DNA from: an uncultured Chloroflexia bacterium
Lineage (GTDB): Bacteria; Chloroflexota; Limnocylindria; Limnocylindrales; CSP1-4
Length of the DNA: 64,000 nucleotides
Direction: 5' to 3'
Assembly: GCA_963826225.1 (NCBI GenBank)
Contig: CAWGWF010000001.1
Span: 2,483,023-2,547,022 of the forward strand
Shown here: positions 1 to 64,000 of the stretch, in pieces
Layout of the letters: every line of letters begins with the position of its first letter
Numbering within the stretch: position 1 is the first letter of the stretch
Notes under the pieces: generated by a model
The model's database searches: none
The model's input: only the letters and a program-made list of their open reading frames with translations
Told to the model about the DNA's origin: nothing
Translations under genes and position numbers: made by a program

Positions 1-694
1 CACGACGAACAGGCGCCGCACGATCGGGTCGCCCGCGACGGCCCGCACGGCCCCGAACGCGAGCCGCAGCACCGGTCCCTCCGGGATCACCTCCGGGCGC
101 ACCTCGCGTGTGCCCAGGCCGACCAGGAGCGCGGTCCCCAGCGACAGGCCCGCCGAGAGCGCGAACACGCCGGGCGATCGCCCAGCCCGGCGCCGTCGAT
201 CAGGAGGCCGGCCAGCGCCGGGCCGACCGCGAAGCCGATCGGGCCGGCCGCCCCGAACAGGGCGATCGTGGTTCCCAGGCGGGGACGCGGCGTCACGTCC
301 CGGATCCCGGCCAGCATCACGCCCGGTGTTGCCCAGCTGGAACCCGATCAGCAGCACCGCCAGCGCCACCTGCCACGGCTCCTGCGCCATCGCGGCGAGC
401 CCGAACACGACCGTCTCGACCAGGGCGCTGCGCACGATCACCGCCTTGCGGCTGTACTTGTCGGCCCACACGCCCCACAGCGGCACCAGCGGCAGCCCCA
501 GCACGAACACGAGCGAGCTGAACAGCCCGATGAACGCAAGCCGCTCGTCCTCGGGCACGCCCAGCTGGCGCAGGTAGGCCGGCAGCAGCGCGAACACCTG
601 GCTCACGCCCAGCCGCCTCCACGAGCTGGGTGATCCAGAACGCGGCGACGACGACGCGCCAATCCTGCTGCTGGCGGGTCGCTGGCTGATTCAC
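1..694 (-). pseudogene. MFS transporter, N-terminal ~230 codons (gene runs off the window start); frame broken by at least three apparent frameshifts (near 175, 315 and 603)
   Basis: Minus-strand translation gives MFS hallmarks (QVFALLPAYLRQLGVPEDER, GVWADKYSRKAVIVRSAL, GFAVGPALAGLLIDGAGLG, AFGAVRAVAGDPIV) but they lie in three different frames. GTG start candidate at 694. Divergent from the LCP gene. Confidence 0.5.
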
Positions 695-718
695 GTCGCG
701 ACGGTACACTCCGCCGCG

Positions 719-2332
719 ATGTCCGAGACCAACACCTCGATCGGCACCGAGGGCACAGGTGGCGCCGGCCGCGACGCTGCGCCGCGCCTGCTCGTCCTCA
801 ACGCCATCTTCCCGGGCCTCGGCCACCTCGTCGCGGGGCGGCGTCGCTGGGCCCTGGCGCTCGCGGCGCCGATCCTGCTGCTGCTCGGCGCGGCCGCGCT
901 GGTCGCGCTCGCCACCAACAGCATCTCGCTCGCGACCCGGATGTTCGACCCCGCGGTCCTCACGGCGCTGCTGGTCCTCGAGGTCCTCGTGCTTGGCTGG
1001 CGCCTGTTCGCCCTGGCCGCCGTCCGCATCGTGACGCCGATCCGGGCGACGGGGCCCACGCTGCTTGCCGGCGCGCTGGCCGTGGTGATCGTGCTGGGGC
1101 CGCAGCTCGCCCTGGCCGGCGTCACGCTGGACGCAAGGTCTGCCGCCGCGGAGGTGTTCGCGCCGGTGGCCGAAGGCGGCGCCTGGGTGCCGGATGCCAG
1201 CGCACCGCCGGTCGAATCGGACGACCCGGACTTCGCGACCGCCTCGCCGACCGCGCTGCCGTCCGCCACCCCTTCGCCGTCGCCCACGCCCGAGGTGCCG
1301 CGGGTGAACGTCCTGCTGATCGGGATGGACTCCGGGGTCGGGCGCGGCACCGCGCTCACCGACACGATGATCGTCGCCTCCCTGGACCCGGTCGGCAAGA
1401 CGGTCTCGATGGCGTCGGTCCCCCGGGACCTCGTGGACGTGCCGCTCCCCGACGGGCGGAGCTACCGGGGCAAGATCAACAGCCTCGTGTCCTACGTCCG
1501 CTGGAACCCCAAGAAGTTCCCCGGCGCGAAGGACGGCCAGTCCGTGCTGGCCGCGGCCCTCGGCACGCTGCTGGGAATCAAGATCGACCACTGGGCGCAG
1601 GTCAACCTCGGCGGGTTCGTGAACGTCGTCGATTCGGTCGGCGGCGTGACGGTCAACGTCACCGACGGCTTCTGCGACCCGCGTTACGACGAGTACGGGA
1701 TCGACGGCTTCGGGCTGTCGCCCGGCCGCTACCGGATGAACGGCAAGCAGGCGCTGGCGTACGCGCGCATCCGCAAGGCCGCCGGCGAGAGCGACTTCAC
1801 GCGCGCCGCCCGCCAGCAGGAGCTGATCGCCGCGCTGCGCGACCGCATCGTCAAAGGGGCGTTCCTGGACAACCCGTCGCGGTTCCTCAAGTCCCTGGGC
1901 GGGACGATCAGCACCAACGTGAAGCCCAGCCTGATCGCGGACTACATCGATGTGGCGGCCGGGATCCCGCGCAAGGACGTGTTCCGGATCGTGATCAAGC
2001 GCCCGCTGCTGCGCGGCGGGTACGACGAGCGCGGCTCGATCCAGATCCCCAACATCAAGCGGATCCGGGCGATGGCGGCGAGCCTGTTCACGCCCACGGG
2101 CGTGCGCCCGGAGGGGTTCGACACGATGCCGTCCGCGGGCAGCGGCGCCACGAAGCGGGCCCCGACCTCGACGAACTGCGGGATCAAGGCCACGCCCAGG
2201 CCGACCCCCAAGCCGACCCCCAAGCCGACCCCCAAGCCGGCGGCCACGGCGACCCCGAAGCCGACGCCCGAGCCGACGCCGACGCCTCCCGAGCCCACGC
2301 CGACGCCGTCCGAGCCCACGCCGGCGCCGTAG
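719..2332 (+). CDS. LytR-CpsA-Psr (LCP) family cell-envelope phosphotransferase with N-terminal membrane anchor and C-terminal Pro/Thr/Lys-rich tail
   Basis: 537-aa intact ORF. LCP core VNVLLIGMDSG...TDTMIVASLDP...VSMASVPRDL. C-terminal PTPKPT repeats. A 21-bp duplication including the stop codon follows at 2318-2360. Confidence 0.85.
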   Translation: MSETNTSIGTEGTGGAGRDAAPRLLVLNAIFPGLGHLVAGRRRWALALAAPILLLLGAAALVALATNSISLATRMFDPAVLTALLVLEVLVLGWRLFALAAVRIVTPIRATGPTLLAGALAVVIVLGPQLALAGVTLDARSAAAEVFAPVAEGGAWVPDASAPPVESDDPDFATASPTALPSATPSPSPTPEVPRVNVLLIGMDSGVGRGTALTDTMIVASLDPVGKTVSMASVPRDLVDVPLPDGRSYRGKINSLVSYVRWNPKKFPGAKDGQSVLAAALGTLLGIKIDHWAQVNLGGFVNVVDSVGGVTVNVTDGFCDPRYDEYGIDGFGLSPGRYRMNGKQALAYARIRKAAGESDFTRAARQQELIAALRDRIVKGAFLDNPSRFLKSLGGTISTNVKPSLIADYIDVAAGIPRKDVFRIVIKRPLLRGGYDERGSIQIPNIKRIRAMAASLFTPTGVRPEGFDTMPSAGSGATKRAPTSTNCGIKATPRPTPKPTPKPTPKPAATATPKPTPEPTPTPPEPTPTPSEPTPAP

Positions 2333-2434
2333 CCCGCGGACGCGCCGGCGCCGTAGCCCGGCCATCGCCCGTCAGAGGCCGGCGGGGGCCCCTCGAGGCC
2401 GGCTGCGGCCGACCAGTGCGCCCGTGCCACCGGT

Positions 2435-3874
2435 TCAGCCCGATCTGGCGGCCTCGCGCGTGAGGCGGTGGGCCTCCAGCGCCCGCGCCCGTGCCGCGGC
2501 GTGGTCCACGATCGGGGTGGGATAGTCCTCACCGATGTGGCAGCCGGCCGCGGCCTGCTCCTCGATCGTCATCTCCCACGGGGCGTGGATCCGGTTCGCG
2601 GGAACCTGCCTGAGCTCCGGCACCCATCGACGCACGTACTCCCCGCCCGGGTCGAAGCGCCGGCCCTGGAGGACCGGGTTGAACACCCGGAACCAGGGCT
2701 GCGGGTCCGTGCCGGTGGAGGAGGTCCACTGCCAGCCGCCGTTGTTCGAGGCGGGATCACCGTCGGTCAGGTGGCGCATGAACGCGGCCTCGCCCAGCCG
2801 GTAGTCCAGGAGCAGGTGCTTGGCCAGGAACGAGGCGGCGACCATCCGCGCCCGGTTGTGCACGAACCCGCTGGCCCGCAGCTGGCGCATCGCGGCGTCC
2901 ACCACCGGGTATCCCGTCCGCCCGTCCGTCCACGCCCGGAGGCCCTCGGGGTCGTCCCGGTACGGCAGCCCGGCAAGACCGGCCTGCAGCGGCTCCCGCA
3001 GGACCCCGGGGTGATGCCACAGCACGTGGGCGTAGAACTCGCGCCAGGCGAGCTCGGCGAGGAAGACCCGGCGGCCGTCTCCGGGACCATCGACGCGGTC
3101 CGCCACCTCGACCGGGGACAGCAGGCCGAACCGGAGGTCCTGGCTGAGGCGCGATGTTCCATCGAGCGCCAGGCCGTTGCGTGCCCCCGCGTAGTCGTCG
3201 ACGGGAGCGGACACGCCCGCGTCCGCTCTCCCCGCCCATCGGGCGAGCCGGCCTCGCGCGGCCGCCTCGCCGGGCGCCGGGATCAGCGTCCGGTCCGCCG
3301 TCGGAGGCCCGAGGTCGGGGATCACGTCCGGCCGGCTACGACCATTCGCGTTCCGGCTCGGAATCCGGGTCGGGGCCGGCAGCACTGCGCGGCGGGGCGT
3401 CGCGTCCCACGCACGACGGAACGCGCCGTAGACGGCGAACGGGCGGCCGTCCCGTGTCGCCAGCTCGGCAGGCTCATGCACGTACTGCCCGTGCTTCGCA
3501 TGGACCGCGATCCCGCGAGCGCCGGCCGCGGCCGTCACCGCCCGGTCACGCGCCCGGCCGTACGGCGCCGCCTCCCGGGTGAGATACACGTCCGTGGCCC
3601 CGATCTCCCGGGCGAGCTCCGGGACGACGTCCTCGGGTTGCCCGCGCACGACCCGGAGCGAGGCTCCACGTTCGGCCAGCCCGGCCGCAAGCACGACGAG
3701 ACTCTCGCGCATGAACCACGCCCGGTTGGCTGACGCCCAGCGTCCCATGAGCAGGCGGTCGTCCAGCACGAACAGCGGCACGACCTCGTCCGCCTCGGCG
3801 ACGGCCGCGGTCAGGGCGGGATGGTCGTGGAGGCGGAGGTCCCGGCGGAACCACAGGATCGCGCGGCGTGGCAT
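2435..3874 (-). CDS. phr: deoxyribodipyrimidine photolyase / cryptochrome family (FAD-binding)
   Basis: 479 aa. N-terminus ILWFRRDLRLHDHPAL and C-terminal FAD-binding blocks (WREFY, GFVHNRARM, NGGWQWTSSTG) are typical of class I CPD photolyases. Confidence 0.9.
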   Translation of the reverse strand: MPRRAILWFRRDLRLHDHPALTAAVAEADEVVPLFVLDDRLLMGRWASANRAWFMRESLVVLAAGLAERGASLRVVRGQPEDVVPELAREIGATDVYLTREAAPYGRARDRAVTAAAGARGIAVHAKHGQYVHEPAELATRDGRPFAVYGAFRRAWDATPRRAVLPAPTRIPSRNANGRSRPDVIPDLGPPTADRTLIPAPGEAAARGRLARWAGRADAGVSAPVDDYAGARNGLALDGTSRLSQDLRFGLLSPVEVADRVDGPGDGRRVFLAELAWREFYAHVLWHHPGVLREPLQAGLAGLPYRDDPEGLRAWTDGRTGYPVVDAAMRQLRASGFVHNRARMVAASFLAKHLLLDYRLGEAAFMRHLTDGDPASNNGGWQWTSSTGTDPQPWFRVFNPVLQGRRFDPGGEYVRRWVPELRQVPANRIHAPWEMTIEEQAAAGCHIGEDYPTPIVDHAAARARALEAHRLTREAARSG

Positions 3875-3924
3875 GCCGCCATCTTCGCGCCCTCGCGGCG
3901 ATCCTGTCGGGCATCATCCGCGCC

Positions 3925-4515
3925 ATGACCGAGCCCGTCGTCATCGAGATCCCGGAGCCGGCGCTCGTCGTGCTGGTCGGTGCCGCCGGCGCGGGCAAGA
4001 CCACGTTCGCGGCCCGTCACTTCGCCCCGGACGAGGTCCTGTCCTCGGACGCATACCGGGAGGCCATCTCCGGCGACGCCGGCGACCAGCGGGCGACCGG
4101 CCCCGCGTTCGCGGCCCTGCACCGGGCGGTGGCGCGGCGCCTCGGCGCAGGACGTCTCACGGTGGTGGATGCGACCAACGTGACGGCGTCGGCGCGCCGG
4201 GCCCTGGTCGGGCGGGCGGCGCAGGCCGGGGTGCCCGCCGTCGCGATCGTCCTCGACCTGAAGCCGAGTCTCGTCCTCGCCCGCAACCGCGCCCGAGCCG
4301 GCCGCGTCGTTCCGGAGGACGTCGTGCGCCGGCAGCTGGCGGACCTGGCGGGAATCCCCGCCGAAGGCACCGCCACGCACCACCAGTCCGAGGCGGAGGG
4401 CTTCGCGGCCGTGGTCCGGCTGACCGAACCGTCAACAGTGGATGCGGTCAGGATCGTCCGCGTCGCTCGCCTCATCCGGCTCGACACACCGGCACCAGGC
4501 AAGGCTCGCACCTGA
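3925..4515 (+). CDS. P-loop NTPase (AAA_33 / polynucleotide-kinase-like ATP-binding protein)
   Basis: Walker A VVLVGAAGAGKTTFA followed by VVDATN block. ATG at 3925 chosen just before the P-loop. Divergent from the photolyase gene. Confidence 0.6.
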   Translation: MTEPVVIEIPEPALVVLVGAAGAGKTTFAARHFAPDEVLSSDAYREAISGDAGDQRATGPAFAALHRAVARRLGAGRLTVVDATNVTASARRALVGRAAQAGVPAVAIVLDLKPSLVLARNRARAGRVVPEDVVRRQLADLAGIPAEGTATHHQSEAEGFAAVVRLTEPSTVDAVRIVRVARLIRLDTPAPGKART

Positions 4516-4540
4516 CGCCGGCTGGTCATCGGCCGGTGCG

Positions 4541-5437
4541 CTACCCCGCGGTGCCGTACGCGATCAGCGCGATGCCGACCGCCGTCAGCGCGATGCCGGC
4601 CACGTGGCTGCGCGTCATGCGCTCCCGGAGCACGACGATCGCGAGGATCACCGTCGTCACCGGGTACAGCGAGGAGAGCACGGCCGCGATGGCGAGCTGG
4701 CCGGATTGGGTCGCCAGGATGAACGCCGCATTGCCGAACATGTCCAGCACGCCGATCAGCACGATCCACCGCAGCGCGTCTCGGCCCGGCCGCCACGGCT
4801 GCCGCCAGGCGACGATGAGCACCGCGAGGATCACGACCTGGAGCAACCGGATGATCACGAGCGGCCCGAAGGCTCCGGCCTCCGAGAGCTGCCCGACGCC
4901 GATGTTGAACCCGCCGATCGCAATGCCCGCGATCAGCGCCCACCGGAGGCCGGACGGACGCCCGTCGGCGTGGCCCGGCGCCCGCGTCACGAGCACCACG
5001 GCCACCAGGGCGACGGCGATCCCGGCCACGGCGGCCATCCCCGGCACGCCCTCCAGCGCAAAGCCGACGACCACCGGGATGACGGCGCCCACGACGCCCG
5101 TGACCGGTGCCACGACGCCCATCCGTCCCACGGCCAGGCCCCGGTAGAGCGACGAGATGCCGACCACCCCGCAGATCCCGATGACCGTCGACCACAGGAT
5201 GTCCGCACCCTGCGGAAGCGGCTCCCCGCGCACGACGGCCAGCGCGAGGGCCGCCACGATGCCGACGAGCTGCGTCCCACCCACCACCCCGAACAGCGGA
5301 GCGCGGCGGCTCAGCATCCCGCCGCCGAAATCGCCGGCGCCCCAGGCCAGGGCGGAGGCCAGCCCGAGGAGGATGACGGGGGAGCCCAGGCCGGCGAGCT
5401 CAGGCAGGGACGCCGTCCTCCGGTTCGCCGGGCTCAT
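4541..5437 (-). CDS. DMT (EamA-like) family permease
   Basis: 298 aa, ten predicted hydrophobic helices, glycine-rich EamA-type repeats. 38-bp overlap with the downstream sbcC-like stop. Confidence 0.8.
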   Translation of the reverse strand: MSPANRRTASLPELAGLGSPVILLGLASALAWGAGDFGGGMLSRRAPLFGVVGGTQLVGIVAALALAVVRGEPLPQGADILWSTVIGICGVVGISSLYRGLAVGRMGVVAPVTGVVGAVIPVVVGFALEGVPGMAAVAGIAVALVAVVLVTRAPGHADGRPSGLRWALIAGIAIGGFNIGVGQLSEAGAFGPLVIIRLLQVVILAVLIVAWRQPWRPGRDALRWIVLIGVLDMFGNAAFILATQSGQLAIAAVLSSLYPVTTVILAIVVLRERMTRSHVAGIALTAVGIALIAYGTAG

Positions 5438-7586
5438 CCACGGCGGAGGGCGGCTCCAGGACGAGCACCCTGTCCGCGATCGCGTCGTACCGGTCGGAGG
5501 TCGTGAGGTAGATCACCTGGAAGTCCGCCGCGACCTCACGCAGGAGCTCGAGCGCCCGCGGGCCGCGCTCCGCATCGAGGGTGACGAACGGGTCGTCCAT
5601 GACCAGCGGCGGGCGCCGGTCGCCGGTGACGAGCCGGACAAGCCCCAGGCGGGCCGCCAGGTACACGACGTCCAGCGTCCCCTGGGACAGGTCCGAGACC
5701 GGGCACCAGTCGCCGCGCTCGGGCGAGAACACCTCGATCGCGAGGTCGGCATCGTCCACGCGCACGCGCCGGTACCGGCCACCGGTCACGCGCGTGACGG
5801 CGGGGCCCATGTGGCGCTCCAGGTAGCGGGTCGCCCGCTGCATCGTCGCCTGCTCGGCGGCGTTGATCTCTCGCAGGGTCGCGGCGTAGACCCGCTCCCG
5901 CCGGCGCAGCGCGGCCAGCTCCTCCTGCCACGAGGCGAGTCGCTCGGCGAGGGCGGCCACCTCCTCCGCGTCCACGGGGTTCTGCTCCACGCGGGCCCGG
6001 GCGCCGGCCTCCTCGTCGCGGGAACGGCTGACGATCCCCTCCGCGTCGGCGACCTCGACCTCCAGGCGCTCCCGGGCACGGGGCTCCTTGGCGATCGGCC
6101 CGAGCGCCTCGAGGGCCGCGGTCTTCTGCTCGATCTCCAGGGCCGCGCTGTCCCGGCGGGCGGGCAGGACATCCTGCGGCTCGTCGCCGATCAGGCCGCT
6201 CAGGCGCGCCCGGCGGACGTCGATCTCGCCGGTGTGCTCATCCTCGCGGCGGAGCAGGTCCTCCGCCGAGTCGAGGTCCTCGAGACCCAGGCGTCCCAGC
6301 AGGTCCGCCTCCTCCGCCTCGCTGGTGCGCAGCTCCAGCTCCAGGTCCGATCGCCCGCGCAATCGCCGGTCCACCTCCGCGTCCCGGAGGTGCCGGTCCA
6401 CCCGGTCCGAGCGCCGCAGGAAGACGCCGACGATCGCGAGCGCGAGGCCGACCGCGGCCACGAACGCCCCCACGATGATCACTGCGGTGCCCAGCTCCAG
6501 GATCCCGAGCGTGTCGAGGCCGAAGGCGACGCCGGCGATCACGATGCCCACCAGCACGAGCCCGATCGACAGCCGCGACAGGGGCCGCCACTTCACCTCC
6601 GGCGGCACCTCGAAGCTGACCTGGACCTCGCCCTCCAGCTGCGCCCGCAGGGCGGCGATCCGCGACGTCACGCCGCGCAGCCGCTCCACGTTCGAGCGGA
6701 GGACCGGGAGCGGCGTCGGCGACGGGTGCGACGCCTCCAGCTCCGCGATCTCGTCGCGGACCACGACCGCGGTCCGGTAGCGCTCGAACCGCTCCCGCGC
6801 CTGGTCCCGCTCCGCGTTGAGGCGCTCCGCCTGGCGCGCCTTCTCCAACATCGAGCGGCGCTCCGTGAGCGCCATCTCCGCCTCGGCCCGCCGCTCCCGC
6901 GCGGCGGACAGCGTGTCCCGATCCTGCGCCAGCCTTGCCAGCGCGTCCTCGCCCGCCTGGAGACGGACGGTCACCTCTGCGATCGCATCCTCTCCGGTCT
7001 TGAGCCGGCCCGGGTTCTTGGCACCCCGTGCCTGCAGCTCATGGAGCGCCGCGTCGAGCTTCTTCTTCGCCCGTCCGGTGCCGCGCGTCGCTCCGCTGAT
7101 CGAGGCCTGGAGGCGGTCCCGCAGGGCGGCCTCGTCGCGCTGCAGCCCGGCCAGCTCGTGGTGACGGACCGATGCCGTGGACCGGAAGAAGGCCTCCGTC
7201 GGGACGCCGGACAGCTCCGCCAGCCGCGCGTCCGCGCCCGCCGGATCCGTGATCACCTCTCCGTCCAGCTCCAGGCGGACGCTGCCCCTGGTGCCGCGAA
7301 AGGCCTTCTCCAGCCGGCCCGCGTGGGTCCCCCCGTCCTCGTCCTCGTAGGTGAACGAGAGGTCGATCTCGGGTCGCGCGTCCGGGTCCGCACCCCACGG
7401 CACCAGGGCGTCGAGCTCCGCGGCGGCGGATGTGACCTTGCGCGTGAGGGCGAGCTCCACCGCGCGCTGGAGGGTGGACTTGCCGGATTCGTTGGCACCG
7501 CGGACGACCGTCAGGCCGGGAGCGAGCTCCAGCTCCGCGTCCCGGTAGCGCCGCAGGTCCCGGATGGCGAGGCGCGTGATCCTCAC
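5400..7586 (-). CDS. SbcC/Rad50-like AAA ATPase with long coiled coil and two internal transmembrane helices (YhaN-like)
   Basis: 728 aa. N-terminal Walker A GANESGKST and C-terminal signature LSQGT plus Walker B VMDDPFVTLD. Central hydrophobic stretch LSIGLVLVGIVIAGVAFGL...VIIVGAFVAAVGLALAIVGVFL. Confidence 0.8.
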   Translation of the reverse strand: MRITRLAIRDLRRYRDAELELAPGLTVVRGANESGKSTLQRAVELALTRKVTSAAAELDALVPWGADPDARPEIDLSFTYEDEDGGTHAGRLEKAFRGTRGSVRLELDGEVITDPAGADARLAELSGVPTEAFFRSTASVRHHELAGLQRDEAALRDRLQASISGATRGTGRAKKKLDAALHELQARGAKNPGRLKTGEDAIAEVTVRLQAGEDALARLAQDRDTLSAARERRAEAEMALTERRSMLEKARQAERLNAERDQARERFERYRTAVVVRDEIAELEASHPSPTPLPVLRSNVERLRGVTSRIAALRAQLEGEVQVSFEVPPEVKWRPLSRLSIGLVLVGIVIAGVAFGLDTLGILELGTAVIIVGAFVAAVGLALAIVGVFLRRSDRVDRHLRDAEVDRRLRGRSDLELELRTSEAEEADLLGRLGLEDLDSAEDLLRREDEHTGEIDVRRARLSGLIGDEPQDVLPARRDSAALEIEQKTAALEALGPIAKEPRARERLEVEVADAEGIVSRSRDEEAGARARVEQNPVDAEEVAALAERLASWQEELAALRRRERVYAATLREINAAEQATMQRATRYLERHMGPAVTRVTGGRYRRVRVDDADLAIEVFSPERGDWCPVSDLSQGTLDVVYLAARLGLVRLVTGDRRPPLVMDDPFVTLDAERGPRALELLREVAADFQVIYLTTSDRYDAIADRVLVLEPPSAVDEPGEPEDGVPA

Positions 7587-8758
7587 AGCGTCACCTCCTG
7601 CCCCGCGAGGAGCAGGCGGCCGAGACGGAGGACGTCGCGCAGCTCTTCGGCCTCCCGTTGCGCCGGGTCGTCACCGGACGCTTCGAGGTCCGCGATCCGG
7701 CCCTCGACGTTGCGGATGAAGGCACCCGAGATGGTCTCGGCGGGTGGCAGGGTGCCCTCTGTCAGGGCCGGCAGGCTGGCATCCCGGACGCGGACGCGGA
7801 GGAACGCGCCCCTCAGCGCATCCTCGATCTCGATCGGCGACGCGTCCAGCTCGTCCGGCCGGACACCGATCAGGCGCACGTCGAGGACCAGATCCGGGTC
7901 CGCCATCGCGCGGAGCTTCTCGATCAGCACGGGCTGCGAACCGACGGTCGCCGCGTCAAGGTCCAGGTGGTGGAACGACGTCCGCCCGACGACCCGCTCG
8001 TCGATCGACACGTTGCGGCGGCCGTCCACCTCCTCGAGGGTGACCAGCAGCACCTTGCCGCCGCGGTCCTGGTCCACCGCGACCGGCTCCGGCGCCCCGG
8101 CATAGGCATAGGTCACGGCCTTCGCCTTCGCGACCTGCGCGGAATGCCAGTGCCCGAGCGCCAGGTAGTCCAGGCCGCTGGCGGCGATCTCGTCCACGGT
8201 CACGACGACCTCGTCGTGCTCCGTGCGGCCGGGAATCGCGATCGAGGCATGGAGCAGGCCCAGCTTCCAGGTCGCTTGCGGCGTCTCCACGGCCGCGAGA
8301 TCCCGCAGCGGGCTGTGGGGGGCTCGCTTGGTCGCGAACACGGGTCCGTGGACGACCGCGTCCAGCGCGGGAATGTGGACCCACGGCCGGGCAGGCGTGA
8401 GCACCACGACCATGTCCTCCGCCGGGCGCACGCCGGCGAGCGCGGACAGGTCATAGGCGCGGTAGACCGAGGAGCGGTCGTAGACGTCGTGCGTGCCCGG
8501 GATGAGGACCGAGCGGATCCGGGCCTGGGCGAGGCGCGCCAGCTCCGCCGCGACGCGCTCCACGGATCTGCGGGGCTGGACGTTGGAATCGAACAGGTCC
8601 CCGGCGACGAGGAACAGGTCGACCTTCTCCGCGATCGCGAGATCCACGCTGGCACGGAACGCGGCGAACTGCCGCTCCCGCTGGGCCGATGCCACCTCCC
8701 CGAGATCCGCATGTCGGGCGCCGAGGTGAACGTCCGCGGTATGGAGCAATCGGAGCAT
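7583..8758 (-). CDS. SbcD/Mre11-like metallophosphoesterase (DNA repair exonuclease)
   Basis: ATG at 8758 gives MLRLLHTADVHLG...LFLVAGDLFD...GTHD (calcineurin-like phosphoesterase motifs). 4-bp overlap with the sbcC-like start. The ORF-track N-terminal extension to 9253 is low-complexity and was rejected. Confidence 0.8.
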   Translation of the reverse strand: MLRLLHTADVHLGARHADLGEVASAQRERQFAAFRASVDLAIAEKVDLFLVAGDLFDSNVQPRRSVERVAAELARLAQARIRSVLIPGTHDVYDRSSVYRAYDLSALAGVRPAEDMVVVLTPARPWVHIPALDAVVHGPVFATKRAPHSPLRDLAAVETPQATWKLGLLHASIAIPGRTEHDEVVVTVDEIAASGLDYLALGHWHSAQVAKAKAVTYAYAGAPEPVAVDQDRGGKVLLVTLEEVDGRRNVSIDERVVGRTSFHHLDLDAATVGSQPVLIEKLRAMADPDLVLDVRLIGVRPDELDASPIEIEDALRGAFLRVRVRDASLPALTEGTLPPAETISGAFIRNVEGRIADLEASGDDPAQREAEELRDVLRLGRLLLAGQEVTL

Positions 8759-8960
8759 CCGGTGCGTGTGCCTCCCTGATCGATCAGACCGGGACCGGCA
8801 TCCGACCGGGTCCCGCGAGCGGCCGCTCCCCGTCCCCCCGTCGCAGGACCTGGCACGGTCCGTGACGTGGCTCAGGGCCTGCCGGTCGCCCCCGGGACCC
8901 GGTTGCGAGGCGGGCGCCCCCATCGCTCCCGTCTCGACACGCCGAGTCTCGGCGGCCATT

Positions 8961-8979
8961 GTGACAGGTCGCCTGTCAC
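8961..8979. promoter_or_regulatory. perfect palindrome GTGACAGG-tcg-CCTGTCAC in the 470-bp region upstream of the sbcD/sbcC-like operon
   Basis: Read directly: 8-bp inverted arms with 3-bp spacer, between the sbcD-like start (8758) and the divergent Zn-ribbon gene (9232). Candidate operator. Confidence 0.3.
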
Positions 8980-9231
8980 GGCCGCGGCCGCGGGGGGCAC
9001 GGATTCCATTCGGCGGGACGACGGCAGGACGCCCCGACGGCCCGTTTCCGCGGCCCGGTGTAGGCTGGTGCCAACGTACACACCGGTGCGCCCCGATCAG
9101 GGACTCCGACAGGCACCTGGGTCGCGCGGCCCCGGCTGACTCCCCGCCGTGGTCGCCATCCCCGGGCGACGGCCGCGATCGGTCGCGCACCACGAGACCG
9201 TCCGAGCGCGCGCCCGGGAGGAGCACCAATC

Positions 9232-9573
9232 GTGACCTACGTCGATCGAACACTCACCTGCGTCGACTGCGGCGTCGAGTTCGTCCACTCCGCGGCCGAC
9301 CAGGAGTACTACGTCGGGAAAGGGTTCACCTCCGACCCCAAGCGTTGCGCCTCATGCCGCGCCTACCGGCGCACGACCCGCGACGGCGGCACGGCCGACG
9401 TCCGATCCTACGGCGGACCGCGCGGCTACGAGCGCACCGAGGATCGCGGGCCGCGCGAGTACTTCGTGGCGATCTGCTCCTCGTGCGGGAACCAGGCGCA
9501 GGTGCCGTTCAAGCCGCGCATGGACAAGCCGGTCTACTGCTCGGACTGCTTCCGGACCGTGCGCCCGGACTGA
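9232..9573 (+). CDS. small zinc-ribbon protein (two CxxC...CxxC pairs)
   Basis: 113 aa. GTG start 10 nt after GGGAGGAG. Motifs CVDCG...CASCR and CSSCG...CSDC. Confidence 0.55.
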   Translation: MTYVDRTLTCVDCGVEFVHSAADQEYYVGKGFTSDPKRCASCRAYRRTTRDGGTADVRSYGGPRGYERTEDRGPREYFVAICSSCGNQAQVPFKPRMDKPVYCSDCFRTVRPD

Positions 9574-9640
9574 TCCGGGGCGCCCCGGCGGTTCCTCTGG
9601 CACGCGGCGGCTCGCCGACCTGCCACGACGTTCGTCGCCG

Positions 9641-10375
9641 CTAGATCCGGAAGGCGTCGCCGCGCCGGAAGCGGTCGCGATGGCGGCCGCGCCACACGGT
9701 GACCCGTCCGCGACCGTGGACCTGCCAGGCGCCGTTGCGCCCGACGGCGGCCGTCTCCTCGTCGATGCCCAGCAGCACGCCACCCCGCGGCGCCTGGAGC
9801 GCGACCAGCGCGGACAACGGCTCCGGCCATGCGTCGTAGTGCGGCAGGACCGCAACGCCCTCCACCAGGGCGAGACCGTGCGACCATCGGATCGGGAACG
9901 GCAGCGGAAGACGGGCCTTGGGGATCGAACGGAAGTCCATGGTCCGCCCGACGATGGCCATCGCACCCGCCGAACACCCGGCCACGACCGCCCCGCGCGC
10001 GTTTGCCGTCCGGATCCCGTCCCCCAGCGGCGAACCGCGCAGGACGCGCAGCAGGTGCCGGGGGTGCCCGCCGGACAGGTAGATCAGGTCCGCTTCGCCG
10101 ATCGCCTGGAGCGCGGCCGAATCCCATCCCTCGTCCGGGTTGCGCACGAGCACGGGCTCCACCTCGGCGCCAAGACCCATGAAGTGCTGGACGCCCATCT
10201 CCGCCCACGTGCGGAACGTGGACTCGCCGTCCGGCGCGGACGCGGTGGGCAGGATCACCACGCGGGGTCGGTCGCGCCCGGTCGCCTCCAGCAGGCCGCG
10301 GTCAAGCTCGGCCATGGGGGCGAGGAACTCACCGGCGCCGACGAGCGCCACGGGTCCGGGCATCGGCGGCAGCAT
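9641..10375 (-). CDS. peptidase S51 family (cyanophycinase / dipeptidase E-like, class I glutamine amidotransferase fold)
   Basis: 244 aa starting MLPPMPGPVALVGAGEF. Contains LIYLSGGHP and AGCSAGAMA nucleophile-elbow-like segment. The ORF-track extension up to 12034 is antisense to the MFS gene and was rejected. Confidence 0.7.
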   Translation of the reverse strand: MLPPMPGPVALVGAGEFLAPMAELDRGLLEATGRDRPRVVILPTASAPDGESTFRTWAEMGVQHFMGLGAEVEPVLVRNPDEGWDSAALQAIGEADLIYLSGGHPRHLLRVLRGSPLGDGIRTANARGAVVAGCSAGAMAIVGRTMDFRSIPKARLPLPFPIRWSHGLALVEGVAVLPHYDAWPEPLSALVALQAPRGGVLLGIDEETAAVGRNGAWQVHGRGRVTVWRGRHRDRFRRGDAFRI

Positions 10376-10489
10376 AGAGCAGCCGCCCGAAACCCGGCGC
10401 CGAGCGGGCTGGACGCCGCGCGGCCCCGCTGACACACTCGCCGGCACGCTCGTCCGTACGCTCGCTCGGCCCATCCAACCGGAGGCCCC

Positions 10490-12085
10490 GTGACCTCGAC
10501 CCAGCGCTGGACCATGCTGGCGGCGATCCTCGGATCGTCCATGGTGTTCCTCGACGGCACCGTCATGGCGCTGGCACTCCGCCGGATCGGCGAGGACCTG
10601 CCGCCCTCGCTCGTATCCACCCTCGAGGGCCAGACCTACGCCGTCAGTGGGTTTCTCGCCACGCTGGCCGCGCTGCTCATCCTCGGCGGTGCCCTGGCCG
10701 ACTACCACGGCCGGCGGAGGGTGTTCGCCATCGGTCTCGTCGGCTTTGGCGCAACGTCCGTGCTCTGCGGGCTCGCGCCCACCCTCGAGCTGCTCGTCGT
10801 CGCGAGGGTTCTCCAGGGCGCCGCGGGTGCGTTGCTGGTGCCGGGCTCGCTGGCGATCATCACCGCGCTGTTCGATGGGCCTGCGCGGGCCCGGGCGTTC
10901 GGCATCTGGGCGGCGGCGACGTCCGCCAGCACGCTCGTCGGACCGCTCGTCGGCGGCGTGCTGGTGGACGAGGCGAGCTGGCGGGCCGTGTTCCTGATCA
11001 ACGTCCCACTCACCCTGGTCGCGCTGTGGGCCACCGTTCGTCACATGCCCGAGACCCGGGCGGCGGGGGCCAGCGGGCGCTTCGACTGGCTGGGGGCGGC
11101 GGTCGCCGTGATCGCCGTGGGCGGGATCGCGTTCGGCATGATCCGCGGCCAGGAGCAACGGTGGGGGGACCCGCTCGCGTGGGCGGCACTGGCAGCCGGG
11201 ATCGTGGCGCTCGTCGCGTTCCCGTTCCTCATGGCCCGTCGCCCGGACCCGCTGGTGCCCCTCGCGCTGTTCCGGCGACGGGTGTTCGCCACGGTCAACC
11301 TGTCCACGCTGCTGGTCTACGGCGCCCTGTACACGATGACCGCGTTCCTGGCCCTGTTCCTCCAAGGCGTGCTGGGGTACAGCGCCACCGCCGCCGGGGT
11401 CGTCACGCTGCCGACGGCGATCGTGCTCACGCTGCTGTCCACCAGGATCGGGGCGGCGGCCGGCCGCCACGGGTCCCGGGGGTTCCTCGTCGCCGGACCG
11501 CTGCTCATGGCGGCGGGTCTCGCCTGGCTGGCGCGCATCCCGGCGACGTCTGAAGCGTGGCGCCTCGTACCTTCGAGCGCCGCGACGCTCGCGCCGCCGG
11601 CTTCCGTGGTCATTGACGTGCTGCCGTTCTCGGTGCTGTGGGCGGTCGGCCTGGCGCTCGTCGTCGCGCCCCTGACGACCACCGTCATGTCGTCGGTGCC
11701 CGTCGGCAACGCGGGCGTGGCGTCCGCGGTCAACAACTCGATCAGCCGGGTCGGGCAGCCGATCCTGGCCGCCGTCATCTTCGTGGTGGTCAGCGGGTCG
11801 TTCTACGCGACGCTCGCCCGGGCCGTCCCGGGCCTCGAGGCCGCCGACCCCGAGCTCCGGGCGATCGTCCAGCCCCTCAATCCACCGCGGCCGGAGGCGC
11901 CGGCCGACGTCGCCGAAGCAGCGAGGGAGGCTTCGACGGCGGCGTTCCACCTCGCGGCGCTCGCGTGCGCTGCGCTGCTGGTGGGCGGCGCCGTCACGAG
12001 CTGGGTTGGCCTTCGGGCGGGGCCGGCCGGCCACGGGAAGGCGGTCGGCGAGCGGGAGTCGGGTGGCGGTTCTGCCACGCGTTGA
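10490..12085 (+). CDS. MFS transporter, DHA2 (14-TMS drug:H+ antiporter) family
   Basis: 531 aa intact. Motifs LDGTVMALAL, GALADYHGRRRVFAIGL, VARVLQGAAGALLVP and 14 hydrophobic segments. Confidence 0.85.
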   Translation: MTSTQRWTMLAAILGSSMVFLDGTVMALALRRIGEDLPPSLVSTLEGQTYAVSGFLATLAALLILGGALADYHGRRRVFAIGLVGFGATSVLCGLAPTLELLVVARVLQGAAGALLVPGSLAIITALFDGPARARAFGIWAAATSASTLVGPLVGGVLVDEASWRAVFLINVPLTLVALWATVRHMPETRAAGASGRFDWLGAAVAVIAVGGIAFGMIRGQEQRWGDPLAWAALAAGIVALVAFPFLMARRPDPLVPLALFRRRVFATVNLSTLLVYGALYTMTAFLALFLQGVLGYSATAAGVVTLPTAIVLTLLSTRIGAAAGRHGSRGFLVAGPLLMAAGLAWLARIPATSEAWRLVPSSAATLAPPASVVIDVLPFSVLWAVGLALVVAPLTTTVMSSVPVGNAGVASAVNNSISRVGQPILAAVIFVVVSGSFYATLARAVPGLEAADPELRAIVQPLNPPRPEAPADVAEAAREASTAAFHLAALACAALLVGGAVTSWVGLRAGPAGHGKAVGERESGGGSATR

Positions 12086-12271
12086 CCGTCCACCTGCGCC
12101 GCCCGGCGGCTGGATCGTGCGCTCAGGGCGCCCGCGCCAGGCGAGCCGCCAGGCGGTCGCAGCGGCGCCTCACCGCACGGCAGGACCGCCAAGCGGCACA
12201 CGACGGATCGACCGCCAAACGGGTGCCGGTCCGGTCTTCCGTGCCGGGGGCGCCGGTGCCATCCTCCCCGG

Positions 12272-13918
12272 ATGACGAACCTTCACGCCGACCTCCTCCT
12301 GACCGGTGGATCCATCTTCACGGCCGATCCCGCGAAGACCTGGGCACAGGCCCTGGCCGTCCGGGACGGCCGGATCGTCGCCGTCGGCGGCGACCGGGAC
12401 GTGCGCCGGCTCGCCGGACCGCGCACGCGGATGATCGAGCTCCGGGGTCGCACCGTCACTCCCGGCTTCCAGGACGCCCACGTCCACCCGACCCACGCCG
12501 GTCTCGCCCGCGTCCGGTGCGAGCTGCACGACGCCCGCGGCCTGGACCGGTACCTGGAGATCGTGGCGACGTACGTCCGGACCCGCCCCGAGGCGACGTG
12601 GATCCTGGGCGGCGGGTGGTCCATGGCGGACTTCCCGGGCGGGATGCCCCGCCGGGAGGACCTGGATCGGGTGGCACCGGATCGCCCGGCCTTCCTGCCC
12701 AGCCGCGACGGCCACGACGCCTGGGTGAACTCGCGAGCCCTGGAGCTCGCCGGCGTCACGCGGGACACGCCGGACCCCGCCGACGGCCGGATCGCGCGAG
12801 ACCCGGACGGGACGCCCAGCGGCACGCTCCACGAGGGCGCCCAGGACCTCGTCGGCCGCCTCGTGCCGGAGGCCGGCGAGGTGGAGATGCGCGACGCCCT
12901 GCGAGAGAGCCAGCGCTACCTCCACTCGCTCGGGATCACGGCCTGGCAGGACGCCATCGTCGAGGACAAGGACCAGGCGGCGTATCTCGCGCTGGCCGCG
13001 TCCGGGGAGCTGACGGCGCGGGTCGTGGGCGCCCTGTGGTGGGAGCGGTCCCGGGGCCTGGACCAGATCGACGACCTGGTCGCGCGCCGCCAGACGGGCC
13101 GGCTGGGCCGCTACGCCGCCACCAGCGTCAAGCTGATGGTGGACGGGATCATCGAGAACCAGACCGCGGCGATGCTCCAGCCCTACCTCGACCTGCACGG
13201 GCACGCCACCGACAACGCCGGCCTCAGCTTCATCGATCCCGAGACGCTCAAGGCGGCCGTCGTCCGGCTCGACGCCCTGGGCTTCCAGCCGCACTTCCAC
13301 GCCCTGGGCGACCGCGCCGTCCGGGAGGCGCTCGACGCGGTGGAGGCGGCTCGGGCGGTGAACGGCTGGTCGGACACGCGCCCCCACCTCGCCCACCTCC
13401 AGGTCATCCACCCCGACGACCTGCCGCGCTTCCGGACGCTGGGCGCGCTGGCCAACGCGCAGCCGTACTGGGCGGTCCACGAGGACCAGATGGACGAGCT
13501 CACGCTCCCGATCCTGGGCCCCGAGGTGTCCGCCCGGCAGTACCCGTGGCGCTCGCTCCGCCGGCACGGCGCCACGCTGGTCATGGGCTCGGACTGGAGC
13601 GTGTCCACGCCGGACCCGCTGATCGAGATCGAGGTCGCGGTCAACCGGGTCCTGGACGGGTCCCGGGGCGTCAAGCCGCCGTTCCTGCCCGAGGAGCGGC
13701 TGGACCTCGTGGACGCGCTCACGGCGTTCACGGCGGGATCGGCGTATGCCAACCACCTCGACGAGACGGGCACGATCGCGACCGGGATGCTGGCGGACCT
13801 CGCGATCCTCGACCGCGACCTGTTCGACCGGGGCGCCGGTGAGATCGGCGAGGCGCGAGTCGTGGCGACGTTCGTCGAGGGCGTGCCGGTGTACGAGGGG
13901 ACCGGCCTCGAGGGCTGA
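12272..13918 (+). CDS. amidohydrolase family 3 metal-dependent hydrolase
   Basis: 548 aa. N-terminal TPGFQDAHVHP metal-binding motif, HFHALGD, MGSDWSV. Typical amidohydrolase_3 architecture. Confidence 0.85.
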   Translation: MTNLHADLLLTGGSIFTADPAKTWAQALAVRDGRIVAVGGDRDVRRLAGPRTRMIELRGRTVTPGFQDAHVHPTHAGLARVRCELHDARGLDRYLEIVATYVRTRPEATWILGGGWSMADFPGGMPRREDLDRVAPDRPAFLPSRDGHDAWVNSRALELAGVTRDTPDPADGRIARDPDGTPSGTLHEGAQDLVGRLVPEAGEVEMRDALRESQRYLHSLGITAWQDAIVEDKDQAAYLALAASGELTARVVGALWWERSRGLDQIDDLVARRQTGRLGRYAATSVKLMVDGIIENQTAAMLQPYLDLHGHATDNAGLSFIDPETLKAAVVRLDALGFQPHFHALGDRAVREALDAVEAARAVNGWSDTRPHLAHLQVIHPDDLPRFRTLGALANAQPYWAVHEDQMDELTLPILGPEVSARQYPWRSLRRHGATLVMGSDWSVSTPDPLIEIEVAVNRVLDGSRGVKPPFLPEERLDLVDALTAFTAGSAYANHLDETGTIATGMLADLAILDRDLFDRGAGEIGEARVVATFVEGVPVYEGTGLEG

Positions 13919-13937
13919 CGTCTGCTCGAGCCGGCGA

Positions 13938-14363
13938 TCAGGGCTCGAGCGCGAGCGGGACACCCTCCGCGCGAGCCGCTTTCGCAAGGGCGGCATCGAA
14001 GGTCGCCAGCTCGCCATCGACATCGATCGCAAGCCAGAGGTACGTGGCGTCGTACACGGACAGGCGGTGACGCGCCGCCAGCATCATGGCCATCCGGACG
14101 CCGGCAGGGCCACGGTCTGCCGACTCCGGCCCGGCGCCTTCGAGCATGGAGAGCCGTTCGGCGGCATCGAGCGGGTCACGACCGGCCAGGCGCAGGAGCA
14201 CATGGCCCACCTCCGTCCAGTGGACCGCCGGAACGAGGAGCACGCGTCCCTGCGCAAGCCACGCACGCCACGCAGCCGGCACGTCCGGACGGGACCCGAT
14301 CGCAAGCTCCACGGCGATGGAGGCATCGACCACGACCGGCGTGGGCGCGATCGTGAACGTCAC
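13938..14363 (-). CDS. vapC: type II toxin VapC (PIN-domain ribonuclease)
   Basis: 141 aa. PIN acidic residues (VVDASIAV, YDATYLWLAID). 4-bp overlap with the upstream antitoxin. Confidence 0.8.
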   Translation of the reverse strand: MTFTIAPTPVVVDASIAVELAIGSRPDVPAAWRAWLAQGRVLLVPAVHWTEVGHVLLRLAGRDPLDAAERLSMLEGAGPESADRGPAGVRMAMMLAARHRLSVYDATYLWLAIDVDGELATFDAALAKAARAEGVPLALEP

Positions 14364-14644
14364 GTCCGGTGCCCATGGTCCCGGTCCTCCCGGATCCAGG
14401 TCACGATCTGCTCCGTGCTGGCCGGGGGGAGCCGGTCCAGGGCTCGACGGCGCACGAGCTGGTCCAGCGCGGCCAGCCGCCGCTCCCGGACCCGGTCCGG
14501 GTCCAGGTGCTCGAGGTCCGCGAGCGGGACGATCGCGGCGACCGGCTGGCCCGCTCGCTCCACGATGAACCGCTCGCCGGCGGCGGCCTCGTCCAGCACC
14601 TGGCCGAACCGGGCCCGGACGTCCAGGGCGCTGATCGCTCTCAT
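14360..14644 (-). CDS. type II antitoxin, Phd/YefM family
   Basis: 94 aa. MRAISALDVRARFGQVLDEAAAGERFIVERAGQPVAAIVPLADLEHL is the Phd/YefM fold signature. Upstream of vapC in the same operon. Confidence 0.75.
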   Translation of the reverse strand: MRAISALDVRARFGQVLDEAAAGERFIVERAGQPVAAIVPLADLEHLDPDRVRERRLAALDQLVRRRALDRLPPASTEQIVTWIREDRDHGHRT

Positions 14645-14674
14645 GGCACCATCATAGCGCCATGGGAGTCGCCG

Positions 14675-15310
14675 TCAACCGGAGCCGAGATCCCCGCGCG
14701 TGTCGATGTCGCGCAGCGTGGCGCCCATCGGGTCGAGGGCGAGCCATTCGGCGGCCGGGAGGGTCGCGGCTCCGGCAGCCTCCAGCAGCGAGCGGAGGCT
14801 CCGGCGACCGCCCGCGAGGCAGGCTTCCAGTGCGTCCGTGACGGCACCGGGCCGCAGCGCCATGGGCAGCGGTGTGGGCGGTGATGCGTCGAGGGTGATC
14901 GCGGTCAGGTCCTCGTCGGCGGTCAGGCGATCGGCAAGGAGCCGCAGCACGCCCGGCACCATGCCCGGCATGTCCCCGCCGGCGATGATCACGACGCGCG
15001 GCGGGTGATCCCGGGCGAGGACGACATCCAGCCCTGCCGCGACGCCCGCCAGCGGCCCGCCGAGCGCCTCCCGGTCACGCGTCACGGAGACGCGGTCGGC
15101 CAAAGGCGCCGGAACAGGAGGCGCGGGGGCACCGGGTGCGAGCACCAGGACGATGTCGTCCACCACCGCGGCAACCGCCCACAGCGCATGGTGGAGCACC
15201 GGGCGGCCGCCCAGGTCGGCGGCGAGCTTGTCCCCGCCGAAGCGGCTCGACTCCCCACCCGCGAGGACGATCGCCGTGATCGCCGTGCCGCTCGCGGGCT
15301 CGCTGCTCAC
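14675..15310 (-). CDS. mobA: molybdenum cofactor guanylyltransferase MobA
   Basis: 211 aa. N-terminal ITAIVLAGGESSRFGGDKL (MobA LAGGxSxRMGxDK motif). ATGA overlap with the selB stop. Confidence 0.8.
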   Translation of the reverse strand: MSSEPASGTAITAIVLAGGESSRFGGDKLAADLGGRPVLHHALWAVAAVVDDIVLVLAPGAPAPPVPAPLADRVSVTRDREALGGPLAGVAAGLDVVLARDHPPRVVIIAGGDMPGMVPGVLRLLADRLTADEDLTAITLDASPPTPLPMALRPGAVTDALEACLAGGRRSLRSLLEAAGAATLPAAEWLALDPMGATLRDIDTRGDLGSG

Positions 15311-17270
15311 GTCTCACCGTCCGCGCCGGCGGCCCGATCGCGCGCCCGCGCGATCGCCTTCGGCCCCAGGACGTGCCCCGCGTCGGTGCGGCGGAGCAGG
15401 CCACGCCGATCGAGGTCCTCCAGCACGACCACCACATAGCGGCGGCTGGTGCCGGTCGCGTCGCGGAACGCCGCCGGCGAGAGGGGCCCGGCGGCGGCCA
15501 TCGACAGGGCGCGTTTCGCCAGGTCCCGGTAGGTCGTCGCGGCCCATGCCAGGTCGTCCTCCAGGCGGACGATCCGGCCGGCCGTCACGAGGGCGCGCAC
15601 CCCTTCCGGCGGACAGCCCACGGCACGCGCCGTCTCTGCGAGCGCTGGTGGGGCGGGCACGTCCAGGGCCGCCTCGAGGCGGTCCATCGCCGCCATGGTG
15701 GCGGGCGGCAGGCCGGCGACCCGCGCGGGGTCGCGAAGCCGGTCCCCGTCGCGGGCCAGGACCCCACCGGCCACGGCTGCGTCCTCGACGTGGCGCGCGA
15801 CCTCGTCCGCCGCGGCGCGATCGAGCGTTGCCCGCCGCCGGGCGGCGAGCGCCAGGTCCCGCCGCAACGCCGGCGCGGGCAACCCGGGGGAGCCCGGCTC
15901 CGCCGCGTGGTGCGCCGCGACCAGGTCCCGCGCCGTGGCCGCCAGCGCGTCTGCGACATCCGGCGCAAGGGTCCAGCCGCCCGCGCCGCGAACGGCCCCG
16001 TGGAGGTCCAGCCGGGCGGCATCCGGGCCTGCGGCACCGGTGGCGCCGATCGAGGCGGGACCGGCGGCCGCGGCCGCGAGCGCCGCTGCGCGCGCCGGTG
16101 TCAGCCGCCGGCGCGACACCCCGCGCGGAGGGTCCGGGTCCAGGATCACGCCGCCGCCCGCGGTGGACCCGGGCGACGGGCGACGCAGCGCGAACGCGTC
16201 CCCGGCGGCGGCCGCCACCCGCGCGTCGAGCCGCAGCAGCGCCACCGAGGACCCGTCGGGCAGATCGATCGCCTCGCGCGGGCCCCGGATCACGAGCGCG
16301 GCCGCCTGCGCGGTCCCCAGGTGGAGGCGGAGCGCTCGCGGTCGGCAGGCGCGGGCACCGGGGGGCGGGCAGGATCGAGCGCGACCGTCGGGCGGACCGC
16401 GACCAGCACCCGCGACGTCGCCACGACCCCGGGGTCGCGCGTCAGGACCTGGCCCCGCCGCACGTCCGACGCCTCGACGCCGCCCAGCAGCAGCGCGGTC
16501 CGCCCGCCGGCCGCCGACTCGACGGTCGCGCCGCGGACCTGGACCTCGCGGACCCGGACGTCGATGCCCTCGGGCATGAGCCGCAGGGTCATCCCGGCCG
16601 TCACCGGCCCGCCACGCAGGCTGCCCGTCACCACCGTCCCGCGCCCCCGGACCGCGAACACCCGGTCGATCGCCAGCCGGGGTGGTCGCTCCGCCGCCGC
16701 GGTCGCCGACCCCCCCAGGCGAGCGGCGAGGCGGGCCACGATCTCAGCGACGGCCGCCCGGACGGCCTCCACGCCCTCGCCGGTGGCGGCGGACGCGACC
16801 AGCACCGGCGCCCCGGCGAGGGAGGTCCGGTCCAGCAGCGCACGCACCTCGCGGGCGACCTCCGCCGGCCGTTCGGCGTCCGCGGCCAGGTCCGCCTTGG
16901 TGACGATGCCGAGGCCGTCCCGGACCCCGAGCGCGTCCAGCAGCTCCAGGTGCTCCAACGTCTGCGCCCGCGCGCCGTCGTCCGCCGCGACGATCACCAT
17001 CGCCGCATCGATCTCGCCGGCCCCCACCAGCATGTTGCCGATCAGCCGGTCGTGGCCCGGCACGTCCACGAAGTCCGCCACGGTCCCGTCCGGCAGCGCG
17101 AGGTGCGCATACCCCACGTCGATCGTGATCCCGCGTCGCCGCTCCTCGGGCAGCCGGTCGGCGTCGATGCCGGTCAACGCGCGCAGGAGCGCGGTCTTGC
17201 CGTGGTCGATGTGGCCGGCGGTGCCGATGACCACGGCGGGGTCGGCGGCCGGGCCGGAGTTCGCGGTCAT
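15307..17270 (-). pseudogene. selB: selenocysteine-specific elongation factor SelB, interrupted by one apparent frameshift near 16340-16370 (G6 run); domains I-II in ORF 16290..17270, domain III and winged helices in ORF 15307..16293
   Basis: GTPase motifs VIGTAGHIDHGKT, DVPGH, TKADL. Domain III-end motif AFALRRPSPGSTAGGGVILDP and LHLGTAQAAALVI appear only in the alternative frame upstream of 16293. The two ORFs overlap by ATGA. Confidence 0.7.
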
Positions 17271-18649
17271 CGTCCGGGCGGCGGCAGGTCCGCGATGCGG
17301 CGCGCGATCGTGCCGTCCTCGAACGGTGGCACGGTCCGCAGGTCGAACACCAGCGCATCGTCCACGATCCGGGCCAGGATCCGGTCCGGCACGCGGCGCA
17401 GGGCCGCGGCCGCCCGCGTGGGCGACGCCGCCGGCACGGACACGCCGAAGGACGGCAGCACCTGGCCGGGCAGCGAGCCGCCCCCGACCGGCGATTCGAG
17501 CGCCACCACGGAGACGTCGCCGCGCCCGGCCCCGGCAGCCTGACCGGCGATCCACTCGGCGCGGTCCCGCAGCACCCCAGGCGCCCGGGCGATCAGCTGC
17601 CAGACGGGGATGTCGATCGCCGCCCGCCCGGCCCGGTAGATGGCGAGCGTGGCCGCCACCCCGGCCAGGATCGACTTGTCCGGGCGCATCGCCCGGGCCA
17701 GCGGGTCCCGTCGCAGCCGCGCGATCAGCTCCCGCCGCCCGACGAGCAGCCCCGCCTGCGGCCCGCCCACCAGCTTGTCGCCGCTGAACAGCACGACGTC
17801 GGCACCCGCGGCCAGGCGCTCGGCGGGGGTGGGCTCGTGGGCAAGCCCGAAGTCGGCTGTGTCAAGGAGGGCGCCCGAGCCCAGGTCGTCGAGGACGAGG
17901 GCGCCGTGCGCGTGGGCGAGCGCCGCGACCTCGGTGAGATCCGCGCTCTCCGCGAACCCGGTGACCGCGAAGTTGGACGGATGGACCCGGAGCACCGCCC
18001 GTGCCCGGCCGTCCGCCAGCGGGGCCTCGAAGTCCGCCGCCCGGGTCCGGTTCGTCGTGCCGACCTCCACCAGGCGCGCCCCCGCCCGGGCCGTGATCTC
18101 CGGGATCCGGACCCCGCCGCCGATCTCCACCAGCTCCCCGCGCGAGACCGCGATGCCGCCCCGCCGCCCGGCCAGGCCCACCGCCAGGAGCAGGGCGGCC
18201 GCGTTGTTGGTCACGACCATCGCGTCCTCGGCGCCCGTCAGCGCCACGAGATGCTCCTCCGCGGCACGGAACCGCGGCCCGCGGCGGCCCGTGCCCGGGT
18301 CCAGCTCGAGGTAGCCGTACGAGCGGGCGGCGAGCGCCGCCGCGGCGCGCGCGGCCCGCGGCCAGGGTGCCCGCCCCAGGTTCGTGTGCAGGATGACGCC
18401 CGTCGCGTTGATGACCGGCAGAGGGATCGTCGCGGCCGGATCGCCCAGCGCCGCGACCCGCGCCAGGACCGCGTCGGCCAGCTCCGCCTCCGGGGTGGGA
18501 GGGGCGCCCGAGGCCAGGCGCCGCCGCTCCTCGTCGACCACGTCGCGAGCCAGGGCCGTCAGCGCCGCGGGCTCGGACACCTCGACCTCGTCGCGGACGA
18601 GGACGAGGAGGCGCTCGATGCTCGGGGGCCGGGCCCGGGCCGTCGTCAT
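17267..18649 (-). CDS. selA: L-seryl-tRNA(Sec) selenium transferase SelA
   Basis: 460 aa intact. PLP-lysine region VLFSGDKLVGGPQAG, INATGVILHTNLGRAP. Stop overlaps the selB start. The ORF-track extension to 20794 was rejected. Confidence 0.9.
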   Translation of the reverse strand: MTTARARPPSIERLLVLVRDEVEVSEPAALTALARDVVDEERRRLASGAPPTPEAELADAVLARVAALGDPAATIPLPVINATGVILHTNLGRAPWPRAARAAAALAARSYGYLELDPGTGRRGPRFRAAEEHLVALTGAEDAMVVTNNAAALLLAVGLAGRRGGIAVSRGELVEIGGGVRIPEITARAGARLVEVGTTNRTRAADFEAPLADGRARAVLRVHPSNFAVTGFAESADLTEVAALAHAHGALVLDDLGSGALLDTADFGLAHEPTPAERLAAGADVVLFSGDKLVGGPQAGLLVGRRELIARLRRDPLARAMRPDKSILAGVAATLAIYRAGRAAIDIPVWQLIARAPGVLRDRAEWIAGQAAGAGRGDVSVVALESPVGGGSLPGQVLPSFGVSVPAASPTRAAAALRRVPDRILARIVDDALVFDLRTVPPFEDGTIARRIADLPPPGR

Positions 18650-19302
18650 CGGTCCGTCCCCGCGGGCCGCGCGGCCACGATGTCGAACAGGTGCCAGTGC
18701 TTCGGCCCGCCGAACGAGCCGGCGTCCTCCTCGTGCTCGTCCAGCTCGACCACCTCGAGGCCGTCGAGGAGGCGCTCCACATCGGCCCGATCGACGAACG
18801 CGACGTCGGGCTCGCCGGCGTAGTCGTCGCGGTCGCCGAACAGGTTCACGACCAGCAGCCCGCCCGGGGCGAGGGCGTCCACGAGCCGCCGCCAGGCGAC
18901 GGGGAACAGGTCCGGACCGAGGTACGGGAGGCTGAACCCTGAGTACACGAGGTCGGCCGGCGGCAGATCCACGGTCTCCGCGGAGGCCACGGCGATCGCG
19001 AGGCGGTCGCGCTGCGTCGGCGGCACGCGCTCCTCGAGCACGTCGGCCGCGGCCTGCTGGGCGTCGATGGCGAGGACGCGCCAGCCGGCGGCCAGGAGCT
19101 CGGCGGTCTCGGTCCCGTCGCCGAACCCGATCTCGACCGCCACTCCGGGTTCGCGCCCGGTCTCGGCCCACGCCGCCCTCGCCCGTTCGAACAGGTCGCG
19201 CGGGGCCCGGCCGGCCGTGTAGCGGTAGTAGGCGGCCCAGTCGGGCTCCTCGACCGCGAGATCCGCGGCGGTCGCGTCGGGGGTGTCGGGTTGCTCGTCC
19301 AT
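18646..19302 (-). CDS. class I SAM-dependent methyltransferase (small, TehB-like architecture)
   Basis: 218 aa. Motif I VEIGFGDGTETAELLAAGWRVLAIDAQ, post-I acidic residue, LAPGGLLVV. First gene of the apparent mtase-selA-selB-mobA operon. ATGA overlap with selA. Confidence 0.65.
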   Translation of the reverse strand: MDEQPDTPDATAADLAVEEPDWAAYYRYTAGRAPRDLFERARAAWAETGREPGVAVEIGFGDGTETAELLAAGWRVLAIDAQQAAADVLEERVPPTQRDRLAIAVASAETVDLPPADLVYSGFSLPYLGPDLFPVAWRRLVDALAPGGLLVVNLFGDRDDYAGEPDVAFVDRADVERLLDGLEVVELDEHEEDAGSFGGPKHWHLFDIVAARPAGTDR

Positions 19303-19402
19303 CCGTGGCCATCCTAGGGCGCCGCGGGACGGTGCGTGCAGGCGCATCCCGCGGCGCCGGCCGGCGAATACGATGGCCGGCAGGCTGGAGACGGGAGGCG
19401 CG

Positions 19403-20524
19403 ATGCACCCAGGCGGGGCACCGGACGTGGTCGTGGTCGGGGGCGGGATCGTGGGAACCGCCACCGCCGCGTTCCTGGCCGGGGCCGGTGCGCGCGTGCT
19501 CGTCCTCGAGCGGGACGGGCTGGCCTCGGGGGCGTCCGGCGCCAATGCCGGCGTGGTCCAGCACCCGTTCGATCCTGTGCTGGCCGTCCTGTACCACGAG
19601 ACCGTGATGCTGTACCGGGACCTGGCGGCGGGCTCGCGCGCCTTCGCGTTTCCGCCGAGCCCGGTCGGGCTGCTGACCCTCTCCGCGTCCGAGGCCACGG
19701 TGCGACGGGAGGCGGAGCGCATCCGCGGCCCGTATCCGGATCTCGGGGTGGAAGTGCTGGATGGGCCGGCGCTCCGCGAGGTCGAGCCGGCGGCGGCCGA
19801 GGGCCTGTGGGCCTGCCGCGTGGATATCGGCTACCCGGTGATGCCGGGCGCCTCGACCTACGCGTACGCGACGCTGGCGGAGGCGCGGGGCGCGGTCATC
19901 CGGATGGGCCGCACGGCCTCGCTGGCGGTCGCCGGCGACGCGGTCGTCGGGGTCCGGGTCGGGGGCGAGGTCATCCCCGCCGGCGCGGTCGTGGCGGCCG
20001 CCGGACCATGGACGCCGGAGCTGCTCGATCCGGCCGGGCGCTGGGCGCCGATCACCCCGCGCTGGGGCGTCGTGGTGGAGGTGGAGCCCGCCTCGCCGCC
20101 GCGGCACGTGCTGGAGGAGGCGGACGAAGACGCCGAGGATGTCGGGGCGGGCGACGGGGCCGAGTCGAGCTTCGCCCTGGTTCCCCAGCTCGGAGCCGCC
20201 GCGGTGGGCGCGACCTTCCTGGTCCGCGAGCCGGATCCGGCGGCCTGGATGGAGCGGATCCTCGTGCGGGCGTCGCGGTTCGTCCCGGGTGTCGCCGAGG
20301 CGCCGATCCGGGGCGTCCGCGCCTGCGCGCGGCCCCAGAGCGCCGACGGCCGGCCGCTCGTCGGGGCCGTTCCGGGCAAGCGGAACCTGTTCGTGTGCGC
20401 GGGGCACGGCCCGTGGGGCATCACGACCGGCCCGGCGTCCGCACGCCTGGTGGCGGACCTCGTCCTGGGCCGTACGCCGGCGATCCCCGCCGAGCTGGAT
20501 CCGGCGCGGTTCGGGGCGCCGTGA
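19403..20524 (+). CDS. FAD-dependent oxidoreductase (DAO / glycine-oxidase-like family)
   Basis: ATG at 19403 preceded by GGGAGG. Dinucleotide-binding VVVVGGGIVGTATAAFLAGAGARVLVLE, C-terminal GHGPWGITTGPASARLVADLV typical of DAO-family enzymes. Confidence 0.75.
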   Translation: MHPGGAPDVVVVGGGIVGTATAAFLAGAGARVLVLERDGLASGASGANAGVVQHPFDPVLAVLYHETVMLYRDLAAGSRAFAFPPSPVGLLTLSASEATVRREAERIRGPYPDLGVEVLDGPALREVEPAAAEGLWACRVDIGYPVMPGASTYAYATLAEARGAVIRMGRTASLAVAGDAVVGVRVGGEVIPAGAVVAAAGPWTPELLDPAGRWAPITPRWGVVVEVEPASPPRHVLEEADEDAEDVGAGDGAESSFALVPQLGAAAVGATFLVREPDPAAWMERILVRASRFVPGVAEAPIRGVRACARPQSADGRPLVGAVPGKRNLFVCAGHGPWGITTGPASARLVADLVLGRTPAIPAELDPARFGAP

Positions 20525-20593
20525 CGGCGAGAGGCGAGCCACGAGGCGACCCGGAACGGCGAGGCACCGCCCAACCCGAGCCGGAGAGGTGCG

Positions 20594-20690
20594 TGGCGGG
20601 AGCGCATGGGAGTCGAACCCACCGCGCGACGCCGGGCGCCGCGCCACCGGTTTTGAAGACCGGGGAGCCCACCGGGACCCCTCCGCTCCC
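20594..20690 (-). tRNA. selC: tRNA-Sec (selC), anticodon UCA, long variable arm, 97 nt including CCA
   Basis: Minus-strand read GGGAGCGG-AG-GGGUCC-CGGU-GGGCUC-CC-CCGGU-CUUCAAA-ACCGG-[24-nt extra arm GGCGCGGCG...GUCGCGC]-GUGGG-UUCGACU-CCCAU-GCGCUCCC-G-CCA. This gives a 6-bp D-stem with 4-nt D-loop, a UCA anticodon in a CUUCAAA loop, a 5-bp T-stem and a 7/8-bp acceptor stem. Confidence 0.8.
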
Positions 20691-20759
20691 AGCGCCGATG
20701 GTAGCGCCGCCGCCCGCCTCGGGACCGGGCTGCGCGTCCGGCGTCGTATCCTCCCGCGC

Positions 20760-21821
20760 ATGACCGAGCCGGCCCTCCCCGCGATCCGCCTCACCGACTA
20801 CACCGAGTGCGGCGGCTGCGCCGCGAAGCTCGGCGCGGACCTGCTGGCCGAGGCGCTGGCAGGACTCGGCGCGGGGGACGCGGCTGGGGCGGCGGACCCG
20901 GCCCTGATCGCCGGCCTGGCACCGCCCGACGATGCTGCGGCGTGGCGCGTCTCGGACGACCTGGCGATCCTGGGCACGCTCGACTTCTTCCCGCCGCTCG
21001 TGGACGACCCGGCGGAGTACGGCGAGATCGCGGCGGCCAACGCGCTCTCGGACGTGTTCGCGATGGGCGGTCGGGTGCTGTTCGCGCTGTCGATCGCGGC
21101 CTTCCCGGAGGGCTTCCCGCGCGGGAGCGCTGGCGACGATCCTCGAGGCGGCGGCGGCGAAGGTGCGCGAGGCGGGCGGCCTGCTGGCGGGCGGGCACAC
21201 GATCCGGGACCCCGAGCCGAAGTTCGGGCTGGCCGTGATCGGCGCCGCGCACCCGGACCGGCTGCTGCGAAAGGGCGGCGCGACGCCCGGCGACGTGCTC
21301 GCTGCTCACGAAACGCCTGGGGACCGGGCTGCTGGTGAGCGGTCGGCGCCAGGGTCGCGTCGGGGACGCGGACCTGCGCGCCGCCATTCGACCAGATGCG
21401 AAGCCTCAATCGGGCCGCGTCCGAGGCCCTCGTCCGTCACGGGATCCGCGGCGCCACGGACGTGACGGGGTTCGGGCTCCTGGGTCACGCCCTGGAGATG
21501 GCCCGAGCCTCGGGAGCCCGGCTGGCCTTCGAGGCCGCCGCCCTGCCGGCCCTCGACGGCGCCCTGGATCTGGCACGCGGTGGCGTCGAGACCGATGGCG
21601 CCGGTCACAACCGGCGGTACACGGCCCCGGCGCTGGCGATCGCCGACGCCGTGCCGGAGGCGGCGGCCGCGCTCGCCCACGATCCGCAGACGTCCGGGGG
21701 CCTGCTGGCGGCGGTGCCCCGGGCGGTCCTCGCAGCGGTGGAGGCGGATCTCGCCGCGGCCGGTGTCGCGGCATGGCGGGTCGGATCGGTGGAGCTCGGC
21801 GAGGGCGTCGCCCTGCGCTGA
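20760..21821 (+). pseudogene. selD: selenide, water dikinase SelD, reading frame broken by three apparent +1 frameshifts (about 21126, 21300, 21390); frames 0 to 1 to 2 to 0
   Basis: Segments in successive frames align end-to-end with E. coli SelD: TDYTECGGCAAK...AAFPEGFPRG | ALATILEAAAAKVREAGGLLAGGHTIRDPEPKFGLAV...GDVL | LTKRLGTGLLVSGRRQGRVGDADLRAAI | DQMRSLN...TDVTGFGLLGHALEM...DPQTSGGLL. Divergent from tRNA-Sec, 70 bp away. Confidence 0.7.
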
Positions 21822-21918
21822 CGCGGGCGTCTGCCGCCAGCCGCGACGGGCCGGACCGTCCTCGACAACGGTGCCGGGGACTCTGGCCCCGTGCGCTGCG
21901 GCGGTCGATGCTGTGGTC

Positions 21919-22380
21919 ATGGGCCACTTCCACGTCGAGGTCCGAATCGACGCGCCCGTCGAGCGCGTCTGGGCCGTCGCCCGGGATGCCGACCGGATCC
22001 CGGACTACAACCCGCACATGGACATCCGCCACGTCTGCGGTGCCCTGGACCGCGCCGGCACGACGTTCGAGGCGACGGTCCGGATCCTGGGCACACGGAG
22101 CGAGGCGGTGGGCGTGGTCCGGGACGCCGAGCCGGGCCGCATGCTGCACATCGCCGGCCTGAACCGTGACGGGAGGACGACGAGCGACTGGGTGTTCCGC
22201 TTCGCCCCGACCGGCGACACCACGCTGGCCACGCTCGACGCCGAGTACGAGGTTCCCATGGGCGTCCTCGGGGCCGCGATGGACCACGTCGTGTTCGAGC
22301 GGGCGTTCGAACGCGCGATGCGCCACATGTGCGAGAACTTCGCAGACCTCGCCGCCGCCCGCGTCCCGCAGCCCGCCTGA
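21919..22380 (+). CDS. SRPBCC (START/Bet v1-like, polyketide-cyclase-like) family protein
   Basis: 153 aa from ATG 21919: MGHFHVEVRIDAPVERVWAVARDADRIPDYNPHM... Typical SRPBCC N-terminus. Confidence 0.6.
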   Translation: MGHFHVEVRIDAPVERVWAVARDADRIPDYNPHMDIRHVCGALDRAGTTFEATVRILGTRSEAVGVVRDAEPGRMLHIAGLNRDGRTTSDWVFRFAPTGDTTLATLDAEYEVPMGVLGAAMDHVVFERAFERAMRHMCENFADLAAARVPQPA

Positions 22381-22483
22381 GCCTGCGACCCGTAACAGGA
22401 GCGACGCGACCGGCGTCGCATCGCTGGTCTCGACACCCGCCTCGCGCATGGTGCGCGGGGATTGAGACCTGGAGCGCGCGATC

Positions 22484-24127
22484 ATGCTCAAGCGGCGCGC
22501 ACGACCGAAACGGGTCCATGGAGCCCGGAAAGCCGCGGCTGACGGTTCCGGCACCTGGATGCACGTAGCCGCCTTGTCCTGCGTCTCCCTGCTGATGGCG
22601 GCGGCCTGCTGCGCCGCCCCGGCCACCGGCTCATCGGCAGCCCCGCCAACCGGGGCGACAGCCACCGGAGGACCCGGCACGTCCCCCTCGTCCTCGCCGC
22701 GCGCCGGGACGCTGCCTCCGGTCCGCCTCGTGTTCATCGGCGACGTGATGCTGGGGCGGAGCGTCGCCGACGTCGCCGCGCACGACCCGGGAAGCATCTT
22801 CGAGCAGCTGCGCCCCGTCCTCGTCGATGCCGACCTTGCGCTGGCCAACCTCGAGTCCCCGCTGACCACCCGACCCCACGCGTCGAGCGGCCACCCGCTG
22901 GAGGCCGATCCGGCAGTTGCCCAGCTCCTCGCGGGTGCCGGGGTCGACGTGGTGGACCTGGCCAACAACCACGCGACCGATGCGGGGCCGGCAACCGTGC
23001 TTGACACCATGGCCGCCGCAGATGCCGCGCGCGTACGCAGCGTCGGGGCCGGAGCTGATGCGACCGCCTCCGCGACACCGCTGGTGCTCGACCTGGGAGG
23101 CGTCCGGGTCGGCATCCTCGCCTACGACATGACGGGTGGAGGCACCGTCGCGACCGGCGCCTCGCCCGGGGTGAACGGGTGGGATCGCGCCGCCGCGAAG
23201 GCTGCGGTCGCCGCGCTCCGCGCCGACGTGGACCTTGTCGTCGTCGCCCTGCACGGCGGCGTGGAGTACCTGCCGCGTCCCGACCCGGTCCTGCAGGAGG
23301 CGGTCGAAGACCTCGCCGGGTGGGGCGCCGACGTCGTCTGGGGCCACGGTGCGCACGTGCCGTACCCGGTGAGGGTGATCGACGTTCGGCGGCCTGCCGT
23401 GATGGCACCCGGCCTGGGAAACGCCGTGTTCGACCAGCGACGCGTCGGCACCGACGAGGGCACCCTGCTCGAGGTGATGGCCGACGCCGAAGGCGTGATC
23501 GCGATGCGATTGGGGACGATCCGCATCGATGCGGGGCGCGCGGCCTTCACCGGCTGGCATGACCCGGCCGGCGATGCAGTGGCCGTCCGCGGCGAGTGGT
23601 GGACACCCGTTCGAGTGGCCGTCGAGACGGCGCCCGCCGGGTGCGACACGTTCGACCTCAATCTGGTCGTGACGGGCCTCCAGGCGGACAGCCACGTCGT
23701 GGACGCGGCCTGCGGCTCCGTGACCGCCGCGGGGGCGGTCGAAATGGCGATCGCCTACCGTCACCCGCTCGGCCGCGAGCTCCTGCAGGACATCTATCCC
23801 GGCAGCCCGTGGGCGGATGCCGAAGGCATGAGCGCCCATCTCGCGGTCATGACGCCGGACGCCCACATGGTCTGGGCCGCGGGGACCCTCCCGGACCCGA
23901 TCGGCACGGTCGCGGTGTGCTCCGGCTCGCTCGCCGTCGGCTACACGACGCTCGACGACCCGGCCACGTTCGCCGCCGGCGCGTGGACGTGGAGCGGCTT
24001 CGGGTTCGCCACGGCATCGCCTCTGTCCCGGCCCACCTTCATCGGCTGCGCCGACATCGACCACGACGGCGCGACCGAGCCCCTCGTCCGCAGGCCTGCC
24101 ACGACGCCAGGAGGCACGTCACCATGA
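22484..24127 (+). CDS. CapA/PgsA-like metallophosphatase family protein with lipoprotein-type signal and a C-terminal extension
   Basis: VRLVFIGDVMLGR, LANLESPLT, DLANNHATDAG, ALHGGVEY are CapA (poly-gamma-glutamate synthesis/anchoring) motifs. Signal LLMAAACCAAP. True start may be the internal ATG at 22556. Confidence 0.7.
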   Translation: MLKRRARPKRVHGARKAAADGSGTWMHVAALSCVSLLMAAACCAAPATGSSAAPPTGATATGGPGTSPSSSPRAGTLPPVRLVFIGDVMLGRSVADVAAHDPGSIFEQLRPVLVDADLALANLESPLTTRPHASSGHPLEADPAVAQLLAGAGVDVVDLANNHATDAGPATVLDTMAAADAARVRSVGAGADATASATPLVLDLGGVRVGILAYDMTGGGTVATGASPGVNGWDRAAAKAAVAALRADVDLVVVALHGGVEYLPRPDPVLQEAVEDLAGWGADVVWGHGAHVPYPVRVIDVRRPAVMAPGLGNAVFDQRRVGTDEGTLLEVMADAEGVIAMRLGTIRIDAGRAAFTGWHDPAGDAVAVRGEWWTPVRVAVETAPAGCDTFDLNLVVTGLQADSHVVDAACGSVTAAGAVEMAIAYRHPLGRELLQDIYPGSPWADAEGMSAHLAVMTPDAHMVWAAGTLPDPIGTVAVCSGSLAVGYTTLDDPATFAAGAWTWSGFGFATASPLSRPTFIGCADIDHDGATEPLVRRPATTPGGTSP

Positions 24128-26400
24128 ACCGATCGACCCCGCGCCGGACGCGATGGCCGGCCATCCTCGTCGTCACGACCCTCCTGGCCGGATGCGGGGG
24201 CGAGCCTGTCAGCCCGCCGCCGGCCGAGCCCGGTGCCACGGCGACGGCCCGGCCGACTATGGCGCCCCAGCCCACGGCGACCGCTGTGCCCGAGCCCACA
24301 CCGTCGCCGCAGGGCCAGGCGACCGCCGCATCGCTGGGGCTTCGCCAGGAGCCCGCCTTCGCCGCCTACGAGTGGGTGCCGCCGTTGGGCGACGAGCGTC
24401 CGTACCCGGGTGCCGCGACGCCCACGTCGATCAAGCGCGTGCTCATCGCCGAGACGTCGTCCTGGGTCCGCGACGACCGCCGCCTCGTCAAGATGCTGGA
24501 GCGACAGGGCTTCGCCGTCCGGGCGGGCACCGATCGCTTCTTCCACGCGGCCTACGACTTCGCCTGGTACGCCCGCCGGCCGCTGTACGTGACCACGGAT
24601 GCGATGTACCACACGTGGCACCTCGTATTCGACAAGGTGCTGCGCGACGCCGAGCAGAAGTCGCTGCTGCCGATCCTGAAGCGCCTCCTCACCGGCGCGG
24701 TCCCGGCGGCCCGGGCCCAGCAGCGGACGCTGGCCGGGACACCGCTCGCCGAGGCGGCCGAGCGGGCGACCGCCTACTACGAGGCCGCGGCCGTGCTGGC
24801 AGGCCTCGACCTGGGCACGACGTCCGACCGCGCCGCGAAGGAGGTCGCGCTCGCCCGGAAGGCCGCCGAGGTCGCTCGCTCGCCGGTGTCCGGGGTGGTG
24901 GACTGCCAGTTCCCGGACAGGTTCGACGGATGCGTGGACTACAGCCTGTTCCGGCCGCGCGGCCACTACGACCGCACCCCCAAGCTGCGCCGCTACTTCG
25001 CCGCGATGTCGGTGCTCGGCCAGGAATGGTTCGGTCTCGCGCCCGCCAACGACGGGGTGCTGCCGGGCCTGCTGGTGACCCGCGTCGTGATCGCCGACCC
25101 GAAGCTCCAGGCGGACTGGCAGGCGATCTACGAGCCGACGGCCTTTCTCGTCGGCCTCGCTGACGACGTGACCCCGTCCGAGGTGGCGGTGGCGGCCGAC
25201 GCCCAGGTGCCCGCCTGGCGCGACGACCCGAGCGCGCTCGTGGGCATCGACACCCGGAGGCTGGCGGCGGCGATCGTGGCCGCCCATCCGACGCGGATCG
25301 ATCCCGAGCGCGCCGGGATCCGGCTCATGGGAGCCCGGTTCACCCTCGACGCCTATGTCCTCGACCAGCTGGCGTGGCCGAACGTCGGCACCGTCGAGCA
25401 ACCGCGGGTTCATCTCTCCGCCCTCGACGTGGCCGCGGCGCTGGGCTCCGACTTGGCGCTGAAGACGCAGCTGGACGCGGGTGAAGGGGCGTACGAGCAC
25501 TACGAGACCCAGCTCACGAAGATGGCCAGCCTCGTCGCCTCGCGCCAGCCCTCGGATTGGGCGGGCACGGTGTACGACGCATGGCTCGCGTCCCTGGAGT
25601 CCCAGCTCGCGCCGCATGGCGCCGCCTACCCCGACTACATGCGGACGCCCGCCTGGGCGGCCAAGTCGCTGCAGACCGCGCTGGCCTCCTACGCCGAGCT
25701 CAAACACGACACGATCCTGTACGCGAAGCAGGGATCGGCGGGCGAGAGCGGAGGCATCGAGGAGGAGTCCACGTGGGAGCCGCGCCATTGGGTCGAACCC
25801 GACCCGGTGGCATTCCTGCGGCTGGCCGCCGGCGCCTCGCTGCTGCGCGACGGCATGTCGCAGCGGGACCTGCTGCCCGCGTCCGACCGCGACACGCTCG
25901 ACACGTTCATCGAGCTGTCGACCTGGCTGGGCGGCGTCGCGACGCGCGAGCTGGGTGGCCGCGTCGTCAACGACAAGCAGAACGAGCGGCTGGAGGGGAT
26001 CGGCTCGGAGCTCGAGTACCTGTGGTTCGCGACCGCGGACCTCTCCGGCGCCGAGGGGTACCCCGGCCCCAGCGAGGGCAGCGACGCGCTGGTCGCCGAC
26101 ATCTACCGCTCGTCGGGGGCCTACCTCGAGGAGGCGACCGGCTTCGTGGACACGATCTGGGTGATCGTGCCGCTCGGCGACGGCCGCTTCGAGCTGGCGA
26201 GCGGCGGGGTGTTCGCCTATCACGAGTTCAGGTGGCCGGCCGACAATCCCCGCCTCACCGACACGGAGTGGCGCTCCATGCTCGACGACGCGGAGAACGC
26301 CCAGGCCACCTCACCCGTCGCGCGTCCGTCGTGGCAGGCCCCATTCCTGCTCGGAGCGAAGATCGCCGACGAGCCGGTGCCGCGGGCCGCGCCCCGCTGA
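24124..26400 (+). CDS. large secreted lipoprotein, DUF3160-like
   Basis: 758 aa. Signal plus lipobox LLAGCGG. Long conserved C-terminal region (YAELKHDTILYAKQ...). ATGA overlap with the CapA-like stop. Family name recalled, not computed. Confidence 0.55.
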   Translation: MNRSTPRRTRWPAILVVTTLLAGCGGEPVSPPPAEPGATATARPTMAPQPTATAVPEPTPSPQGQATAASLGLRQEPAFAAYEWVPPLGDERPYPGAATPTSIKRVLIAETSSWVRDDRRLVKMLERQGFAVRAGTDRFFHAAYDFAWYARRPLYVTTDAMYHTWHLVFDKVLRDAEQKSLLPILKRLLTGAVPAARAQQRTLAGTPLAEAAERATAYYEAAAVLAGLDLGTTSDRAAKEVALARKAAEVARSPVSGVVDCQFPDRFDGCVDYSLFRPRGHYDRTPKLRRYFAAMSVLGQEWFGLAPANDGVLPGLLVTRVVIADPKLQADWQAIYEPTAFLVGLADDVTPSEVAVAADAQVPAWRDDPSALVGIDTRRLAAAIVAAHPTRIDPERAGIRLMGARFTLDAYVLDQLAWPNVGTVEQPRVHLSALDVAAALGSDLALKTQLDAGEGAYEHYETQLTKMASLVASRQPSDWAGTVYDAWLASLESQLAPHGAAYPDYMRTPAWAAKSLQTALASYAELKHDTILYAKQGSAGESGGIEEESTWEPRHWVEPDPVAFLRLAAGASLLRDGMSQRDLLPASDRDTLDTFIELSTWLGGVATRELGGRVVNDKQNERLEGIGSELEYLWFATADLSGAEGYPGPSEGSDALVADIYRSSGAYLEEATGFVDTIWVIVPLGDGRFELASGGVFAYHEFRWPADNPRLTDTEWRSMLDDAENAQATSPVARPSWQAPFLLGAKIADEPVPRAAPR

Positions 26401-26426
26401 CGTGCGGCCCGCCCGGATCGGGGCCG

Positions 26427-27863
26427 CTACTCGGCCAGCGCCCGGTCCGCCTCCGCGAGGATCCGGTCCAGATCGGCAAGCACCGCTTCGGGGACAGGGT
26501 CCACCATCGGCCCGGCGAGGATCGCGTCCACCTGCTCTCGTGCCCGGTCGTACATGGACGGCTTCCCGAGCGCGTGCCAGGCGTCGTACGGGGCGCGGCT
26601 CACCAGCGCGGGCTCGTAGAACTCGCCGCTCCGCGCTGCGTGCCGCGTGGACGGCTGGGCCAGGAAGTTGCCGCCGGGCCCCACGTCTGTCACGTCCTCG
26701 AGCAGCTCCGCGCCCTCGCGGCCGTCCACGCCCTCCACCATCCGCAGGGCCAGGTGCGCGAGCTCGTTGTCCACCAGGATCTGCTCCAGGACCAGCGTCT
26801 GGTCGCCGTCCAGCTCGCCGTAGCCGATCAGGATGTCCGCCCCCGCCGAGATCGGCGGCAGCATGGTGACCAGCTTCTCGACGCACGCCTCCGGCCCGAT
26901 GTCGTGCGCATCGCTGGCGCACCCGGCGGCAGTCGTGGGCAGGCCGTAGAAGCGGCCCATGGTCGTGAGGGCGGCGGACTGGATCCCCATCTCCGGCGTC
27001 CCGGCCAGGAAGTTGCCCGACCGGAAGTCCATGGACCCCACGGCGCTGGAGTAGATCATCGGCCGGCCGGGCCTCGCCACCTGGAAGATCACGAACGAGG
27101 ACAGCGCCTCGGCGTTGGCCAGCGCGATGTTGCCCAGCAGCGACGCCGGACCGGTGGTCCCGGGCACCGGCATCGGCATGATCATCACCGGCATATCCCA
27201 CGCGCCGAGGTCCAGGTACGCGTCCAGCATCTCGCCGTCATGGACGAGCGGCGCCACCGGGCAGTAGATGACCGACGCCTCGTGTCGCTCCCGGGCCCGT
27301 GTCTCCCCGCCCGCCAGCGCGGACACGATCGCTCCCAGGTACGGCGCCTGGTCTCGCCGGTGCAGCTCGTGCTGCCCGTGTCTGGAGGTCGCGGTGAGCA
27401 TGGCCGTGAACTCATGGAGCGGCCGGGATGCGACCGGCCGGTCGTTGGCGGCGACCGGCGGCCAGCCCATCACCGCGAGGTCGCACGCCTGGAAGACCCG
27501 CATCGCATCCACGGTGTCCTGCCGGGTCCCATACCGCCGCTCGCCGGTGACGAAGTCCCGGGTGTACGCGGCGGTCCCGTCCATCGCGAACCGGGTGACG
27601 GGCGACGGAAGGGCGTAATCGAAGGCCGGGTTCCGGGCGCCCAGGGTCATCGCCCTCGGCGCCCGGGCCAGGGCGGCCTCCACCAGGGAGCGTGGCATGC
27701 GCACGACACCCGTCGACGCGTCGACCTCTGCCCCGGCCTGCGCCAGCAACGGCGGCGCCACGTCGCCGAGGACCCGGACCCCCGTCTCGGCGAGAATCCG
27801 CAGCGACGCCTCGTGGACACGCGCCTGCTCGTCCGGGGACAGGAACGCTCCCTCCCATCTCAT
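26427..27863 (-). CDS. MttB-superfamily (trimethylamine methyltransferase-like, non-pyrrolysine) methyltransferase, paralog 1
   Basis: 478 aa, full-length MttB-like (PF06253-type). Blocks ASLRILAETGV, VIYCPVAPLVHDGE, MIMPMPVPGTTGPAS, IGYGELDGDQT, DVGPGGNFLAQPST. No in-frame TAG. Confidence 0.85.
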   Translation of the reverse strand: MRWEGAFLSPDEQARVHEASLRILAETGVRVLGDVAPPLLAQAGAEVDASTGVVRMPRSLVEAALARAPRAMTLGARNPAFDYALPSPVTRFAMDGTAAYTRDFVTGERRYGTRQDTVDAMRVFQACDLAVMGWPPVAANDRPVASRPLHEFTAMLTATSRHGQHELHRRDQAPYLGAIVSALAGGETRARERHEASVIYCPVAPLVHDGEMLDAYLDLGAWDMPVMIMPMPVPGTTGPASLLGNIALANAEALSSFVIFQVARPGRPMIYSSAVGSMDFRSGNFLAGTPEMGIQSAALTTMGRFYGLPTTAAGCASDAHDIGPEACVEKLVTMLPPISAGADILIGYGELDGDQTLVLEQILVDNELAHLALRMVEGVDGREGAELLEDVTDVGPGGNFLAQPSTRHAARSGEFYEPALVSRAPYDAWHALGKPSMYDRAREQVDAILAGPMVDPVPEAVLADLDRILAEADRALAE

Positions 27864-29308
27864 CGGGCCGGACCCTCCTCGGCGGCCGCCCGCCGCTGGA
27901 TCTGCGCCAGCTCGCGCTCGACCTCGTCCGGGAACGGCAGCGGCTGGTGGCCGTCGATCGCGGCCCAGGCCACGTCACGGGCCTGCCCGACCACGTCCGG
28001 CCGGCCGGCGGCCTCCCACCGGTCGAACGTCCCGTGGTTGCCGAGCCTGGGGACGAAGAACTCGCCTCCCCGTACGGCGTCCCGCGTCGCCGGGCGCGCC
28101 AGGAAGTCGCCCATCGGGCCGACCTCGTCCAGCGCCTCCACGACGTCCGCCTCGCCCACGCCCGTCCCGATCCCGGCGGCCAGCCGGCGGCACGCCCGGT
28201 AGACCTCCACGTCGATCACCATCTGCTCCAGGCAGAGGGTGGACGCCCCGCCCAGCGAGCCCGGGCCGATCAGGATGTCCGGCCACGAGAGCGCCGGGAG
28301 CGTCCAGTTCAGGGTGCGCTCCCAGGCCGCCTGGACGCCGGTGACGAAGTGGTCCGTGCCGCCGTTGGACGAGATCGCCGGCAGCCCGTGGAAGCGCGCC
28401 ATCTCGGTCACTGCGGCACCCAACAGGGCGTGCTCGGGGCTGCCGCCGCCCCAGCGCCCGCTGCGCGGCTCCATGACCGCCAGCGCGGGCGCGTAGATCA
28501 CGGGCGTGCCCGGCGAGGCCGCCTGGACGAGGCAGATCGTGCCCAGCACCTCGGCATTGCCCAGCACGATCGTGGACCGCAGGCCGGCCGGCGCCGACGA
28601 GCCCATCATCGGCATCGGCATGATCGCGATCGGGACGTCCCAGCCCGACAGCTCCAGGAACGCGTCGGTGTGCTCCTCCTCCATGGCCAGCGGCGAGACC
28701 GGGCAGTACAGCACCGAGTACGGGTGGTCGCGCCGGACCGCGTCCCGGCCGCCGAACATCGCGGCCAGCAGCTCCAGCAGCCAGCGCGCCTCCTCCACCG
28801 ACCCGGGGGCGTCCTGGACGTGCTTGGAGAACAGCCGGAACGTCTCCACCAGGTGCGCCACGGTGACCCCGACGCCGCGGGCGTCCTCGCCGGCGGTCAC
28901 CATCTGCCAGTAGGCACCGATCTCATCGATCGTGTCCACGAGCTTCGTCGCGGCGGCCCAGTCGTCGTGGGTGGCGTCCCGGCGGACGCCGGTGGCCGGG
29001 TCGTAGAACGTCGTGGACTCGCCGTCCGGGATCAGCGTGCACTCACCGGCGTTCATGGGCAGGGCGAAGCCGGGCCGCCGGCCGCCCAGCGAGAACTGCC
29101 GCGGCGCCGCGGCCAGCGACGCCTCCACGAGGGACCGCGGGAACCGGACGCGCCGGTCCCCTTCGTCCACGTCCGCGCCCGCCTCGCCCAGGATGGCACG
29201 CGCCCGCGCGGAGTCGATCCGCATCCCGGTCCGGGCGAGGACCGCCAGCGACTGCTCCTGGATGCCGGCGGTCTCGGCGTCGGTCAGGACGCGCAGCACG
29301 GTGGCCAT
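27860..29308 (-). CDS. MttB-superfamily methyltransferase, paralog 2
   Basis: 482 aa from ATG 29308 (MATVLRVLTDAETAGIQEQSLAVLARTGM...). Same block structure (YCPVSPLAMEE, IMPMPMMGSSAPAG, EVGPMGDFLARPAT). ORF-track extension to 30334 rejected. Confidence 0.85.
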   Translation of the reverse strand: MATVLRVLTDAETAGIQEQSLAVLARTGMRIDSARARAILGEAGADVDEGDRRVRFPRSLVEASLAAAPRQFSLGGRRPGFALPMNAGECTLIPDGESTTFYDPATGVRRDATHDDWAAATKLVDTIDEIGAYWQMVTAGEDARGVGVTVAHLVETFRLFSKHVQDAPGSVEEARWLLELLAAMFGGRDAVRRDHPYSVLYCPVSPLAMEEEHTDAFLELSGWDVPIAIMPMPMMGSSAPAGLRSTIVLGNAEVLGTICLVQAASPGTPVIYAPALAVMEPRSGRWGGGSPEHALLGAAVTEMARFHGLPAISSNGGTDHFVTGVQAAWERTLNWTLPALSWPDILIGPGSLGGASTLCLEQMVIDVEVYRACRRLAAGIGTGVGEADVVEALDEVGPMGDFLARPATRDAVRGGEFFVPRLGNHGTFDRWEAAGRPDVVGQARDVAWAAIDGHQPLPFPDEVERELAQIQRRAAAEEGPAR

Positions 29309-29310
29309 GC

Positions 29311-30801
29311 TCAGGCCATGCCGTTGAGCTCGCCGTCGGCGGCCGCGAGGATCCGGGTCAGCTCCGCGGCCACCGCGTCGTCCAGCGGCTCCGGGTGATG
29401 GTTCGCGCGGATCGCCGCAACGCGCTCCCGGGCCACCTCGTGCGGGTCGCGATACCGGCCGTGGCCCACCATCTCGTGGGTGAGGGCGCGCTTCATCGCC
29501 GTCCGCATGTGCGTGCGGGTGTGCTCCTCGGCCAGGAAGTGGCCGCCCGGCCCGACGGCGGCGATCACGTCCAGGGCCAGCGTCTCGTCGTCCACGGGCA
29601 TGGCCATCAGCGCGTGACGCGCCCGCTGGTACAGGTCGTGGTCGAGCAGGATCGCCTCCGGGTAGAGCAGCGTGTAGGTCCGGTCGAGGCCGAGACCGGT
29701 CACGATCTCCGCGCCCGACAGGCCGCCCTGGAACGGGTCGAGCGCGACCTCCGCGGCGGACTGCCAGGTGCCCGGCGCCGCCGAATCGGTGCCGAAGCAG
29801 CCGGCCAGCGCCGGCAGGCCCCAGTGGTGGGCCATCTCCACCGGCGCGTACCGGCCCCGCCCGTCGAGCGGGTAGCCCACGTACGTCCCCGTGCGGGGAT
29901 CCGCCCAGGCCTTGAGGATCGAGTGGAACATGGGCGCGCCCGGGTACGCCAGCTGGAGCAGCACGACCGCGGAGATCACCTCCGCGTCGCCCAGCGCCAG
30001 CGCCCCGGCGGAGGTGGCCGGCGCCGTCGTGCCCAGGGTCGGCATCGACATGATGCCCACCGGGATGCCGGCCTCGGCCAGGACCAGCGCCGCCTCCAGG
30101 GCTGCGTGGTCCTGCGCGAGCGGCGCGACCGAGCACAGGAGATTGGACAGCATCGGCCGGGCCTTGAGCGCCGCGCGGCTGCCGGCGAGCACGGTCGCCA
30201 TCTCCACCGCGTATCGCGCGGCCGCCTCGCCCTGGACCATCCCCTGGAAGTGCTTGACCGTGTTGTTGTACGCGGCGTCGATCTCGTGGAGCTGCGAGGT
30301 CTGGCCCATGTCCTGGGCGCTCACGGTCGGCCACATGAAGCCGATCGCGGGCAGGGCGTCGCAGATCCGCGCCATCCGCGCCACGTCCTCCTTGCGGGAC
30401 GAACGCTCCAGGCCCGTGTCCGGATCGATCACGGCCACCCCGCAGCCGTCGGTCGTGAAGTAGGAGGTGCCCTCCTGCAGCACGAGGTCGAAGGCCGGGT
30501 TCCGGGCGGCCATGGTGTACGAGCGGGGCGCCTTCGCCACGGCGGCCATCACCAGGTCCCGCGGGAACTTCACGATCTGCGTGGCGGCATCGACGTCGCA
30601 GCCGTGGTCGCCCAGGATCTCCAGGGAACGCTCGTTGGGGAACTTCACCCCCACCGTCTCGAGGATGTGGAGCGTCGCGTCCTGGAGCCGGTCCAGCTGC
30701 TCGTCGTCCAGGAACTGGACGCGCCGGTTGCTGACGATCGGCTCCAGCGGCGGCGTGGGGCTGAAGGTCGCGGTCCCGGTGGCGGGTTCGGTCGTCGTCA
30801 T
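29311..30801 (-). CDS. MttB-superfamily methyltransferase, paralog 3
   Basis: 496 aa from ATG 30801 (GGAG RBS). LCSVAPLAQDHAALE, IMSMPTLGTTAPAT, AVGPGGHFLAEEHT. Confidence 0.85.
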   Translation of the reverse strand: MTTTEPATGTATFSPTPPLEPIVSNRRVQFLDDEQLDRLQDATLHILETVGVKFPNERSLEILGDHGCDVDAATQIVKFPRDLVMAAVAKAPRSYTMAARNPAFDLVLQEGTSYFTTDGCGVAVIDPDTGLERSSRKEDVARMARICDALPAIGFMWPTVSAQDMGQTSQLHEIDAAYNNTVKHFQGMVQGEAAARYAVEMATVLAGSRAALKARPMLSNLLCSVAPLAQDHAALEAALVLAEAGIPVGIMSMPTLGTTAPATSAGALALGDAEVISAVVLLQLAYPGAPMFHSILKAWADPRTGTYVGYPLDGRGRYAPVEMAHHWGLPALAGCFGTDSAAPGTWQSAAEVALDPFQGGLSGAEIVTGLGLDRTYTLLYPEAILLDHDLYQRARHALMAMPVDDETLALDVIAAVGPGGHFLAEEHTRTHMRTAMKRALTHEMVGHGRYRDPHEVARERVAAIRANHHPEPLDDAVAAELTRILAAADGELNGMA

Positions 30802-30820
30802 CGCCCTGGCTCCTTCGTTC

Positions 30821-32320
30821 CTACCGTGTCCCCGCCGGCGCCGCGGTGCGCTGAAGCTCATCGTCGGCCGTGGCGACGATCCGTTCCAGCTCCCGCAGGC
30901 GCGCCGGCTCGAGCGCCGCGGGGTGATGGGTGGCGAGGATCCGGCTCACCTCGTCGCGGGCGGCATCGACGGCGTCGCGCGTCGACCCGTCCGGCGCCGG
31001 CTGCCCGGTGAGCCCCGAGAACTCCAGGCGGCGCAGCCCGTCACGGGTGTGCTGCTCGTACAGGAAATGGGCACGCGGCCCCACCCGGCGCACGACGTCC
31101 AGCGCGAGCGCCTCGGCACTCGTGTCCAGCCCGGCGAGGTTCGCCCGGACGCGCTCGTGGAGATCTGCGTCGAGGACGATCTGCTCCGGATAGCACAGCA
31201 TGCAGGAGGCGAGGAGGCCCATGCCGCTGCCCGTCTCCGCCCCGAGCAGCGCAGCCAGGGTGAGGGACACGGCGGCCTCGGAGGCAGCCTGCCAGCCGGG
31301 CGCCGGGGCGTCGGTCCCGAACACGCCGGCGAGCGTCGGGATCCCCCAGTGGTGCGCGATCTCGACCCCGGCCGCGTATGCGATGTCGCCGTCCCGGCTG
31401 GTGGCGAGGTAGCCCCCGGTGCGGGGGTCCATCACGCCCGTCATGAGGGAGTGGAACACCGGCGCGCCGGGCACCTCCAGCTGGACGAGCGCGAGCGCCG
31501 CGATCACCTCGGCGTCGGCCAGCGCGAGCGTGCCCGCGATCGTGGCCGGCGCCGTCGACCCGGTCGTCGCCATGGACATGAACCCGACCGGGACGCCGGC
31601 CTCCGCAAGGACGAGGGCGCCCTCCATCGCCTCCCCGTCCTGGGCCAGCGGCGCGATCGTGCACACCAGCGCCGACAGCGGCGGGCGGCTCCGCATCGTG
31701 AGCTCGTCGCCTGCGATCACCCGGGCCATGTCCACCGCCGCGCGGGCCGCCGACGCGCCGATGACCGTCTCGGTCTGGACGTGCTTCACGGTGTTGGCGT
31801 ACGAGGCGAGCAGCTCGTGGAGCGGCGCCGTCGCCCGGTGGTCGCCCGCCGTCAGCATCGGCCAGTAGAAGCCGATCGAGGGGAGCGCGTCGGCGACCCG
31901 CGCCATGGTGCCCGTGTCCGCCGCCACGGATGGACGCCGCTGCCGGGTCACGGGATCGATCATCTCGATCCCGGAGCCATCCGTGGCGCAGTAGAACGCC
32001 GTCCCGTCCAGCACCACGTCGTGGGCCGCGGATCGGGCACCCATGGTGTAGAAGCGGGGGGCGCCGGCCATCGCGGACAGCACCAGGTCCGGCGCCAGGC
32101 GCACGATCCCGGTCGCCTCGTCCACGCGGGCGCCGTGCGCTGCGTACCGTGTACGCACGGCAGCCGACGGGCAGTGAACGCCCACCTCGTCGAGGATCGT
32201 GAGCGCGGCTGCCCGCAGGTCCGCCAGCTGTCCGTCGTCCAGGACGCGCAGCCGATAGGCGGGCCTGATCGGGCGCAGGGGCGGCGTCACCGACGCGCCG
32301 TCGCCCACGATCGGCGGCAT
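30821..32320 (-). CDS. MttB-superfamily methyltransferase, paralog 4
   Basis: 499 aa from ATG 32320 (MPPIVGDGASV...). VCTIAPLAQDGEAME, FMSMATTGSTAPAT, RVGPRAHFLYEQHT. ORF-track extension to 33025 rejected. Confidence 0.85.
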   Translation of the reverse strand: MPPIVGDGASVTPPLRPIRPAYRLRVLDDGQLADLRAAALTILDEVGVHCPSAAVRTRYAAHGARVDEATGIVRLAPDLVLSAMAGAPRFYTMGARSAAHDVVLDGTAFYCATDGSGIEMIDPVTRQRRPSVAADTGTMARVADALPSIGFYWPMLTAGDHRATAPLHELLASYANTVKHVQTETVIGASAARAAVDMARVIAGDELTMRSRPPLSALVCTIAPLAQDGEAMEGALVLAEAGVPVGFMSMATTGSTAPATIAGTLALADAEVIAALALVQLEVPGAPVFHSLMTGVMDPRTGGYLATSRDGDIAYAAGVEIAHHWGIPTLAGVFGTDAPAPGWQAASEAAVSLTLAALLGAETGSGMGLLASCMLCYPEQIVLDADLHERVRANLAGLDTSAEALALDVVRRVGPRAHFLYEQHTRDGLRRLEFSGLTGQPAPDGSTRDAVDAARDEVSRILATHHPAALEPARLRELERIVATADDELQRTAAPAGTR

Positions 32321-32325
32321 CCCGG

Positions 32326-33165
32326 TCACATCGTGCCTCCGGGTGCAGTCGCCGCCGGCGATGGTGCGGCGTCCCGGAGCTGCCTGGCGCGCCGGGCGCT
32401 CACCCGCATCGCGACCAGGATCGCGATCGCCGTGCCGCCCACCACCAGCGTCGAGATGGCGTTGATCTCGGGCGTGACGCCGAACCGGATCCGGGAGTAG
32501 ATGTAGAGCGGCAGGGTGGACGACCCCACCCCGGCGTTGAACGACGTGATGATCAGGTCGTCGAACGACAGGGCGAAGCTGATCAGGGCGCCGGCGGCGA
32601 TCGCCGGCCCCAGGAGCGGCAGGGTCACGTAGCGGAGCGTCTCGCGCGGCGTGGCGCCCAGGTCCCGGGCGGCCTCCTCCATCCGCGGGTCCAGCGACAC
32701 CGCCCGTGCCCGGACGATGATCGCCACGTACGAGATCGAGAACGCGATGTGGGCGACGGCGATCTGGAGCATCGACCCGTTGGCGCCCATCAGCAGCGCG
32801 AAGAACAGCAGCAGGCTGATGCCGGTGACCACCTCGGGCGTCACCATCGGCAGCAGGATCAGCGTGTCCGCGGCGCCGGCGGCCCGGCTGGACCGGATGC
32901 GGGCGAGGCCCAGGCCCAGCAGCGTGCCCAGCATGGTCGTGACGATCACCGAGACGAAGGCGACCTGGAGGGTGACGCCCAGCGCGGACAGGAGCGCGTC
33001 GTTCCCGAACAGCTCCGGGTACCACTTGAGCGTGAAGCCGCGCCAGGCGAAGTTGCGCTTCGAATCATTGAACGAGAACAGGATGAGGATGACGATCGGC
33101 GCGAACAGGAACGTGTACACCGCGTACGCGAAGCCGGTCAGGATCGGGTTCCGGTCCCGCCACAT
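32326..33165 (-). CDS. ABC transporter permease, PotC/PotI-like (polyamine/opine-type importer family)
   Basis: 279 aa, six TMS, EAA-like loop DLGATPRETLRYVTLPLLGPAI. Confidence 0.8.
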   Translation of the reverse strand: MWRDRNPILTGFAYAVYTFLFAPIVILILFSFNDSKRNFAWRGFTLKWYPELFGNDALLSALGVTLQVAFVSVIVTTMLGTLLGLGLARIRSSRAAGAADTLILLPMVTPEVVTGISLLLFFALLMGANGSMLQIAVAHIAFSISYVAIIVRARAVSLDPRMEEAARDLGATPRETLRYVTLPLLGPAIAAGALISFALSFDDLIITSFNAGVGSSTLPLYIYSRIRFGVTPEINAISTLVVGGTAIAILVAMRVSARRARQLRDAAPSPAATAPGGTM

Positions 33166-34010
33166 CAGCCGATCACCTCCCGGCGCAGGAAGCGCAGCCC
33201 GGCCAGCGTCCCGGCGATCGTGACCACGATCAGCAGGAACCCGAGTGCCGCCCCGTACGGCCAGTCACGGGCCGACATGAACAGCGTCTGGACGATCTTG
33301 GCGATGGTGGTCGTCTGGGCGCCGCCGAGCAGATCGGGCGTCACGAAGTCCCCGATCGAGGGGATGAACACCAGGATCGCCGCCGCGATGATGCCCGGCA
33401 TCGTGAGCGGCAGCGTGACGTGGAAGAACGCTGCGCGACCGCTGGCGTAGAGGTCCCGGGCGGCGTGGACGAGGGCGGGATCCACGCGGTCGATGGATAC
33501 GTAGAGGGGCAGGATCGCGAACGGCAGGAACCCGTAGGTCATGCCCATGATCACGGCGAAGTCCGTGTTGAGCAGCTGGATCGGCTCCGCCATGCCGAGG
33601 GTCGCCAGCACGCTGTTCACGACCCCGTTGTCACGCAGGATGATCATCCAGGCATAGGTCCGGATCACGAAGCTGGTCCAGAACGGGAGCATGACCAGGA
33701 CGATCAGCAGCGCCTTGTGGCGTCCGCCGTAGCGGCTGATCCAGTACGCCACCGGGTACGCGACGAGAATCGCGAACACCGTGGTCGCCGTCGCGTACTT
33801 GAGCGAGTTGCCGACCGTCGGCAGGAAGTCGGGCTCCAGGGCTCGCCGGTAGTTGTGGAGCCCGAACCCCTCGAACAGGACACCGCCGAACTGGTCGCGG
33901 GTGGCCAGGCTGACCACGAAGATGACGGCCAGCGGGGCGAGGAAGAAGACGAGCAGCCACGAGAGGCCCGGCGCGAACAGGGCTGCGTCGCGAAACCGGC
34001 GTCCGCCCAC
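33165..34010 (-). CDS. ABC transporter permease, PotB/PotH-like
   Basis: 281 aa, six TMS, EAA loop AARDLYASGRAAFFHVTLPLTMPGI. Confidence 0.8.
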   Translation of the reverse strand: MGGRRFRDAALFAPGLSWLLVFFLAPLAVIFVVSLATRDQFGGVLFEGFGLHNYRRALEPDFLPTVGNSLKYATATTVFAILVAYPVAYWISRYGGRHKALLIVLVMLPFWTSFVIRTYAWMIILRDNGVVNSVLATLGMAEPIQLLNTDFAVIMGMTYGFLPFAILPLYVSIDRVDPALVHAARDLYASGRAAFFHVTLPLTMPGIIAAAILVFIPSIGDFVTPDLLGGAQTTTIAKIVQTLFMSARDWPYGAALGFLLIVVTIAGTLAGLRFLRREVIG

Positions 34011-34055
34011 GACGTTGCGATCGGCGGTGAGGTGGCTGCTCGTCGATGCCCGGGG

Positions 34056-35240
34056 TCAGCCGCCTGCCCGCAGCTTCGTCCAGCGGTCCGAGTACTTCTG
34101 CTCGTCCGGCCCGAGGTCCAGGATCTCCTGGAGCTTCTCGACCAGGGCCTGGTCCGGGTTCACCGTGGGATCCGCCAGGATCTCCGGGTCGATGTATGCC
34201 TTGGCGGCCTCGTTGGGCCCCATGTACCCGATGTAGTTGGTGTTGTCGGCCGCGACCTGCGGGTCGAGCATGTAGTTGATGAACGCGTGGGCCGCGATCG
34301 GGTGCTGGGCGCCCTGGAGCAGGACCATCGTGTCCGAGCCGCGGATCCCGCCCTCCTCGGGGATGTAGTAGACGACCGTGTCCCGCTCCTCCTGGACCTG
34401 GTAGACGTCCGCGCCCCAGGCGTGCATCAGCCACACGTCGCCGGTTGACAGCACGCCGATGTCGTCGGTCGTGTACGTGCGCAGCAGCGGCTTCTGCTTC
34501 TCGAGCAGGGCCAGCGCCTCGTCCAGCTCCGTGTCGCTGGTCGTGTTGGCGCTGTACCCGAGCCTGATGAGCGCCGCAGCGAAGACCTCGCGCATGTCGT
34601 CGAGCATCGCCATCTTGCCGGACCACTGCGGATCCCAGAGCGGCTCCCAGGAGGTCAGCTCCCCCTCGATCTTCGCGGTGTCGTAGGCGACCCCCGTGGT
34701 CCACCACATGTACGGCATCGAGTGGGCGTTGCCCGGGTCGTAGCCGGGGTCCTGCCACTCGGCGCCCAGGTTGACCTTGTTCGGGATCAGGCTCAGGTCG
34801 AGGGGCTGGATGAGGTTCCGATCCACGTAGCCCTTGATGTAGGTCGAGGTGGGGAACGTCACGTCGTAGCCGCTGTTGCCGGCGTTGATCTTGGCGTTCA
34901 TGGTCTCGGCGCTGTCGAAGAAGTCGTAGGTGACCTTGACCCCGGTCGCTTCCTCGAACTTCGCGATCGTTTCCTCGCCGATGTAGTCGGCCCAGTTGTA
35001 GACGTACAGCTGGCCCTCCGGCTCGGGGACCGGGGTGGGCTCGGCGGTGGGCTCGGCGGAGGGCTCGGCGGATGCGCCGGGCGTGGCAGGGGCCGCGGTC
35101 GGGGCGGCGGCGGACGGGGAGGCGGCGCCCCCGGAGCACGCGGCGAGGGCCGTCGCCGCGCCCGCGCCGGCCATTCCCTGCAGCATCCGCCGCCGGCTGA
35201 TCGGTCGCCGGGGCACCCAGATGCGCTCGATGTCACTCAC
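34056..35240 (-). CDS. ABC transporter periplasmic substrate-binding lipoprotein, PotD/PotF family
   Basis: 394 aa. Tat/lipoprotein signal RRRMLQGMAGAGAATALAACSG. LYVYNWADYIGEETIAKFEEATGVKVTYDFF is a PotD/PotF-type N-terminal signature. Confidence 0.8.
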   Translation of the reverse strand: MSDIERIWVPRRPISRRRMLQGMAGAGAATALAACSGGAASPSAAAPTAAPATPGASAEPSAEPTAEPTPVPEPEGQLYVYNWADYIGEETIAKFEEATGVKVTYDFFDSAETMNAKINAGNSGYDVTFPTSTYIKGYVDRNLIQPLDLSLIPNKVNLGAEWQDPGYDPGNAHSMPYMWWTTGVAYDTAKIEGELTSWEPLWDPQWSGKMAMLDDMREVFAAALIRLGYSANTTSDTELDEALALLEKQKPLLRTYTTDDIGVLSTGDVWLMHAWGADVYQVQEERDTVVYYIPEEGGIRGSDTMVLLQGAQHPIAAHAFINYMLDPQVAADNTNYIGYMGPNEAAKAYIDPEILADPTVNPDQALVEKLQEILDLGPDEQKYSDRWTKLRAGG

Positions 35241-36439
35241 GGTCGTTCCTCCTCTTGCGCGTGCGCCTCCACGGCGCGCTCCAGGACCAGCACGTCCGAC
35301 GGATTCCAGTCCAGCCGTACCCGGTCACCGGGCGCCGGCCGCTCAACGGTCCTTGGCACGACGGCCGTCAGCACCAGACCACCGTCGGTCCGGACCTGGT
35401 GGCTGACGGATGTGCCCAGATAGGCGCTCTGCAGCAGATGGCCCCGGAGCACCGGCCTCGGGTCGGCGGCGGCCGCGGCCTCGCCGTCCCGTGCCAGGCG
35501 CATCGCCTCCGGGCGGATCGCAAGCTCGACGGCCGCTCCCACGGCCGGTGCCGCCGCGGCCGTCCGATCGTCGGCCGACGCCGCCGCGGCCAGGCAGCGC
35601 TCCCCGCCGTCCAGGCGCACCACCAGCTCGCCGGCCGCCATGGACTCGATCACGCCCGCGAGCAGGTTGGTGGTGCCGATGAAGTCGGCGACGAAGCGGG
35701 TGGCCGGCCGGTCGTAGAGCTCCTCGGGGGCGCCCAGCTGCTCCACGTGGCCGCCGCGCATCACGGCGATCCGGTCGGACAGCGCCAGCGCCTCCTCCTG
35801 GTCGTGGGTGACGTACACGAAGGTGATCCCGACCTCCAGCTGGACGCGCTTGAGCTCCACCTGGAGCTGGCGGCGCAGCTTGAGGTCCAGCGCCCCGAGC
35901 GGCTCGTCGAGCAGCAGCACCGTGGGCTCGCACACGAGCGCGCGGGCCAGCGCGACCCGCTGCTGCTGGCCACCGGACAGCTGCTCCGGGCGCCGCTTGT
36001 CGTAGCCCGGCAGGTGGACCAGGTCGAGCGCCGCCCCGACGCGGCGCCTGATGTCCGCGTCCTGGGTCTTGCGGCGGCGGAGCCCGAAGGCGACGTTCTC
36101 GAACACGGTCAGGTGGGGGAACAGCGCGTAGCTCTGGAACACCATGTTCACCGGCCGGCGCTCCGGGGGCTCGTCGGTGATGTCCCGGCCCAGGAGCTCG
36201 ATGCGGCCGCTGGTGGGGTACTCGAAGCCCCCGATCATCCGCAGGGTCGTCGTCTTGCCGCAGCCGGACGGGCCGAGCAGCGAGAAGAACTCGCCGCTCT
36301 GGATGTCGAGCGACACGCCGTCCACCGCGGTGACATCCGCGAAGCGCTTGGTGAGGTCGACGAGGCGCAGCTCGACGCCGCCAGCGACGGGGCTCGTCAC
36401 CGGGGTCCTCGCCTGCGAGCCGTGGACCGAACCATGCAC
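35237..36439 (-). CDS. ABC transporter ATP-binding protein, PotA-like with C-terminal TOBE-like domain
   Basis: Walker A LLGPSGCGKTT, signature LSGGQQQRVALARAL, Walker B LLLDEPLGALD, H-loop VTHDQ. Confidence 0.85.
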   Translation of the reverse strand: MHGSVHGSQARTPVTSPVAGGVELRLVDLTKRFADVTAVDGVSLDIQSGEFFSLLGPSGCGKTTTLRMIGGFEYPTSGRIELLGRDITDEPPERRPVNMVFQSYALFPHLTVFENVAFGLRRRKTQDADIRRRVGAALDLVHLPGYDKRRPEQLSGGQQQRVALARALVCEPTVLLLDEPLGALDLKLRRQLQVELKRVQLEVGITFVYVTHDQEEALALSDRIAVMRGGHVEQLGAPEELYDRPATRFVADFIGTTNLLAGVIESMAAGELVVRLDGGERCLAAAASADDRTAAAAPAVGAAVELAIRPEAMRLARDGEAAAAADPRPVLRGHLLQSAYLGTSVSHQVRTDGGLVLTAVVPRTVERPAPGDRVRLDWNPSDVLVLERAVEAHAQEEERP

Positions 36440-36799
36440 ACGCCTCCCGTGCGTCTTCGACCGGCGCGCGACAACGAAGCGACGGTCGATGACCCATCCG
36501 CTCCGTCGAGTCTCCCGTGGCCGTCAAGCGGCAAACAAGGGCCGTTCGGTCCCCCACCTGAGCCGCCTCGGCCCGGGCGACCGGAGCGGCGCTGCGGCAG
36601 CCACGGCGCCCCGGACGAGGGCATCGCGTGGCCGCGACGGCGTGGCCGGCGGGCGTCGCCCCGACCGCGACCGCGTCGCCGGACGAGGGCCTCGCGTCGC
36701 GGTGATGCCGCAGCCGGCGTGGCGTCGCCCCGGCCTCCCGGGCGGTTGCACGGACCCGTACACTCTCACGATCGGACCCTCCGCACGGCGAGGTAGCAC

Positions 36800-38722
36800 A
36801 TGCCGAAGGAGTACGTCCGCCTGACCACGCCGCTCGTGCGCGACGGCGACCGCCGCTCCGGGGCGCCTCTCCGCCCAGCCAGCTGGGACGAGGCGCTGCA
36901 GAGGACGGTCGACGGGCTCCGGGCGGCAGGCGAGGCGCACGGCTCCCGGACGTACGGGATCTTCAGCTGCAGCCGCTCCACCAACGAGGTGAACTTCGCG
37001 GCCGGCAAGTTCTCCCGGGTCGTCCTGGGCAGCAACAACATCGACAGCTGCAACCGCACCTGACACGCCCCCTCTGTCGCCGGTCTGGCGACCGTGTTCG
37101 GCGCTGGCGGGTGCACCAGCTCATACCGTGAGATCGAGGAGACGGACGTCATCCTCCTGTGGGGCAGCAACGCCCGGGAGACGCATCCGATCTTCTTCCA
37201 CCACCTCCTGAAGGGGGTCCGCAACGGTGCCCGGCTGTACGCCGTGGACCCGCGGCGCACCTCGTCCGCGGAGTGGGCCGACCTGTGGCTGGGCCTGGAC
37301 GTCGGGACGGACATCGTGATGGCCAACGCGATGGGCCGCGAGATCATCGCCGCCGGGCTGGCCGACGAGGAGTTCATTCACCGGGCCACGACCGGCTTCG
37401 AGGCCTACAAGGCGACGGTGGAGCCCTACACGCTGGAGCGCGCGCAGCGCGAGACCGGCGTCCCGGCCGATGCGATCCGCGAGGCGGCGCACGCGTACGC
37501 CACCGCCAACCGGGCCATGATCTGCTGGACGCTGGGCATCACGGAGCACCACAACGCGGTGGACAACGTGCTGGCGCTCATCAACCTGTCGCTGCTGACG
37601 GGGCACGTGGGCAAATGGGGCAGCGGCCTCAACCCGCTCCGGGGCCAGAACAACGTCCAGGGTGGCGGCGACAGCGGCGCGCTGCCGGACCGGCTGCCGG
37701 GCTTCCAGCACGTGGAGAACGACGAGATCCGCGCCCGCTTCGACAAGGCGTGGGGCGTCACGGTCCCGCCCCGCCGCGGATGGAACCTCACGGCGATGTA
37801 CGACGCGATGGAGCGCGGGGACCTCACGGCCCTCTACTGCATCGGCGAGAACCCGGTCCAGTCCGAGGCGGACGGGCATCGCGTGCGGCGTCTGCTCGAG
37901 GGACTCGAGTTCATGGCCGTCCAGGACATCTTCCTGACCGCCACCGCCGAGCTGGCGGACGTGGTCCTCCCGGCCGCGGCCGCTTGGGCCGAGACCGACG
38001 GCACGGTCACCAACTCCGAGCGGCGCGTTCAGCGCGTGCGCAAGGCGCTGGATCCGCCGGGCGATGCCCGCGACGACCTGTGGATCATCTTCGAGCTGGC
38101 GCGCCGGATGGGCCACGACTGGGGCGAGGCCTCCGCCGAGGCCGCCTGGAACGAGTTCCGGACGCTCTCGCCCGCGCACACCGGGATGAGCTACGCGCGG
38201 CTCGAGGCCGAGGACGGGCTCCAGTGGCCGTGCTACGACGAGACCCACCCCGGCGAGCCGTTCCTCCACTCGCGGCTGTGGGCGAACCCCGTGCCCGGCA
38301 ACCGGGCGCCGTTCGTGCCCGTTGAGCACGACCCGCCGGTGGAGGCGCTGGACGACGAGTTCCCGATGCGTCTCACCACGGGCCGCCACCTGGACTCGTA
38401 CAACACGGGCGTCCAGTCCGGTCCGCTGCGATACCCGAAGCGTCGCCGCGAGGCGATCGACCTGTGCCCGGAGGATCTGCTCCGGATGGGCCTGGCCGAG
38501 GGTGACATGGTGCGGATCGTGTCCCGCCGCGGTGCCGTCGAGGCACCCGTGCGGGTGGATCGCTCGCTGCGTCCCGGCCTCGCGTTCATGACCCTGCACA
38601 GCCCGGACGAGGTGGACGTCAACGTCCTGACGATCGACGCCACGGACTGGAAGTCCGGCACGGCCGAGTTCAAGGCCGCAGCGGTCCGCATCGAGAAGCT
38701 CGGCGCGCCGGTCGCGGGGTAG
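36800..38722 (+). CDS. formate-dehydrogenase-like molybdopterin (bis-MGD) oxidoreductase catalytic subunit, selenoprotein (TGA 37061..37063 read as Sec), lacking the N-terminal Fe-S domain
   Basis: ORFs 36800..37063 and 37094..38722 are in one frame across a single TGA. The context SNNIDSCNRT-U-HAPSVAGL matches the E. coli FdhF Sec140 context SNNVDCCARV-U-HGPSVAGL. Full FdhF-like MopB and C-terminal MGD domains follow. The protein starts at the position equivalent to FdhF residue ~60 (no CxxCxxC cluster). Confidence 0.8.
37064..37096 (+). other. SECIS-like mRNA hairpin immediately 3' of the Sec UGA
   Basis: CACGCCCCCUCU-GUCGCC-GGUCU-GGCGAC: 6-bp stem with GGUCU apical loop starting 13 nt after UGA. 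Resembles the E. coli fdhF SECIS (GCA-GGUCU-GCA apex). Confidence 0.55.
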
Positions 38723-38830
38723 CCGCCGGCCGGGCCGCGCGGCGGGCGCCCCCGCCTCGCCCGCGCCTCGCCCGCGCCTCGCCCGCGCCCCCGCCTCGCC
38801 GAACCGAACCCTGACCCGCAGGATTTCACT

Positions 38831-38854
38831 CGCAGTGAACATCCGCTCGTCACC
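38831..38854. promoter_or_regulatory. palindromic operator-like box 1: GGAT-TTCACT-cgc-AGTGAA-CATCC
   Basis: Read directly. Second copy at 39009..39030 overlaps the start of the XRE-family gene. A CCACGGAC-N12-GTCCGTGG hairpin (38863..38890) lies between them. Confidence 0.4.
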
Positions 38855-39008
38855 ACGGACGGTTCACGCCATGTCCGTGGCTCCCGGCGAGCCCAAGCAC
38901 CCGTAGACGCCCCGAACCAGTCGGGATCGCATCTCCGGTGGGCCGAGACCGGGGTTCCGCAAGGCACGCGAGCCGCGCAAGCCCCGGGTGAGCCCCCCGG
39001 TGTTCACT

Positions 39009-39030
39009 GTGAGTGAAATGTCGCCGGTTC
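39009..39030. promoter_or_regulatory. palindromic operator-like box 2: GTG-TTCACT-gtg-AGTGAA-ATG (ends in the start codon of the XRE gene)
   Basis: Same TTCACT-N3-AGTGAA core as box 1, 178 bp downstream. Confidence 0.4.
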
Positions 39031-39869
39031 GACGCGCCGCCGTGTTGCCGACTCCTGCTCGGTCTGCCTTGGTGCGCATGGCCGTCGAGGTCGGGCAGCA
39101 GCTCCGCGAGGAGCGCATCCGGCGCCGCTGGACGCTCCGGCAGGTGGCGGACCGGGCGGGCGTCGCACTCGGCGTCGTGCACGACGCGGAGTCGGGGAGC
39201 GTCCTCACGCTTGAGTCGTACGCCAGACTGGCCGTCGCGCTCGGGCTGCGGCCCTCGCTCCTCGCGACCCGTCCGGACGCACGCGCCGCCCGGTCCGCCG
39301 GCGGCGAGGACATCGTCCACGCAGCGATGGGCGAGCTCGAGGCACGCGTCCTGGAACGACCCAGCCGCACCATCGCCATCGACGAGCCGTACCAGCACTA
39401 CCAGTTCGCGGGTCGGGCGGACGTGCTGGCATGGGACCGGGAGAACCTGCTCCACATCGAGAACCGGACCCGGTTCCCGAACCTCCAGCAGGCCGCCGGC
39501 GCGTACAACGCCAAGCGCCAGTACCTGGCCCGAAGCATGGCAGAGCGGCTGGATCTCGGGCCGCACGGCTGGCGGAGCGTGACCCACGTGATGGCCTGCG
39601 CCTGGTCCGCTGAGGTCCTGCACGTGCTGCGCCTGCGACGCGCCACGTTCAACGCGCTGTGCCCGGACCCTCCGGACGCGCTCGAGGCGTGGCTCCGCGG
39701 CGAGGCACCGGCCGCGGCTGCCGTCACCAGCACGCTCGTCCTGCTGGACCCGCTGGTGCCGTTCGGATCCCGCCGGCGGACGATCGTGCCGATGATCGAA
39801 CCGCCGCTGGTCCGTCCCCGCCATCGGGGCTACGCCGAGATCGCCGATGCGCTCCAACGGGTCGCATGA
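39028..39869 (+). CDS. XRE-family helix-turn-helix transcriptional regulator with uncharacterised C-terminal domain
   Basis: HTH region QQLREERIRRRWTLRQVADRAGVALGVVHDAESG. ~280 aa. Start ambiguous (GTG 38988, ATG 39028 or ATG 39088). Confidence 0.6.
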
Positions 39870-39991
39870 CCGGTGCGGACCGGGTACCGCGTGCCGCGCC
39901 GCAGCCTTGACTTCCGCGTCACCGGTGGGACCATGCGCTGACCCCAGAGCCGTCGCGTCCGCGGCCGCCGGGAGATCGGAGGGAACGGCCC

Positions 39992-40312
39992 ATGCCGCAT
40001 TACCTGATCCGCGCGTCCTACAGCGTCTCGGGCATCCAGGGGGTCCTGAAGGAAGGTGCCGCGAGCCGCATGAAGGTCGTCGAGTCCCTGGTCGCCAGCG
40101 GTGGCGGCCGCCTCGAGGCCGCCTACTGGGCCTTCGGCGACGATGACTTCATCGCGATCGCCGAGCTGCCGGACAACGCGGCGGCCGCGTCGGTCGCCAG
40201 CACGGTCTCGGCGAGCGGCGCCGTCAGCGCGAAGACCACCGTCCTGCTGACGGCCGACGAGATGGACGAAGCGATCTCGCGCCGCCCCGCCTACCGGGCG
40301 CCGGGCGCCTGA
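39992..40312 (+). CDS. GYD-domain protein
   Basis: 106 aa. MPHYLIRASYSVSGIQGVLKEGAASRMKVVESLVASGGGRLEAAYWAFGDDDFIAIAELPDNAAAAS has the GYD-family layout. GGAGGGAA RBS. Confidence 0.75.
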   Translation: MPHYLIRASYSVSGIQGVLKEGAASRMKVVESLVASGGGRLEAAYWAFGDDDFIAIAELPDNAAAASVASTVSASGAVSAKTTVLLTADEMDEAISRRPAYRAPGA

Positions 40313-40489
40313 CCACGGGACTCCGGCCGGTGGATCCGCCGCGGATCCGCCGGCCGACTCCGTAGCCGCAGCGGCCGCGGGCACCGGCGCCGCGGCCACC
40401 GACCCCGTTGCCGCGCCGCCCGCGGGCACCGGCATCGCGACGCCGGCCGCAACCCACGAAGGGCCGAACGACGGGTCGGAAGACGACCG

Positions 40490-42478
40490 ATGGACCCCTG
40501 CGCGGCCGCTACACTGCCGGGCATGGACCTGCACATCGCCGACATCGCGCCGACGCCGGCCGAGCGGGCCGCGATCGACGCGATCCTGGACCCGGAGATC
40601 GGACCCGTCCGCGGCGGCTGGGACGGTGGCGAGCGTGATGTCGATCGGGACGGCCGCATCGCGCGGGGCGGGCACGAGGCGCGGTCCCGTCGGGACCTGC
40701 TGCTCCCCGCCCTCCACGCAGCCCAGGACCGCGTGGGCTGGATCAGCCCGGGTGCCCTTGCCCACATCTGCCGCCGCCTGACGGTGCCCCCGGCCGAGGC
40801 GTACGGCGTGGCCTCGTTCTACGCGCTCCTGTCCACCGAGCCCCGGCCGCCCGCCGCGGTCCACGTGTGCGACGACATGGCCTGCCGCCTGGCGGGCGCG
40901 GAGCGGGTCTGCGAGGAGCTGGAGCAGGCGCTGGGACCCGCGGGCCATCCCCGGGACGGGTCGCAGATGACCTGGATGCGCAGCCCCTGCATCGGCCAGT
41001 GCGAGCGCGCCCCGGCCGCGATGTACACCATCGCCGGCGACCCGCCGATCCGCGACGCGACCGGCCCGGTTGACGCGAAAGGGATCATCGCCACCCTCGG
41101 CGAGGGCCTCGTGGAGCAGGGCCATCCGCACCCCGGCCACGACGCGGCGCATGCCCTCGCCGGGACGCTGGACACGAAGCCGACGCCGGAGCGCCTGGAG
41201 GGGATCCGCCGGTTCATCCCCCAGGCGGGGGAGCGCGGCCTGCGCCTGCTCGCGCGCGTCGGCCGGATCGACCCCACCAGCCTCACCGACTACCTGGCCA
41301 ACGACGGGTACCGCGCCCTCAAGGAGGCCACGCTCCTGGGCCCGGACCGGGTCATCCAGGAGATGATCACGGCGGAGGTCCTGGGGCGCGGCGGGGCCGC
41401 CTTCCCGGCGGGCCAGAAGTGGGCCGCGGCTCGGGCGTCCACCGGGCGCCCCAAGAGCATCGTGTGCAACGCGGACGAGGCGGAGCCCGGCACGTTCAAG
41501 GACCGGGCGATCCTGGAGGAGGACCCGTTCGCCCTGGTCGAGGCGATGACGATCGCGTCCTTCGCCGTCGGCGCGGAGCTGGGGTTCATGTACCTGCGCG
41601 GCGAGTATCCGCTGGCCGAGGCGCGGATGCAGAACGCGATCGACCGGGCGCGGGAGCACGGCCTGCTGGGCGACAACATCATGGACGCGGGCTTCTCGTT
41701 CGACATCGAGATCCGGCGCGGCGGCGGCGCCTACGTGTGCGGCGAGGGCACCGCGATCTACGAGTCCATCGAGGGCAAGCGCGGGGAGCCGCGCAACAAG
41801 GCCGCCCGGTCCACCACCGCCGGCCTGTTCCAGAAGCCCACGGTCCTCAACAACGTCGAGACCCTCGCCAACGTCCCCGACATCGTCCTCGAAGGTGGCG
41901 AGATCTACGCGGCCCTCGGCACGGACCGGTCCAAGGGCCACAAGCTGTTCAGCGTCTCGGGGCACGTCGTCCGGCCGGGCGTGTACGAGTCGGAGTTCGG
42001 GATCACGCTGCGCGACCTGATCGAGCTCGCCGGCGGCGTCCCCGGCGGCCGGGCCGTCAAGGCGGTCAACGTGGGCGGCGCTGCGGGCTCCTTCGTGGGG
42101 CCGGACCAGATCCACATGCCGCTCACGTTCGAGCACGCCAAGGAGATCGGCGCGTCGCTGGGGGCCGGCGCGATCCTCGTGTTCGACGAGACGACCGACA
42201 TGGTGGACATCCTGCGGCGCATCGCCGAGTTCTTCCGCGACGAGTCCTGCGGGCAGTGCGTCCCCTGCCGGGTGGGAACCGTGCGCCAGGAGGAGCTGCT
42301 GGCGCGCCTGGCCGCCGGCCGGCCACTGGGCACCATCGACGACGAGCTCGCCCTGCTCCGCGACCTCGGCCAGGTCATGCGCGACGCCTCGATCTGCGGC
42401 CTCGGCCAGACCGCCAACGACGCCGTCCGGACGGGCCTGCGGTTCACCGGCCTGGAGCCCGTCGGGGCCGGCCGATGA
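40490..42478 (+). CDS. fused NuoE-like (2Fe-2S thioredoxin-like) and NuoF-like (FMN, NAD(H), 4Fe-4S) flavoprotein; FdsG-FdsB-type NAD-linked formate dehydrogenase diaphorase module
   Basis: 662 aa intact. N-terminal part [10 protein letters not shown]...[14 protein letters not shown]...[11 protein letters not shown] (NuoE Cys ligands). C-terminal part [46 protein letters not shown] (NuoF). Likely start at ATG 40523. Confidence 0.85.
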
Positions 42479-42642
42479 GCGAGACGCCGCGCACCATGGG
42501 CGAGTCCCACGAGGCACCGGACGGGACGCAGCGGGCGCTGTACACCGGCGTGGACCCGGCCATCTTCACCTCGCCGCCGGCGCGATCGCCCGGTCGTCCC
42601 GGGCCGCGCCGCCGGACCGCGATCGAGCCCCCGTCGAGATGA
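42475..42642 (+). CDS. hypothetical 55-aa protein, translationally coupled on both sides (ATGA overlaps); possible small FDH subunit (FdsD-like)
   Basis: [55 protein letters not shown]. Position between the nuoEF-like and fdhA-N genes. No recognisable motif. Confidence 0.3.
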
Positions 42643-43578
42643 CCATCGACGGTCACCCGGTCACCGTGCCCGCCGGCTCGACCATCCTCGAGGCCTGCCG
42701 CGCGCAGGGCATCGACATCCCAACCCTGTGCTACGGCGAAACGCTCACAGCCCGAGGGCGTCTGCCGGCTGTGCGTGGTGGACACGGGCGGTCGCGCGCT
42801 GACGCCGTCCTGCTCGGCCAAGGTCTCGCAGGGCATGGACGTCCACACGGACAGCGAGAAGGTCCGCCTGTCGCGCAAGCTCGTGCTGGAGCTGCTGGGC
42901 TCGTCGGTGGACGTGGACCTGGCCGGGCCCGAGCTGCCGGACGGGTCCATCGCCGGCTACATGGCGCGCTACGGGGCGGATCCCGGCCGCTTCGGGCCGC
43001 CCTCGCCGCCGGCGCCGGCCGGGGACCGCGACGCGCGCCTGTCCGGCCACCACCACGCGCCGGACCCCGCGGTCGCCGAGACGGTCGCGCAGCCGGTCAA
43101 GGTGGACAACGACCTCTACGTCCGCGACTACGCGAAATGCATCCTCTGCTACAAGTGCGTCGAGGCGTGCGGCGTGGACGCCCAGAACACGTTCGCGATC
43201 TCGGTGGCCGGTCGCGGCTTCGACGCCCGCGTGTCCACCGAGTACGACGTGGGCCTCAACGACTCCGCCTGCGTGTACTGCGGCAACTGCATCAACGTGT
43301 GCCCGACCGGCGCGCTGATGTTCCGCTCCGAGTACGAGATGCGGCAGGCGGGCACCTGGGACGAGTCCCGCCAGACCGTGACCGACACGATCTGCCCGTA
43401 CTGCGGCGTGGGCTGCACGCTCTCGCTGCACGTGCAGGACAACCGGATCGTGAAGGTGCTCTCGCCCGCGGACTCCGAGGTCACGGAGGGCAACCTGTGC
43501 GTGAAGGGCCGCTTCGGGTTCGACTTCGTGCAGCTGCTGCCCAAGGGATCGCCCCGGGAGGACGCGCCGGCGGGCTGA
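42639..43578 (+). pseudogene. stand-alone FdhA/NuoG N-terminal Fe-S domain protein (2Fe-2S plus 4Fe-4S clusters), with one apparent +1 frameshift near 42750
   Basis: [37 protein letters not shown] | [14 protein letters not shown]...[14 protein letters not shown]...[16 protein letters not shown]...[10 protein letters not shown]...[11 protein letters not shown]. It ends exactly where the 36800 FDH-like protein begins by homology. Confidence 0.7.
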
Positions 43579-43602
43579 TCGGCAGGTCGCCGGGCGGGCC
43601 GG

Positions 43603-46600
43603 TTACACGCCCACGTCGCGCAGGTCGCAGCGCAGACAGCGGCTCGCCTCCTCGATCGTTCCTCCCGCGAATAGCCGGCGTCGTCCTGGGCGCCGGTGTC
43701 GTCCCGAGCGCCGCCGCCGCCCCGGGCGCCGCCGCGCCGCTCGGGACGGAAGCGAGGGCCGGTCTCCACCCGCAGCGGGGCGAGCTCGCTCAGGTTCTCG
43801 GCCGGGGCAAGATGCTCCTCGATGTCGCCGCTGCCGCCCAGGTACCGGTCGATGGCCTGGGCCGCGGCGCGGCCGCGAGCGATCGCCTCCACCGACGAGG
43901 CGGGACCGATCCTCGGGCCGACGACGACGAACACGCCGTCGGCCGGTGTCGGCAGGCCGTCCGGGCTCCCGTTGGGACCATCCGGGATGTCGTCCGGGTA
44001 GCCCGCGCGGGCGTCCGCCGAGATGAGGATCGCGTCGTGACCCTGCTCCCGGAGCGCCTCGATGGGGAAGCTCGGCGAGTCGGTCCGGATCGTGACCCCG
44101 GCCGCCTCGATGATCGCGAGGTCGCGCTGCAGGGCACGGACGATCGGGCTCGTCTTGCGCAGCTGCGGCTCCCCGGACCCGCCCGCGGGCATCGCGTAGC
44201 GGAGCATGCCCCCGGGCTCGGACAGCGTCTCCAGCACCGTGACGTCGTGGCGACCACGCCTGGCCAGGTAGTAGGCGGCAGTCAGGCCGTCGGGGCCCGA
44301 GCCGATCACCGCGACGGACCTGCCCGACCGCGGACCCCCGGCCGCCGGCACGCGGGCCTCGGCCCGGCCGCCGTACCGGATGGCGGCGTCCTTGAGCGCC
44401 CGGACGGCGACATTCTCGTCGAGATCCCCGCGCCGGCATGACTTCTCGCAGGGGTGGAAGCAGGCAACGCCGCAAACCGACGGCAGCGGCAGCTTCTCGC
44501 GCACGACGAGGTATGCGGCCTCGAAGTCGCCCTGGCCCACGAGCCGGATGTACCGATGGGCCTCCACCCCGGCGGGGCACAGGTGCGCGCACGGAGCGAC
44601 GACGAGCCCCGGGCACATGCCGGCCCGACAGTGCCCGCGCTCGATGTGCTCGACGTACTCGTCGCGGAAGTAGCGGAGCGTGGTGATCACCGGGTTGGGC
44701 GCCGTCTGACCCAGACCGCACAGCGACGTCGAGCCGACCGTCCGGGCCAGCTGCTCGAGGACCGGCAGGTCCTCCAGCCTGCCATCGCCCGCACAGATCC
44801 GCTCCAGGATCTCGAGCATCCGGCCGGTCCCCTCCCGGCAGGGGGTGCACTGGCCACACGACTCGTCCCGCGTGAAGGCCAGGAAGTAGCGGGCGATGTC
44901 CACCATGCAGGTGCTCTCGTCCATGATCACGAGGCCGCCCGAGCCCATGATCGATCCGGCCTCGCGCAGGCTCTCGTAGTCGATCGGGAGGTCGGCGAGG
45001 CTGGCTGGCAGGCACCCGCCGGACGGACCGCCGGTCTGGGCCGCCTTGAACCTGCCGCCCCCGGGGATGCCGCCGCCGACGTCGCGGACGACCTCGCCCA
45101 GCGTGATCCCCATCGGGACCTCGATGAGCCCGGGCCGGTTGACCTTGCCCGTGAGCGCGAACGTCTTGGTGCCCTTGCTGGTGGCCGTGCCGAACCTCGC
45201 GTACCACGCGGCGCCCTGGCGGAGGATGCTGGCGACGTTGGCCAGCGTCTCCACGTTGTTGATGTTCGACGGCCGGCCGAACAGCCCCCGGACGGCCGGG
45301 TACGGGGGCCGGGGCCGGGGCTGCCCACGACGCCCCTCGAGGCTGGCGATGAGCGCCGTCTCCTCGCCGCACACGAAGGCGCCGGCTCCCTGCCGGATGT
45401 CGATGTCGAAGGCGAAGCCGCTGCCAAGGATGTCGGGGCCCAGCAGGCCGAGCTCGCGAGCCTGGCCGATGGCGGTCTCGAGCCGGGCGATGGCGAGCGG
45501 GTACTCGGCGCGAACGTAGACGTAGCCCCGCTCCGCGCCGATCGCGAAGCCGGCGATCGTCATGCCCTCGAGGACCGCGTGCGGGTCACCCTCCAGCACG
45601 GAGCGGTCCATGAACGCGCCCGGGTCACCCTCGTCGGCATTGCAGATGAGGGACTTGGGCGATCCGGGCGCCGCGCGGCACAGCTCCCACTTGGCGCCGG
45701 TGGGGAAGCCACCGCCGCCGCGACCTCGGAGGCCGGACGCCTTGACCTCCTCGACCACGTCTGCGGGGTGCATCGCGAGGGCGCGCCGGAGGCCCGCGTA
45801 GCCATCTCGGGCCAGGTAGTGGTCGAGGCTCGTCGGGTCGATCAGGCCGCAGTTGCGGAGCGCGATCCGGACCTGGCCGCGCATCACCGGGAGGTCCTCG
45901 AGGCGCGGGATGCCCGCGATGGTGCCGTCGCCGGCGGTGCCCAGCGCGCGGTCGGCCGGTGGCTCGCCGCGGACCACGTGGGCGGCCAGGATCCCGGCCA
46001 CGTGGTCCGGCGCGACCGGGCCGTAGACGACCCGGGGCAGGCCCGGCACCTCCACGTCCAGCAGCGGCTCCGCGTAGCACAGCCCGAAGCAGCCGACGGG
46101 CACGATGGCGGCGTCCACGCCCAACCGGGCCAGCTCCGTCCGGACCGTCGGGACCAGGTCACCGGCGCCGGCGGCCAGGCCGCAGGTGGCCGTGCCGATC
46201 GAGATGACCGGTCGCTCGCCGCCGTGGAGGCGGTGCCAGCCCTCCCGCGCCTGCGCGGTTCGCCGGACCAGGTCGTGGAGGCCCGCGGCGCGGGGCGCGG
46301 CGCCGGCCAGATCCGGGACGGCAGCCGCCGCGACGTCCTGCGTCGCCAGCCCGAGGCCGCCGGCGATCCCGGATGCGTCCAGGCCGTCCACCAGGGCTCG
46401 CGCGGAGGCCGGCGTCTGGCGCCCCCGGGCGCGCCCGTTCGCGACGATCACCGGCGCCAGGGCGCAGGAGCCGAAGCAGGCCGCCGTCTCCAGCGTGCAC
46501 CCGCGGTCCGGCGTCGTTCCCCCGGCGGTCACCCCGAGATGCGTCTCGAGCGCCCGGAGCAGCCCCGCGCTGCCGCGCACGTGGCAGGCGGTCCCGCGGC

Positions 46601-46922
46601 AGACGGTGACGGTGTTGGCACCCCGCGGCTCCAGGTGGAACCCGGCGTAGAAGCTGGCCACCCCGAACACCCGGGCGGGCGACACTCGCAGGTGCGCCGC
46701 TGCGGCCTCGATCGCCGGCGCCGGCAGGTAGCCGGCCGTGCCCTGGATGAACTGGAGCACGGGGATCACGAAGCCCGGTTCGGCGGGGAAGCGCCGCGCG
46801 AGCTCAGCCGGCCAGTCGATCGCTGGCGCGCCGGCGCCCGGTGCGGACGCATCCACCCCGGGCGCGGACGCATCGACCACCGGCGCCCGTCCTTCGACCA
46901 CCGGCGGCGGATCCGCGATCAC
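43603..46922 (-). pseudogene. giant fusion flavoprotein: NuoE-like, thioredoxin-like [2Fe-2S], NuoF-like, 2x[4Fe-4S] ferredoxin, GltD-like NAD(P)H/FAD oxidoreductase; apparent frameshift about 25 codons before the stop (~43668-43685)
   Basis: ~1106 codons from GTG 46922 (GTGA overlap with the fdhA stop). NuoE block VASFYAGFHL...CRGTAC. NuoF blocks SLICNADEGDPGAFMDR, GAGAFVCGEETA, ESCGQCTPCREGT. GltD-like blocks [32 protein letters not shown]. Canonical GltD C-terminus [17 protein letters not shown] is in a different frame ending at TAA 43603. Confidence 0.7.
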
Positions 46923-49684
46923 GGCGCCACCTTCTCCACCCGGATCGCGCAGTGCTTGAGCTCCGCGGTCTGCGTGACCGGGTCCCCCGCCTCGATCGTG
47001 AGCACGTTCGCGTTCGCCTCCGCGAAGTGGAACGCCATCCAGCACACTCCGGGCGGCGACCGGTGGGTGACCCACGCCCGGACGTCCACCGAGCCGCGCC
47101 GGGACGTCACCCGCACCACCTCGCCGTCCGAGATCCCCAGCCGGGCCGCGTCGTCCGGGCTGAGCTCGATCAGCTCCTCCCCGCACACGGCCTCGAACCC
47201 CCCGGACCGCCGGGTCTGGGTGGCCGTCTGGTAGTGCCAAAGCCGCCGTCCCGTGCTGAGCACCAGCGGATAGTCGGCGTCCGGCGGCTCGGCCGGGGGA
47301 ACCCACTCGGCGGGAACGAACCGCCCCCTGCCGCGGGTGAACGCCCCGCCGGCGTGGAGGTACGGTGTGCCCGGGTGGTCCAGGGTGGGCGCCGGCCACT
47401 GGATGCCGACCTGCTCGCACCGCTCCCAGGTGATGCCGCCGTAGATCGGGCTGAGCGAGCGCAGCTCCTCCCAGATGTCCGCGGGCCCGGTGAACCCCAT
47501 CTCGTACCCCAGCCGCCGGGCCAGCTCCGCGAATATCCACCAGTCGGGGCGAGCATCTTCCGGCGGCTCCACGGCGCGACGGACCCGCTGAACCCGGCGC
47601 TCGGTGTTCGTGAAGGTCCCGTCCACCTCCGGCCAGGACGCCGCCGGGAACACGATGTCGGCAAGGGCGGTCGTCTCGGTCGGGAAGCAGTCATTGACGA
47701 TGACGAGCTCGGCCGCCCGGAGACAGGCGGCGACGTGCGCCGTGTTGGGCTCGCTCATCGCGATGTTCTCGCCGAACACGTACAGCGCCCGCAGGCTTCC
47801 GTCCTCCAGCCCCTCGAGCATGGACGGGATCGTGCGGCCGGGCCGGGTCGGCAGGCCGGGGCGGCCCCACGCCTGCTCGAACCGGGCCGCGACCATCGGG
47901 TCGTCCACCCGCTGGTAGCCGGGGTAGACGGCGGGCAGCGCACCCATGTCGCAGGCGCCCTGGACGTTGTTCTGGCCGCGCAGCGGGTTGAGCCCGGCCG
48001 ACGGCTTGCCGATGTTTCCCAGCAGCAGCTGGAGATTCGCGAGGGCCGTGACGTTGGCCGTGCCGGAGATGTGCTCGGTGATGCCCAAGGTGTAGTAGAC
48101 GCCGGCGGATTCGGCCTCGCCCAGCACCCGGGCGACGCGCCGGATGGTCTCCGCGTCCACGCCCGTGACCGCCGCCGCCCGCTCCACGGGCCAGTCGTCG
48201 ATCGTCGGCCGGAAGGCCTCGAAGCCCTCCGTGTGCTGCTCGACGAACGCCCGGTCCTCCCAGCCGCGATCCAGAATCTCATGCATCAGCCCGTTGAGGA
48301 GCGCGATGTCCGTCCCCACCCGGTGCTGGACGTGGATGTCCGCCCAGCGACACAGGTCGATCGTCCGGGGGTCGCACACGATGAGCGTCGCGCCCCGCTT
48401 GCGGGCCCGCTTCATGTACGACGCGATGACCGGGTGGGCCTCGGTCGTGTTGGAGCCGATGACCAGCAGCACGCGCGCCTGCTCGATCTCCCCGATCGAG
48501 TTCGTCATGGCCCCGGATCCGAAGCTGGTCGCCAGACCGGCGACAGTCGGAGCGTGTCACGTTCTCGCGCAGTGATCGAGGTTGTTGGTCCCGATCACCG
48601 CGCGTGCGAACTTCATCGCCGCGTAGTTGTGCTCGTTGGTGGACCGCGCACAGGCGATCAGCCCGATGGCGTCCGCGCCGTGCCTGTCCCGGATCCCGCG
48701 CAGGCGGTCCGCGGCCGTGTCCAGGGCCTCGTTCCAGGTCACGGGCTCCAGTGGCGCCTCCTTCGTCCGCCGCAGGAGTGGCGTGGTCAAGCGGTCGGCG
48801 CTGGACGTGAAGTCGTACGCGAAGCGGCCCTTGACGCACAGCATCCCGTCGTTGGGCGGCACGCCCTCCACGCCCGTGACCCGGACGACGCGGTTCGCGG
48901 CCCGGTCCACGTGGAGCTCCACCTGGCAGCCGGTGCCGCAGTAGGGGCAGGTTGTGCGCACCTTCTCGAGGGTCCACGCGCGGCCCTTGCCGATCGACTT
49001 CTTCTCGACCAGGGCCCCCGTCGGGCACAGCTGGACGCACTCCCCGCAGGACAGGCAGGAGGACGCGCCCATCGGCAGGTCCGCGTCGCAGATGACCCGT
49101 GTCTCGCCGCCGCGGTAGCCCATGTCAAGGACCTCGTTCACCACGAGGTCGTTGCACCCGCGGATGCATCGGAAGCAGCGGATGCATGCATCCGGGTCCC
49201 GGACGATGAACTGGCTGGACCGGTCAACCGGGTGGCGGCGGGCCGGCGGCGCGAACGAGGGGCGGCGGACGCCCAGGCGATAGGCGGCCTCGGCCAGCTC
49301 GCACCGGCCGGCGGCCTCGCAGGACAGGCAATCGTGGGTGCCGGCGGCGAGGAGCAGCTCCACATTGGTCCGGCGCGCCTCCAGGACCCGCTCCGAGGCG
49401 CCGGTCACGACCATGCCGTCGCGCGCCAGGAGCGTACAGGCCGTCTGCAGCGTGCCGCTCCCCTCGACCTGCACCACGCACGTCCGGCACAGCCCCGCCT
49501 GCCCCACCCGCGGGTGGTGGCACAGGCTGGGGACGTAGATGCCGTTCGCCTTCGCGGCCTCGAGGACCGTCTGCCCGGAGCGGGCCGACACCGGACGCCC
49601 GTCGATGACGAGACGCAGAGCCCCGGCGTCGCGGCCATCCCCGGGCCGGGCGGCGGGCCGTTGGGGCGCGGTTGCGACGTTCAT
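46919..49684 (-). CDS. fdhA: formate dehydrogenase alpha subunit, full length (2Fe-2S, 4Fe-4S domains plus molybdopterin domain), selenoprotein with TGA at 48557..48559 read as Sec
   Basis: ORFs 48557..49684 and 46919..48508 are contiguous in frame across one TGA. Context [35 protein letters not shown]. N-terminal CxxCxxC clusters (CHHPRVGQAGLCRTC, CLSCEAAGRCE, CIRCFRCIRGC, CLSCGECVQLCPTGAL, CPYCGTGCQ). Start ATG 49684 (MNVATAP...). Confidence 0.85.
48524..48556 (-). other. SECIS-like hairpin 3' of the Sec UGA of fdhA
   Basis: Minus-strand read UGA-CACGCUCCGACU-GUCGCC-GGUCU-GGCGAC. Identical stem-loop to the one at 37076..37092. Confidence 0.55.
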
Positions 49685-49956
49685 CGGCCACCACCAGTCG
49701 ATCCACCCGCCGTGGGTCGCGTGGCTGGTTGGGCCGCCACCCGGTGGGCGTCGAGCCCCCGAACGATGGCCGGTTCCCCTCGGGTCCGCCAAGAGCCGAA
49801 CGCCGCGAAATCGGCCGCCGCACGGACCGCCGCGACCCGGCCCGGTTGGCCGGACGCCGGTCCCACGCCTCGGGCCGCCTCGCGGGCAGGGTCCCCGCGG
49901 CGCAACCCGCTCCCCGCAGCGCGACCCGCTCCCCGTCAGCGCCGACACGCTCCTGC

Positions 49957-50296
49957 CATTCTGGCCAGATCCCGATGGGGCGCGTGCTACCTGGGCCCCG
50001 GCGGATGATCTGTGCCACGCACCGATGGGTCGCGTGCTACGCGCCGTGATCGACTCCGGTCCCGGCCACCAACCGGTGACACGCGTGCAAGGCCAACTCG
50101 ATGTGGCCTACGACGCACCCCATCGTTGCAGGGCCAAGTCCTCGATCCGCACGATTGGTCCTTCGTGCGTGGCGGACCCGCCCCAATCGCCGCCGGGCCA
50201 CTCCCGGGTGGCCAAGTCGCCCGGTACGACGCACCCCATCGGTATCTGGCCAGATTGCGGCACGCGGGCGCGACGCGGCACGCGGGCGCGACGGGA
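49957..50296. repeat. nested inverted-repeat array in the 847-bp divergent intergenic region (four copies of a ~25-39 bp motif arranged forward, forward, reverse, reverse, plus an 18-bp tandem duplication 50257..50292)
   Basis: CATTCTGGCCAGATCCCGATGGGGCGCGTGCTACC (49957-49992) matches the reverse complement of CCCGGTACGACGCACCCCATCGGTATCTGGCCAGATTG (50212-50252) at ~34/39 positions. Inner partial copies at 50019-50044 (direct) and 50103-50135 (inverted). GCGGCACGCGGGCGCGAC x2 tandem. Confidence 0.6.
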
Positions 50297-50530
50297 CTTG
50301 CGGGGTGCGTCGCGGACGCGCGGGTGCGCCGGGGCCTGCGGGTACGCACGCCCGCACCGGGGAAGCCGCGGCCAGCCGGGGACGCCCGCCCTGCGCCCCG
50401 TCCGGTGCACCCACGCACCACCGGGACGGGTCCCGTGACCCGTCCCGAACGTGCGGGGCGGACGGACCCACGCACCACGGGCCACACGGCCCCTAGCCGC
50501 CTCCATGTATCGAACGGTACAGTCCGGCGC

Positions 50531-52348
50531 ATGAGCGATCCCCAGGGGGCCCGCGACCTCACGCGCCTGAAGTGGGCGACGATCATCCTGCCCGTCGTCT
50601 TCGTGTGGGGGTTCGAGCTGGCCCGGTTCCTGATCCTGGACCCCCAGGTCACCGGCGACGACGGGCACGTCCTGTCCGCGATGATCATGGGCGGCGCGAT
50701 CGTGGTGTTCGCGATGATCGTGTCCGTCTACCTGGACCGGACGCAGAAGCAGCTCCTCGCGCAGAACAAGGACCTCACGGTCACCCACGCCGTCAGCTCC
50801 GCAGTACGCGGCGGCCACTCGCTGCAGGACCTGCTGGACCAGGCGCTGGAGCGGATCGTGACCGAGACCGGGGCCCTGGCCGGCATCGTCACGGTGCGCA
50901 CGCCCGGCGGGGAGCCGCTCGCGATTCGCCGCCCCGTCACGTTCGCCCCCGGCCTCGCCTGGCTCGCCCCCATCCTGGACGAGGCGCCGGAGCCGTTCCT
51001 CGACGAGCCGCGCTACACGACCCGGTCCGGCGTGGACACCGGCATCCTGGACCTCCCCCTGATCCGGGGCGGCGGGAGCATCGGCCACCTGCGGCTGGCC
51101 TTCCATCCGCCCGTGCAACCGGACGTCTCCCCGGCGGCCCTGACGGACATCGCCGGCGAGATCGCCGGCGCCGCCCAGCTGGCGCTCACCGTCGCGGACC
51201 TCCATCGCCGCGAGCAGGAGAGCGCCGCGCTGTACGAGGTCGCGCTGCAGCTCACCGGCCGCGCGGACCTCCGGGCCATGCTGGACGCGATCACCGGCCA
51301 CGCCCGGGAGCTGCTGGGCGCGGAGCGCGCGGTCGCCTGCCTCGCGGACGCGCCCGAGTTCGCCGCCGGCAGCCGGGCATCCCGTGACCGCGTCGCGATG
51401 GCGGACGACGGCAGCGTCTGCCTGGTCGCCCACCAGGCCATCGCAGCCAACCACCCGCGGAACCCGCTGTGCCCGCTGCTGATCGCGGATCGCGAGCAGA
51501 CGCGAGAATGGGCCGCCCGCCCCCTTCGCGGCCCGGACGGGCTGCTGGGCGAGCTGTGCGTCGTCCGGACCGGCAAACCGTTCACGGAGCAGGAGCGGTC
51601 GCTGCTCGGCGCCCTCGCGGACATGGCCACCATCGCCATCCGGACCGCGCGTCTCCACGAGGCCGAGGAGCAGTGGACGATCCACGCCGAGCGCGACCGG
51701 ATCGCCCGCGAGCTCCATGACAGCCTCGCCCAGGTCCTGGGCGTCATCCACCTGCGGCTGCGCGCCCTGGAGACGCGGGCCAAGGACGAGGCCAGCCACG
51801 TCATGGCGGCCGAGATGTCCGAGATCGCCGAGACCGCGGACGAGGCCTACAAGGACGTCCGGGAGGCGATCCTGGGCCTGCGCGAGACCGTCCGGGAGGA
51901 CGACGGCCTGGAGGGCTCGCTGCGCGAGTACCTGCGCAAGTACAGTCGCCAGACGGGCATCGCCGCCACGCTCGCCTGCGAAGGCGACACGCGCCGCGCC
52001 CTCACGCCGCGCTCCGAGGTCCAGCTCCTGCGGGTGGTCCAGGAGGCGCTCACCAACACCCGCAAGCACTCCGGGGCCCGCCGGGTCACCGTGACCATCG
52101 ACTGCGAGGGCCCCGGCGCCACGCTCATCGTGGAGGACGACGGCGTGGGCTTCGACCCCGCCACCGTGGCCAGCTCGATGGAGGGCGGGTTCGGCCTGGC
52201 GTCCATGCGCGAGCGCGTCGAACAGATCGGTGGAACACTCGACGTGCATACTGCGCCGAACGAGGGGACGCGCGTCGTCGTCCGGCTCGAGGCAGAGGAC
52301 ACGCGTGTCACACGTTCCCCCCAGGCTGAGGATCCTGCTGGTCGATGA
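50531..52348 (+). CDS. sensor histidine kinase, tandem GAF domains plus HisKA_3/HATPase_c (NarX/NarL-type partner kinase), N-terminal membrane segments
   Basis: H-box IARELHDSLAQVLGVIHLRL, N/G boxes EALTNTRKHSGAR...DDGVGF...GGFGLASMRERV. Two GAF-like regions. ATG 50531. Confidence 0.85.
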   Translation: MSDPQGARDLTRLKWATIILPVVFVWGFELARFLILDPQVTGDDGHVLSAMIMGGAIVVFAMIVSVYLDRTQKQLLAQNKDLTVTHAVSSAVRGGHSLQDLLDQALERIVTETGALAGIVTVRTPGGEPLAIRRPVTFAPGLAWLAPILDEAPEPFLDEPRYTTRSGVDTGILDLPLIRGGGSIGHLRLAFHPPVQPDVSPAALTDIAGEIAGAAQLALTVADLHRREQESAALYEVALQLTGRADLRAMLDAITGHARELLGAERAVACLADAPEFAAGSRASRDRVAMADDGSVCLVAHQAIAANHPRNPLCPLLIADREQTREWAARPLRGPDGLLGELCVVRTGKPFTEQERSLLGALADMATIAIRTARLHEAEEQWTIHAERDRIARELHDSLAQVLGVIHLRLRALETRAKDEASHVMAAEMSEIAETADEAYKDVREAILGLRETVREDDGLEGSLREYLRKYSRQTGIAATLACEGDTRRALTPRSEVQLLRVVQEALTNTRKHSGARRVTVTIDCEGPGATLIVEDDGVGFDPATVASSMEGGFGLASMRERVEQIGGTLDVHTAPNEGTRVVVRLEAEDTRVTRSPQAEDPAGR

Positions 52349-53003
52349 CCAGCCACTGTTCCGCCGGGCGCTGGCGACCCTGATCAGCGCCCAGTTCGAC
52401 ATGACCGTCGTGGGCGAGGGCGAGAACGGGCGGGACGCCCTGGACAAGGTCCGGGCGCTGCAGCCGGATCTCGTGGTCATGGACGTCAACATGCCGGGCG
52501 CCGATGGCGTCGACGGCGTGCGCGCGATCCGCCAGGCGGGGTTCGCGACGCCGATCGTGATGCTCACGGTGTCCGAGGACGACGACGACCTGTTCGAGTC
52601 GATCAAGGCCGGCGCCAACGGGTATCTCCTCAAGAACGTCCGCCCGGAGCAGCTGTTCGAGGACCTGCGCGGCGTCATGCACGGCGAGGCCCCCATCGCG
52701 CCCGCCGTCGCCACCAGGCTCCTGGAGGCCCTCCGCACGGGTGGCATCCCGGCCCGCGGCGCCTCGACCGCTTCGCCGCCCGCCTCCGACAACATCCTCA
52801 CCCGCCGCGAGTCGGAGATCCTCCAGCTGGTCGCCGACGGCCTGTCCAACAAGGAGATCGCCAACCAGCTGACGATCACCGAGGGCACCGTCAAGAACCA
52901 CGTCCACAACGCGCTGGAGAAGCTGCACCTCACCAACCGGGTGCAAGCCGCCGCCTACGCCGTGCGCCAGGGCTACGCGAACCAGGAGCGCACCCGGGAC
53001 TGA
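52305..53003 (+). CDS. response regulator, NarL/FixJ (LuxR-type HTH) family
   Basis: Receiver domain RILLVDDQPLFRRAL...LVVMDVNMPGADG...GANGYLLK and LuxR HTH LTRRESEILQLVADGLSNKEIANQLTITEGTVKNHV. GTG 52305 chosen (ATG 52230 would overlap the kinase by 118 nt). Confidence 0.8.
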   Translation: MSHVPPRLRILLVDDQPLFRRALATLISAQFDMTVVGEGENGRDALDKVRALQPDLVVMDVNMPGADGVDGVRAIRQAGFATPIVMLTVSEDDDDLFESIKAGANGYLLKNVRPEQLFEDLRGVMHGEAPIAPAVATRLLEALRTGGIPARGASTASPPASDNILTRRESEILQLVADGLSNKEIANQLTITEGTVKNHVHNALEKLHLTNRVQAAAYAVRQGYANQERTRD

Positions 53004-53474
53004 CCGCCCCGTCCTGCACCCGGGGATGCAGCGCCGTCTCGCGACCCAGCCAGCCGCCCGACTCGTCGGCGGCGGACGCGCCACCCGGCCCGCCCGCGCA
53101 CCGCGCCGCAAACCACACCCGTCCGTGATTGCCCTCCGCGCATCACGTTGGGCGCCGACGAGATCTGTGTCGATCGGGTGGTCCGACGTCCCCTGCCTGC
53201 TGCGGACCGGAGCCCGGCACTTGTTCACCTCATCGGCCATATGCCCGTCACGTGAAATCCCGCCAGGAACCCGTGGCGCACAGGAGCCGCGACACCGCCC
53301 GACGCCGCCGGTGTGCACGTCCCGCAGCGGTGCGCAGCAGAACCGTCATCCCCCCGGCGATACAGGGCGCACGCATCGCGGCTGTGCAACCCGACGGATT
53401 GGAGACCGACTCCCGGACGCCTAGCATCCGTGGACGGGACGCACCCGCGGCCCACGGATTCCACGGGGGGCCAC

Positions 53475-53924
53475 GTGCCCGCAGGTCCGGTCAAGGTGCT
53501 CGTGCTCTACAGCCACCCGCTCATGGGCGAGGGGCTGGGGCAGATGCTGGCGGCCGAGCCGGGCATCGTGGTCTACGCGGTGGACATCGCAGAGCAGGCG
53601 GCGGTTGACGAAGCCCTCGCGAGCGAGCCGGCGATCATCGTCGTCGAGGAGGGCGGCCGCGTGGACGCGGCGGACGTGGTCCGGCGCTCCACCTGCCCGG
53701 TGGTCCTGGACGTGGACATCACCACGACCCGCGCCTGGGCGCTGCACCGGGAGTCGCTCAACAGCCGCCCGGACGAGTTCCTGGCCGCCATCCGCGCCGC
53801 GGTCAACGGCGCTGCGCTGCCGGCCGGGACCGGGGCCGGCGACGGAGCCGACGCAGCCACCGCGGATCGCCCCCACCGCACGAAGTCGGACAAGCCGCTC
53901 GCGCCGGTGATCACCCCCGGCTGA
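53475..53924 (+). CDS. hypothetical protein with receiver-like/flavodoxin-like fold features
   Basis: GTG 53475 after GGGGGG. VKVLVLYSHPLMGEGLGQMLAAEPGIVVYAVDIAEQ...PAIIVVEEGGRVDAADVV. No confident family. Confidence 0.4.
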   Translation: MPAGPVKVLVLYSHPLMGEGLGQMLAAEPGIVVYAVDIAEQAAVDEALASEPAIIVVEEGGRVDAADVVRRSTCPVVLDVDITTTRAWALHRESLNSRPDEFLAAIRAAVNGAALPAGTGAGDGADAATADRPHRTKSDKPLAPVITPG

Positions 53925-53946
53925 CCGGCTCGACAGCGCCCGCCGG

Positions 53947-54237
53947 CTACTCGCGCGACGTCGCGGCGCGTGCCTCGCGCGCATCCTGGATCGTCACCAC
54001 GGCGACGCGGTCCGTGGCCGGTTCGTACACGTAGATGACGAGCATCCAGGGCCACGGTCCCAGGACGACACGAAACCCGGACCAGCCGCCCGACAATGCG
54101 CGGCCGAGCTCCGGGAACAGGCGCAGGGGCTCGATCGCAGATCGGACGCGCGCTCGCGTCGACGGCGGCAGAGACCGGGTCCGGATCAGGCGGTCCAGGT
54201 CCTCCCGGGCCGTCTCGGTGACGACCAGGCCGGCCAT
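53947..54237 (-). CDS. type II toxin, ParE/RelE family
   Basis: 96 aa. TETAREDLDRLIR...LFPELGRALSGGWSGFRVVLGPWPWMLVIYVYEPATDRVAVVTIQDAR matches the ParE/RelE pattern. Confidence 0.7.
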   Translation of the reverse strand: MAGLVVTETAREDLDRLIRTRSLPPSTRARVRSAIEPLRLFPELGRALSGGWSGFRVVLGPWPWMLVIYVYEPATDRVAVVTIQDAREARAATSRE

Positions 54238-54497
54238 CAGAGCTCGTCCGGCGACACCATCCGGCCGGCCTCGAGGTCGGCGAGACCCTGCTGCGCGCGC
54301 TCCCGCGCCCCGGGGATCGCGTCCAGCAAGGCGGTGATCGTCGCCGCGTCGGGATCCACCTGGTCCAGCGCCGTCGACAGCAGCGAGCGGGCGATCGTGC
54401 CCGGCTGGACGTACGTCCGCTCCGCGATCCGGTGAAGCCGGATCGCGTGCTCGTCATCGAGCTGGATGTTGAACCGGTTCGTGTGCTCCTCGGACAT
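54237..54497 (-). CDS. ribbon-helix-helix (CopG/ParD-like) antitoxin
   Basis: 86 aa from ATG 54497 (MSEEHTNRFNIQLDDEHAIRLHRIAERTYVQPGTIARSLL...). 1-nt overlap with the toxin start. Confidence 0.65.
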   Translation of the reverse strand: MSEEHTNRFNIQLDDEHAIRLHRIAERTYVQPGTIARSLLSTALDQVDPDAATITALLDAIPGARERAQQGLADLEAGRMVSPDEL

Positions 54498-54594
54498 TCG
54501 ATCGCCTGAACGTAATGACACGACCTGTGTACCCAGGGACCGTAGTCCCGCGCAGGGCGCGCCGTCAAGCGCGCCTTTGGTAGCCTCTCCGCTC

Positions 54595-55086
54595 ATGGGT
54601 GACGCCTTCGACCCCCTCGGCACGCCGATCCCCCGGCGCAACGTCCTCAAGCTCATCGGCGTCGGCGCGCTGGCGGCCGGCAGCCTGGGCGTGGTGCTCG
54701 AGGGCTGTGTCGGGCCGCCCGTGACCGTGACCCTGGACTACGACCTCGGCACCCTCGAGACCGGCGTGCCGACGAAGGTGGACTTCAACGTCCCGATGGG
54801 CGGCTCCGACGTCGAGGGCGCCGTCTGGTTCGTGAAGCAGACGGACGGCACCATCGACGCCTTCGACCCGCGCTGCACCCACGCCCTGTGCGCCTACGTG
54901 TGGGAGGACGCGGACCGGCAGTTCCGCTGCTACTGCCACGAGGCGCAGTTCGCGATCGACGGCGCCGTCCTGGACGGTCCGCCCCCTCGCCCACTGGACC
55001 AGTTCCCGATGCGCGTCACCCCCGCCGGCGTGGAGCTGGACGTGCCGGGCAACTTCCAGACCCCGCGGGAGAGCCTGCCGGAGTAG
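54595..55086 (+). CDS. Rieske [2Fe-2S] domain protein with Tat signal
   Basis: RRNVLKLIGVGALAAGSLG twin-arginine signal. Rieske boxes CTHALC and CYCHEAQF 17 residues apart. Confidence 0.8.
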   Translation: MGDAFDPLGTPIPRRNVLKLIGVGALAAGSLGVVLEGCVGPPVTVTLDYDLGTLETGVPTKVDFNVPMGGSDVEGAVWFVKQTDGTIDAFDPRCTHALCAYVWEDADRQFRCYCHEAQFAIDGAVLDGPPPRPLDQFPMRVTPAGVELDVPGNFQTPRESLPE

Positions 55087-55103
55087 CGCCTGGGGAGGTC
55101 GGG

Positions 55104-55334
55104 TCAGCCCGCGACGAGTCGGCGCGACCGCGGTGACGTCTGCGCCCTGGCCAGAAGATCGTCCGCAGCGGCAACAAACTGGCTCCCGGCACCCTTGCGA
55201 TCCAGCTGCAGGACCAGATCCTGGGCATCGTCGTTGATGCGAACCTCATCGAGGACGGCCTGCAGCGCATCGGCCTCCGTCGCGAAGTCGCCGATGAGGT
55301 TGCCCGTTTCCGTGTGCCAGAGCGAGTAGCGCAT
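55104..55334 (-). CDS. hypothetical small protein (76 aa)
   Basis: MRYSLWHTETGNLIGDFATEADALQAVLDEVRINDDAQDLVLQLDRKGAG. Coding-like composition. Operonic with 55347..55763. Confidence 0.4.
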   Translation of the reverse strand: MRYSLWHTETGNLIGDFATEADALQAVLDEVRINDDAQDLVLQLDRKGAGSQFVAAADDLLARAQTSPRSRRLVAG

Positions 55335-55346
55335 CGTCCTCGCAGC

Positions 55347-55763
55347 CTACAGCGGAAGATCCGGAGGTGTCACGCAGGCCAGAAGGTCCGACCGCGAGCC
55401 GAAGAGGTCCCAGTGATGATCGTTGCCGAACTCGTCGTCACAGCTGATGGGGCTCGACGCCGGCACGTCGAGGGTGCTGATGTGCGTGAGAGGCGACCCT
55501 TTCGGCCGCCGCCGGAACATCTCATGCTGATCTCGTGCGGCCTCGACCTCGTCGTAGACGGAGATCCCGTTCATGACCGAATCCAGCAACGACCCGGCCA
55601 TGCCCGGACGAGTGCGGTAGCCGGGGACGCGCCCCTGGGGAACGAAGTCCTCCGTCGTTGGCGGGCTCGACCGCACGAGCCTGTAGAACCTCCGGCCCGC
55701 CGCCGACCTTCGCATTCCATGCACTCTCCCGCTTCGGGGGTCGCCATGCTTCCCGCCGGTCAA
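55347..55763 (-). CDS. hypothetical protein (138 aa)
   Basis: Lower-GC, non-repetitive ORF, good codon usage, no family assigned. Confidence 0.4.
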   Translation of the reverse strand: MTGGKHGDPRSGRVHGMRRSAAGRRFYRLVRSSPPTTEDFVPQGRVPGYRTRPGMAGSLLDSVMNGISVYDEVEAARDQHEMFRRRPKGSPLTHISTLDVPASSPISCDDEFGNDHHWDLFGSRSDLLACVTPPDLPL

Positions 55764-55832
55764 GGTAGCGCGCTGCGCTTATCACTCGTTCAACAGCCCG
55801 TCGTTCCATCCATGGCGCGGTAGTCTTGGGAC

Positions 55833-56177
55833 GTGGAGACGATCACCACATCGATCTCGCTCGGCACGCTGACCGACATGGCATCGGGCCGCTTCGGCAA
55901 CCTGGTCAAGGCCGTGGTCGACCTCGAGCGCGGCGTCATGGTCGTGGACGCCGATATGCACGCCGACGAGGAGGCGCTCCTGCTCCACTCGGGTTCGACC
56001 CAGGACCATCGGTGGGGGATCAACCTCTATCCTGCCGACCACGGGTCCGACGCGTTCCTGGAGTTCGACTCCGCCATCAACATCCGGCCGGGCCAAGGCA
56101 ACCGCTCGAGGTCGGTGGAGGACGCGACCACGAGGGCGGCCATCAAGGCCCTCGTTGGCAGGCTGGTGCGGCCATGA
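55833..56177 (+). CDS. hypothetical protein (114 aa)
   Basis: METITTSISLGTLTDMASGRFGNLVKAVVDLERGVMVVDADMHADEEALLLHSG... ATGA overlap with the next ORF. Confidence 0.45.
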   Translation: METITTSISLGTLTDMASGRFGNLVKAVVDLERGVMVVDADMHADEEALLLHSGSTQDHRWGINLYPADHGSDAFLEFDSAINIRPGQGNRSRSVEDATTRAAIKALVGRLVRP

Positions 56178-56508
56178 GCCTGCACCGGGAGCTGGCCGCG
56201 GGTCGCTGGTGGACCATGACCCTACCCGAGCAGATGGCGAACGCAGGGGCCGACGTCGGGACGCGCCATCCGGGCGAAGCAGACGGGCGACGACACGCGG
56301 TTCGAGCCCGCCTTCGCCCGGGCACTGGACCTCCTGGACATGACCCTCGCCGACGACCGCCGAACCGGACCACAACTGCGGGAGATCGCCCGGATGCGCG
56401 AGGTCGTGTGCGACTACCTGGACGGCGACAACGTCTACGGCTCGACGCCGGAGTGGATCGAGGGCTACTTCACCCAGTTCGCGCTCGCGGCCCGACGCGA
56501 TCGCTGAC
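56174..56508 (+). pseudogene. hypothetical protein, apparent +1 frameshift near 56258
   Basis: MSLHRELAAGRWWTMTLPEQMANAGADVG | RAIRAKQTGDDTRFEPAFARALDLLDMTLADDRRTGPQLREIARMREVVCDYLDGDNVYGSTPEWIEGYFTQFALAARRDR. Two coding-like halves in adjacent frames. Confidence 0.4.
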
Positions 56509-56609
56509 AAGGCGCCGGACGCTCGCAGGGCCGCCCCGGCGTCCGGCGGCACGAACGGCTCTCGCGTGCGCGCGCCACTCCGCGAGAGAGCCACGCTCCG
56601 GTAGTGTCT

Positions 56610-56648
56610 CATAGGATTGACAGTAACCGCCTAACTGCATAGCCTATG
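56610..56648 (+). promoter_or_regulatory. hipBA promoter/operator: -35 TTGACA (56617-56622), 17-bp spacer, -10 TAGCCT (56640-56645), embedded in inverted repeat CATAGG...CCTATG; leaderless start at 56653
   Basis: Read directly. Only AT-rich patch in the region. The inverted repeat spans both promoter hexamers, consistent with HipB autorepression. Confidence 0.45.
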
Positions 56649-56652
56649 TGAC

Positions 56653-56967
56653 ATGAGCAACCGGTCCATCCCCACCTACCCTCGATACGTCCGTCTTGCG
56701 GGCGACCTGGGTGAGCGGCTGCGGGCGGCGCGGCTGCGCCGACGCCTCTCCGTCGCGGAGATGGCGGAGCGCATGGACGTGTCCCGACCAACGCTCTACC
56801 GCCTCGAGCACGGGGACCTGTCGGTCAGCATGAGCGTCCTGGTCCGCGCCCTTGGGGTGCTGGGCCTGGAAGGCGATCTTTCGGCGCTGGCCGCCAACGA
56901 TGAGCTCGGGCGGAAGATCGCCGATGCCACCAGCACCGCACGGCGCCGTCGGACGCCGGCCCCATGA
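56653..56967 (+). CDS. hipB: HipB-like XRE-family HTH antitoxin
   Basis: 104 aa. LRAARLRRRLSVAEMAERMDVSRPTLYRLEHGDLSVSMSVLVRALGVLG. 4-bp overlap with hipA. Confidence 0.75.
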   Translation: MSNRSIPTYPRYVRLAGDLGERLRAARLRRRLSVAEMAERMDVSRPTLYRLEHGDLSVSMSVLVRALGVLGLEGDLSALAANDELGRKIADATSTARRRRTPAP

Positions 56968-58208
56968 CCCGCGAGCTGCCCGATACGGTGACGGTCGAGC
57001 TCGACGCCGCCGACCTTGGCGGCCCGACCACGATCGGGACGCTGCGGCGCACACGGGCCGTGGGCGGCTCCCTCGTCGGCTTCGCGTACGACCCGGCCTG
57101 GCTCGCCCGCGGCGAGGCGTTCGTCATCGACCCGCTCCACGGACACTACCCCGGCGACCAATGGCCCCGGGACGGGCAGATCGACCGCATCTTCAGCGAC
57201 GCGGCGCCCGACCGTTGGGGGCGGACCCTCATGGACCGCCGTGAGGCCGCGATGGCACGCGACGAGCAGCGGCCCAGACGCGCCCTGGGTGCGTGGGACT
57301 ACCTGCTCGGGGTGTCCGACGTTTCGCGCATGGGCGCCCTCCGCTTCCGATCGCCCGATGGTCGCTGGCTGGACGATGATCAGGTCGGGGTACCGCCGAC
57401 GGCGCGCCTTCCGGAGCTCGTCGCGGCCGCGCGCGCCATCGAGCACGGGCCACGAGGCGGGCGCAGGGAGGCCCACCACCTCGCGCTGCTCCTCGCCCCG
57501 GGCAGCTCCCTCGGCGGCGCCAGGCCCAAGGCCAGCTACCTTGCCGATGACGGCTCGCTGTGGATGGCCAAGTTCCCCTCCCGCAACGACAGCCGGGACA
57601 TGGCGGCGTGCGAGTGGGCGCTCAACGAGCTCGCAGCCAGGGCCGGGATCGACGTTCCCGAGCACCGGCTTCTCGCGTTCGGGCGCGGCCACCGGACCTT
57701 TGCGGCACGCCGGTTCGACCGGGTCGCCGGGACCAGGCGTATGTACGCGTCCGCGATGACGCTCCTGTCACGCCGGGACGGCGAGCCAGCGAGCTACCTG
57801 GACATCGCCCTGGCGATCGCCGATCACGGCGAGCGGGGAGCGATCGACGCGCAGCTCGCGAGCCTGTTCCGCCGAGTTGCGTTCAATGTCCTGGCGGCCC
57901 ATCGCGATGATCACCTGCGCAACCATGGGTTCGTGCGCACACCCCGCGGCTGGTGGCTGGCGCCCGCCTTCGATCTCAACCCGACGCCGGACAAGGCGGA
58001 GCACGAGCTGGCGCTCGACGACGCCGTGCACGCCGGGGACATCGACCTCGTGATCGAGACGGCCCCGTTCTACCGGCTCACGGCCGGCGCCGCGCACGCG
58101 ATCGTCGCGGAGGTTCGCGCAGCGCTGGCCACGTGGCCGGCCGTCGCCCGGGCCGGGAACCTCGGACCGGGCGAGATCGAGACCCTGCGCGAGGCGCTCG
58201 CGGCCTGA
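56964..58208 (+). CDS. hipA: HipA-family serine/threonine kinase toxin
   Basis: 414 aa. HipA N-terminal (GTLRRTRAVGGSLVGFAYDPAW) and C-terminal kinase-like blocks (GGARPKASYL, KFPSRNDSRDMAACEWALNELA, NVLAAHRDDHLRNHGF, FDLNPT). Confidence 0.8.
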   Translation: MTRELPDTVTVELDAADLGGPTTIGTLRRTRAVGGSLVGFAYDPAWLARGEAFVIDPLHGHYPGDQWPRDGQIDRIFSDAAPDRWGRTLMDRREAAMARDEQRPRRALGAWDYLLGVSDVSRMGALRFRSPDGRWLDDDQVGVPPTARLPELVAAARAIEHGPRGGRREAHHLALLLAPGSSLGGARPKASYLADDGSLWMAKFPSRNDSRDMAACEWALNELAARAGIDVPEHRLLAFGRGHRTFAARRFDRVAGTRRMYASAMTLLSRRDGEPASYLDIALAIADHGERGAIDAQLASLFRRVAFNVLAAHRDDHLRNHGFVRTPRGWWLAPAFDLNPTPDKAEHELALDDAVHAGDIDLVIETAPFYRLTAGAAHAIVAEVRAALATWPAVARAGNLGPGEIETLREALAA

Positions 58209-58452
58209 GCGACCCACCCTCGCGTGCGCGTACGCGCGTGCACGGCACGCAAGGTCCCGGGTGCCGCGGGACCTCCGGCCCGGTCCGGTGTGACCTCCGG
58301 GGGCCGCTCGATACAGGAATCGTGGTGCGTCCGCGCCACACCCTGTATCGCAGTTCTATCCCCCGACGGATGGGATCTCGCCCTCGCGCGCCCGATCATT
58401 GCCACAGGTCGGTTCGTCCGATTCCGCCGACCGTGGAGTGAAGGTGCCTTTG

Positions 58453-59472
58453 ATGTCCCGGGTCACGTCCCTGACCAACATGCCCGACGCCCAGCTCAAC
58501 CGCTGGATCAAGCGGCTCGGCGCTGCTGCTGCTTGTCGTCCTCGTCGCGTTCGTCGCGTTCTACGCCGTCGATCGCTTCCGGATGCCCACGACGCCGATC
58601 ATGGACCGCGAGCTGGCGGCGCCGAGGAGGCCGTGCGGGCCGATCCGACCGACATCGACGTCGCGGGGCCGGCTTGCGGATGCATCTACTTCCTGGCGGA
58701 GCGCTACGACGATGCGATCGCGCAGTACTCGGAGCTGCTCGGACCGGCAAGGCAGGACGAGGCCGCGTACGTCAGCCGCGGCTCAGGCCTACGAGCGCAA
58801 CGGGGGAGCTCGACGCGGCGGCCGCCGACTACGCGAAGGTCATCGAGATCGGCCTGGGACCGGCGAGATGGCGAACGTCGACCCGATGCTGCCAGACGGC
58901 CTACTACGGGCTCGGCACGATCGCGCTCGCCCAGGACCGCGCCGATGACGCCATCGAGTCGCTCCTCAAGGCGCTGCGCCATCAAGCGCACTGACGCCGA
59001 CACCATGAACCTGCTGGGCGCCGGCATACGTGAAGGCGGGTCAAGCCCGGAGAAGGCCGTTCGAGCCCCTGCGCTCGCGCGATCCTGTTCGTGCCCACCC
59101 GGCTGGCCCGAGCCGTACCAGTCACTGGCGGCCGCATACACCGCGACCGGCGAGGCCGAGCAGGCGGAGTGGGCCGCCGCGATGGCCGAGGCGATGGCGG
59201 CCCTGGCCGAGGGCGGATCCGGCGACACGTCCGGTGCGGTCGCACGACTCGAGGCCATCGCCGACGGCGACGCGGCGCTCGACGCACGGATCGGCCTGGG
59301 ACTCTGCCGAGCGAGCGCAGGCGACAACGCGGCCGCCGAGGGCTGGTACCGGAAGGCGCTCGAGCTCGACGCCGAGAGCCAGGCCGCCCAGCTCGGCCTG
59401 AGCCGCGTCTCGGGCGGCACACAGGCCCATCCCGACATCATGCCTTCGCCCAGCGCCGAAGGGAGCAACTGA
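58453..59472 (+). pseudogene. membrane-anchored TPR-repeat protein, fragmented across three frames (at least four frameshifts)
   Basis: A TM helix (LLLVVLVAFVAFYAV) and TPR-like repeats (AYYGLGTIALAQDRADDAIESLLKALR; YRKALELDAESQAAQLGL) occur in different frames over 58453-59472. GGAGTGAAGGTG RBS before ATG 58453. Confidence 0.45.
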
Positions 59473-60564
59473 TGACCGCGTCCCCCACCGTCGCCCCGTC
59501 CCGGCATGCCGCCCACCGGCATCGGCGAGACGTCCCGCCGGCGGGGTCGGCCCCGACGATGTCGTCGACGAGGAGCCGCCGCGGAGGCGGCGCCGCAAGC
59601 TGCTGCTCCTGCTGCTGTTCCTGCTCCTGGCGCTTCATGCTCCTGCTCGGCGCTGGCGATCTGGTACCTGCTCTTCCGGCAGCCGATCCCGGTCCCCGTG
59701 ATCCCGGGCGAGACGATCATGCCGGGCTACGTCACCTCCATGTACGGGGCGGACTCCGCCCGATGGGCGTCGCGGTGACCCCGGCCGGCGACCGCGTCTA
59801 CATCGGCGAGACCGAGGGCCCGCAGATCGCGCGGGTGTTCGACGCCGCGGGCAACCGAGCATCGGCCAGATGCAGCCACCGCTGTCGACCGGCAGCGACC
59901 ACGTCCCGGTCTACCTGGCGGCGGACCCGCTCACCGGGCGAGGTCTACGTCACCGATCGGCCCACCGGCGTCGATCTACATCTACGACGCCGACGGCGAC
60001 CTATCAGCGCACCGTCCGATCCGCGGCCCGACGTGAAGGGCTGGCAGCCCCTGGGCCTGACGTTCGACGCGGCCGGCAACCTGTACGTCACCGACTATCG
60101 GCGAGCGCCGCACCGGATGCTCGTGTTCGACCCGTGCGGGGACACGGTCCGGACCTCGGCGAGGACGCCGACCTCAACTTCCCGAACGGCGTGGCGGTCG
60201 AGACGGCCGGCAACGTGTACGTCACGGACAGCAACAACGGCCGCCTGCTCGTGTTCGACAGGACCGGCAACTCGTCGCCAGGTCGGCCGGGGCGCGGGCG
60301 AGGGCAATCTCGGCCTGCCGCGCGGCGTTGCGATCGACGGCCAGGGCCGCGTGTACGTCGGTGACACGACCGGCCATGCCGTCTTCGTGTACTCGACGTT
60401 CCAGGCGGGCGAGCGGCACGCCTCGAGTACCTGGGCTCCTTCGGCGGCCAGGGCATCGCCGACGGGAAGTTCATGTTTCCCCAACGGCAGTCACGGTCGA
60501 TGCCCGCGGCCGCATCTACGTGGCCGACTCCGGGAACGACCGGGTCCAGTTGTGGAGCTACTGA
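59472..60564 (+). pseudogene. NHL-repeat (six-bladed beta-propeller) protein, heavily frameshifted (at least six frame changes)
   Basis: NHL blades in alternating frames: GVAVTPAGDRVYIGETEG, GEVYVTDRPTGV, LGLTFDAAGNLYVTDY, PNGVAVETAGNVYVTDSNNGRLLVFD, PRGVAIDGQGRVYVGDTTGHAVFVY, AVTVDARGRIYVADSGNDRVQLWSY. Confidence 0.5.
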
Positions 60565-60668
60565 GCCCATGAGCAGCAGCAAGGGAGGTGAGCCGGAGGA
60601 GTGCATCGCCGCCGAACGGGCGGCCCACGTCCAATTCCCACAGTGAGAGAGAAAGGAGGTGAGGACAG

Positions 60669-62213
60669 TTGAGAAGGCTGATGCTGCTCATCGCAGCCGG
60701 TAGTCTCTGGCTGTTCCTTGCCGCAGTTCCCGCCCTCGCGGACGGTGGACCCCATGTGGCATCGATCAACAACGGCTCGACTTCGCTGACCGCGGATTCG
60801 TGCGCCGGGTGCCACCGGGCTCACACCGCGCAGGGCGCCATGCTCCTGACCGTTCCCGAGGAGGAGCTCTGCGAGTCGTGCCATGGTGACGCCGTTCCGG
60901 GCGCCACCACGGACGTCTGGTCGGGCGTCCAGTACGCCCTCGGGGCCGACGGCCTCCGCGACCAGGCCGCCACCCTCGGCGCGCTGCGCAGCGGTGGCTT
61001 CGAGAGCACCTTGATCGGAGACCCGGTCAAGAAGGTTGTAGGTACATCGACATACGCGAAGGTCACGGTCGGTGCATCCGCGCCGGTCACCTCCGCGCAC
61101 CTCGACATGACCGGCACCCTTGGACAGTTGAGCATCGCCTGGGGCAACGGCACTCCCGCCGACGGCGCAGGGCCGGCAGCGGCCATCGAGTGCACCTCGT
61201 GCCACAACGTCCACGGCAACGGCCAGTACCGCATCCTGAACCGCATCCCCGAAGGCGACGGCACCGACGACGCGTGGGTCGTGGACATCTACGACTTCAA
61301 CAACGGCGTCTACAAGTCCGCCGCGAGCCATGGCCTGCTCAACGGCGACACCGTCACCGTGGCCGGCAACAGCCTGGCTGGGGCCAACGTCACCGGCATC
61401 GTGACCATCGTCGATGATCCTGGCGACGCCGATCTCCTGGCCGACGACGACCTGTTCTTCACCGTGGCCGGAGCTCCCGCGACCGGCACGGGCACGGGTG
61501 GCACCGTTACCCGGAGCACTGCTGCCGGAGTCGGCGGCGTGAAGGTTACCGACTTCCCGCTGGCGACCGACATCCCCGACGGGGATGCTCGCAACTACAC
61601 CGTCATCCAGACACTCGCTTCGGCGCCCACGCTGCTGGCCAGCGAGGCCGAGACGTACGACCCGACCGACGGTGACTACTTCCACTACCGCATCCCGTGG
61701 GACGGCACTGGTGCCCTGAACACGGGCTACAACTACGATGCGCCGAACGCCCAGACCGGGACGGCCATCACCGTCAGCGGTCGATCGTCGATCGCGGTTG
61801 GCGACCGCTCGTTCAGCCAGGAGATCACCGCGTGGTGCACCTCCTGCCACACCCGCTACTGGGCGTGGTCGCAGCCGACGACGGACCCCAGCGACGGCAC
61901 CACCGGAGCGGCGTACAACACGCCGCGACCCGGCGACAACGTCTTCACGTACCAGCACCGGACCCGTGGCTCTTCGAACCGCGGGTGCAACACCTGCCAC
62001 GTCTCTCACGGCTCCAGCGCCGAGATGACCGGCTTCGCGGCCGACGTTCCGTTCCCCGGCGAGACGGCCGGATCGGACAACAGCCGGATGCTGAAGGTGG
62101 ACGACCGCGGGACGTGCCAGCTCTGCCACGACCCGACGGAAACCCTCACCTTGCTCGGTGATGGGCTCTATGGGCCGGACGGACCGATCACCACGGACCC
62201 CGGACGCCCCTGA
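60669..62213 (+). CDS. secreted hexaheme c-type cytochrome (six CxxCH motifs), paralog 1
   Basis: Signal peptide. CAGCH, CESCH, CTSCHNVHGNG, CTSCHTRY, CNTCHVSHG, CQLCHDP. TTG 60669 7 nt after AAAGGAGGTGA (alternative ATG 60681). Confidence 0.75.
   Translation: MRRLMLLIAAGSLWLFLAAVPALADGGPHVASINNGSTSLTADSCAGCHRAHTAQGAMLLTVPEEELCESCHGDAVPGATTDVWSGVQYALGADGLRDQAATLGALRSGGFESTLIGDPVKKVVGTSTYAKVTVGASAPVTSAHLDMTGTLGQLSIAWGNGTPADGAGPAAAIECTSCHNVHGNGQYRILNRIPEGDGTDDAWVVDIYDFNNGVYKSAASHGLLNGDTVTVAGNSLAGANVTGIVTIVDDPGDADLLADDDLFFTVAGAPATGTGTGGTVTRSTAAGVGGVKVTDFPLATDIPDGDARNYTVIQTLASAPTLLASEAETYDPTDGDYFHYRIPWDGTGALNTGYNYDAPNAQTGTAITVSGRSSIAVGDRSFSQEITAWCTSCHTRYWAWSQPTTDPSDGTTGAAYNTPRPGDNVFTYQHRTRGSSNRGCNTCHVSHGSSAEMTGFAADVPFPGETAGSDNSRMLKVDDRGTCQLCHDPTETLTLLGDGLYGPDGPITTDPGRP
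60741..60962 (+). repeat. 222-bp segment identical to 62436..62657 (5' regions of the two cytochrome genes)
   Basis: Direct comparison of the two gene 5' regions: exact identity over 222 bp, then divergence. Confidence 0.8.
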
Positions 62214-62223
62214 TCCTCAACTC

Positions 62224-62256
62224 CCCTGGCGGCCACCCTTGCGGGGGCCGCCAGGG
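62224..62256 (+). terminator. GC-rich stem-loop (11-14 bp stem) 10 nt after the cytochrome-1 stop
   Basis: CCCTGGCGGCC-acccttgcggg-GGCCGCCAGGG. No U-tract (common in high-GC genomes). Confidence 0.4.
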
Positions 62257-62315
62257 CCCTCACCGGAACTCGACGTTCTCGCAAGAACCGCAACCATCCC
62301 GACGAAGAACAGTCA

Positions 62316-63680
62316 ATGCGCCCCAGGAGCGATGCGATGACCAATGTCGCCAGAACCGCCGCCGCCAGGACGGCGGTTCTTGGCCCGCTACTCCTGATCG
62401 CCTGGCTCTTCCTCGCCGCGATCCCGGCCCTGGCGGACGGTGGACCCCATGTGGCATCGATCAACAACGGCTCGACTTCGCTGACCGCGGATTCGTGCGC
62501 CGGGTGCCACCGGGCTCACACCGCGCAGGGCGCCATGCTCCTGACCGTTCCCGAGGAGGAGCTCTGCGAGTCGTGCCATGGTGACGCCGTTCCGGGCGCC
62601 ACCACGGACGTCTGGTCGGGCGTCCAGTACGCCCTCGGGGCCGACGGCCTCCGCGACGACGCCACCCTCCTGGGTGCGCTTCGCGGCGGCGGCTTCGACC
62701 AGGCCCGGATCGCGGCCGACGACCCAGCACGACGATTCCAGTCAGGATCTGCCATCAACGTCTGGGCGAAGGTGACCGTTGGAACGGGCGCCGACGTCAC
62801 CTCCGCGCACTTGAACCTCGCGGACAACGCGCTCTCGGGCCCGACGGTGGCCTGGGGCAACGGCGCCATCCCGGGCGACGGGTCCCAGATCGGACCCGGG
62901 CCTTCCGTCTCCATCGGGTGCGGCACGTGCCACAACGTCCATGGGAACGGGAAGTACCGGATCCTGCAGACCATCCCGGGCGAGAACCTGACGGGCGGCT
63001 TCGTCGCCGTTGCCGCTCCCGGCGTCACGGTCACCGACAACCCGCTCGCCACCACGATCCCCGACGGGGACGCGCGGAACTACACCATCCTGCAGGTCCG
63101 GCCGGCGACCGGGGGCACGTACATGCTCCTCGCGAGCGATGTGCTGGACGCCCGGAAGCTGAACGACGGCAACCCCGCCACGAACCCGACCAAGACCTGG
63201 CCGGCCGGCGACTACACGGCCACCGGCGGCGACTACTGGCACGTCCGCGTGCCATGGAACAGCGCGACGAGCAACGCCGACGCGCCGAATGGCCTGCCGA
63301 GCGGCGTGAACGCCTTCAACGACCAGATGACCAGCTGGTGCGGCGCGTGCCACACGCGCTACATGGCGAACACTGGAACTCCCTGGATCGACGAGTCGGG
63401 CGATGACATCTTCAAGTACCGGCACCTGACCGGGGGGCGACTCGCCTGCACGACGTGTCACGTCTCCCATGGGTCGAACGCCCGGATGGCGGGCCCGAAC
63501 TCCCGCACCCAGCCGTTCCCGGATGGAACGGTCGTCAGCTATGACATCAACGGGGCCACCGGCGACAGCCGCCTGCTCAAGGTGGACGGCCGTGGCACCT
63601 GCCAGCTCTGCCATGACCCCACGGGGACGGTCACGGCAGGCACCTACACCGGACCCCCCACGGTCCCCGGCGTCCCCTGA
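62316..63680 (+). CDS. secreted hexaheme c-type cytochrome, paralog 2
   Basis: CAGCH, CESCH, CGTCHNVHGNG, CGACHTRY, CTTCHVSHG, CQLCHDP. The first ~75 mature residues are identical to paralog 1. Confidence 0.75.
   Translation: MRPRSDAMTNVARTAAARTAVLGPLLLIAWLFLAAIPALADGGPHVASINNGSTSLTADSCAGCHRAHTAQGAMLLTVPEEELCESCHGDAVPGATTDVWSGVQYALGADGLRDDATLLGALRGGGFDQARIAADDPARRFQSGSAINVWAKVTVGTGADVTSAHLNLADNALSGPTVAWGNGAIPGDGSQIGPGPSVSIGCGTCHNVHGNGKYRILQTIPGENLTGGFVAVAAPGVTVTDNPLATTIPDGDARNYTILQVRPATGGTYMLLASDVLDARKLNDGNPATNPTKTWPAGDYTATGGDYWHVRVPWNSATSNADAPNGLPSGVNAFNDQMTSWCGACHTRYMANTGTPWIDESGDDIFKYRHLTGGRLACTTCHVSHGSNARMAGPNSRTQPFPDGTVVSYDINGATGDSRLLKVDGRGTCQLCHDPTGTVTAGTYTGPPTVPGVP
62436..62657 (+). 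repeat. second copy of the 222-bp identical segment (see 60741..60962)
   Basis: As above. Confidence 0.8.
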
Positions 63681-63687
63681 GCCTATC

Positions 63688-63723
63688 GGCGTCGATGGCC
63701 TCCTCGTGATGGCCATCGACGCC
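63688..63723 (+). terminator. perfect 13-bp inverted repeat GGCGTCGATGGCC-N10-GGCCATCGACGCC 8 nt after the cytochrome-2 stop
   Basis: Read directly. Strong hairpin, no U-tract. Confidence 0.45.
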
Positions 63724-63749
63724 ACACCCAGACGAGCCAACGCGACCCC

Positions 63750-64000
63750 ATGAGCCACCAACTGCGTCCCGGCACCCGTCGCGCCGGCCCCATCTTCGGG
63801 GTCCTGCTCGTCGTGGTCGGCGCATTCGCCGCGCTCACGCCCGCCGTCCCCAGCGCTCGCGCAGTCGACCCGACCCCGTCCCCCGAGCCGACGGCCGCGC
63901 CCGATCCGACCCCCGCGCCCGATCCGACCCCCGCGCCCGATCCGACCCCAGTTCCGGATCCGACCCCCGCGCCCGATCCGACCCCCGCGCCCGATCCGAC
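63750..64000 (+). CDS. secreted protein with signal peptide and tandem PDPTPA repeats (partial, continues beyond the window)
   Basis: MSHQLRPGTRRAGPIFGVLLVVVGAFAALTPAVPSARA then (PDPTPA)n encoded by an 18-bp tandem repeat from ~63898 to the window end. Confidence 0.5.
   Translation, partial: MSHQLRPGTRRAGPIFGVLLVVVGAFAALTPAVPSARAVDPTPSPEPTAAPDPTPAPDPTPAPDPTPVPDPTPAPDPTPAPDP

Follow-up and report, generated by a model that had tools for sequence, protein, structure and literature searches.

Two formate dehydrogenase (FDH) clusters lie tail to tail in the window, that is, the whole 64,000-nt stretch of DNA that was analysed (features in table 1). Cluster 2, on the minus strand, is a genuine selenocysteine (Sec) FDH operon that pairs fdhA2 with a single long fusion protein for electron transfer, and it had been described in a first-pass annotation as a second, convergent, soluble Sec-FDH cluster, a description that our analysis bears out. 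Translation of fdhA2 yields a single in-frame TGA exactly where that annotation had put U, and with U replaced by C the protein scores 799 bits against TIGR01591 (Fdh-alpha; cutoff 666). The Pfam domains Fer2_4, NADH-G_4Fe-4S_3, Fer4, Molybdop_Fe4S4, Molybdopterin and Molydop_binding form a NuoG-like Fe-S N-terminus joined to a Mo/W-bisPGD domain, and the protein is collinear with its L001 orthologue (76% identity, 1 gap). The hairpin behind the UGA resembles the E. coli fdhF SECIS, and the identical 17-mer recurs at equal spacing behind the TGA of fdhA1. We call it a SECIS from motif and spacing; folding energy gives no support, as the ViennaRNA minimum-energy fold of a 63-nt segment at the fdhA2 UGA prefers a different pairing (z only -0.9). 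The proposed coupling of fdhA2 to a fusion of about 1,100 aa is also correct, the stop TGA (46919-46921) overlapping the partner's GTG at 46922 as GTGA.

Table 1. Coordinates of the features discussed, numbered within the window
Feature	Position	Strand	Evidence or remark
selB	15307..17270	-	Split by one frameshift near 16340
selA, intact	17267..18649	-	TIGR00474, 415 bits, positions 5-452 of 455
tRNA-Sec	20594..20692	-	ARAGORN; Rfam RF01852, 70 bits
selD	20760..21821	+	Three +1 insertions: 21120-23, 21301, 21389
fdhA1, Mo-domain-only Sec FDH	36800..38722	+	TGA 37061-37063; TIGR01591 positions 53-672; L001 orthologue
NuoE-NuoF fusion of FDH-1	40490..42478	+	Non-Bfu type; ends just past NuoF [4Fe-4S]
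hoxU-like Fe-S subunit of FDH-1	42639..43578	+	Fer2_4, 4Fe-4S, Molybdop_Fe4S4; 1-nt insertion near 42750
Spurious read-through tail of uncorrected ORF	43149..43602	-	Antisense to hoxU-like gene
Fused diaphorase gene (NuoE/Trx-like/NuoF/2x[4Fe-4S]/short GltD-like)	43603..46922	-	1106 aa after one-base restoration; GTG start
Displaced C-terminal segment with conserved CxxC, last 18 codons	43603..43657	-	Other frame, ends at 43603
Frameshift site, one base missing after GAG GA(A)	43658..43659	-	L001 DNA alignment, 1-nt gap in window
FAD-type Rossmann domain remnant (aa 865-1030; GSGPDG...E...GGMLRY)	43833..44330	-	Pfam, AF2, Foldseek
Junction lacking NAD(P)H-binding subdomain (aa 968-996)	43935..44021	-	Variable linker, pLDDT <50 (AF2)
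GltD/DPD-type Fe-S domain, two [4Fe-4S] sites (aa 770-846)	44385..44615	-	PF14691 (Fer4_20), E = 9e-16
Bfu-type B2-site ligands C672, C710, H759, C765, C770	44613..44909	-	Alignment to 7t2r_B
NuoF/BfuB core (aa 362-760): FMN site, NADH site, B1 [4Fe-4S]	44643..45839	-	TIGR01959, 493 bits
HydB/StnB-type N-terminal thioredoxin-like domain (aa 238-345)	45888..46211	-	phmmer and alignment
NuoE/BfuC-like [2Fe-2S] domain (aa 41-181)	46380..46802	-	PF01257 (2Fe-2S_thioredx), E = 1e-40
fdhA2 (Sec FDH alpha subunit)	46919..49684	-	Full-length, 921 codons; TIGR01591, Pfam
SECIS-like hairpin GUCGCC-GGUCU-GGCGAC	48528..48544	-	Begins 12 nt downstream of fdhA2 UGA
Selenocysteine codon TGA of fdhA2	48557..48559	-	L001 orthologue: TGA at same position

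The fused partner protein

The Pfam domain search and alignments agree with the proposed module order of the partner, namely NuoE, thioredoxin-like (Trx), NuoF, two [4Fe-4S] sites and GltD. That stops masked by errors might hide several genes was tested: at least 15 database clusters contain this protein as a single chain (67-76% identity), and the fusion is thus one gene. The N-terminal Trx-like domain of HydB/StnB/NfnB has its counterpart in residues 238-360, with phmmer alignments to 9bov_B, 8oh5_B and 7q4v_B beginning at chain residues 3-15, and C247, C278 and C282 are invariant in the homologue alignment. In the NuoF core, Complex1_51K/SLBB/NADH_4Fe-4S matches span aa 393-759, and 7t2r_B, 9bov_B and 9n5u_B lead the PDB matches at E about 1e-200, compared with 1e-139 for FdsB (6vw7_B). 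All five B2-site ligands fall, in a gap-free alignment, on C438, C476, H525, C531 and C536 of 7t2r_B, the ligands identified by Schut et al. 2022 (PMC9304861). Such a His/Cys site is typical of bifurcating HydB/StnB/NfnB. Judged by these alignments, the NuoF part is of the Bfu (HydB/StnB) type. In the Csac NfnB structure, Zn occupies sites previously assigned as clusters (PMC11829005), and the "B2 site" of the fusion may therefore be structural.

The fusion lacks the canonical B3/B4 ferredoxin domain of Bfu enzymes (Pfam; alignment to 7t2r_B), and the position of this usual BfuB C-terminal ferredoxin-like di-cluster is taken by the GltD module. The Fe-S domain of this module aligns to 8oh5_C and 9bov_A, and its invariant K844 is the alignment counterpart of StnC K170. 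In the adjoining Rossmann remnant, Pyr_redox_2/NAD_binding_8 matches cover the start of the fold (aa 869-967), and the AF2 model has pLDDT >90 across most of the core, with GltD-like domains of 9bov_A, 9n5v_A and 8oh5_C as best Foldseek matches. In place of the canonical C-terminal GD motif stands a degenerate VVGPRIGPA, and the motif is lost in the window protein, P0002 and P0007. By homology, the GltD part is of the Stn/NfnABC type.

The first-pass annotation had read the GltD part as an FAD/NADPH module, which fails on one point: the alignment to 9bov_A shows no counterpart in the fusion of the NAD(P)H Rossmann subdomain (9bov_A residues about 303-461), the query passing from 220 to 230 where 9bov_A goes from 302 to 462. 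GltD family models are matched over their first half only, as in TIGR01316 (positions 34-228 of 449; 90 bits, cutoff 472). About 190 alignment columns present in P0009-P0016, P0020, P0032 and P0087 are missing in the window protein and P0002-P0008, and the sister long proteins (1218-1252 aa) retain the subdomain. The short form is common to seven other clusters and forms a single clade in a neighbour-joining tree. Within this clade, mean identity stands at 0.91 in the Fe-S domain, 0.89 in the CxxC tail and 0.84 in the NuoF core, and at 0.80 and 0.71 in the two halves of the FAD domain. Given this clade sharing and high identity, the short form is, as far as sequence can tell, a selected variant and no accident. 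The subdomain would have been deleted once, and the remnant then held by purifying selection. From this deletion we infer that NADP(H) coupling was lost in the short clade. NADPH-less GltD-like modules are also found elsewhere (P0129, P0169, P0174 and the N-terminus of NF045663).

The five-domain partner had been called unusual, which goes too far. There are thousands of NuoF-GltD fusions, as a rule with nuoE adjoining and FdhA or [FeFe]-HydA downstream, and the layout is conserved. Other phyla have nuoE as a gene of its own, beside a NuoF-GltD fusion and FdhA or HydA. The module set is for this reason to be called common, and on sequence comparison only the NuoE-NuoF-GltD triple fusion is limited to the clade.

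Conserved layout and a C-terminal frameshift

The two FDHs are differently wired, as had been noted: NuoEF of FDH-1 ends after the NuoF [4Fe-4S] site and does not have the Bfu-type His/Cys site. The full tail-to-tail layout is conserved in L001, L082, L083 and L084, all with intact hoxU-like orthologues of 330-380 aa. Judged by the closest named homologue, the lineage of cluster 2 appears to be Limnocylindria-like Chloroflexota. The junction at 43578/43603 could in principle be an assembly chimera in which two unrelated loci were joined and a gene on each side truncated, given that the stop codons are 24 nt apart and that the plus-strand gene resembles the N-terminal third of FdhA. However, the hoxU-like protein has the full length of its family, and L001, L083 and L084 have the same convergent pair, made up of the fusion gene and the hoxU-like gene with nuoEF and fdhA1 after it, with a gap or overlap from a few bases to about 50 nt. 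This conserved synteny rules the chimera out to all practical purposes.

The GltD C-terminus had been reported out of frame, and the peptide indeed lies in another frame. It aligns to EAIAEASRCLECGC of NfnA/StnC, and adding one base at the frameshift site restores the alignment of the fusion with its homologues; 1088 of the 1106 codons are intact. The uncorrected ORF runs on to 43149 (1257 aa) and equals public gene call P0001 exactly. A programmed -1 ribosomal frameshift, giving the CxxC tail to only a fraction of chains, would require one base to be re-read at GAG GAA|ACG. We consider this extremely improbable, as the site has no X XXY YYZ slippery heptamer, the tail is in frame in 14 of 14 aligned homologues including the closest (76% identity), and unrelated indels are reported in four other nearby genes. 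A non-functional GltD portion had been named as grounds for rejecting the first-pass reading, and this applies in part: the 1-nt deletion removes the conserved CxxC. With selD, selB and the hoxU-like gene frameshifted as well, this loss places function in this genome in doubt.

Proposed electron flow and the state of the system

In the mechanism that we propose, formate would be oxidized at the Sec-Mo/W centre of FdhA2, and electrons would pass through the FdhA clusters to B1 and FMN for NAD+ reduction. A second branch may lead from the B2 site to the two GltD-type [4Fe-4S] clusters. In the long sister proteins this branch would terminate at the FAD/NADP(H) site; in the short clade it would most likely be a ferredoxin-type (low-potential) entry or exit, like B3/B4 in Bfu enzymes, or else merely stabilise the complex. 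Bifurcation, nucleotide choice and FAD binding by the GltD remnant are predicted here from homology. The operon might instead encode a simple NAD+-dependent FDH that does not bifurcate, of the FdsABG or M. extorquens FoDH1 kind, with the GltD remnant as a structural vestige. The missing NADPH subdomain, the degenerate GD motif and the lack of the B3/B4 domain are in line with this, and multihaem cytochromes in the genome hint weakly at a mode of life beyond strict fermentation. We regard it as less likely, since the NuoF part is much nearer to bifurcating B subunits than to FdsB (E about 1e-205 against 1e-139), and the fusion retains the B2 His, which is reported to be missing from non-bifurcating homologues (Schut et al.; PMC9304861). 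Furthermore, few parts of the protein are better conserved than the Fe-S domain and CxxC tail of the remnant, which is unexpected in a vestige, and this genome already encodes a NuoEF of the non-Bfu type that serves FDH-1.

Six frameshift events occur in the window: three in selD and one each in selB, the hoxU-like gene and the fusion gene. The stitched SelD protein covers positions 1-308 of 311 of TIGR00476 (330 bits), and the N-terminal ORF of selB only positions 1-281 of 581 of TIGR00475. Frame-aware segmentation found no frame breaks in the other ~45 genes of the window (about 45 kb coding), and ten unrelated genes have full-length Pfam coverage. All six events fall inside the Sec/FDH/Moco genes, which make up 26% of the coding sequence (p about 3e-4 if independent), or, counted per gene, in 4 of 9 such genes and 0 of 46 others (p about 4e-4). 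The events bunch together, at 16.3-21.4 kb and 42.7-43.7 kb, so the effective number is lower, with p about 0.02 when counted as three clusters, and local assembly trouble would give the same pattern. These frameshifts suggest that the Sec/FDH system of this genome probably no longer works and represents a selenoprotein trait at an early stage of decay, with assembly consensus errors as the alternative. Any decay would have to be very recent, as fdhA2, fdhA1, nuoEF, selA, tRNA-Sec, the SECIS hairpins and most fusion codons are intact.

The alternative holds that the operon and Sec machinery are fully functional, the true protein has 1106 aa and all six frameshifts are long-read or metagenome consensus errors. 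Every break is a single-base indel whose correction restores a full-length, well-conserved protein; the selD insertions total +3, which leaves both selD ends in one frame; and the intactness of tRNA-Sec, selA, both hairpins and both fdhA genes fits equally. The events also concentrate in two short stretches, a pattern expected of local assembly problems, with selB and selD in the stretch of highest G+C (77-78%). Although we take this alternative seriously, we place it somewhat below an even chance, given that the ~45 remaining genes are free of frame breaks, that chance would rarely confine the events to functionally linked genes and that homopolymer runs are absent at most sites. We therefore lean slightly towards the joint reading of a lineage-conserved FDH with a triple-module partner, a short GltD and a second branch, of which the copy in this genome is probably inactive.

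Selenocysteine formate dehydrogenase and its fused partner

Judged by its sequence, the feature is a formate dehydrogenase (FDH) diaphorase related to the Bfu and Stn enzymes, in which an NADPH-less GltD-like module and a triple fusion are rarer than the set of modules itself. The first-pass annotation had described the alpha-subunit gene, fdhA2, as full length with an in-frame selenocysteine (Sec) TGA at 48557-48559 (-), and both the translation and the profile score bear this out: this is the one in-frame TGA within the gene, and the translation, once Cys is put in place of U, reaches 799 bits against TIGR01591 (formate dehydrogenase alpha; cutoff 666) and spans profile positions 1-672 of 672. 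Its domains (Fer2_4, NADH-G_4Fe-4S_3, Fer4, Molybdop_Fe4S4, Molybdopterin, and Molydop_binding) are the full-length set of the FdsA/FdhF-NuoG type, the active-site motif C-A-R-x-(U/C)-H occurs in its Sec form, and the fdhA orthologue of locus L001, from a Candidatus Limnocylindrales MAG with 73% G+C, has a TGA at the same position. We regard the product of fdhA2 as a genuine Sec/Mo(W) FDH alpha subunit, with predicted activity on formate.

A SECIS-like 17-mer hairpin is identical in fdhA2 and fdhA1 and lies at the same spacing in both, though the two proteins are different paralogues. The spacing and GGUCU loop of the fdhA2 hairpin are those of the Escherichia coli fdhF SECIS. Because the folding energy of the fdhA2 SECIS region, which is no better than that of shuffled sequences (z = -0.9), is not significant alone, support for the element comes from motif and spacing. 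At the gathering threshold, Rfam gave no match to a bacterial SECIS family, and tRNA-Sec was its only find. ARAGORN also reported a "tRNA-???" with a two-base anticodon at 18092-18181 (-), inside the selA coding region, which is probably a false positive since Rfam gives it no support.

Features of the two FDH clusters and of the selenocysteine genes (aa, residues of the fusion protein)
Feature	Position	Strand	Remarks
fdhA2	49684..46919	(-)	921-codon single frame
SECIS-like hairpin GUCGCC-GGUCU-GGCGAC (GUCGCCGGUCUGGCGAC)	48544-48528	(-)	12 nt past fdhA2 UGA
2Fe-2S_thioredx (NuoE)	aa 41-181	(-)	PF01257, E = 1e-40
Complex1_51K/SLBB/NADH_4Fe-4S (NuoF)	aa 393-759	(-)	Pfam
Fer4_20 (two-[4Fe-4S] domain of GltD/DPD)	aa 770-846	(-)	PF14691, E = 9e-16
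Pyr_redox_2	aa 869-967	(-)	Pfam; first third of the fold only
fdhA1	36800-38722	(+)	Mo/W-pterin domain only; Sec TGA 37061-63; TIGR01591 positions 53-672
SECIS-like hairpin GUCGCCGGUCUGGCGAC	37076-37092	(+)	12 nt past fdhA1 UGA
ORF between fdhA1 and GYD gene	38907-39869	(+)	~265-320 aa
GYD-domain gene	between fdhA1 and nuoEF		cluster 1 partner
nuoEF	40490-42478	(+)	ends right after NuoF cluster
hoxU-like gene	42639-43578	(+)	NuoG-like Fe-S part of FDH-1, including Molybdop_Fe4S4
tRNA-Sec	20594-20692	(-)	Rfam/ARAGORN
selD (Cys-type, GGCAAK)	20760-21821	(+)	three 1-nt insertions: 21120-23, 21301, 21389
selA	17267-18649	(-)	intact, immediately upstream of selB; stop overlaps selB start
selB	15307-17270	(-)	two ORFs, frameshift near 16340

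The stop codon of fdhA2 overlaps the GTG start of the fusion gene at 46922 (GTGA), and the uncorrected ORF that begins there runs for 1257 codons without a stop. Both this overlap, read earlier as translational coupling, and the five-part layout of the ORF are seen in the sequence, and a Pfam search matches NuoE, NuoF, and Fer4_20, with Pyr_redox_2 matched in part only. The NuoE/BfuC-like part has the Cx4C...Cx3C cysteines for a [2Fe-2S] cluster (C1) and is fused here to the B subunit. The NuoF part (FMN/NADH site and B1 [4Fe-4S] cluster) scores 493 bits against TIGR01959 and contains PF01512 and PF10589.

Residues 238-775 best match bifurcating Bfu-type B subunits, with E values of 1e-194 to 1e-205 (NiFe-HydB, 7t2r_B; NfnB, 9bov_B and 9n5u_B; HydB, 7q4v_B; StnB, 8oh5_B), in alignments that begin at the N-terminal Trx-like domain of those chains; the match of the same region to FdsB of non-bifurcating FDHs is weaker (1e-139 to 1e-117). 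The Trx-like domain, which in the Bfu family carries a [2Fe-2S] cluster (B5), is present in the fusion, where only three of its cysteines (C247, C278, and C282) are invariant in a 15-sequence alignment, one short of a full ligand set. In a gap-free alignment to 7t2r_B, C672, C710, H759, C765, and C770 correspond to C438, C476, H525, C531, and C536, so all five B2-site ligands are kept in the fusion, and they are invariant or nearly so among the 15 sequences. In the Bfu family the B2 site consists of four Cys (or a Thr) and a His, and this His occurs in virtually all BfuB sequences and is missing from non-bifurcating homologues (Schut et al. 2022, PMC9304861). Later cryo-EM of Csac NfnB placed Zn where clusters had first been assigned (PMC11829005), so that the conserved B2 ligands indicate kinship with bifurcating B subunits, not bifurcation itself. 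The C-terminal ferredoxin-like B3/B4 domain (2x CxxCxxCxxxCP) is absent from the fusion protein; the alignments to HydB, NfnB, and StnB stop at about residue 775, and PF14691 follows. On the strength of these alignments, we assign the coupled single-chain NuoE-NuoF to the Bfu type.

The GltD-like module and the spread of the fusion

The best matches of the GltD-like module, in sequence and in fold, are the GltD-like domains of NfnA (9bov_A, 9n5u_A) and StnC (8oh5_C). Its two-[4Fe-4S] helical domain has eight invariant Cys (C765-C829), and K844, invariant in the family, aligns with StnC K170, which is a ligand of the FAD-proximal cluster (PMC10482914). The landmarks of the FAD fold in the window protein are GSGPDG, E898, and GGMLRY, and an AlphaFold model of residues 760-1088 (mean pLDDT 73.6) gives a confident FAD-type Rossmann fold with a disordered junction loop.

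The module had been annotated as an FAD/NADPH unit, a reading that fails on the absence of the second Rossmann fold. In the alignment to 9bov_A, just ten residues of the query span the stretch from 302 to 462 of the chain, and the fusion protein has no counterpart of 9bov_A residues 303-461 (NAD(P)H Rossmann fold, GxGxxA). TIGR01316 is matched at positions 34-228 of 449 only, with 90 bits against a cutoff of 472, and the GltD-family NCBIfam models are matched in their first halves only, far under cutoff. In the 15-sequence alignment, the ~190 columns of this fold (VAVVGGGN.A.DAAR) are missing from the window protein and P0002-P0008 (the short form) and present in P0009-P0016 (the long form, 1218-1252 aa) and in NuoF-GltD proteins of ~1025 aa. 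In a neighbor-joining tree the short forms fall into one clade, whose sister group is the long NuoE-fused forms. The mean identity among members of the short clade is 0.91 in the Fe-S domain, 0.80 in FAD-N, 0.71 in FAD-C, and 0.89 in the C-terminal CxxC segment, as compared with 0.84 in the NuoF core, and 0.25 in the linker at the deletion.

GltD-like modules without the NADPH part also occur outside this clade, in P0129 (NuoF-fused, 46% identity) and in the stand-alone proteins P0169 and P0174, and a module of the same type makes up the N-terminal part of NF045663, a curated family ("diclust_near_Sec," pyridine nucleotide-disulfide oxidoreductase/dicluster-binding protein). The first ~300 positions of NF045663, P0169, and P0174 align unbroken with residues 775-1100 of the fusion; these proteins lack a NuoE/NuoF part and carry different domains at their C-termini, and the fusion scores 127 bits against the NF045663 cutoff of 530, over profile positions 17-310 of 759, and so falls outside that family as a whole protein. 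The NADPH-less GltD-like Fe-S/FAD module looks like a recurrent, unstudied type. The stand-alone proteins are ~370-415 aa long, one with DUF7508.

A homologue search with the fusion protein returned 7998 proteins at E <= 1e-20, of which the best 120 were inspected. In a whole-protein genome-contig scan, the peptides ICNADEGD and IMDESTCM proved to be generic to NuoF and reach distant phyla among the matches listed. Among 18 loci that were inspected in other phyla, nuoE is as a rule a gene of its own, directly upstream of a NuoF-GltD fusion. The downstream genes checked encode full-length FdhA in L002, L004, and L010 and the [FeFe]-hydrogenase HydA in L005 and L013 (both Firmicutes MAGs); with FdhA or HydA, depending on the phylum, behind the same NuoE and NuoF-GltD pair, the B-GltD subunit appears to be a swappable partner of catalytic subunits. 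The single chain that includes NuoE is confined, among the matches listed, to a clade at >=67% identity (P0001-P0016). The earlier description of the single-chain partner as unusual thus holds for the triple fusion, which is rarer and clade-bound, but not for the modules themselves, since most of the best 120 of the 7998 matches are NuoF-GltD fusions of ~1025 aa, annotated plainly as NuoF. We take the module set to be common, and the triple fusion and short GltD to be features of the clade.

Related enzymes and possible electron paths

Among the closest parallels of the cluster-2 enzyme are Fdh-Bfu systems (e.g., Gottschalkia acidurici HylCBA-FdhF2) and the BfuBC core of HydABC and NiFe-HydABCSL (7t2r, 7q4v); the shared features are a Sec-FdhA with a NuoG-like Fe-S domain, a NuoE-like C module, and a B module with Trx-like N-domain, FMN/NADH site, B1 cluster, and five B2 ligands including the diagnostic His. 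Unlike in the Bfu enzymes, the C and B modules are fused in one chain, there is no separate HylA, and a GltD-type di-cluster and flavin domain takes the place of B3/B4. As to StnABC and NfnABC (8oh5, 9bov, 9n5u), StnB/NfnB provide the best match for residues 238-775 and the StnC/NfnA GltD-like domain for residues 775-1100, with a shared Lys ligand of the FAD-proximal cluster and a shared EA.RCL.C motif. In those complexes, however, it is the NuoG-like A subunit that has the GltD domain as an insertion, ahead of an FDH-like domain that is catalytically dead, and NADPH binds to this GltD domain as the third substrate, whereas in the window the module sits at the C-terminus of the B subunit without the NADPH subdomain, and the FDH subunit is a genuine Sec enzyme. 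The cluster-2 enzyme lacks the placement of GltD in the A subunit that marks Stn/NfnABC.

FdsABG of Rhodobacter capsulatus and Cupriavidus necator (6tg9, 6vw7) is likewise a soluble metal-dependent FDH with a NuoE/NuoF diaphorase, and in Methylobacterium extorquens FoDH1 (7e5z) the beta subunit is a NuoE-NuoF fusion, as NuoE and NuoF are also fused in the window protein. FdsB and FoDH1-beta differ in that they end after the NuoF [4Fe-4S] cluster, without the B2 His/Cys site and the GltD module, and they match the fusion more weakly (E = 1e-139 to 1e-96); it is the cluster-1 enzyme of the window that is of the FdsABG/FoDH1 kind. The NADP-dependent FdhAB of Moorella thermoacetica, likened by description, offers a precedent for an FDH with a GltD-like nucleotide module, in that we take the NADP domain of its beta subunit to be GltD-like; this enzyme lacks a NuoE/NuoF module and, unlike the window protein, possesses an NADP site. 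Its Sec-FdhA is combined with a beta subunit for which 4Fe-4S, ferredoxin-like, and NADP-binding domains have been described (Moth_2312-2314; PMC5736913). A full-text literature search returned no description or biochemistry of a NuoF-GltD B subunit as an FDH partner.

We propose that formate would be oxidized at the pterin of FdhA2 and that electrons would pass through the alpha-subunit clusters to B1 and FMN, where NAD+ would be reduced, with a second arm leaving via the B2 site to the GltD clusters. In the long-form relatives this arm would end at FAD/NADP(H), and its most plausible role in the short form would be to trade electrons with ferredoxin, like B3/B4 in Bfu and the NfnB clusters in NfnAB; alternatively it could be purely structural there. 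The main mechanistic rival, namely that the FDH is simply NAD+-dependent and its appendage vestigial, seems to us unlikely but deserving of some weight. The FAD site of the window protein has lost its GD motif (VVGPRIGPA, no Asp), as have those of P0002 and P0007, so flavin binding by the GltD remnant is uncertain. The single short clade and its well-conserved remnant, for their part, lead us to conclude that loss of the NAD(P)H subdomain was probably an old, single, and selected event, not damage in this genome.

If the short GltD is functional, the enzyme would be an FDH with a bifurcation-type core ending in a flavin/Fe-S module that has no pyridine-nucleotide site, an ending outside the current Bfu, Stn, and Fds schemes, and in the long-form sisters formate would be tied to two nucleotide pools; either arrangement would widen the catalogue of modular redox wiring and hint at the origin of Stn/NfnABC. 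It is unlikely but conceivable that the NuoF-GltD B subunits form an unrecognized Bfu-like branch whose low-potential arm, from B2 onward, runs into a GltD-type di-cluster/flavin module and not B3/B4. Were this so, formate (or H2) would in the long form be coupled to NAD(H) as well as NADP(H), ferredoxin or some other one-electron partner would find a new docking site in the exposed flavin/cluster end of the short form, and the family would be a living relative of the FDH complex ancestral to Stn/NfnABC with its dead FDH domain.

Cluster layout and frameshifts

That the window encodes two differently wired FDHs arranged tail to tail, as the first-pass annotation proposed, is upheld: the cluster-1 NuoEF, since it ends right after the NuoF cluster, is of the FdsB/FoDH1-beta kind, as against the Bfu-type fusion of cluster 2. 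FDH-1 is a split enzyme, with its NuoG-like Fe-S part in a separate gene 4 kb downstream of fdhA1, and the split is kept in L001, L083, and L084. At L001, fdhD, the Sec-encoding fdhA, and the fusion gene converge on a 335-aa hoxU-like gene, which is followed by a fused NuoE-NuoF gene and, at some distance, by a Sec-FdhA of 644 aa with the Mo domain only. This layout recurs at the long-form loci L083 and L084, and the short-form locus L082 contains the same set of genes in a different arrangement. This conserved tail-to-tail synteny rules out an assembly chimera at 43578/43603. The ORF between fdhA1 and the GYD-domain gene has no NCBIfam match and may have been inserted into the otherwise conserved cluster, because it is missing at the corresponding position of L084; by eye only, its N-terminus is perhaps helix-turn-helix-like.

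The C-terminus of the fusion had been noted as out of frame, and a DNA alignment with L001 locates the break: one base is missing in the window after GAGGA at 43658/9, and its restoration gives a protein of 1106 aa. The C-terminal stretch with ...GYSRE(D/E)... is in frame in all 14 aligned homologues, and as the site also lacks an X XXY YYZ slippery heptamer, we reject programmed frameshifting. Without the missing base, 169 further codons run antisense through the hoxU-like gene and yield the public 1257-aa call (P0001), the C-terminus of which is therefore wrong whether the break is real or an assembly error, its last 169 residues being antisense read-through. Near 42750 the hoxU-like gene itself carries one nucleotide too many, an extra A in CTCACAGCC, and this insertion parts its [2Fe-2S] N-terminus from the remainder. 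In selD the insertions total +3, so that both ends share a frame and ~90 middle codons are out of frame; the stitched pieces match TIGR00476 at positions 1-308 of 311 (330 bits), and the L083 orthologue is intact. The first selB ORF matches TIGR00475 at positions 1-281 of 581 only. The genes selA, tRNA-Sec, fdhA1, fdhA2, and nuoEF are intact.

Codon-usage Viterbi segmentation over the whole window found no such frame breaks among ~45 other genes (a GC3-only gene filter missed high-GC2 genes), and ten unrelated window genes have end-to-end Pfam coverage. All six frameshifts fall inside the 26% of coding sequence given to Sec, FDH, or Moco functions, with a chance probability of ~3e-4 for independent events, or ~0.02 when they are treated as three clusters. 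It is because the breaks are confined in this way that we lean toward a real, recent inactivation of the selenium/FDH trait; assembly error, with which the spatial clustering of the events agrees and their restriction to Sec/FDH/Moco genes does not, keeps a sizeable, if lesser, share of the probability. An exact-pattern scan found no near-identical DNA around the fusion frameshift in metagenome contigs. Function of the cluster-2 FDH in this genome is doubtful. Under inactivation, the locus may catch the loss of selenocysteine use in progress, with selD and selB broken and tRNA-Sec, selA, both fdhA genes with their UGA codons, and the SECIS elements intact. The system has some value for the study of such loss as well as for work on electron bifurcation.

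A MobA-like molybdenum cofactor guanylyltransferase gene just downstream of selB, at 14675-15310 (-), fits the Moco/Sec/FDH theme. Four tandem MttB-family (trimethylamine methyltransferase-like) paralogues at 26430-32368 (-) and 32326-36523 (-) adjoin ABC-transporter genes; Pfam coverage is full-length in all four, and they look non-pyrrolysine since no in-frame stop was seen in them. A HipA-like kinase gene (56904-58205 (+)) lies in a lower-G+C stretch (54-60 kb) rich in short ORFs. Two tandem multihaem cytochrome paralogues at 60663-63680 (+) share one frame with a single TGA between them at 62211; their first ~80 residues past the signal peptide are nearly identical, and they carry Paired_CXXCH and MtrC-like motifs.

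What the first reader, a model, noticed from the sequence alone, without database searches (positions are those of the whole stretch)
60568..64000. Paralogous pair of secreted hexaheme c-type cytochromes with a 222-bp identical 5' segment, flanked by a decayed NHL beta-propeller gene and a PDPTPA-repeat secreted protein
Seen in sequence: two ~450-510 aa proteins each with six CxxCH motifs (including the unusual CxxCHNVHGNG) and signal peptides. 60741-60962 is base-for-base identical to 62436-62657, then the genes diverge (recent duplication or gene conversion). Multiheme cytochromes are uncommon in high-GC Gram-positive-type genomes. Together with a cell-surface-type PT-repeat protein this looks like an extracellular or cell-wall electron-transfer module. 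Each gene is followed by a strong GC hairpin. The leader upstream (60568-60668) holds two near-identical SD-like boxes A(A)AGGGAGGTGAG and two overlapping 23-25 codon mini-ORFs.
Basis: partly seen in the sequence, partly recalled or inferred. Interest (0 to 1): 0.7.

Follow-up and report, generated by a model that had tools for sequence, protein, structure and literature searches.

The report
OmcS-like hexaheme cytochrome pair, Limnocylindria
Two neighbouring genes encode secreted six-haem cytochromes that are distant relatives of OmcS, the protein that forms Geobacter's conductive "nanowires", and they sit in a gene cluster kept in nearly all related soil and aquifer Chloroflexota genomes, which points to an unstudied cell-surface electron-transfer system in this group.

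Summary
cytA (60669-62213) and cytB (62337-63680) each carry a signal peptide and six CxxCH motifs. A 225-bp tract (60738-60962 = 62433-62657) is identical, while the rest of the two genes is only 64% identical.

The identical tract is gene conversion between old paralogues, not a recent duplication. Outside the tract each copy is closer to its counterpart in other genomes. Conversion of the same 5' end recurs elsewhere (L011, a 560-nt exact run).

The proteins belong to a large family, annotated only as "cytochrome c3 family", found mostly in Limnocylindria (Chloroflexota) MAGs rather than actinobacteria. Profile comparison links the family to OmcS (98%, E 2e-13). All six haem motifs and six conserved distal histidines fall in the same order, including the CxxCHxxH histidine that bridges subunits in OmcS filaments.

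About 75 genomes keep the order kinase, regulator, Rieske, TPR, NHL propeller, cytochrome(s), SpaA-type surface protein, heptahaem. Geobacter likewise has kinase, regulator, NHL, omcS, omcT.

The "decayed" NHL and TPR genes carry about 21 single-base frameshifts in 2 kb with no stops or deletions. A poor consensus patch is likelier than true decay.

The mini-ORFs are not conserved; the two SD-like boxes and a hairpin are. Filament formation is inferred, not shown.

The parts
50531..52348 (+). GAF-HisKA_3 sensor histidine kinase, first gene of the conserved cluster
   Evidence: Pfam GAF, HisKA_3 and HATPase_c. Found at the same relative position in most of the 77 related loci.
52305..53003 (+). 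LuxR/NarL-type response regulator
   Evidence: Pfam Response_reg plus GerE. 55-89% identical in most related loci with a full-length match, always after the kinase.
53430..53924 (+). Conserved 138-164 aa protein ('h138'); looks like a degenerate receiver domain by eye
   Evidence: Syntenic in most loci. No Pfam hit.
53947..54497 (-). ParE toxin plus a putative antitoxin, inserted into the cluster in this genome only
   Evidence: Pfam ParE_toxin. Absent at this position in the other loci.
54595..55086 (+). Small Rieske [2Fe-2S] protein with a twin-arginine leader (PRRNVLK)
   Evidence: Pfam Rieske 8e-10. Syntenic in most loci. The Tat motif was read from the sequence.
55104..58208 (.). 3.3-kb strain-specific insertion between Rieske and TPR: two small ORFs, DUF5674, HipB-like HTH and HipA toxin
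   Evidence: Pfam DUF5674, HTH_31 and HipA_C 1.7e-42. In L001 only about 250 nt separate Rieske and TPR.
58438..59470 (+). Membrane-anchored TPR protein gene, interrupted by about 8 single-base frameshifts
   Evidence: Frameshift-aware alignment to the L002 TPR protein gives 55% identity with shifts at 58519-59324. The intact orthologue is pure TPR by Pfam.
59457..60561 (+). Membrane-anchored NHL six-bladed beta-propeller gene, interrupted by about 13 single-base frameshifts
   Evidence: 68% identity over 360 aa to the L025 NHL protein, with no stops or long deletions. The intact orthologue scores Pfam NHL 4.9e-32. 27% identical (E 4e-14) to the NHL protein immediately upstream of Geobacter omcS.
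60566..60668 (+). Conserved 5' leader: box 1 AAGGGAGGTGAG (60582-60593), GC hairpin CGCCGCCGAACGGGCGGC (about 60608-60625), box 2 AGAAAGGAGGTGAGGACAG (60650-60668), an extended Shine-Dalgarno
   Evidence: Alignment of 13 loci and a pattern scan of all loci. Both boxes are present in 41 of 49 distinct leaders scanned, with box-to-box spacing of 63-80 nt in all three phases. No Rfam family matches. The window copy alone shows no significant fold (z -0.05).
60669..62213 (+). cytA: Sec-exported hexahaem c-type cytochrome, OmcS-like, with a roughly 90-aa beta-barrel insert between haems 3 and 4
   Evidence: Six CxxCH. Paired_CXXCH_1 at 67.5 bits. hhalign to the OmcS family gives 98%. The TTG start at 60669 is conserved as TTG/GTG across loci. 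The insert is modelled with pLDDT 80-97.
60738..60962 (+). Gene-conversion tract, copy 1 (mature N-terminus to just past haem 2)
   Evidence: 225/225 nt identical to 62433-62657.
62224..62256 (+). GC-rich hairpin after cytA
   Evidence: 14-nt arms, dG -34.3 kcal/mol, z -4.67.
62337..63680 (+). cytB: second OmcS-like hexahaem cytochrome (447 aa), without the insert
   Evidence: Six CxxCH. Paired_CXXCH_1 at 59.1 bits. Orthologous to the second copy in other genomes. The start was chosen from an AGGAG seen 7 nt upstream and agrees with the public 447-aa call.
62433..62657 (+). Gene-conversion tract, copy 2
   Evidence: Identical to 60738-60962.
63688..63723 (+). GC-rich hairpin after cytB
   Evidence: 13-nt perfect arms, dG -29.4, z -5.43.
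63750..64000 (+). 5' end of a conserved surface protein: signal peptide plus PDPTPA linker (18-bp repeat x 7.5); the orthologue continues into a SpaA_2 prealbumin-like domain
   Evidence: Translation. TRF. The L001 orthologue 12980-13561 scores Pfam SpaA_2 1e-29.

Best explanation
cytA and cytB are Sec-exported, bis-His hexahaem c-type cytochromes of a large, uncharacterised family that is a distant branch of the OmcS family.

They are the core of a cluster conserved across Limnocylindria: GAF kinase, LuxR regulator, small receiver-like protein, Tat-Rieske protein, membrane-anchored TPR protein, membrane-anchored NHL propeller, one or two OmcS-like cytochromes, a PT-linker/SpaA_2 surface protein, and a heptahaem cytochrome.

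The most likely function is a cell-surface or wall-spanning electron conduit. The two-component system would switch the operon on. A 13-nt perfect Shine-Dalgarno sequence would drive high translation. The cytochromes are exported and haem-loaded outside the membrane. By analogy with OmcS, they would stack head-to-tail, with the conserved His three residues after haem motif 1 (H52 in cytA) ligating haem 5 of the next subunit. The NHL and TPR proteins would act as assembly or anchoring factors, and the Rieske and heptahaem proteins would couple the wire to the membrane. The direction of electron flow (reduction of Fe/Mn/humics or uptake from Fe(II)/Mn(II)) is not determined.

The 225-bp identical tract is a recent gene conversion between anciently duplicated paralogues, confined to the most conserved part, the N-terminal dihaem module.

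Shown here: haem motifs, family membership, remote OmcS homology, synteny, conversion. Inferred: export route, polymerisation, partner roles, physiology.
For: 1. Cytochrome identity. Six CxxCH motifs per protein. Pfam PF09699, c7 and c3_2 score above their cut-offs.

2. OmcS link.
- The family profile against all PDB sequences returns only MtrA (one paired-CXXCH module) and OmcS 6EF8 (E 0.0059, four colinear stretches) among cytochromes.
- hhalign of the family (A1) against an OmcS-family alignment (A2) gives 98.0%, E 2e-13.
- A relaxed alignment runs end to end with all six haem motifs in register.
- In-register sub-regions score E 1.8e-10, 1.6e-9 and 1.6e-5, against 6e-5 to 2e-4 for off-register controls.
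- Reciprocal HMMs hit across the two families at 11-31 bits, while the OmcS-family HMM hits almost none of the heptahaem controls (2 hits at 11-13 bits).
- tblastn of OmcS residues 34-269 gives 27.5% identity to an L011 copy.

3. Ligand pattern. Six non-motif histidines are invariant or conserved in at least 90% of sequences in each family, in the same order. They are H29, H52, H144, H182, H430 and H447 here, and H27, H41, H135, H172, H282 and H360 in the OmcS precursor.

4. Synteny. 77 loci from GTDB species genomes keep the same gene order. Geobacter has kinase, regulator, NHL, omcS, omcT..., third OmcS-like, propeller, and its NHL protein is homologous to the one here. GSU2505 has been proposed to be needed for OmcS assembly or expression (PMC9070056).

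5. Conversion. 225/225 nt identical against 64% elsewhere. The two copies fall into first-copy and second-copy groups across genomes (38/44 nearest neighbours). There are independent cases in L011 (560-nt exact run), L038 and L032.
Against: - Homology to OmcS is remote. No phmmer hit was found, and cross-family HMM scores are only 11-31 bits.
- CxxCH-rich proteins inflate profile scores, although the off-register controls argue against that here.
- The Geobacter osc assembly genes sampled in L079 (OscC, the OscD propeller, and the 718-aa and 1017-aa proteins) have no homologues within 10 kb of any of the 77 loci.
- Filament formation by any OmcS relative outside G. sulfurreducens OmcS itself is unproven (bioRxiv 10.1101/2025.11.06.686851). 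The physiological role of OmcS filaments is itself debated (PMC11077965, title and abstract).
- In this genome the TPR and NHL genes read as broken.
- No cytochrome c maturation genes lie in the window.
Confidence: 0.62

Rival explanations
1. The cytochromes are ordinary monomeric hexahaem carriers in the wall zone. They would shuttle electrons between a membrane complex (Rieske, heptahaem) and a soluble or enzyme partner. They do not polymerise and do not perform long-range or extracellular transfer. The resemblance to OmcS would reflect only shared ancestry of the haem core.
For: Most OmcS paralogues (OmcT, OmcJ, OscC) are not known to form wires. The osc secretion and assembly genes sampled are absent from the flanks. 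No structural match was obtained. A Rieske partner is unusual for known EET systems.
Against: The histidine equivalent to OmcS His16 (CxxCHxxH) is conserved in at least 90% of the family. The count of conserved histidines is exactly 12 for six haems, the same as in OmcS. The extended 13-nt SD and its strong conservation suggest very high expression, typical of a structural subunit. The genes are linked to a PT-linker/SpaA_2 surface protein and an NHL propeller, as at omcS.
Confidence: 0.3
2. The module is dead in this organism. After toxin-antitoxin cassettes inserted between Rieske and TPR, the TPR and NHL genes decayed into pseudogenes, and the cytochromes are relics on their way out.
For: About 21 frameshifts lie between 58519 and 60480. 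A 3.3-kb insertion unique to this genome lies directly upstream. selD, selB and an MFS gene elsewhere in the window are also split.
Against: All events are +/-1 nt, roughly balanced between insertions and deletions. There are no in-frame stops and no multi-base deletions, and the corrected NHL protein is still 68% identical to an orthologue, higher than the intact cytochromes are to theirs. This pattern fits raw-read-quality consensus (about 1% indels) in a sharply bounded patch next to a strain-variable insertion. Many relatives come from long-read MAG projects with megabase contigs, and this contig is 2.69 Mb. Both cytochromes are intact over 3 kb with every conserved Cys and His in place.
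Confidence: 0.3
3. The 225-bp identity is a recent tandem duplication, or an assembly or polishing artefact that copied one paralogue's sequence onto the other.
For: Identical repeats can be created by short-read polishing with multi-mapping reads. The assembly shows other signs of imperfect consensus.
Against: Duplication is excluded because the remainder of the genes is only 64% identical and each copy groups with its positional counterpart in other genomes. An artefact is unlikely because the tract has codon-exact boundaries at the signal-peptide cleavage site and the flanks are unique. The same phenomenon is also seen in independent assemblies from other projects (L011, 560-nt exact run; L038, 90% against 74%; L032, 88%).
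Confidence: 0.05

Closest known systems
OmcS (GSU2504) and its tandem paralogue OmcT (GSU2503), Geobacter sulfurreducens; filament structure PDB 6EF8/6NEF
   Same: - Hexahaem, about 400-490 residues mature, with a Sec signal peptide.
- The six CxxCH motifs are in the same order with similar local context: CxxCHxxH at haems 1, 3 and 5, WCxxCHT at haem 4, and a C-terminal CxxCH as haem 6.
- Six conserved distal histidines fall in the same order.
- The genes form a tandem paralogous pair immediately downstream of an NHL propeller gene and a two-component system.
   Different: - Only remote similarity: 27% identity over part of the protein, found with profiles only.
- The loops differ, and cytA has a 90-aa beta-barrel insert.
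- The host is a Chloroflexota lineage generally regarded as lacking an outer membrane (background knowledge, not tested here).
- The regulator is LuxR-type, not sigma-54-type.
- The Rieske, TPR, SpaA_2 and heptahaem partners are not in the Geobacter locus.
- Filament formation is untested.
osc (omcS-companion) cluster of Geobacter (Shen et al. 2025, Cell Chem Biol; cited in PMC13194489 and bioRxiv 10.1101/2025.11.06.686851)
   Same: It shares the idea of a dedicated set of accessory genes, including a beta-propeller protein and further multihaem cytochromes, encoded next to OmcS-type cytochromes.
   Different: OscC, the OscD YNCE-type propeller, and the adjacent 718-aa and 1017-aa proteins have no tblastn match in the window or in 77 related loci. 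The accessory set here is TPR, NHL, Rieske and SpaA_2. The primary paper was not available to me, so I could not check whether it already lists Chloroflexota.
GSU2505, the NHL-repeat protein next to omcS
   Same: It is an NHL six-bladed propeller encoded directly upstream of, and on the same strand as, the OmcS-type gene. It is 27% identical (E 4e-14) to the orthologue here.
   Different: The protein here has an N-terminal membrane anchor with an R/K-rich cytoplasmic stub. NHL repeats match each other generically, so orthology is suggested mainly by position.
MtrA/DmsE decahaem family (PDB 6R2Q chain A)
   Same: It shares the paired-CXXCH module (Pfam PF09699 / TIGR01905).
   Different: It has ten haems, not six. 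NCBIfam scores of 30-36 bits are far below the cut-off of 192. Only one module aligns.
PgcA of Geobacter (trihaem with PT-repeat linkers); this comparison is from my own knowledge
   Same: PT-rich linkers occur in an extracellular component of an electron-transfer locus.
   Different: Here the PT linker is in a separate, haem-free SpaA_2-domain protein, not in the cytochrome.

Membership tests
Pfam PF09699 / TIGR01905 paired-CXXCH multihaem cytochromes | A score above the curated cut-off for the doubled CXXCH domain | tested here: met
   67.5 and 59.1 bits against a cut-off of 20.6. TIGR01905 gives 59.9 and 53.3 against 25.2.
OmcS family (hexahaem, filament-forming type) | Six CxxCH motifs, colinear with those of OmcS | tested here: met
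   The hhalign end-to-end alignment puts all six motifs in register.
OmcS family (hexahaem, filament-forming type) | Statistically supported sequence or profile homology to OmcS | tested here: met
   hhalign gives 98.0%, E 2e-13. The PDB profile search hits 6EF8 at E 0.0059. In-register sub-regions beat off-register controls. The relationship is remote: there is no phmmer hit.
OmcS family (hexahaem, filament-forming type) | Six conserved distal histidines (all haems bis-His), including the His three residues after haem motif 1 that ligates haem 5 of the neighbouring subunit | tested here: met
   H29, H52, H144, H182, H430 and H447 are invariant or at least 90% conserved. They match OmcS H27, H41, H135, H172, H282 and H360 in order. 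The actual ligation was not observed.
OmcS family (hexahaem, filament-forming type) | The OmcS fold and haem-chain geometry | tested here: inconclusive
   [not shown]
OmcS family (hexahaem, filament-forming type) | Polymerisation into micrometre-long filaments | not testable with these tools
   This needs cryo-EM or biochemistry, or haem-aware multimer modelling.
omcS locus / osc cluster of Geobacter | An NHL propeller gene and a two-component system immediately upstream, with tandem OmcS-type genes | tested here: met
   The Geobacter locus L079 compared with 77 loci. NHL homology is shown.
omcS locus / osc cluster of Geobacter | Presence of the osc accessory genes (OscC, the OscD propeller, the OscE-like 718-aa protein, the GSU2502-like 1017-aa protein) | tested here: not met
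   No tblastn hit in the window or in the 10-kb flanks of the 77 loci. OscF-K were not sampled.
MtrA/DmsE decahaem cytochromes | Ten haems and a score above the TIGR03508 cut-off | tested here: not met
   Six haems. 35.7 and 29.8 bits against a cut-off of 192.2.
OmcA/MtrC decahaem cytochromes | A score above the TIGR03507 / PF22113 cut-offs | tested here: not met
   22.2 and 10.7 bits against 209.3. PF22113 gives 26.5 and 23.4 against 30.
c-type cytochrome in general | A cytochrome c maturation system (CcsBA/ResBC or Ccm) in the genome | not testable with these tools
   Only one 64-kb window is available. It has no CcsA W-rich motif. The source genome was not retrievable.

The most novel reading that the evidence does not exclude
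Limnocylindria, and a few Actinomycetota that carry the same cluster, build OmcS-type cytochrome wires in an envelope without an outer membrane. They would use a minimal, ancestral assembly set (NHL propeller plus TPR anchor) that Geobacter's omcS locus still retains in part. The wire would be wired to the membrane through a Tat-Rieske protein and a heptahaem cytochrome. cytA and cytB would co-polymerise, and recurrent gene conversion would keep their N-terminal 'plug' (the module carrying the inter-subunit histidine) identical so that both subunits fit the same socket.
Probability: 0.25. Interest if true: 0.85.

Novelty: new variant of a known kind. Interest (0 to 1): 0.62.

Why it matters
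Cytochrome "nanowires" have been solved only from Geobacter, one Desulfuromonas and two archaea. How widespread they are, and what minimal machinery assembles them, are open questions.

This locus defines a large, unannotated sister family of OmcS. Its haem and ligand pattern is the same as in OmcS, and its gene neighbourhood is kept across a whole class of abundant soil, aquifer and freshwater Chloroflexota. The scan of GTDB species genomes found 442 stretches encoding a relative, and the database search found at least 955 related proteins.

If these proteins conduct electrons at the cell surface, a major uncultured lineage usually modelled as aerobic heterotrophs would take part in iron, manganese or humic redox cycling. 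The shared NHL-omcS core would then give a concrete, testable candidate for the ancestral assembly factor.

The recurrent conversion of the N-terminal dihaem module is also a tidy natural experiment on which part of the subunit must stay matched between paralogues.

Tried and rejected
- Single-sequence phmmer against PDB gave only spurious inositol monophosphatase hits.
- The exact-sequence look-up of the source contig failed. The cluster look-up gave no names or accessions, so the organism is inferred from relatives only.
- No canonical intrinsic terminators or sigma-70 promoters were found in 60400-64000.
- The mini-ORF (leader-peptide) idea is rejected. The spacing between the two boxes is 63-80 nt with phases 0/1/2 in 18/12/11 loci, and many loci have internal stops.
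- The leader does not match any Rfam family, and the window copy alone has no significant fold.
- The primary osc paper (Shen et al. 2025) and Baquero et al. 2023 are not in the library. Prior description of Chloroflexota homologues could therefore not be excluded. Full-text searches for OmcS with Chloroflexi or Limnocylindria found no description of this cluster.
- MtrA/DmsE, OmcA/MtrC, NrfH/NrfB and ExtM were considered and rejected on NCBIfam scores far below their cut-offs.

Full report
**What is there.** The window has 73% G+C. At its 3' end lie two same-strand genes. cytA runs from 60669 to 62213 (514 aa). cytB runs from 62337 to 63680 (447 aa; the longest ORF starts at 62316). Both begin with a signal peptide ending ...PALA|DGGPH. 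Each has exactly six CxxCH motifs and no other cysteines. Pfam and NCBIfam place both in the paired-CXXCH multihaem class above the curated cut-offs. The decahaem, NrfH/B and OmcA/MtrC models score far below theirs.

**The identical tract.** 60741-60962 equals 62436-62657 as reported, and the identity extends 3 nt to the left, giving 225 bp. In a codon alignment this is cytA residues 24-98, running from the first residue after the cleavage site to just past haem 2. All 75 third positions agree. Elsewhere the genes are 64% identical at the nucleotide level and 54.5% at the protein level. Outside the tract, third positions of identical-residue codons agree only 62% of the time, and 36% in the signal peptides.

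Outside the N-terminal module, cytA's closest relative is the first copy of locus L001 (57%), and cytB's is the second copy of L061 (64%). In 38 of 44 cases the nearest neighbour is a copy at the same position in another genome. The duplication is therefore old, and the identity is a recent gene conversion.

The same thing has happened independently elsewhere. L011 has a 560-nt exact run covering the same 5' end. L038 shows 90% identity against 74% for the rest of the genes, and L032 shows 88%. Eighteen other pairs show no excess.

**Which organism.** The public protein collection holds both proteins on one 2.69-Mb contig without a name. There are 955 relatives at E <= 1e-3, and the named ones are Chloroflexota / Ca. 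Limnocylindrales "cytochrome c3 family protein". A scan of GTDB species genomes found 442 encoding stretches. The best 77 loci are almost all Chloroflexota MAGs of the Limnocylindria/RIF-CHLX type, with a few bins labelled Actinomycetota. The window's kinase and regulator are 82% and 89% identical to those of Chloroflexi RBG_16_72_14. The "high-GC Gram-positive" reading is therefore wrong, and in this lineage the cytochromes are standard equipment.

**The cluster.** In nearly all 77 loci the order is: GAF-HisKA_3 kinase, LuxR regulator, a 138-aa protein, a Rieske protein, a TPR protein, an NHL propeller, one or two of these cytochromes, a 1.1-1.8-kb gene, and a further cytochrome.

Pfam confirms Rieske, TPR and NHL (4.9e-32). 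The gene after the cytochromes is a signal peptide plus PT-rich linker plus SpaA_2 prealbumin-like domain (1e-29). That gene is the window's PDPTPA-repeat protein, which starts at 63750. The last cytochrome in the L001 orthologue has seven CxxCH motifs.

The TPR and NHL proteins have an N-terminal hydrophobic helix preceded by R/K residues, and the Rieske protein has a twin-arginine leader. I read these features from the sequences. All the non-regulatory products are therefore predicted to lie outside the cytoplasmic membrane.

The window keeps this gene order but has toxin-antitoxin cassettes inserted: ParE at 53947-54237, and DUF5674 plus HipB/HipA within 55104-58208. Other genomes have only about 250 nt between Rieske and TPR.

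**Relationship to OmcS.**
- A profile of 48 family members searched against every PDB sequence returned only two cytochromes below E 0.01. One was MtrA, through a single paired-CXXCH module. The other was OmcS (6EF8, E 0.0059), with four stretches in the same order.
- I built an OmcS-family alignment from 29 proteins found with the OmcS sequence. Its first member, P0121, is labelled "c-type cytochrome OmcS [Geobacter]" by NCBI.
- Profile-profile comparison gives 98.0% probability, E 2e-13. With a relaxed alignment threshold the alignment runs from the signal peptide to the C-terminus and pairs haem 1 with 1 through haem 6 with 6. The local contexts match: CSSCHDPHGKYR with CTSCHNVHGNGQYR, EWCANCHT with AWCTSCHT, CLSCHRAHAS with CNTCHVSHGS, and a C-terminal R-x-x-C-x-x-CH.
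- Matched sub-regions score E 1.8e-10, 1.6e-9 and 1.6e-5. Deliberately mismatched sub-regions score 6e-5 to 2e-4.
- HMMs hit reciprocally across the two families at 11-31 bits. The heptahaem controls are almost never hit by the OmcS model.
- OmcS residues 34-269 align directly at 27.5% identity to one Limnocylindria copy.
- Each family has exactly six invariant or near-invariant histidines outside the CxxCH motifs, in the same order relative to the motifs. Here they are H29, H52, H144, H182, H430 and H447. In the OmcS precursor they are H27, H41, H135, H172, H282 and H360.
- OmcS H41 is mature His16. From my own recollection of Wang et al. 2019, this residue ligates haem 5 of the next subunit. 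PMC12307469 and PMC12954529 describe this cross-subunit His-haem bond but do not number the residue. Its counterpart, H52 in CAGCHRAH, is conserved in at least 90% of the family.

**Synteny with Geobacter.** The Geobacter omcS locus (L079) reads: kinase, sigma-54 regulator, a 315-aa protein, OmcS, OmcT, a 1017-aa protein, OscC (a third OmcS-like cytochrome), a YNCE-type propeller, and a 718-aa protein. The 315-aa protein is an NHL propeller. It is 27% identical (E 4e-14) to the Limnocylindria NHL protein, and it finds that gene in 71 sources (70 of the related loci and the window). The core [quoted passage not shown] is thus shared. OscC, OscD and the 718-aa and 1017-aa proteins have no counterpart in the flanks.

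**The "decayed" genes.** A frameshift-aware alignment recovers a full-length NHL protein, 68% identical to L025 over 360 residues, if 13 single-base shifts are allowed between 59499 and 60480. It recovers the TPR protein (55% identical to L002) with about 8 shifts between 58519 and 59324.

All events are +1 or -1 nt, in similar numbers. There is no in-frame stop and no longer deletion. The 3 kb of cytochrome genes that follow have no shifts at all. Elsewhere in the window, selD is split (profile positions 1-107 and 202-308 fall in different ORFs), selB is split, and an MFS gene is garbled.

About 1% indels in a sharply bounded 2-kb patch, next to a strain-specific insertion, in a megabase-scale contig, looks more like raw-read-quality consensus than evolutionary decay. 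I put this at about 2:1 in favour of an artefact. Only the reads can settle it.

**Leader and ends.** Across loci the 105-nt NHL-cytA spacer keeps three elements:
- a GGGAGGTG box;
- a short GC hairpin whose sequence varies while its pairing is kept (CGCCGCC...GGCGGC, GCCGGC...GCCGGC, GCCGCCG...CGGCGGC);
- an almost invariant AGAAAGGAGGTGAGGACAG followed by TTG or GTG.

By my knowledge of the 16S rRNA 3' end, the last element is a 13-nt perfect Shine-Dalgarno sequence. It fixes the cytA start at TTG 60669, four codons upstream of the start implied by the 510-aa public protein call. The two mini-ORFs are not conserved. The hairpins after each gene are strong but lack T tracts.

**Interpretation.** Well supported: a pair of exported bis-His hexahaem cytochromes, members of an OmcS-related family, embedded in a lineage-wide extracytoplasmic redox cluster, with a recent conversion of the N-terminal dihaem module. 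Inferred: filament formation through the conserved His; assembly or anchoring roles for the NHL and TPR proteins; membrane coupling through the Rieske and heptahaem proteins; and the physiological electron donor or acceptor.

The literature I could search describes OmcS homologues mainly in Desulfuromonadia, Anaeromyxobacter and, once, a Coriobacteriales MAG at 28% identity. It does not describe this cluster.

Noticed in passing
window 15307-21821 and 36800-38722, 46919-49591: A selenocysteine island. It contains tRNA-Sec at 20598-20690 (-) (Rfam 70.4 bits), selD (20760-21821, split into two ORFs), selA (17267-18649, -) and selB (15307-17270, -, split near 16290). Two formate-dehydrogenase alpha-type genes are each interrupted by one in-frame TGA, at the position expected for the active-site selenocysteine.
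   Followed up: partly
window 58519-60480; also 20760-21821, about 16290, and 1-606: There is a sharply bounded patch with about 21 single-base indels in 2 kb, plus isolated frameshifts in selD, selB and an MFS gene. This suggests locally poor consensus in a long-read assembly, so pseudogene calls in this genome should not be trusted without the reads.
   Followed up: partly
window 53947-54497 and 55104-58208: Toxin-antitoxin cassettes (ParE, DUF5674, HipB/HipA) are inserted inside the otherwise invariant cytochrome cluster, between h138 and Rieske and between Rieske and TPR. About 70 related genomes have no such insertions.
   Followed up: yes
window 60566-60668 and the equivalent spacer in 41 of 49 related leaders (e.g. 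L001 9895-10000): A conserved 5' leader comprises a GGGAGGTG box, a GC hairpin whose pairing is maintained despite sequence change, and a 13-nt perfect Shine-Dalgarno plus GGACAG before a TTG/GTG start. It matches no Rfam family, and the function of the first box and the hairpin is unknown.
   Followed up: partly
[not shown]
   Followed up: partly
window 26427-36400: Four tandem paralogues resembling trimethylamine/glycine-betaine methyltransferase (MttB superfamily) lie next to a PotABCD-like ABC transporter. They were identified by eye from the translations only.
   Followed up: no
L011 10034-10654 vs 11753-12373; L038; L032: There are independent gene-conversion events homogenising the same 5' part of the tandem cytochrome pair in other genomes (98-100% identity over 560-621 nt in L011).
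   Followed up: yes
L053, L054, L062, L066, L072 (genome contigs): The same NHL-cytochrome arrangement occurs in a few MAGs labelled Actinomycetota (Ilumatobacteraceae, Nanopelagicales), and one locus (L028) is labelled Deferrimicrobiaceae. This could reflect horizontal transfer or binning contamination.
   Followed up: no
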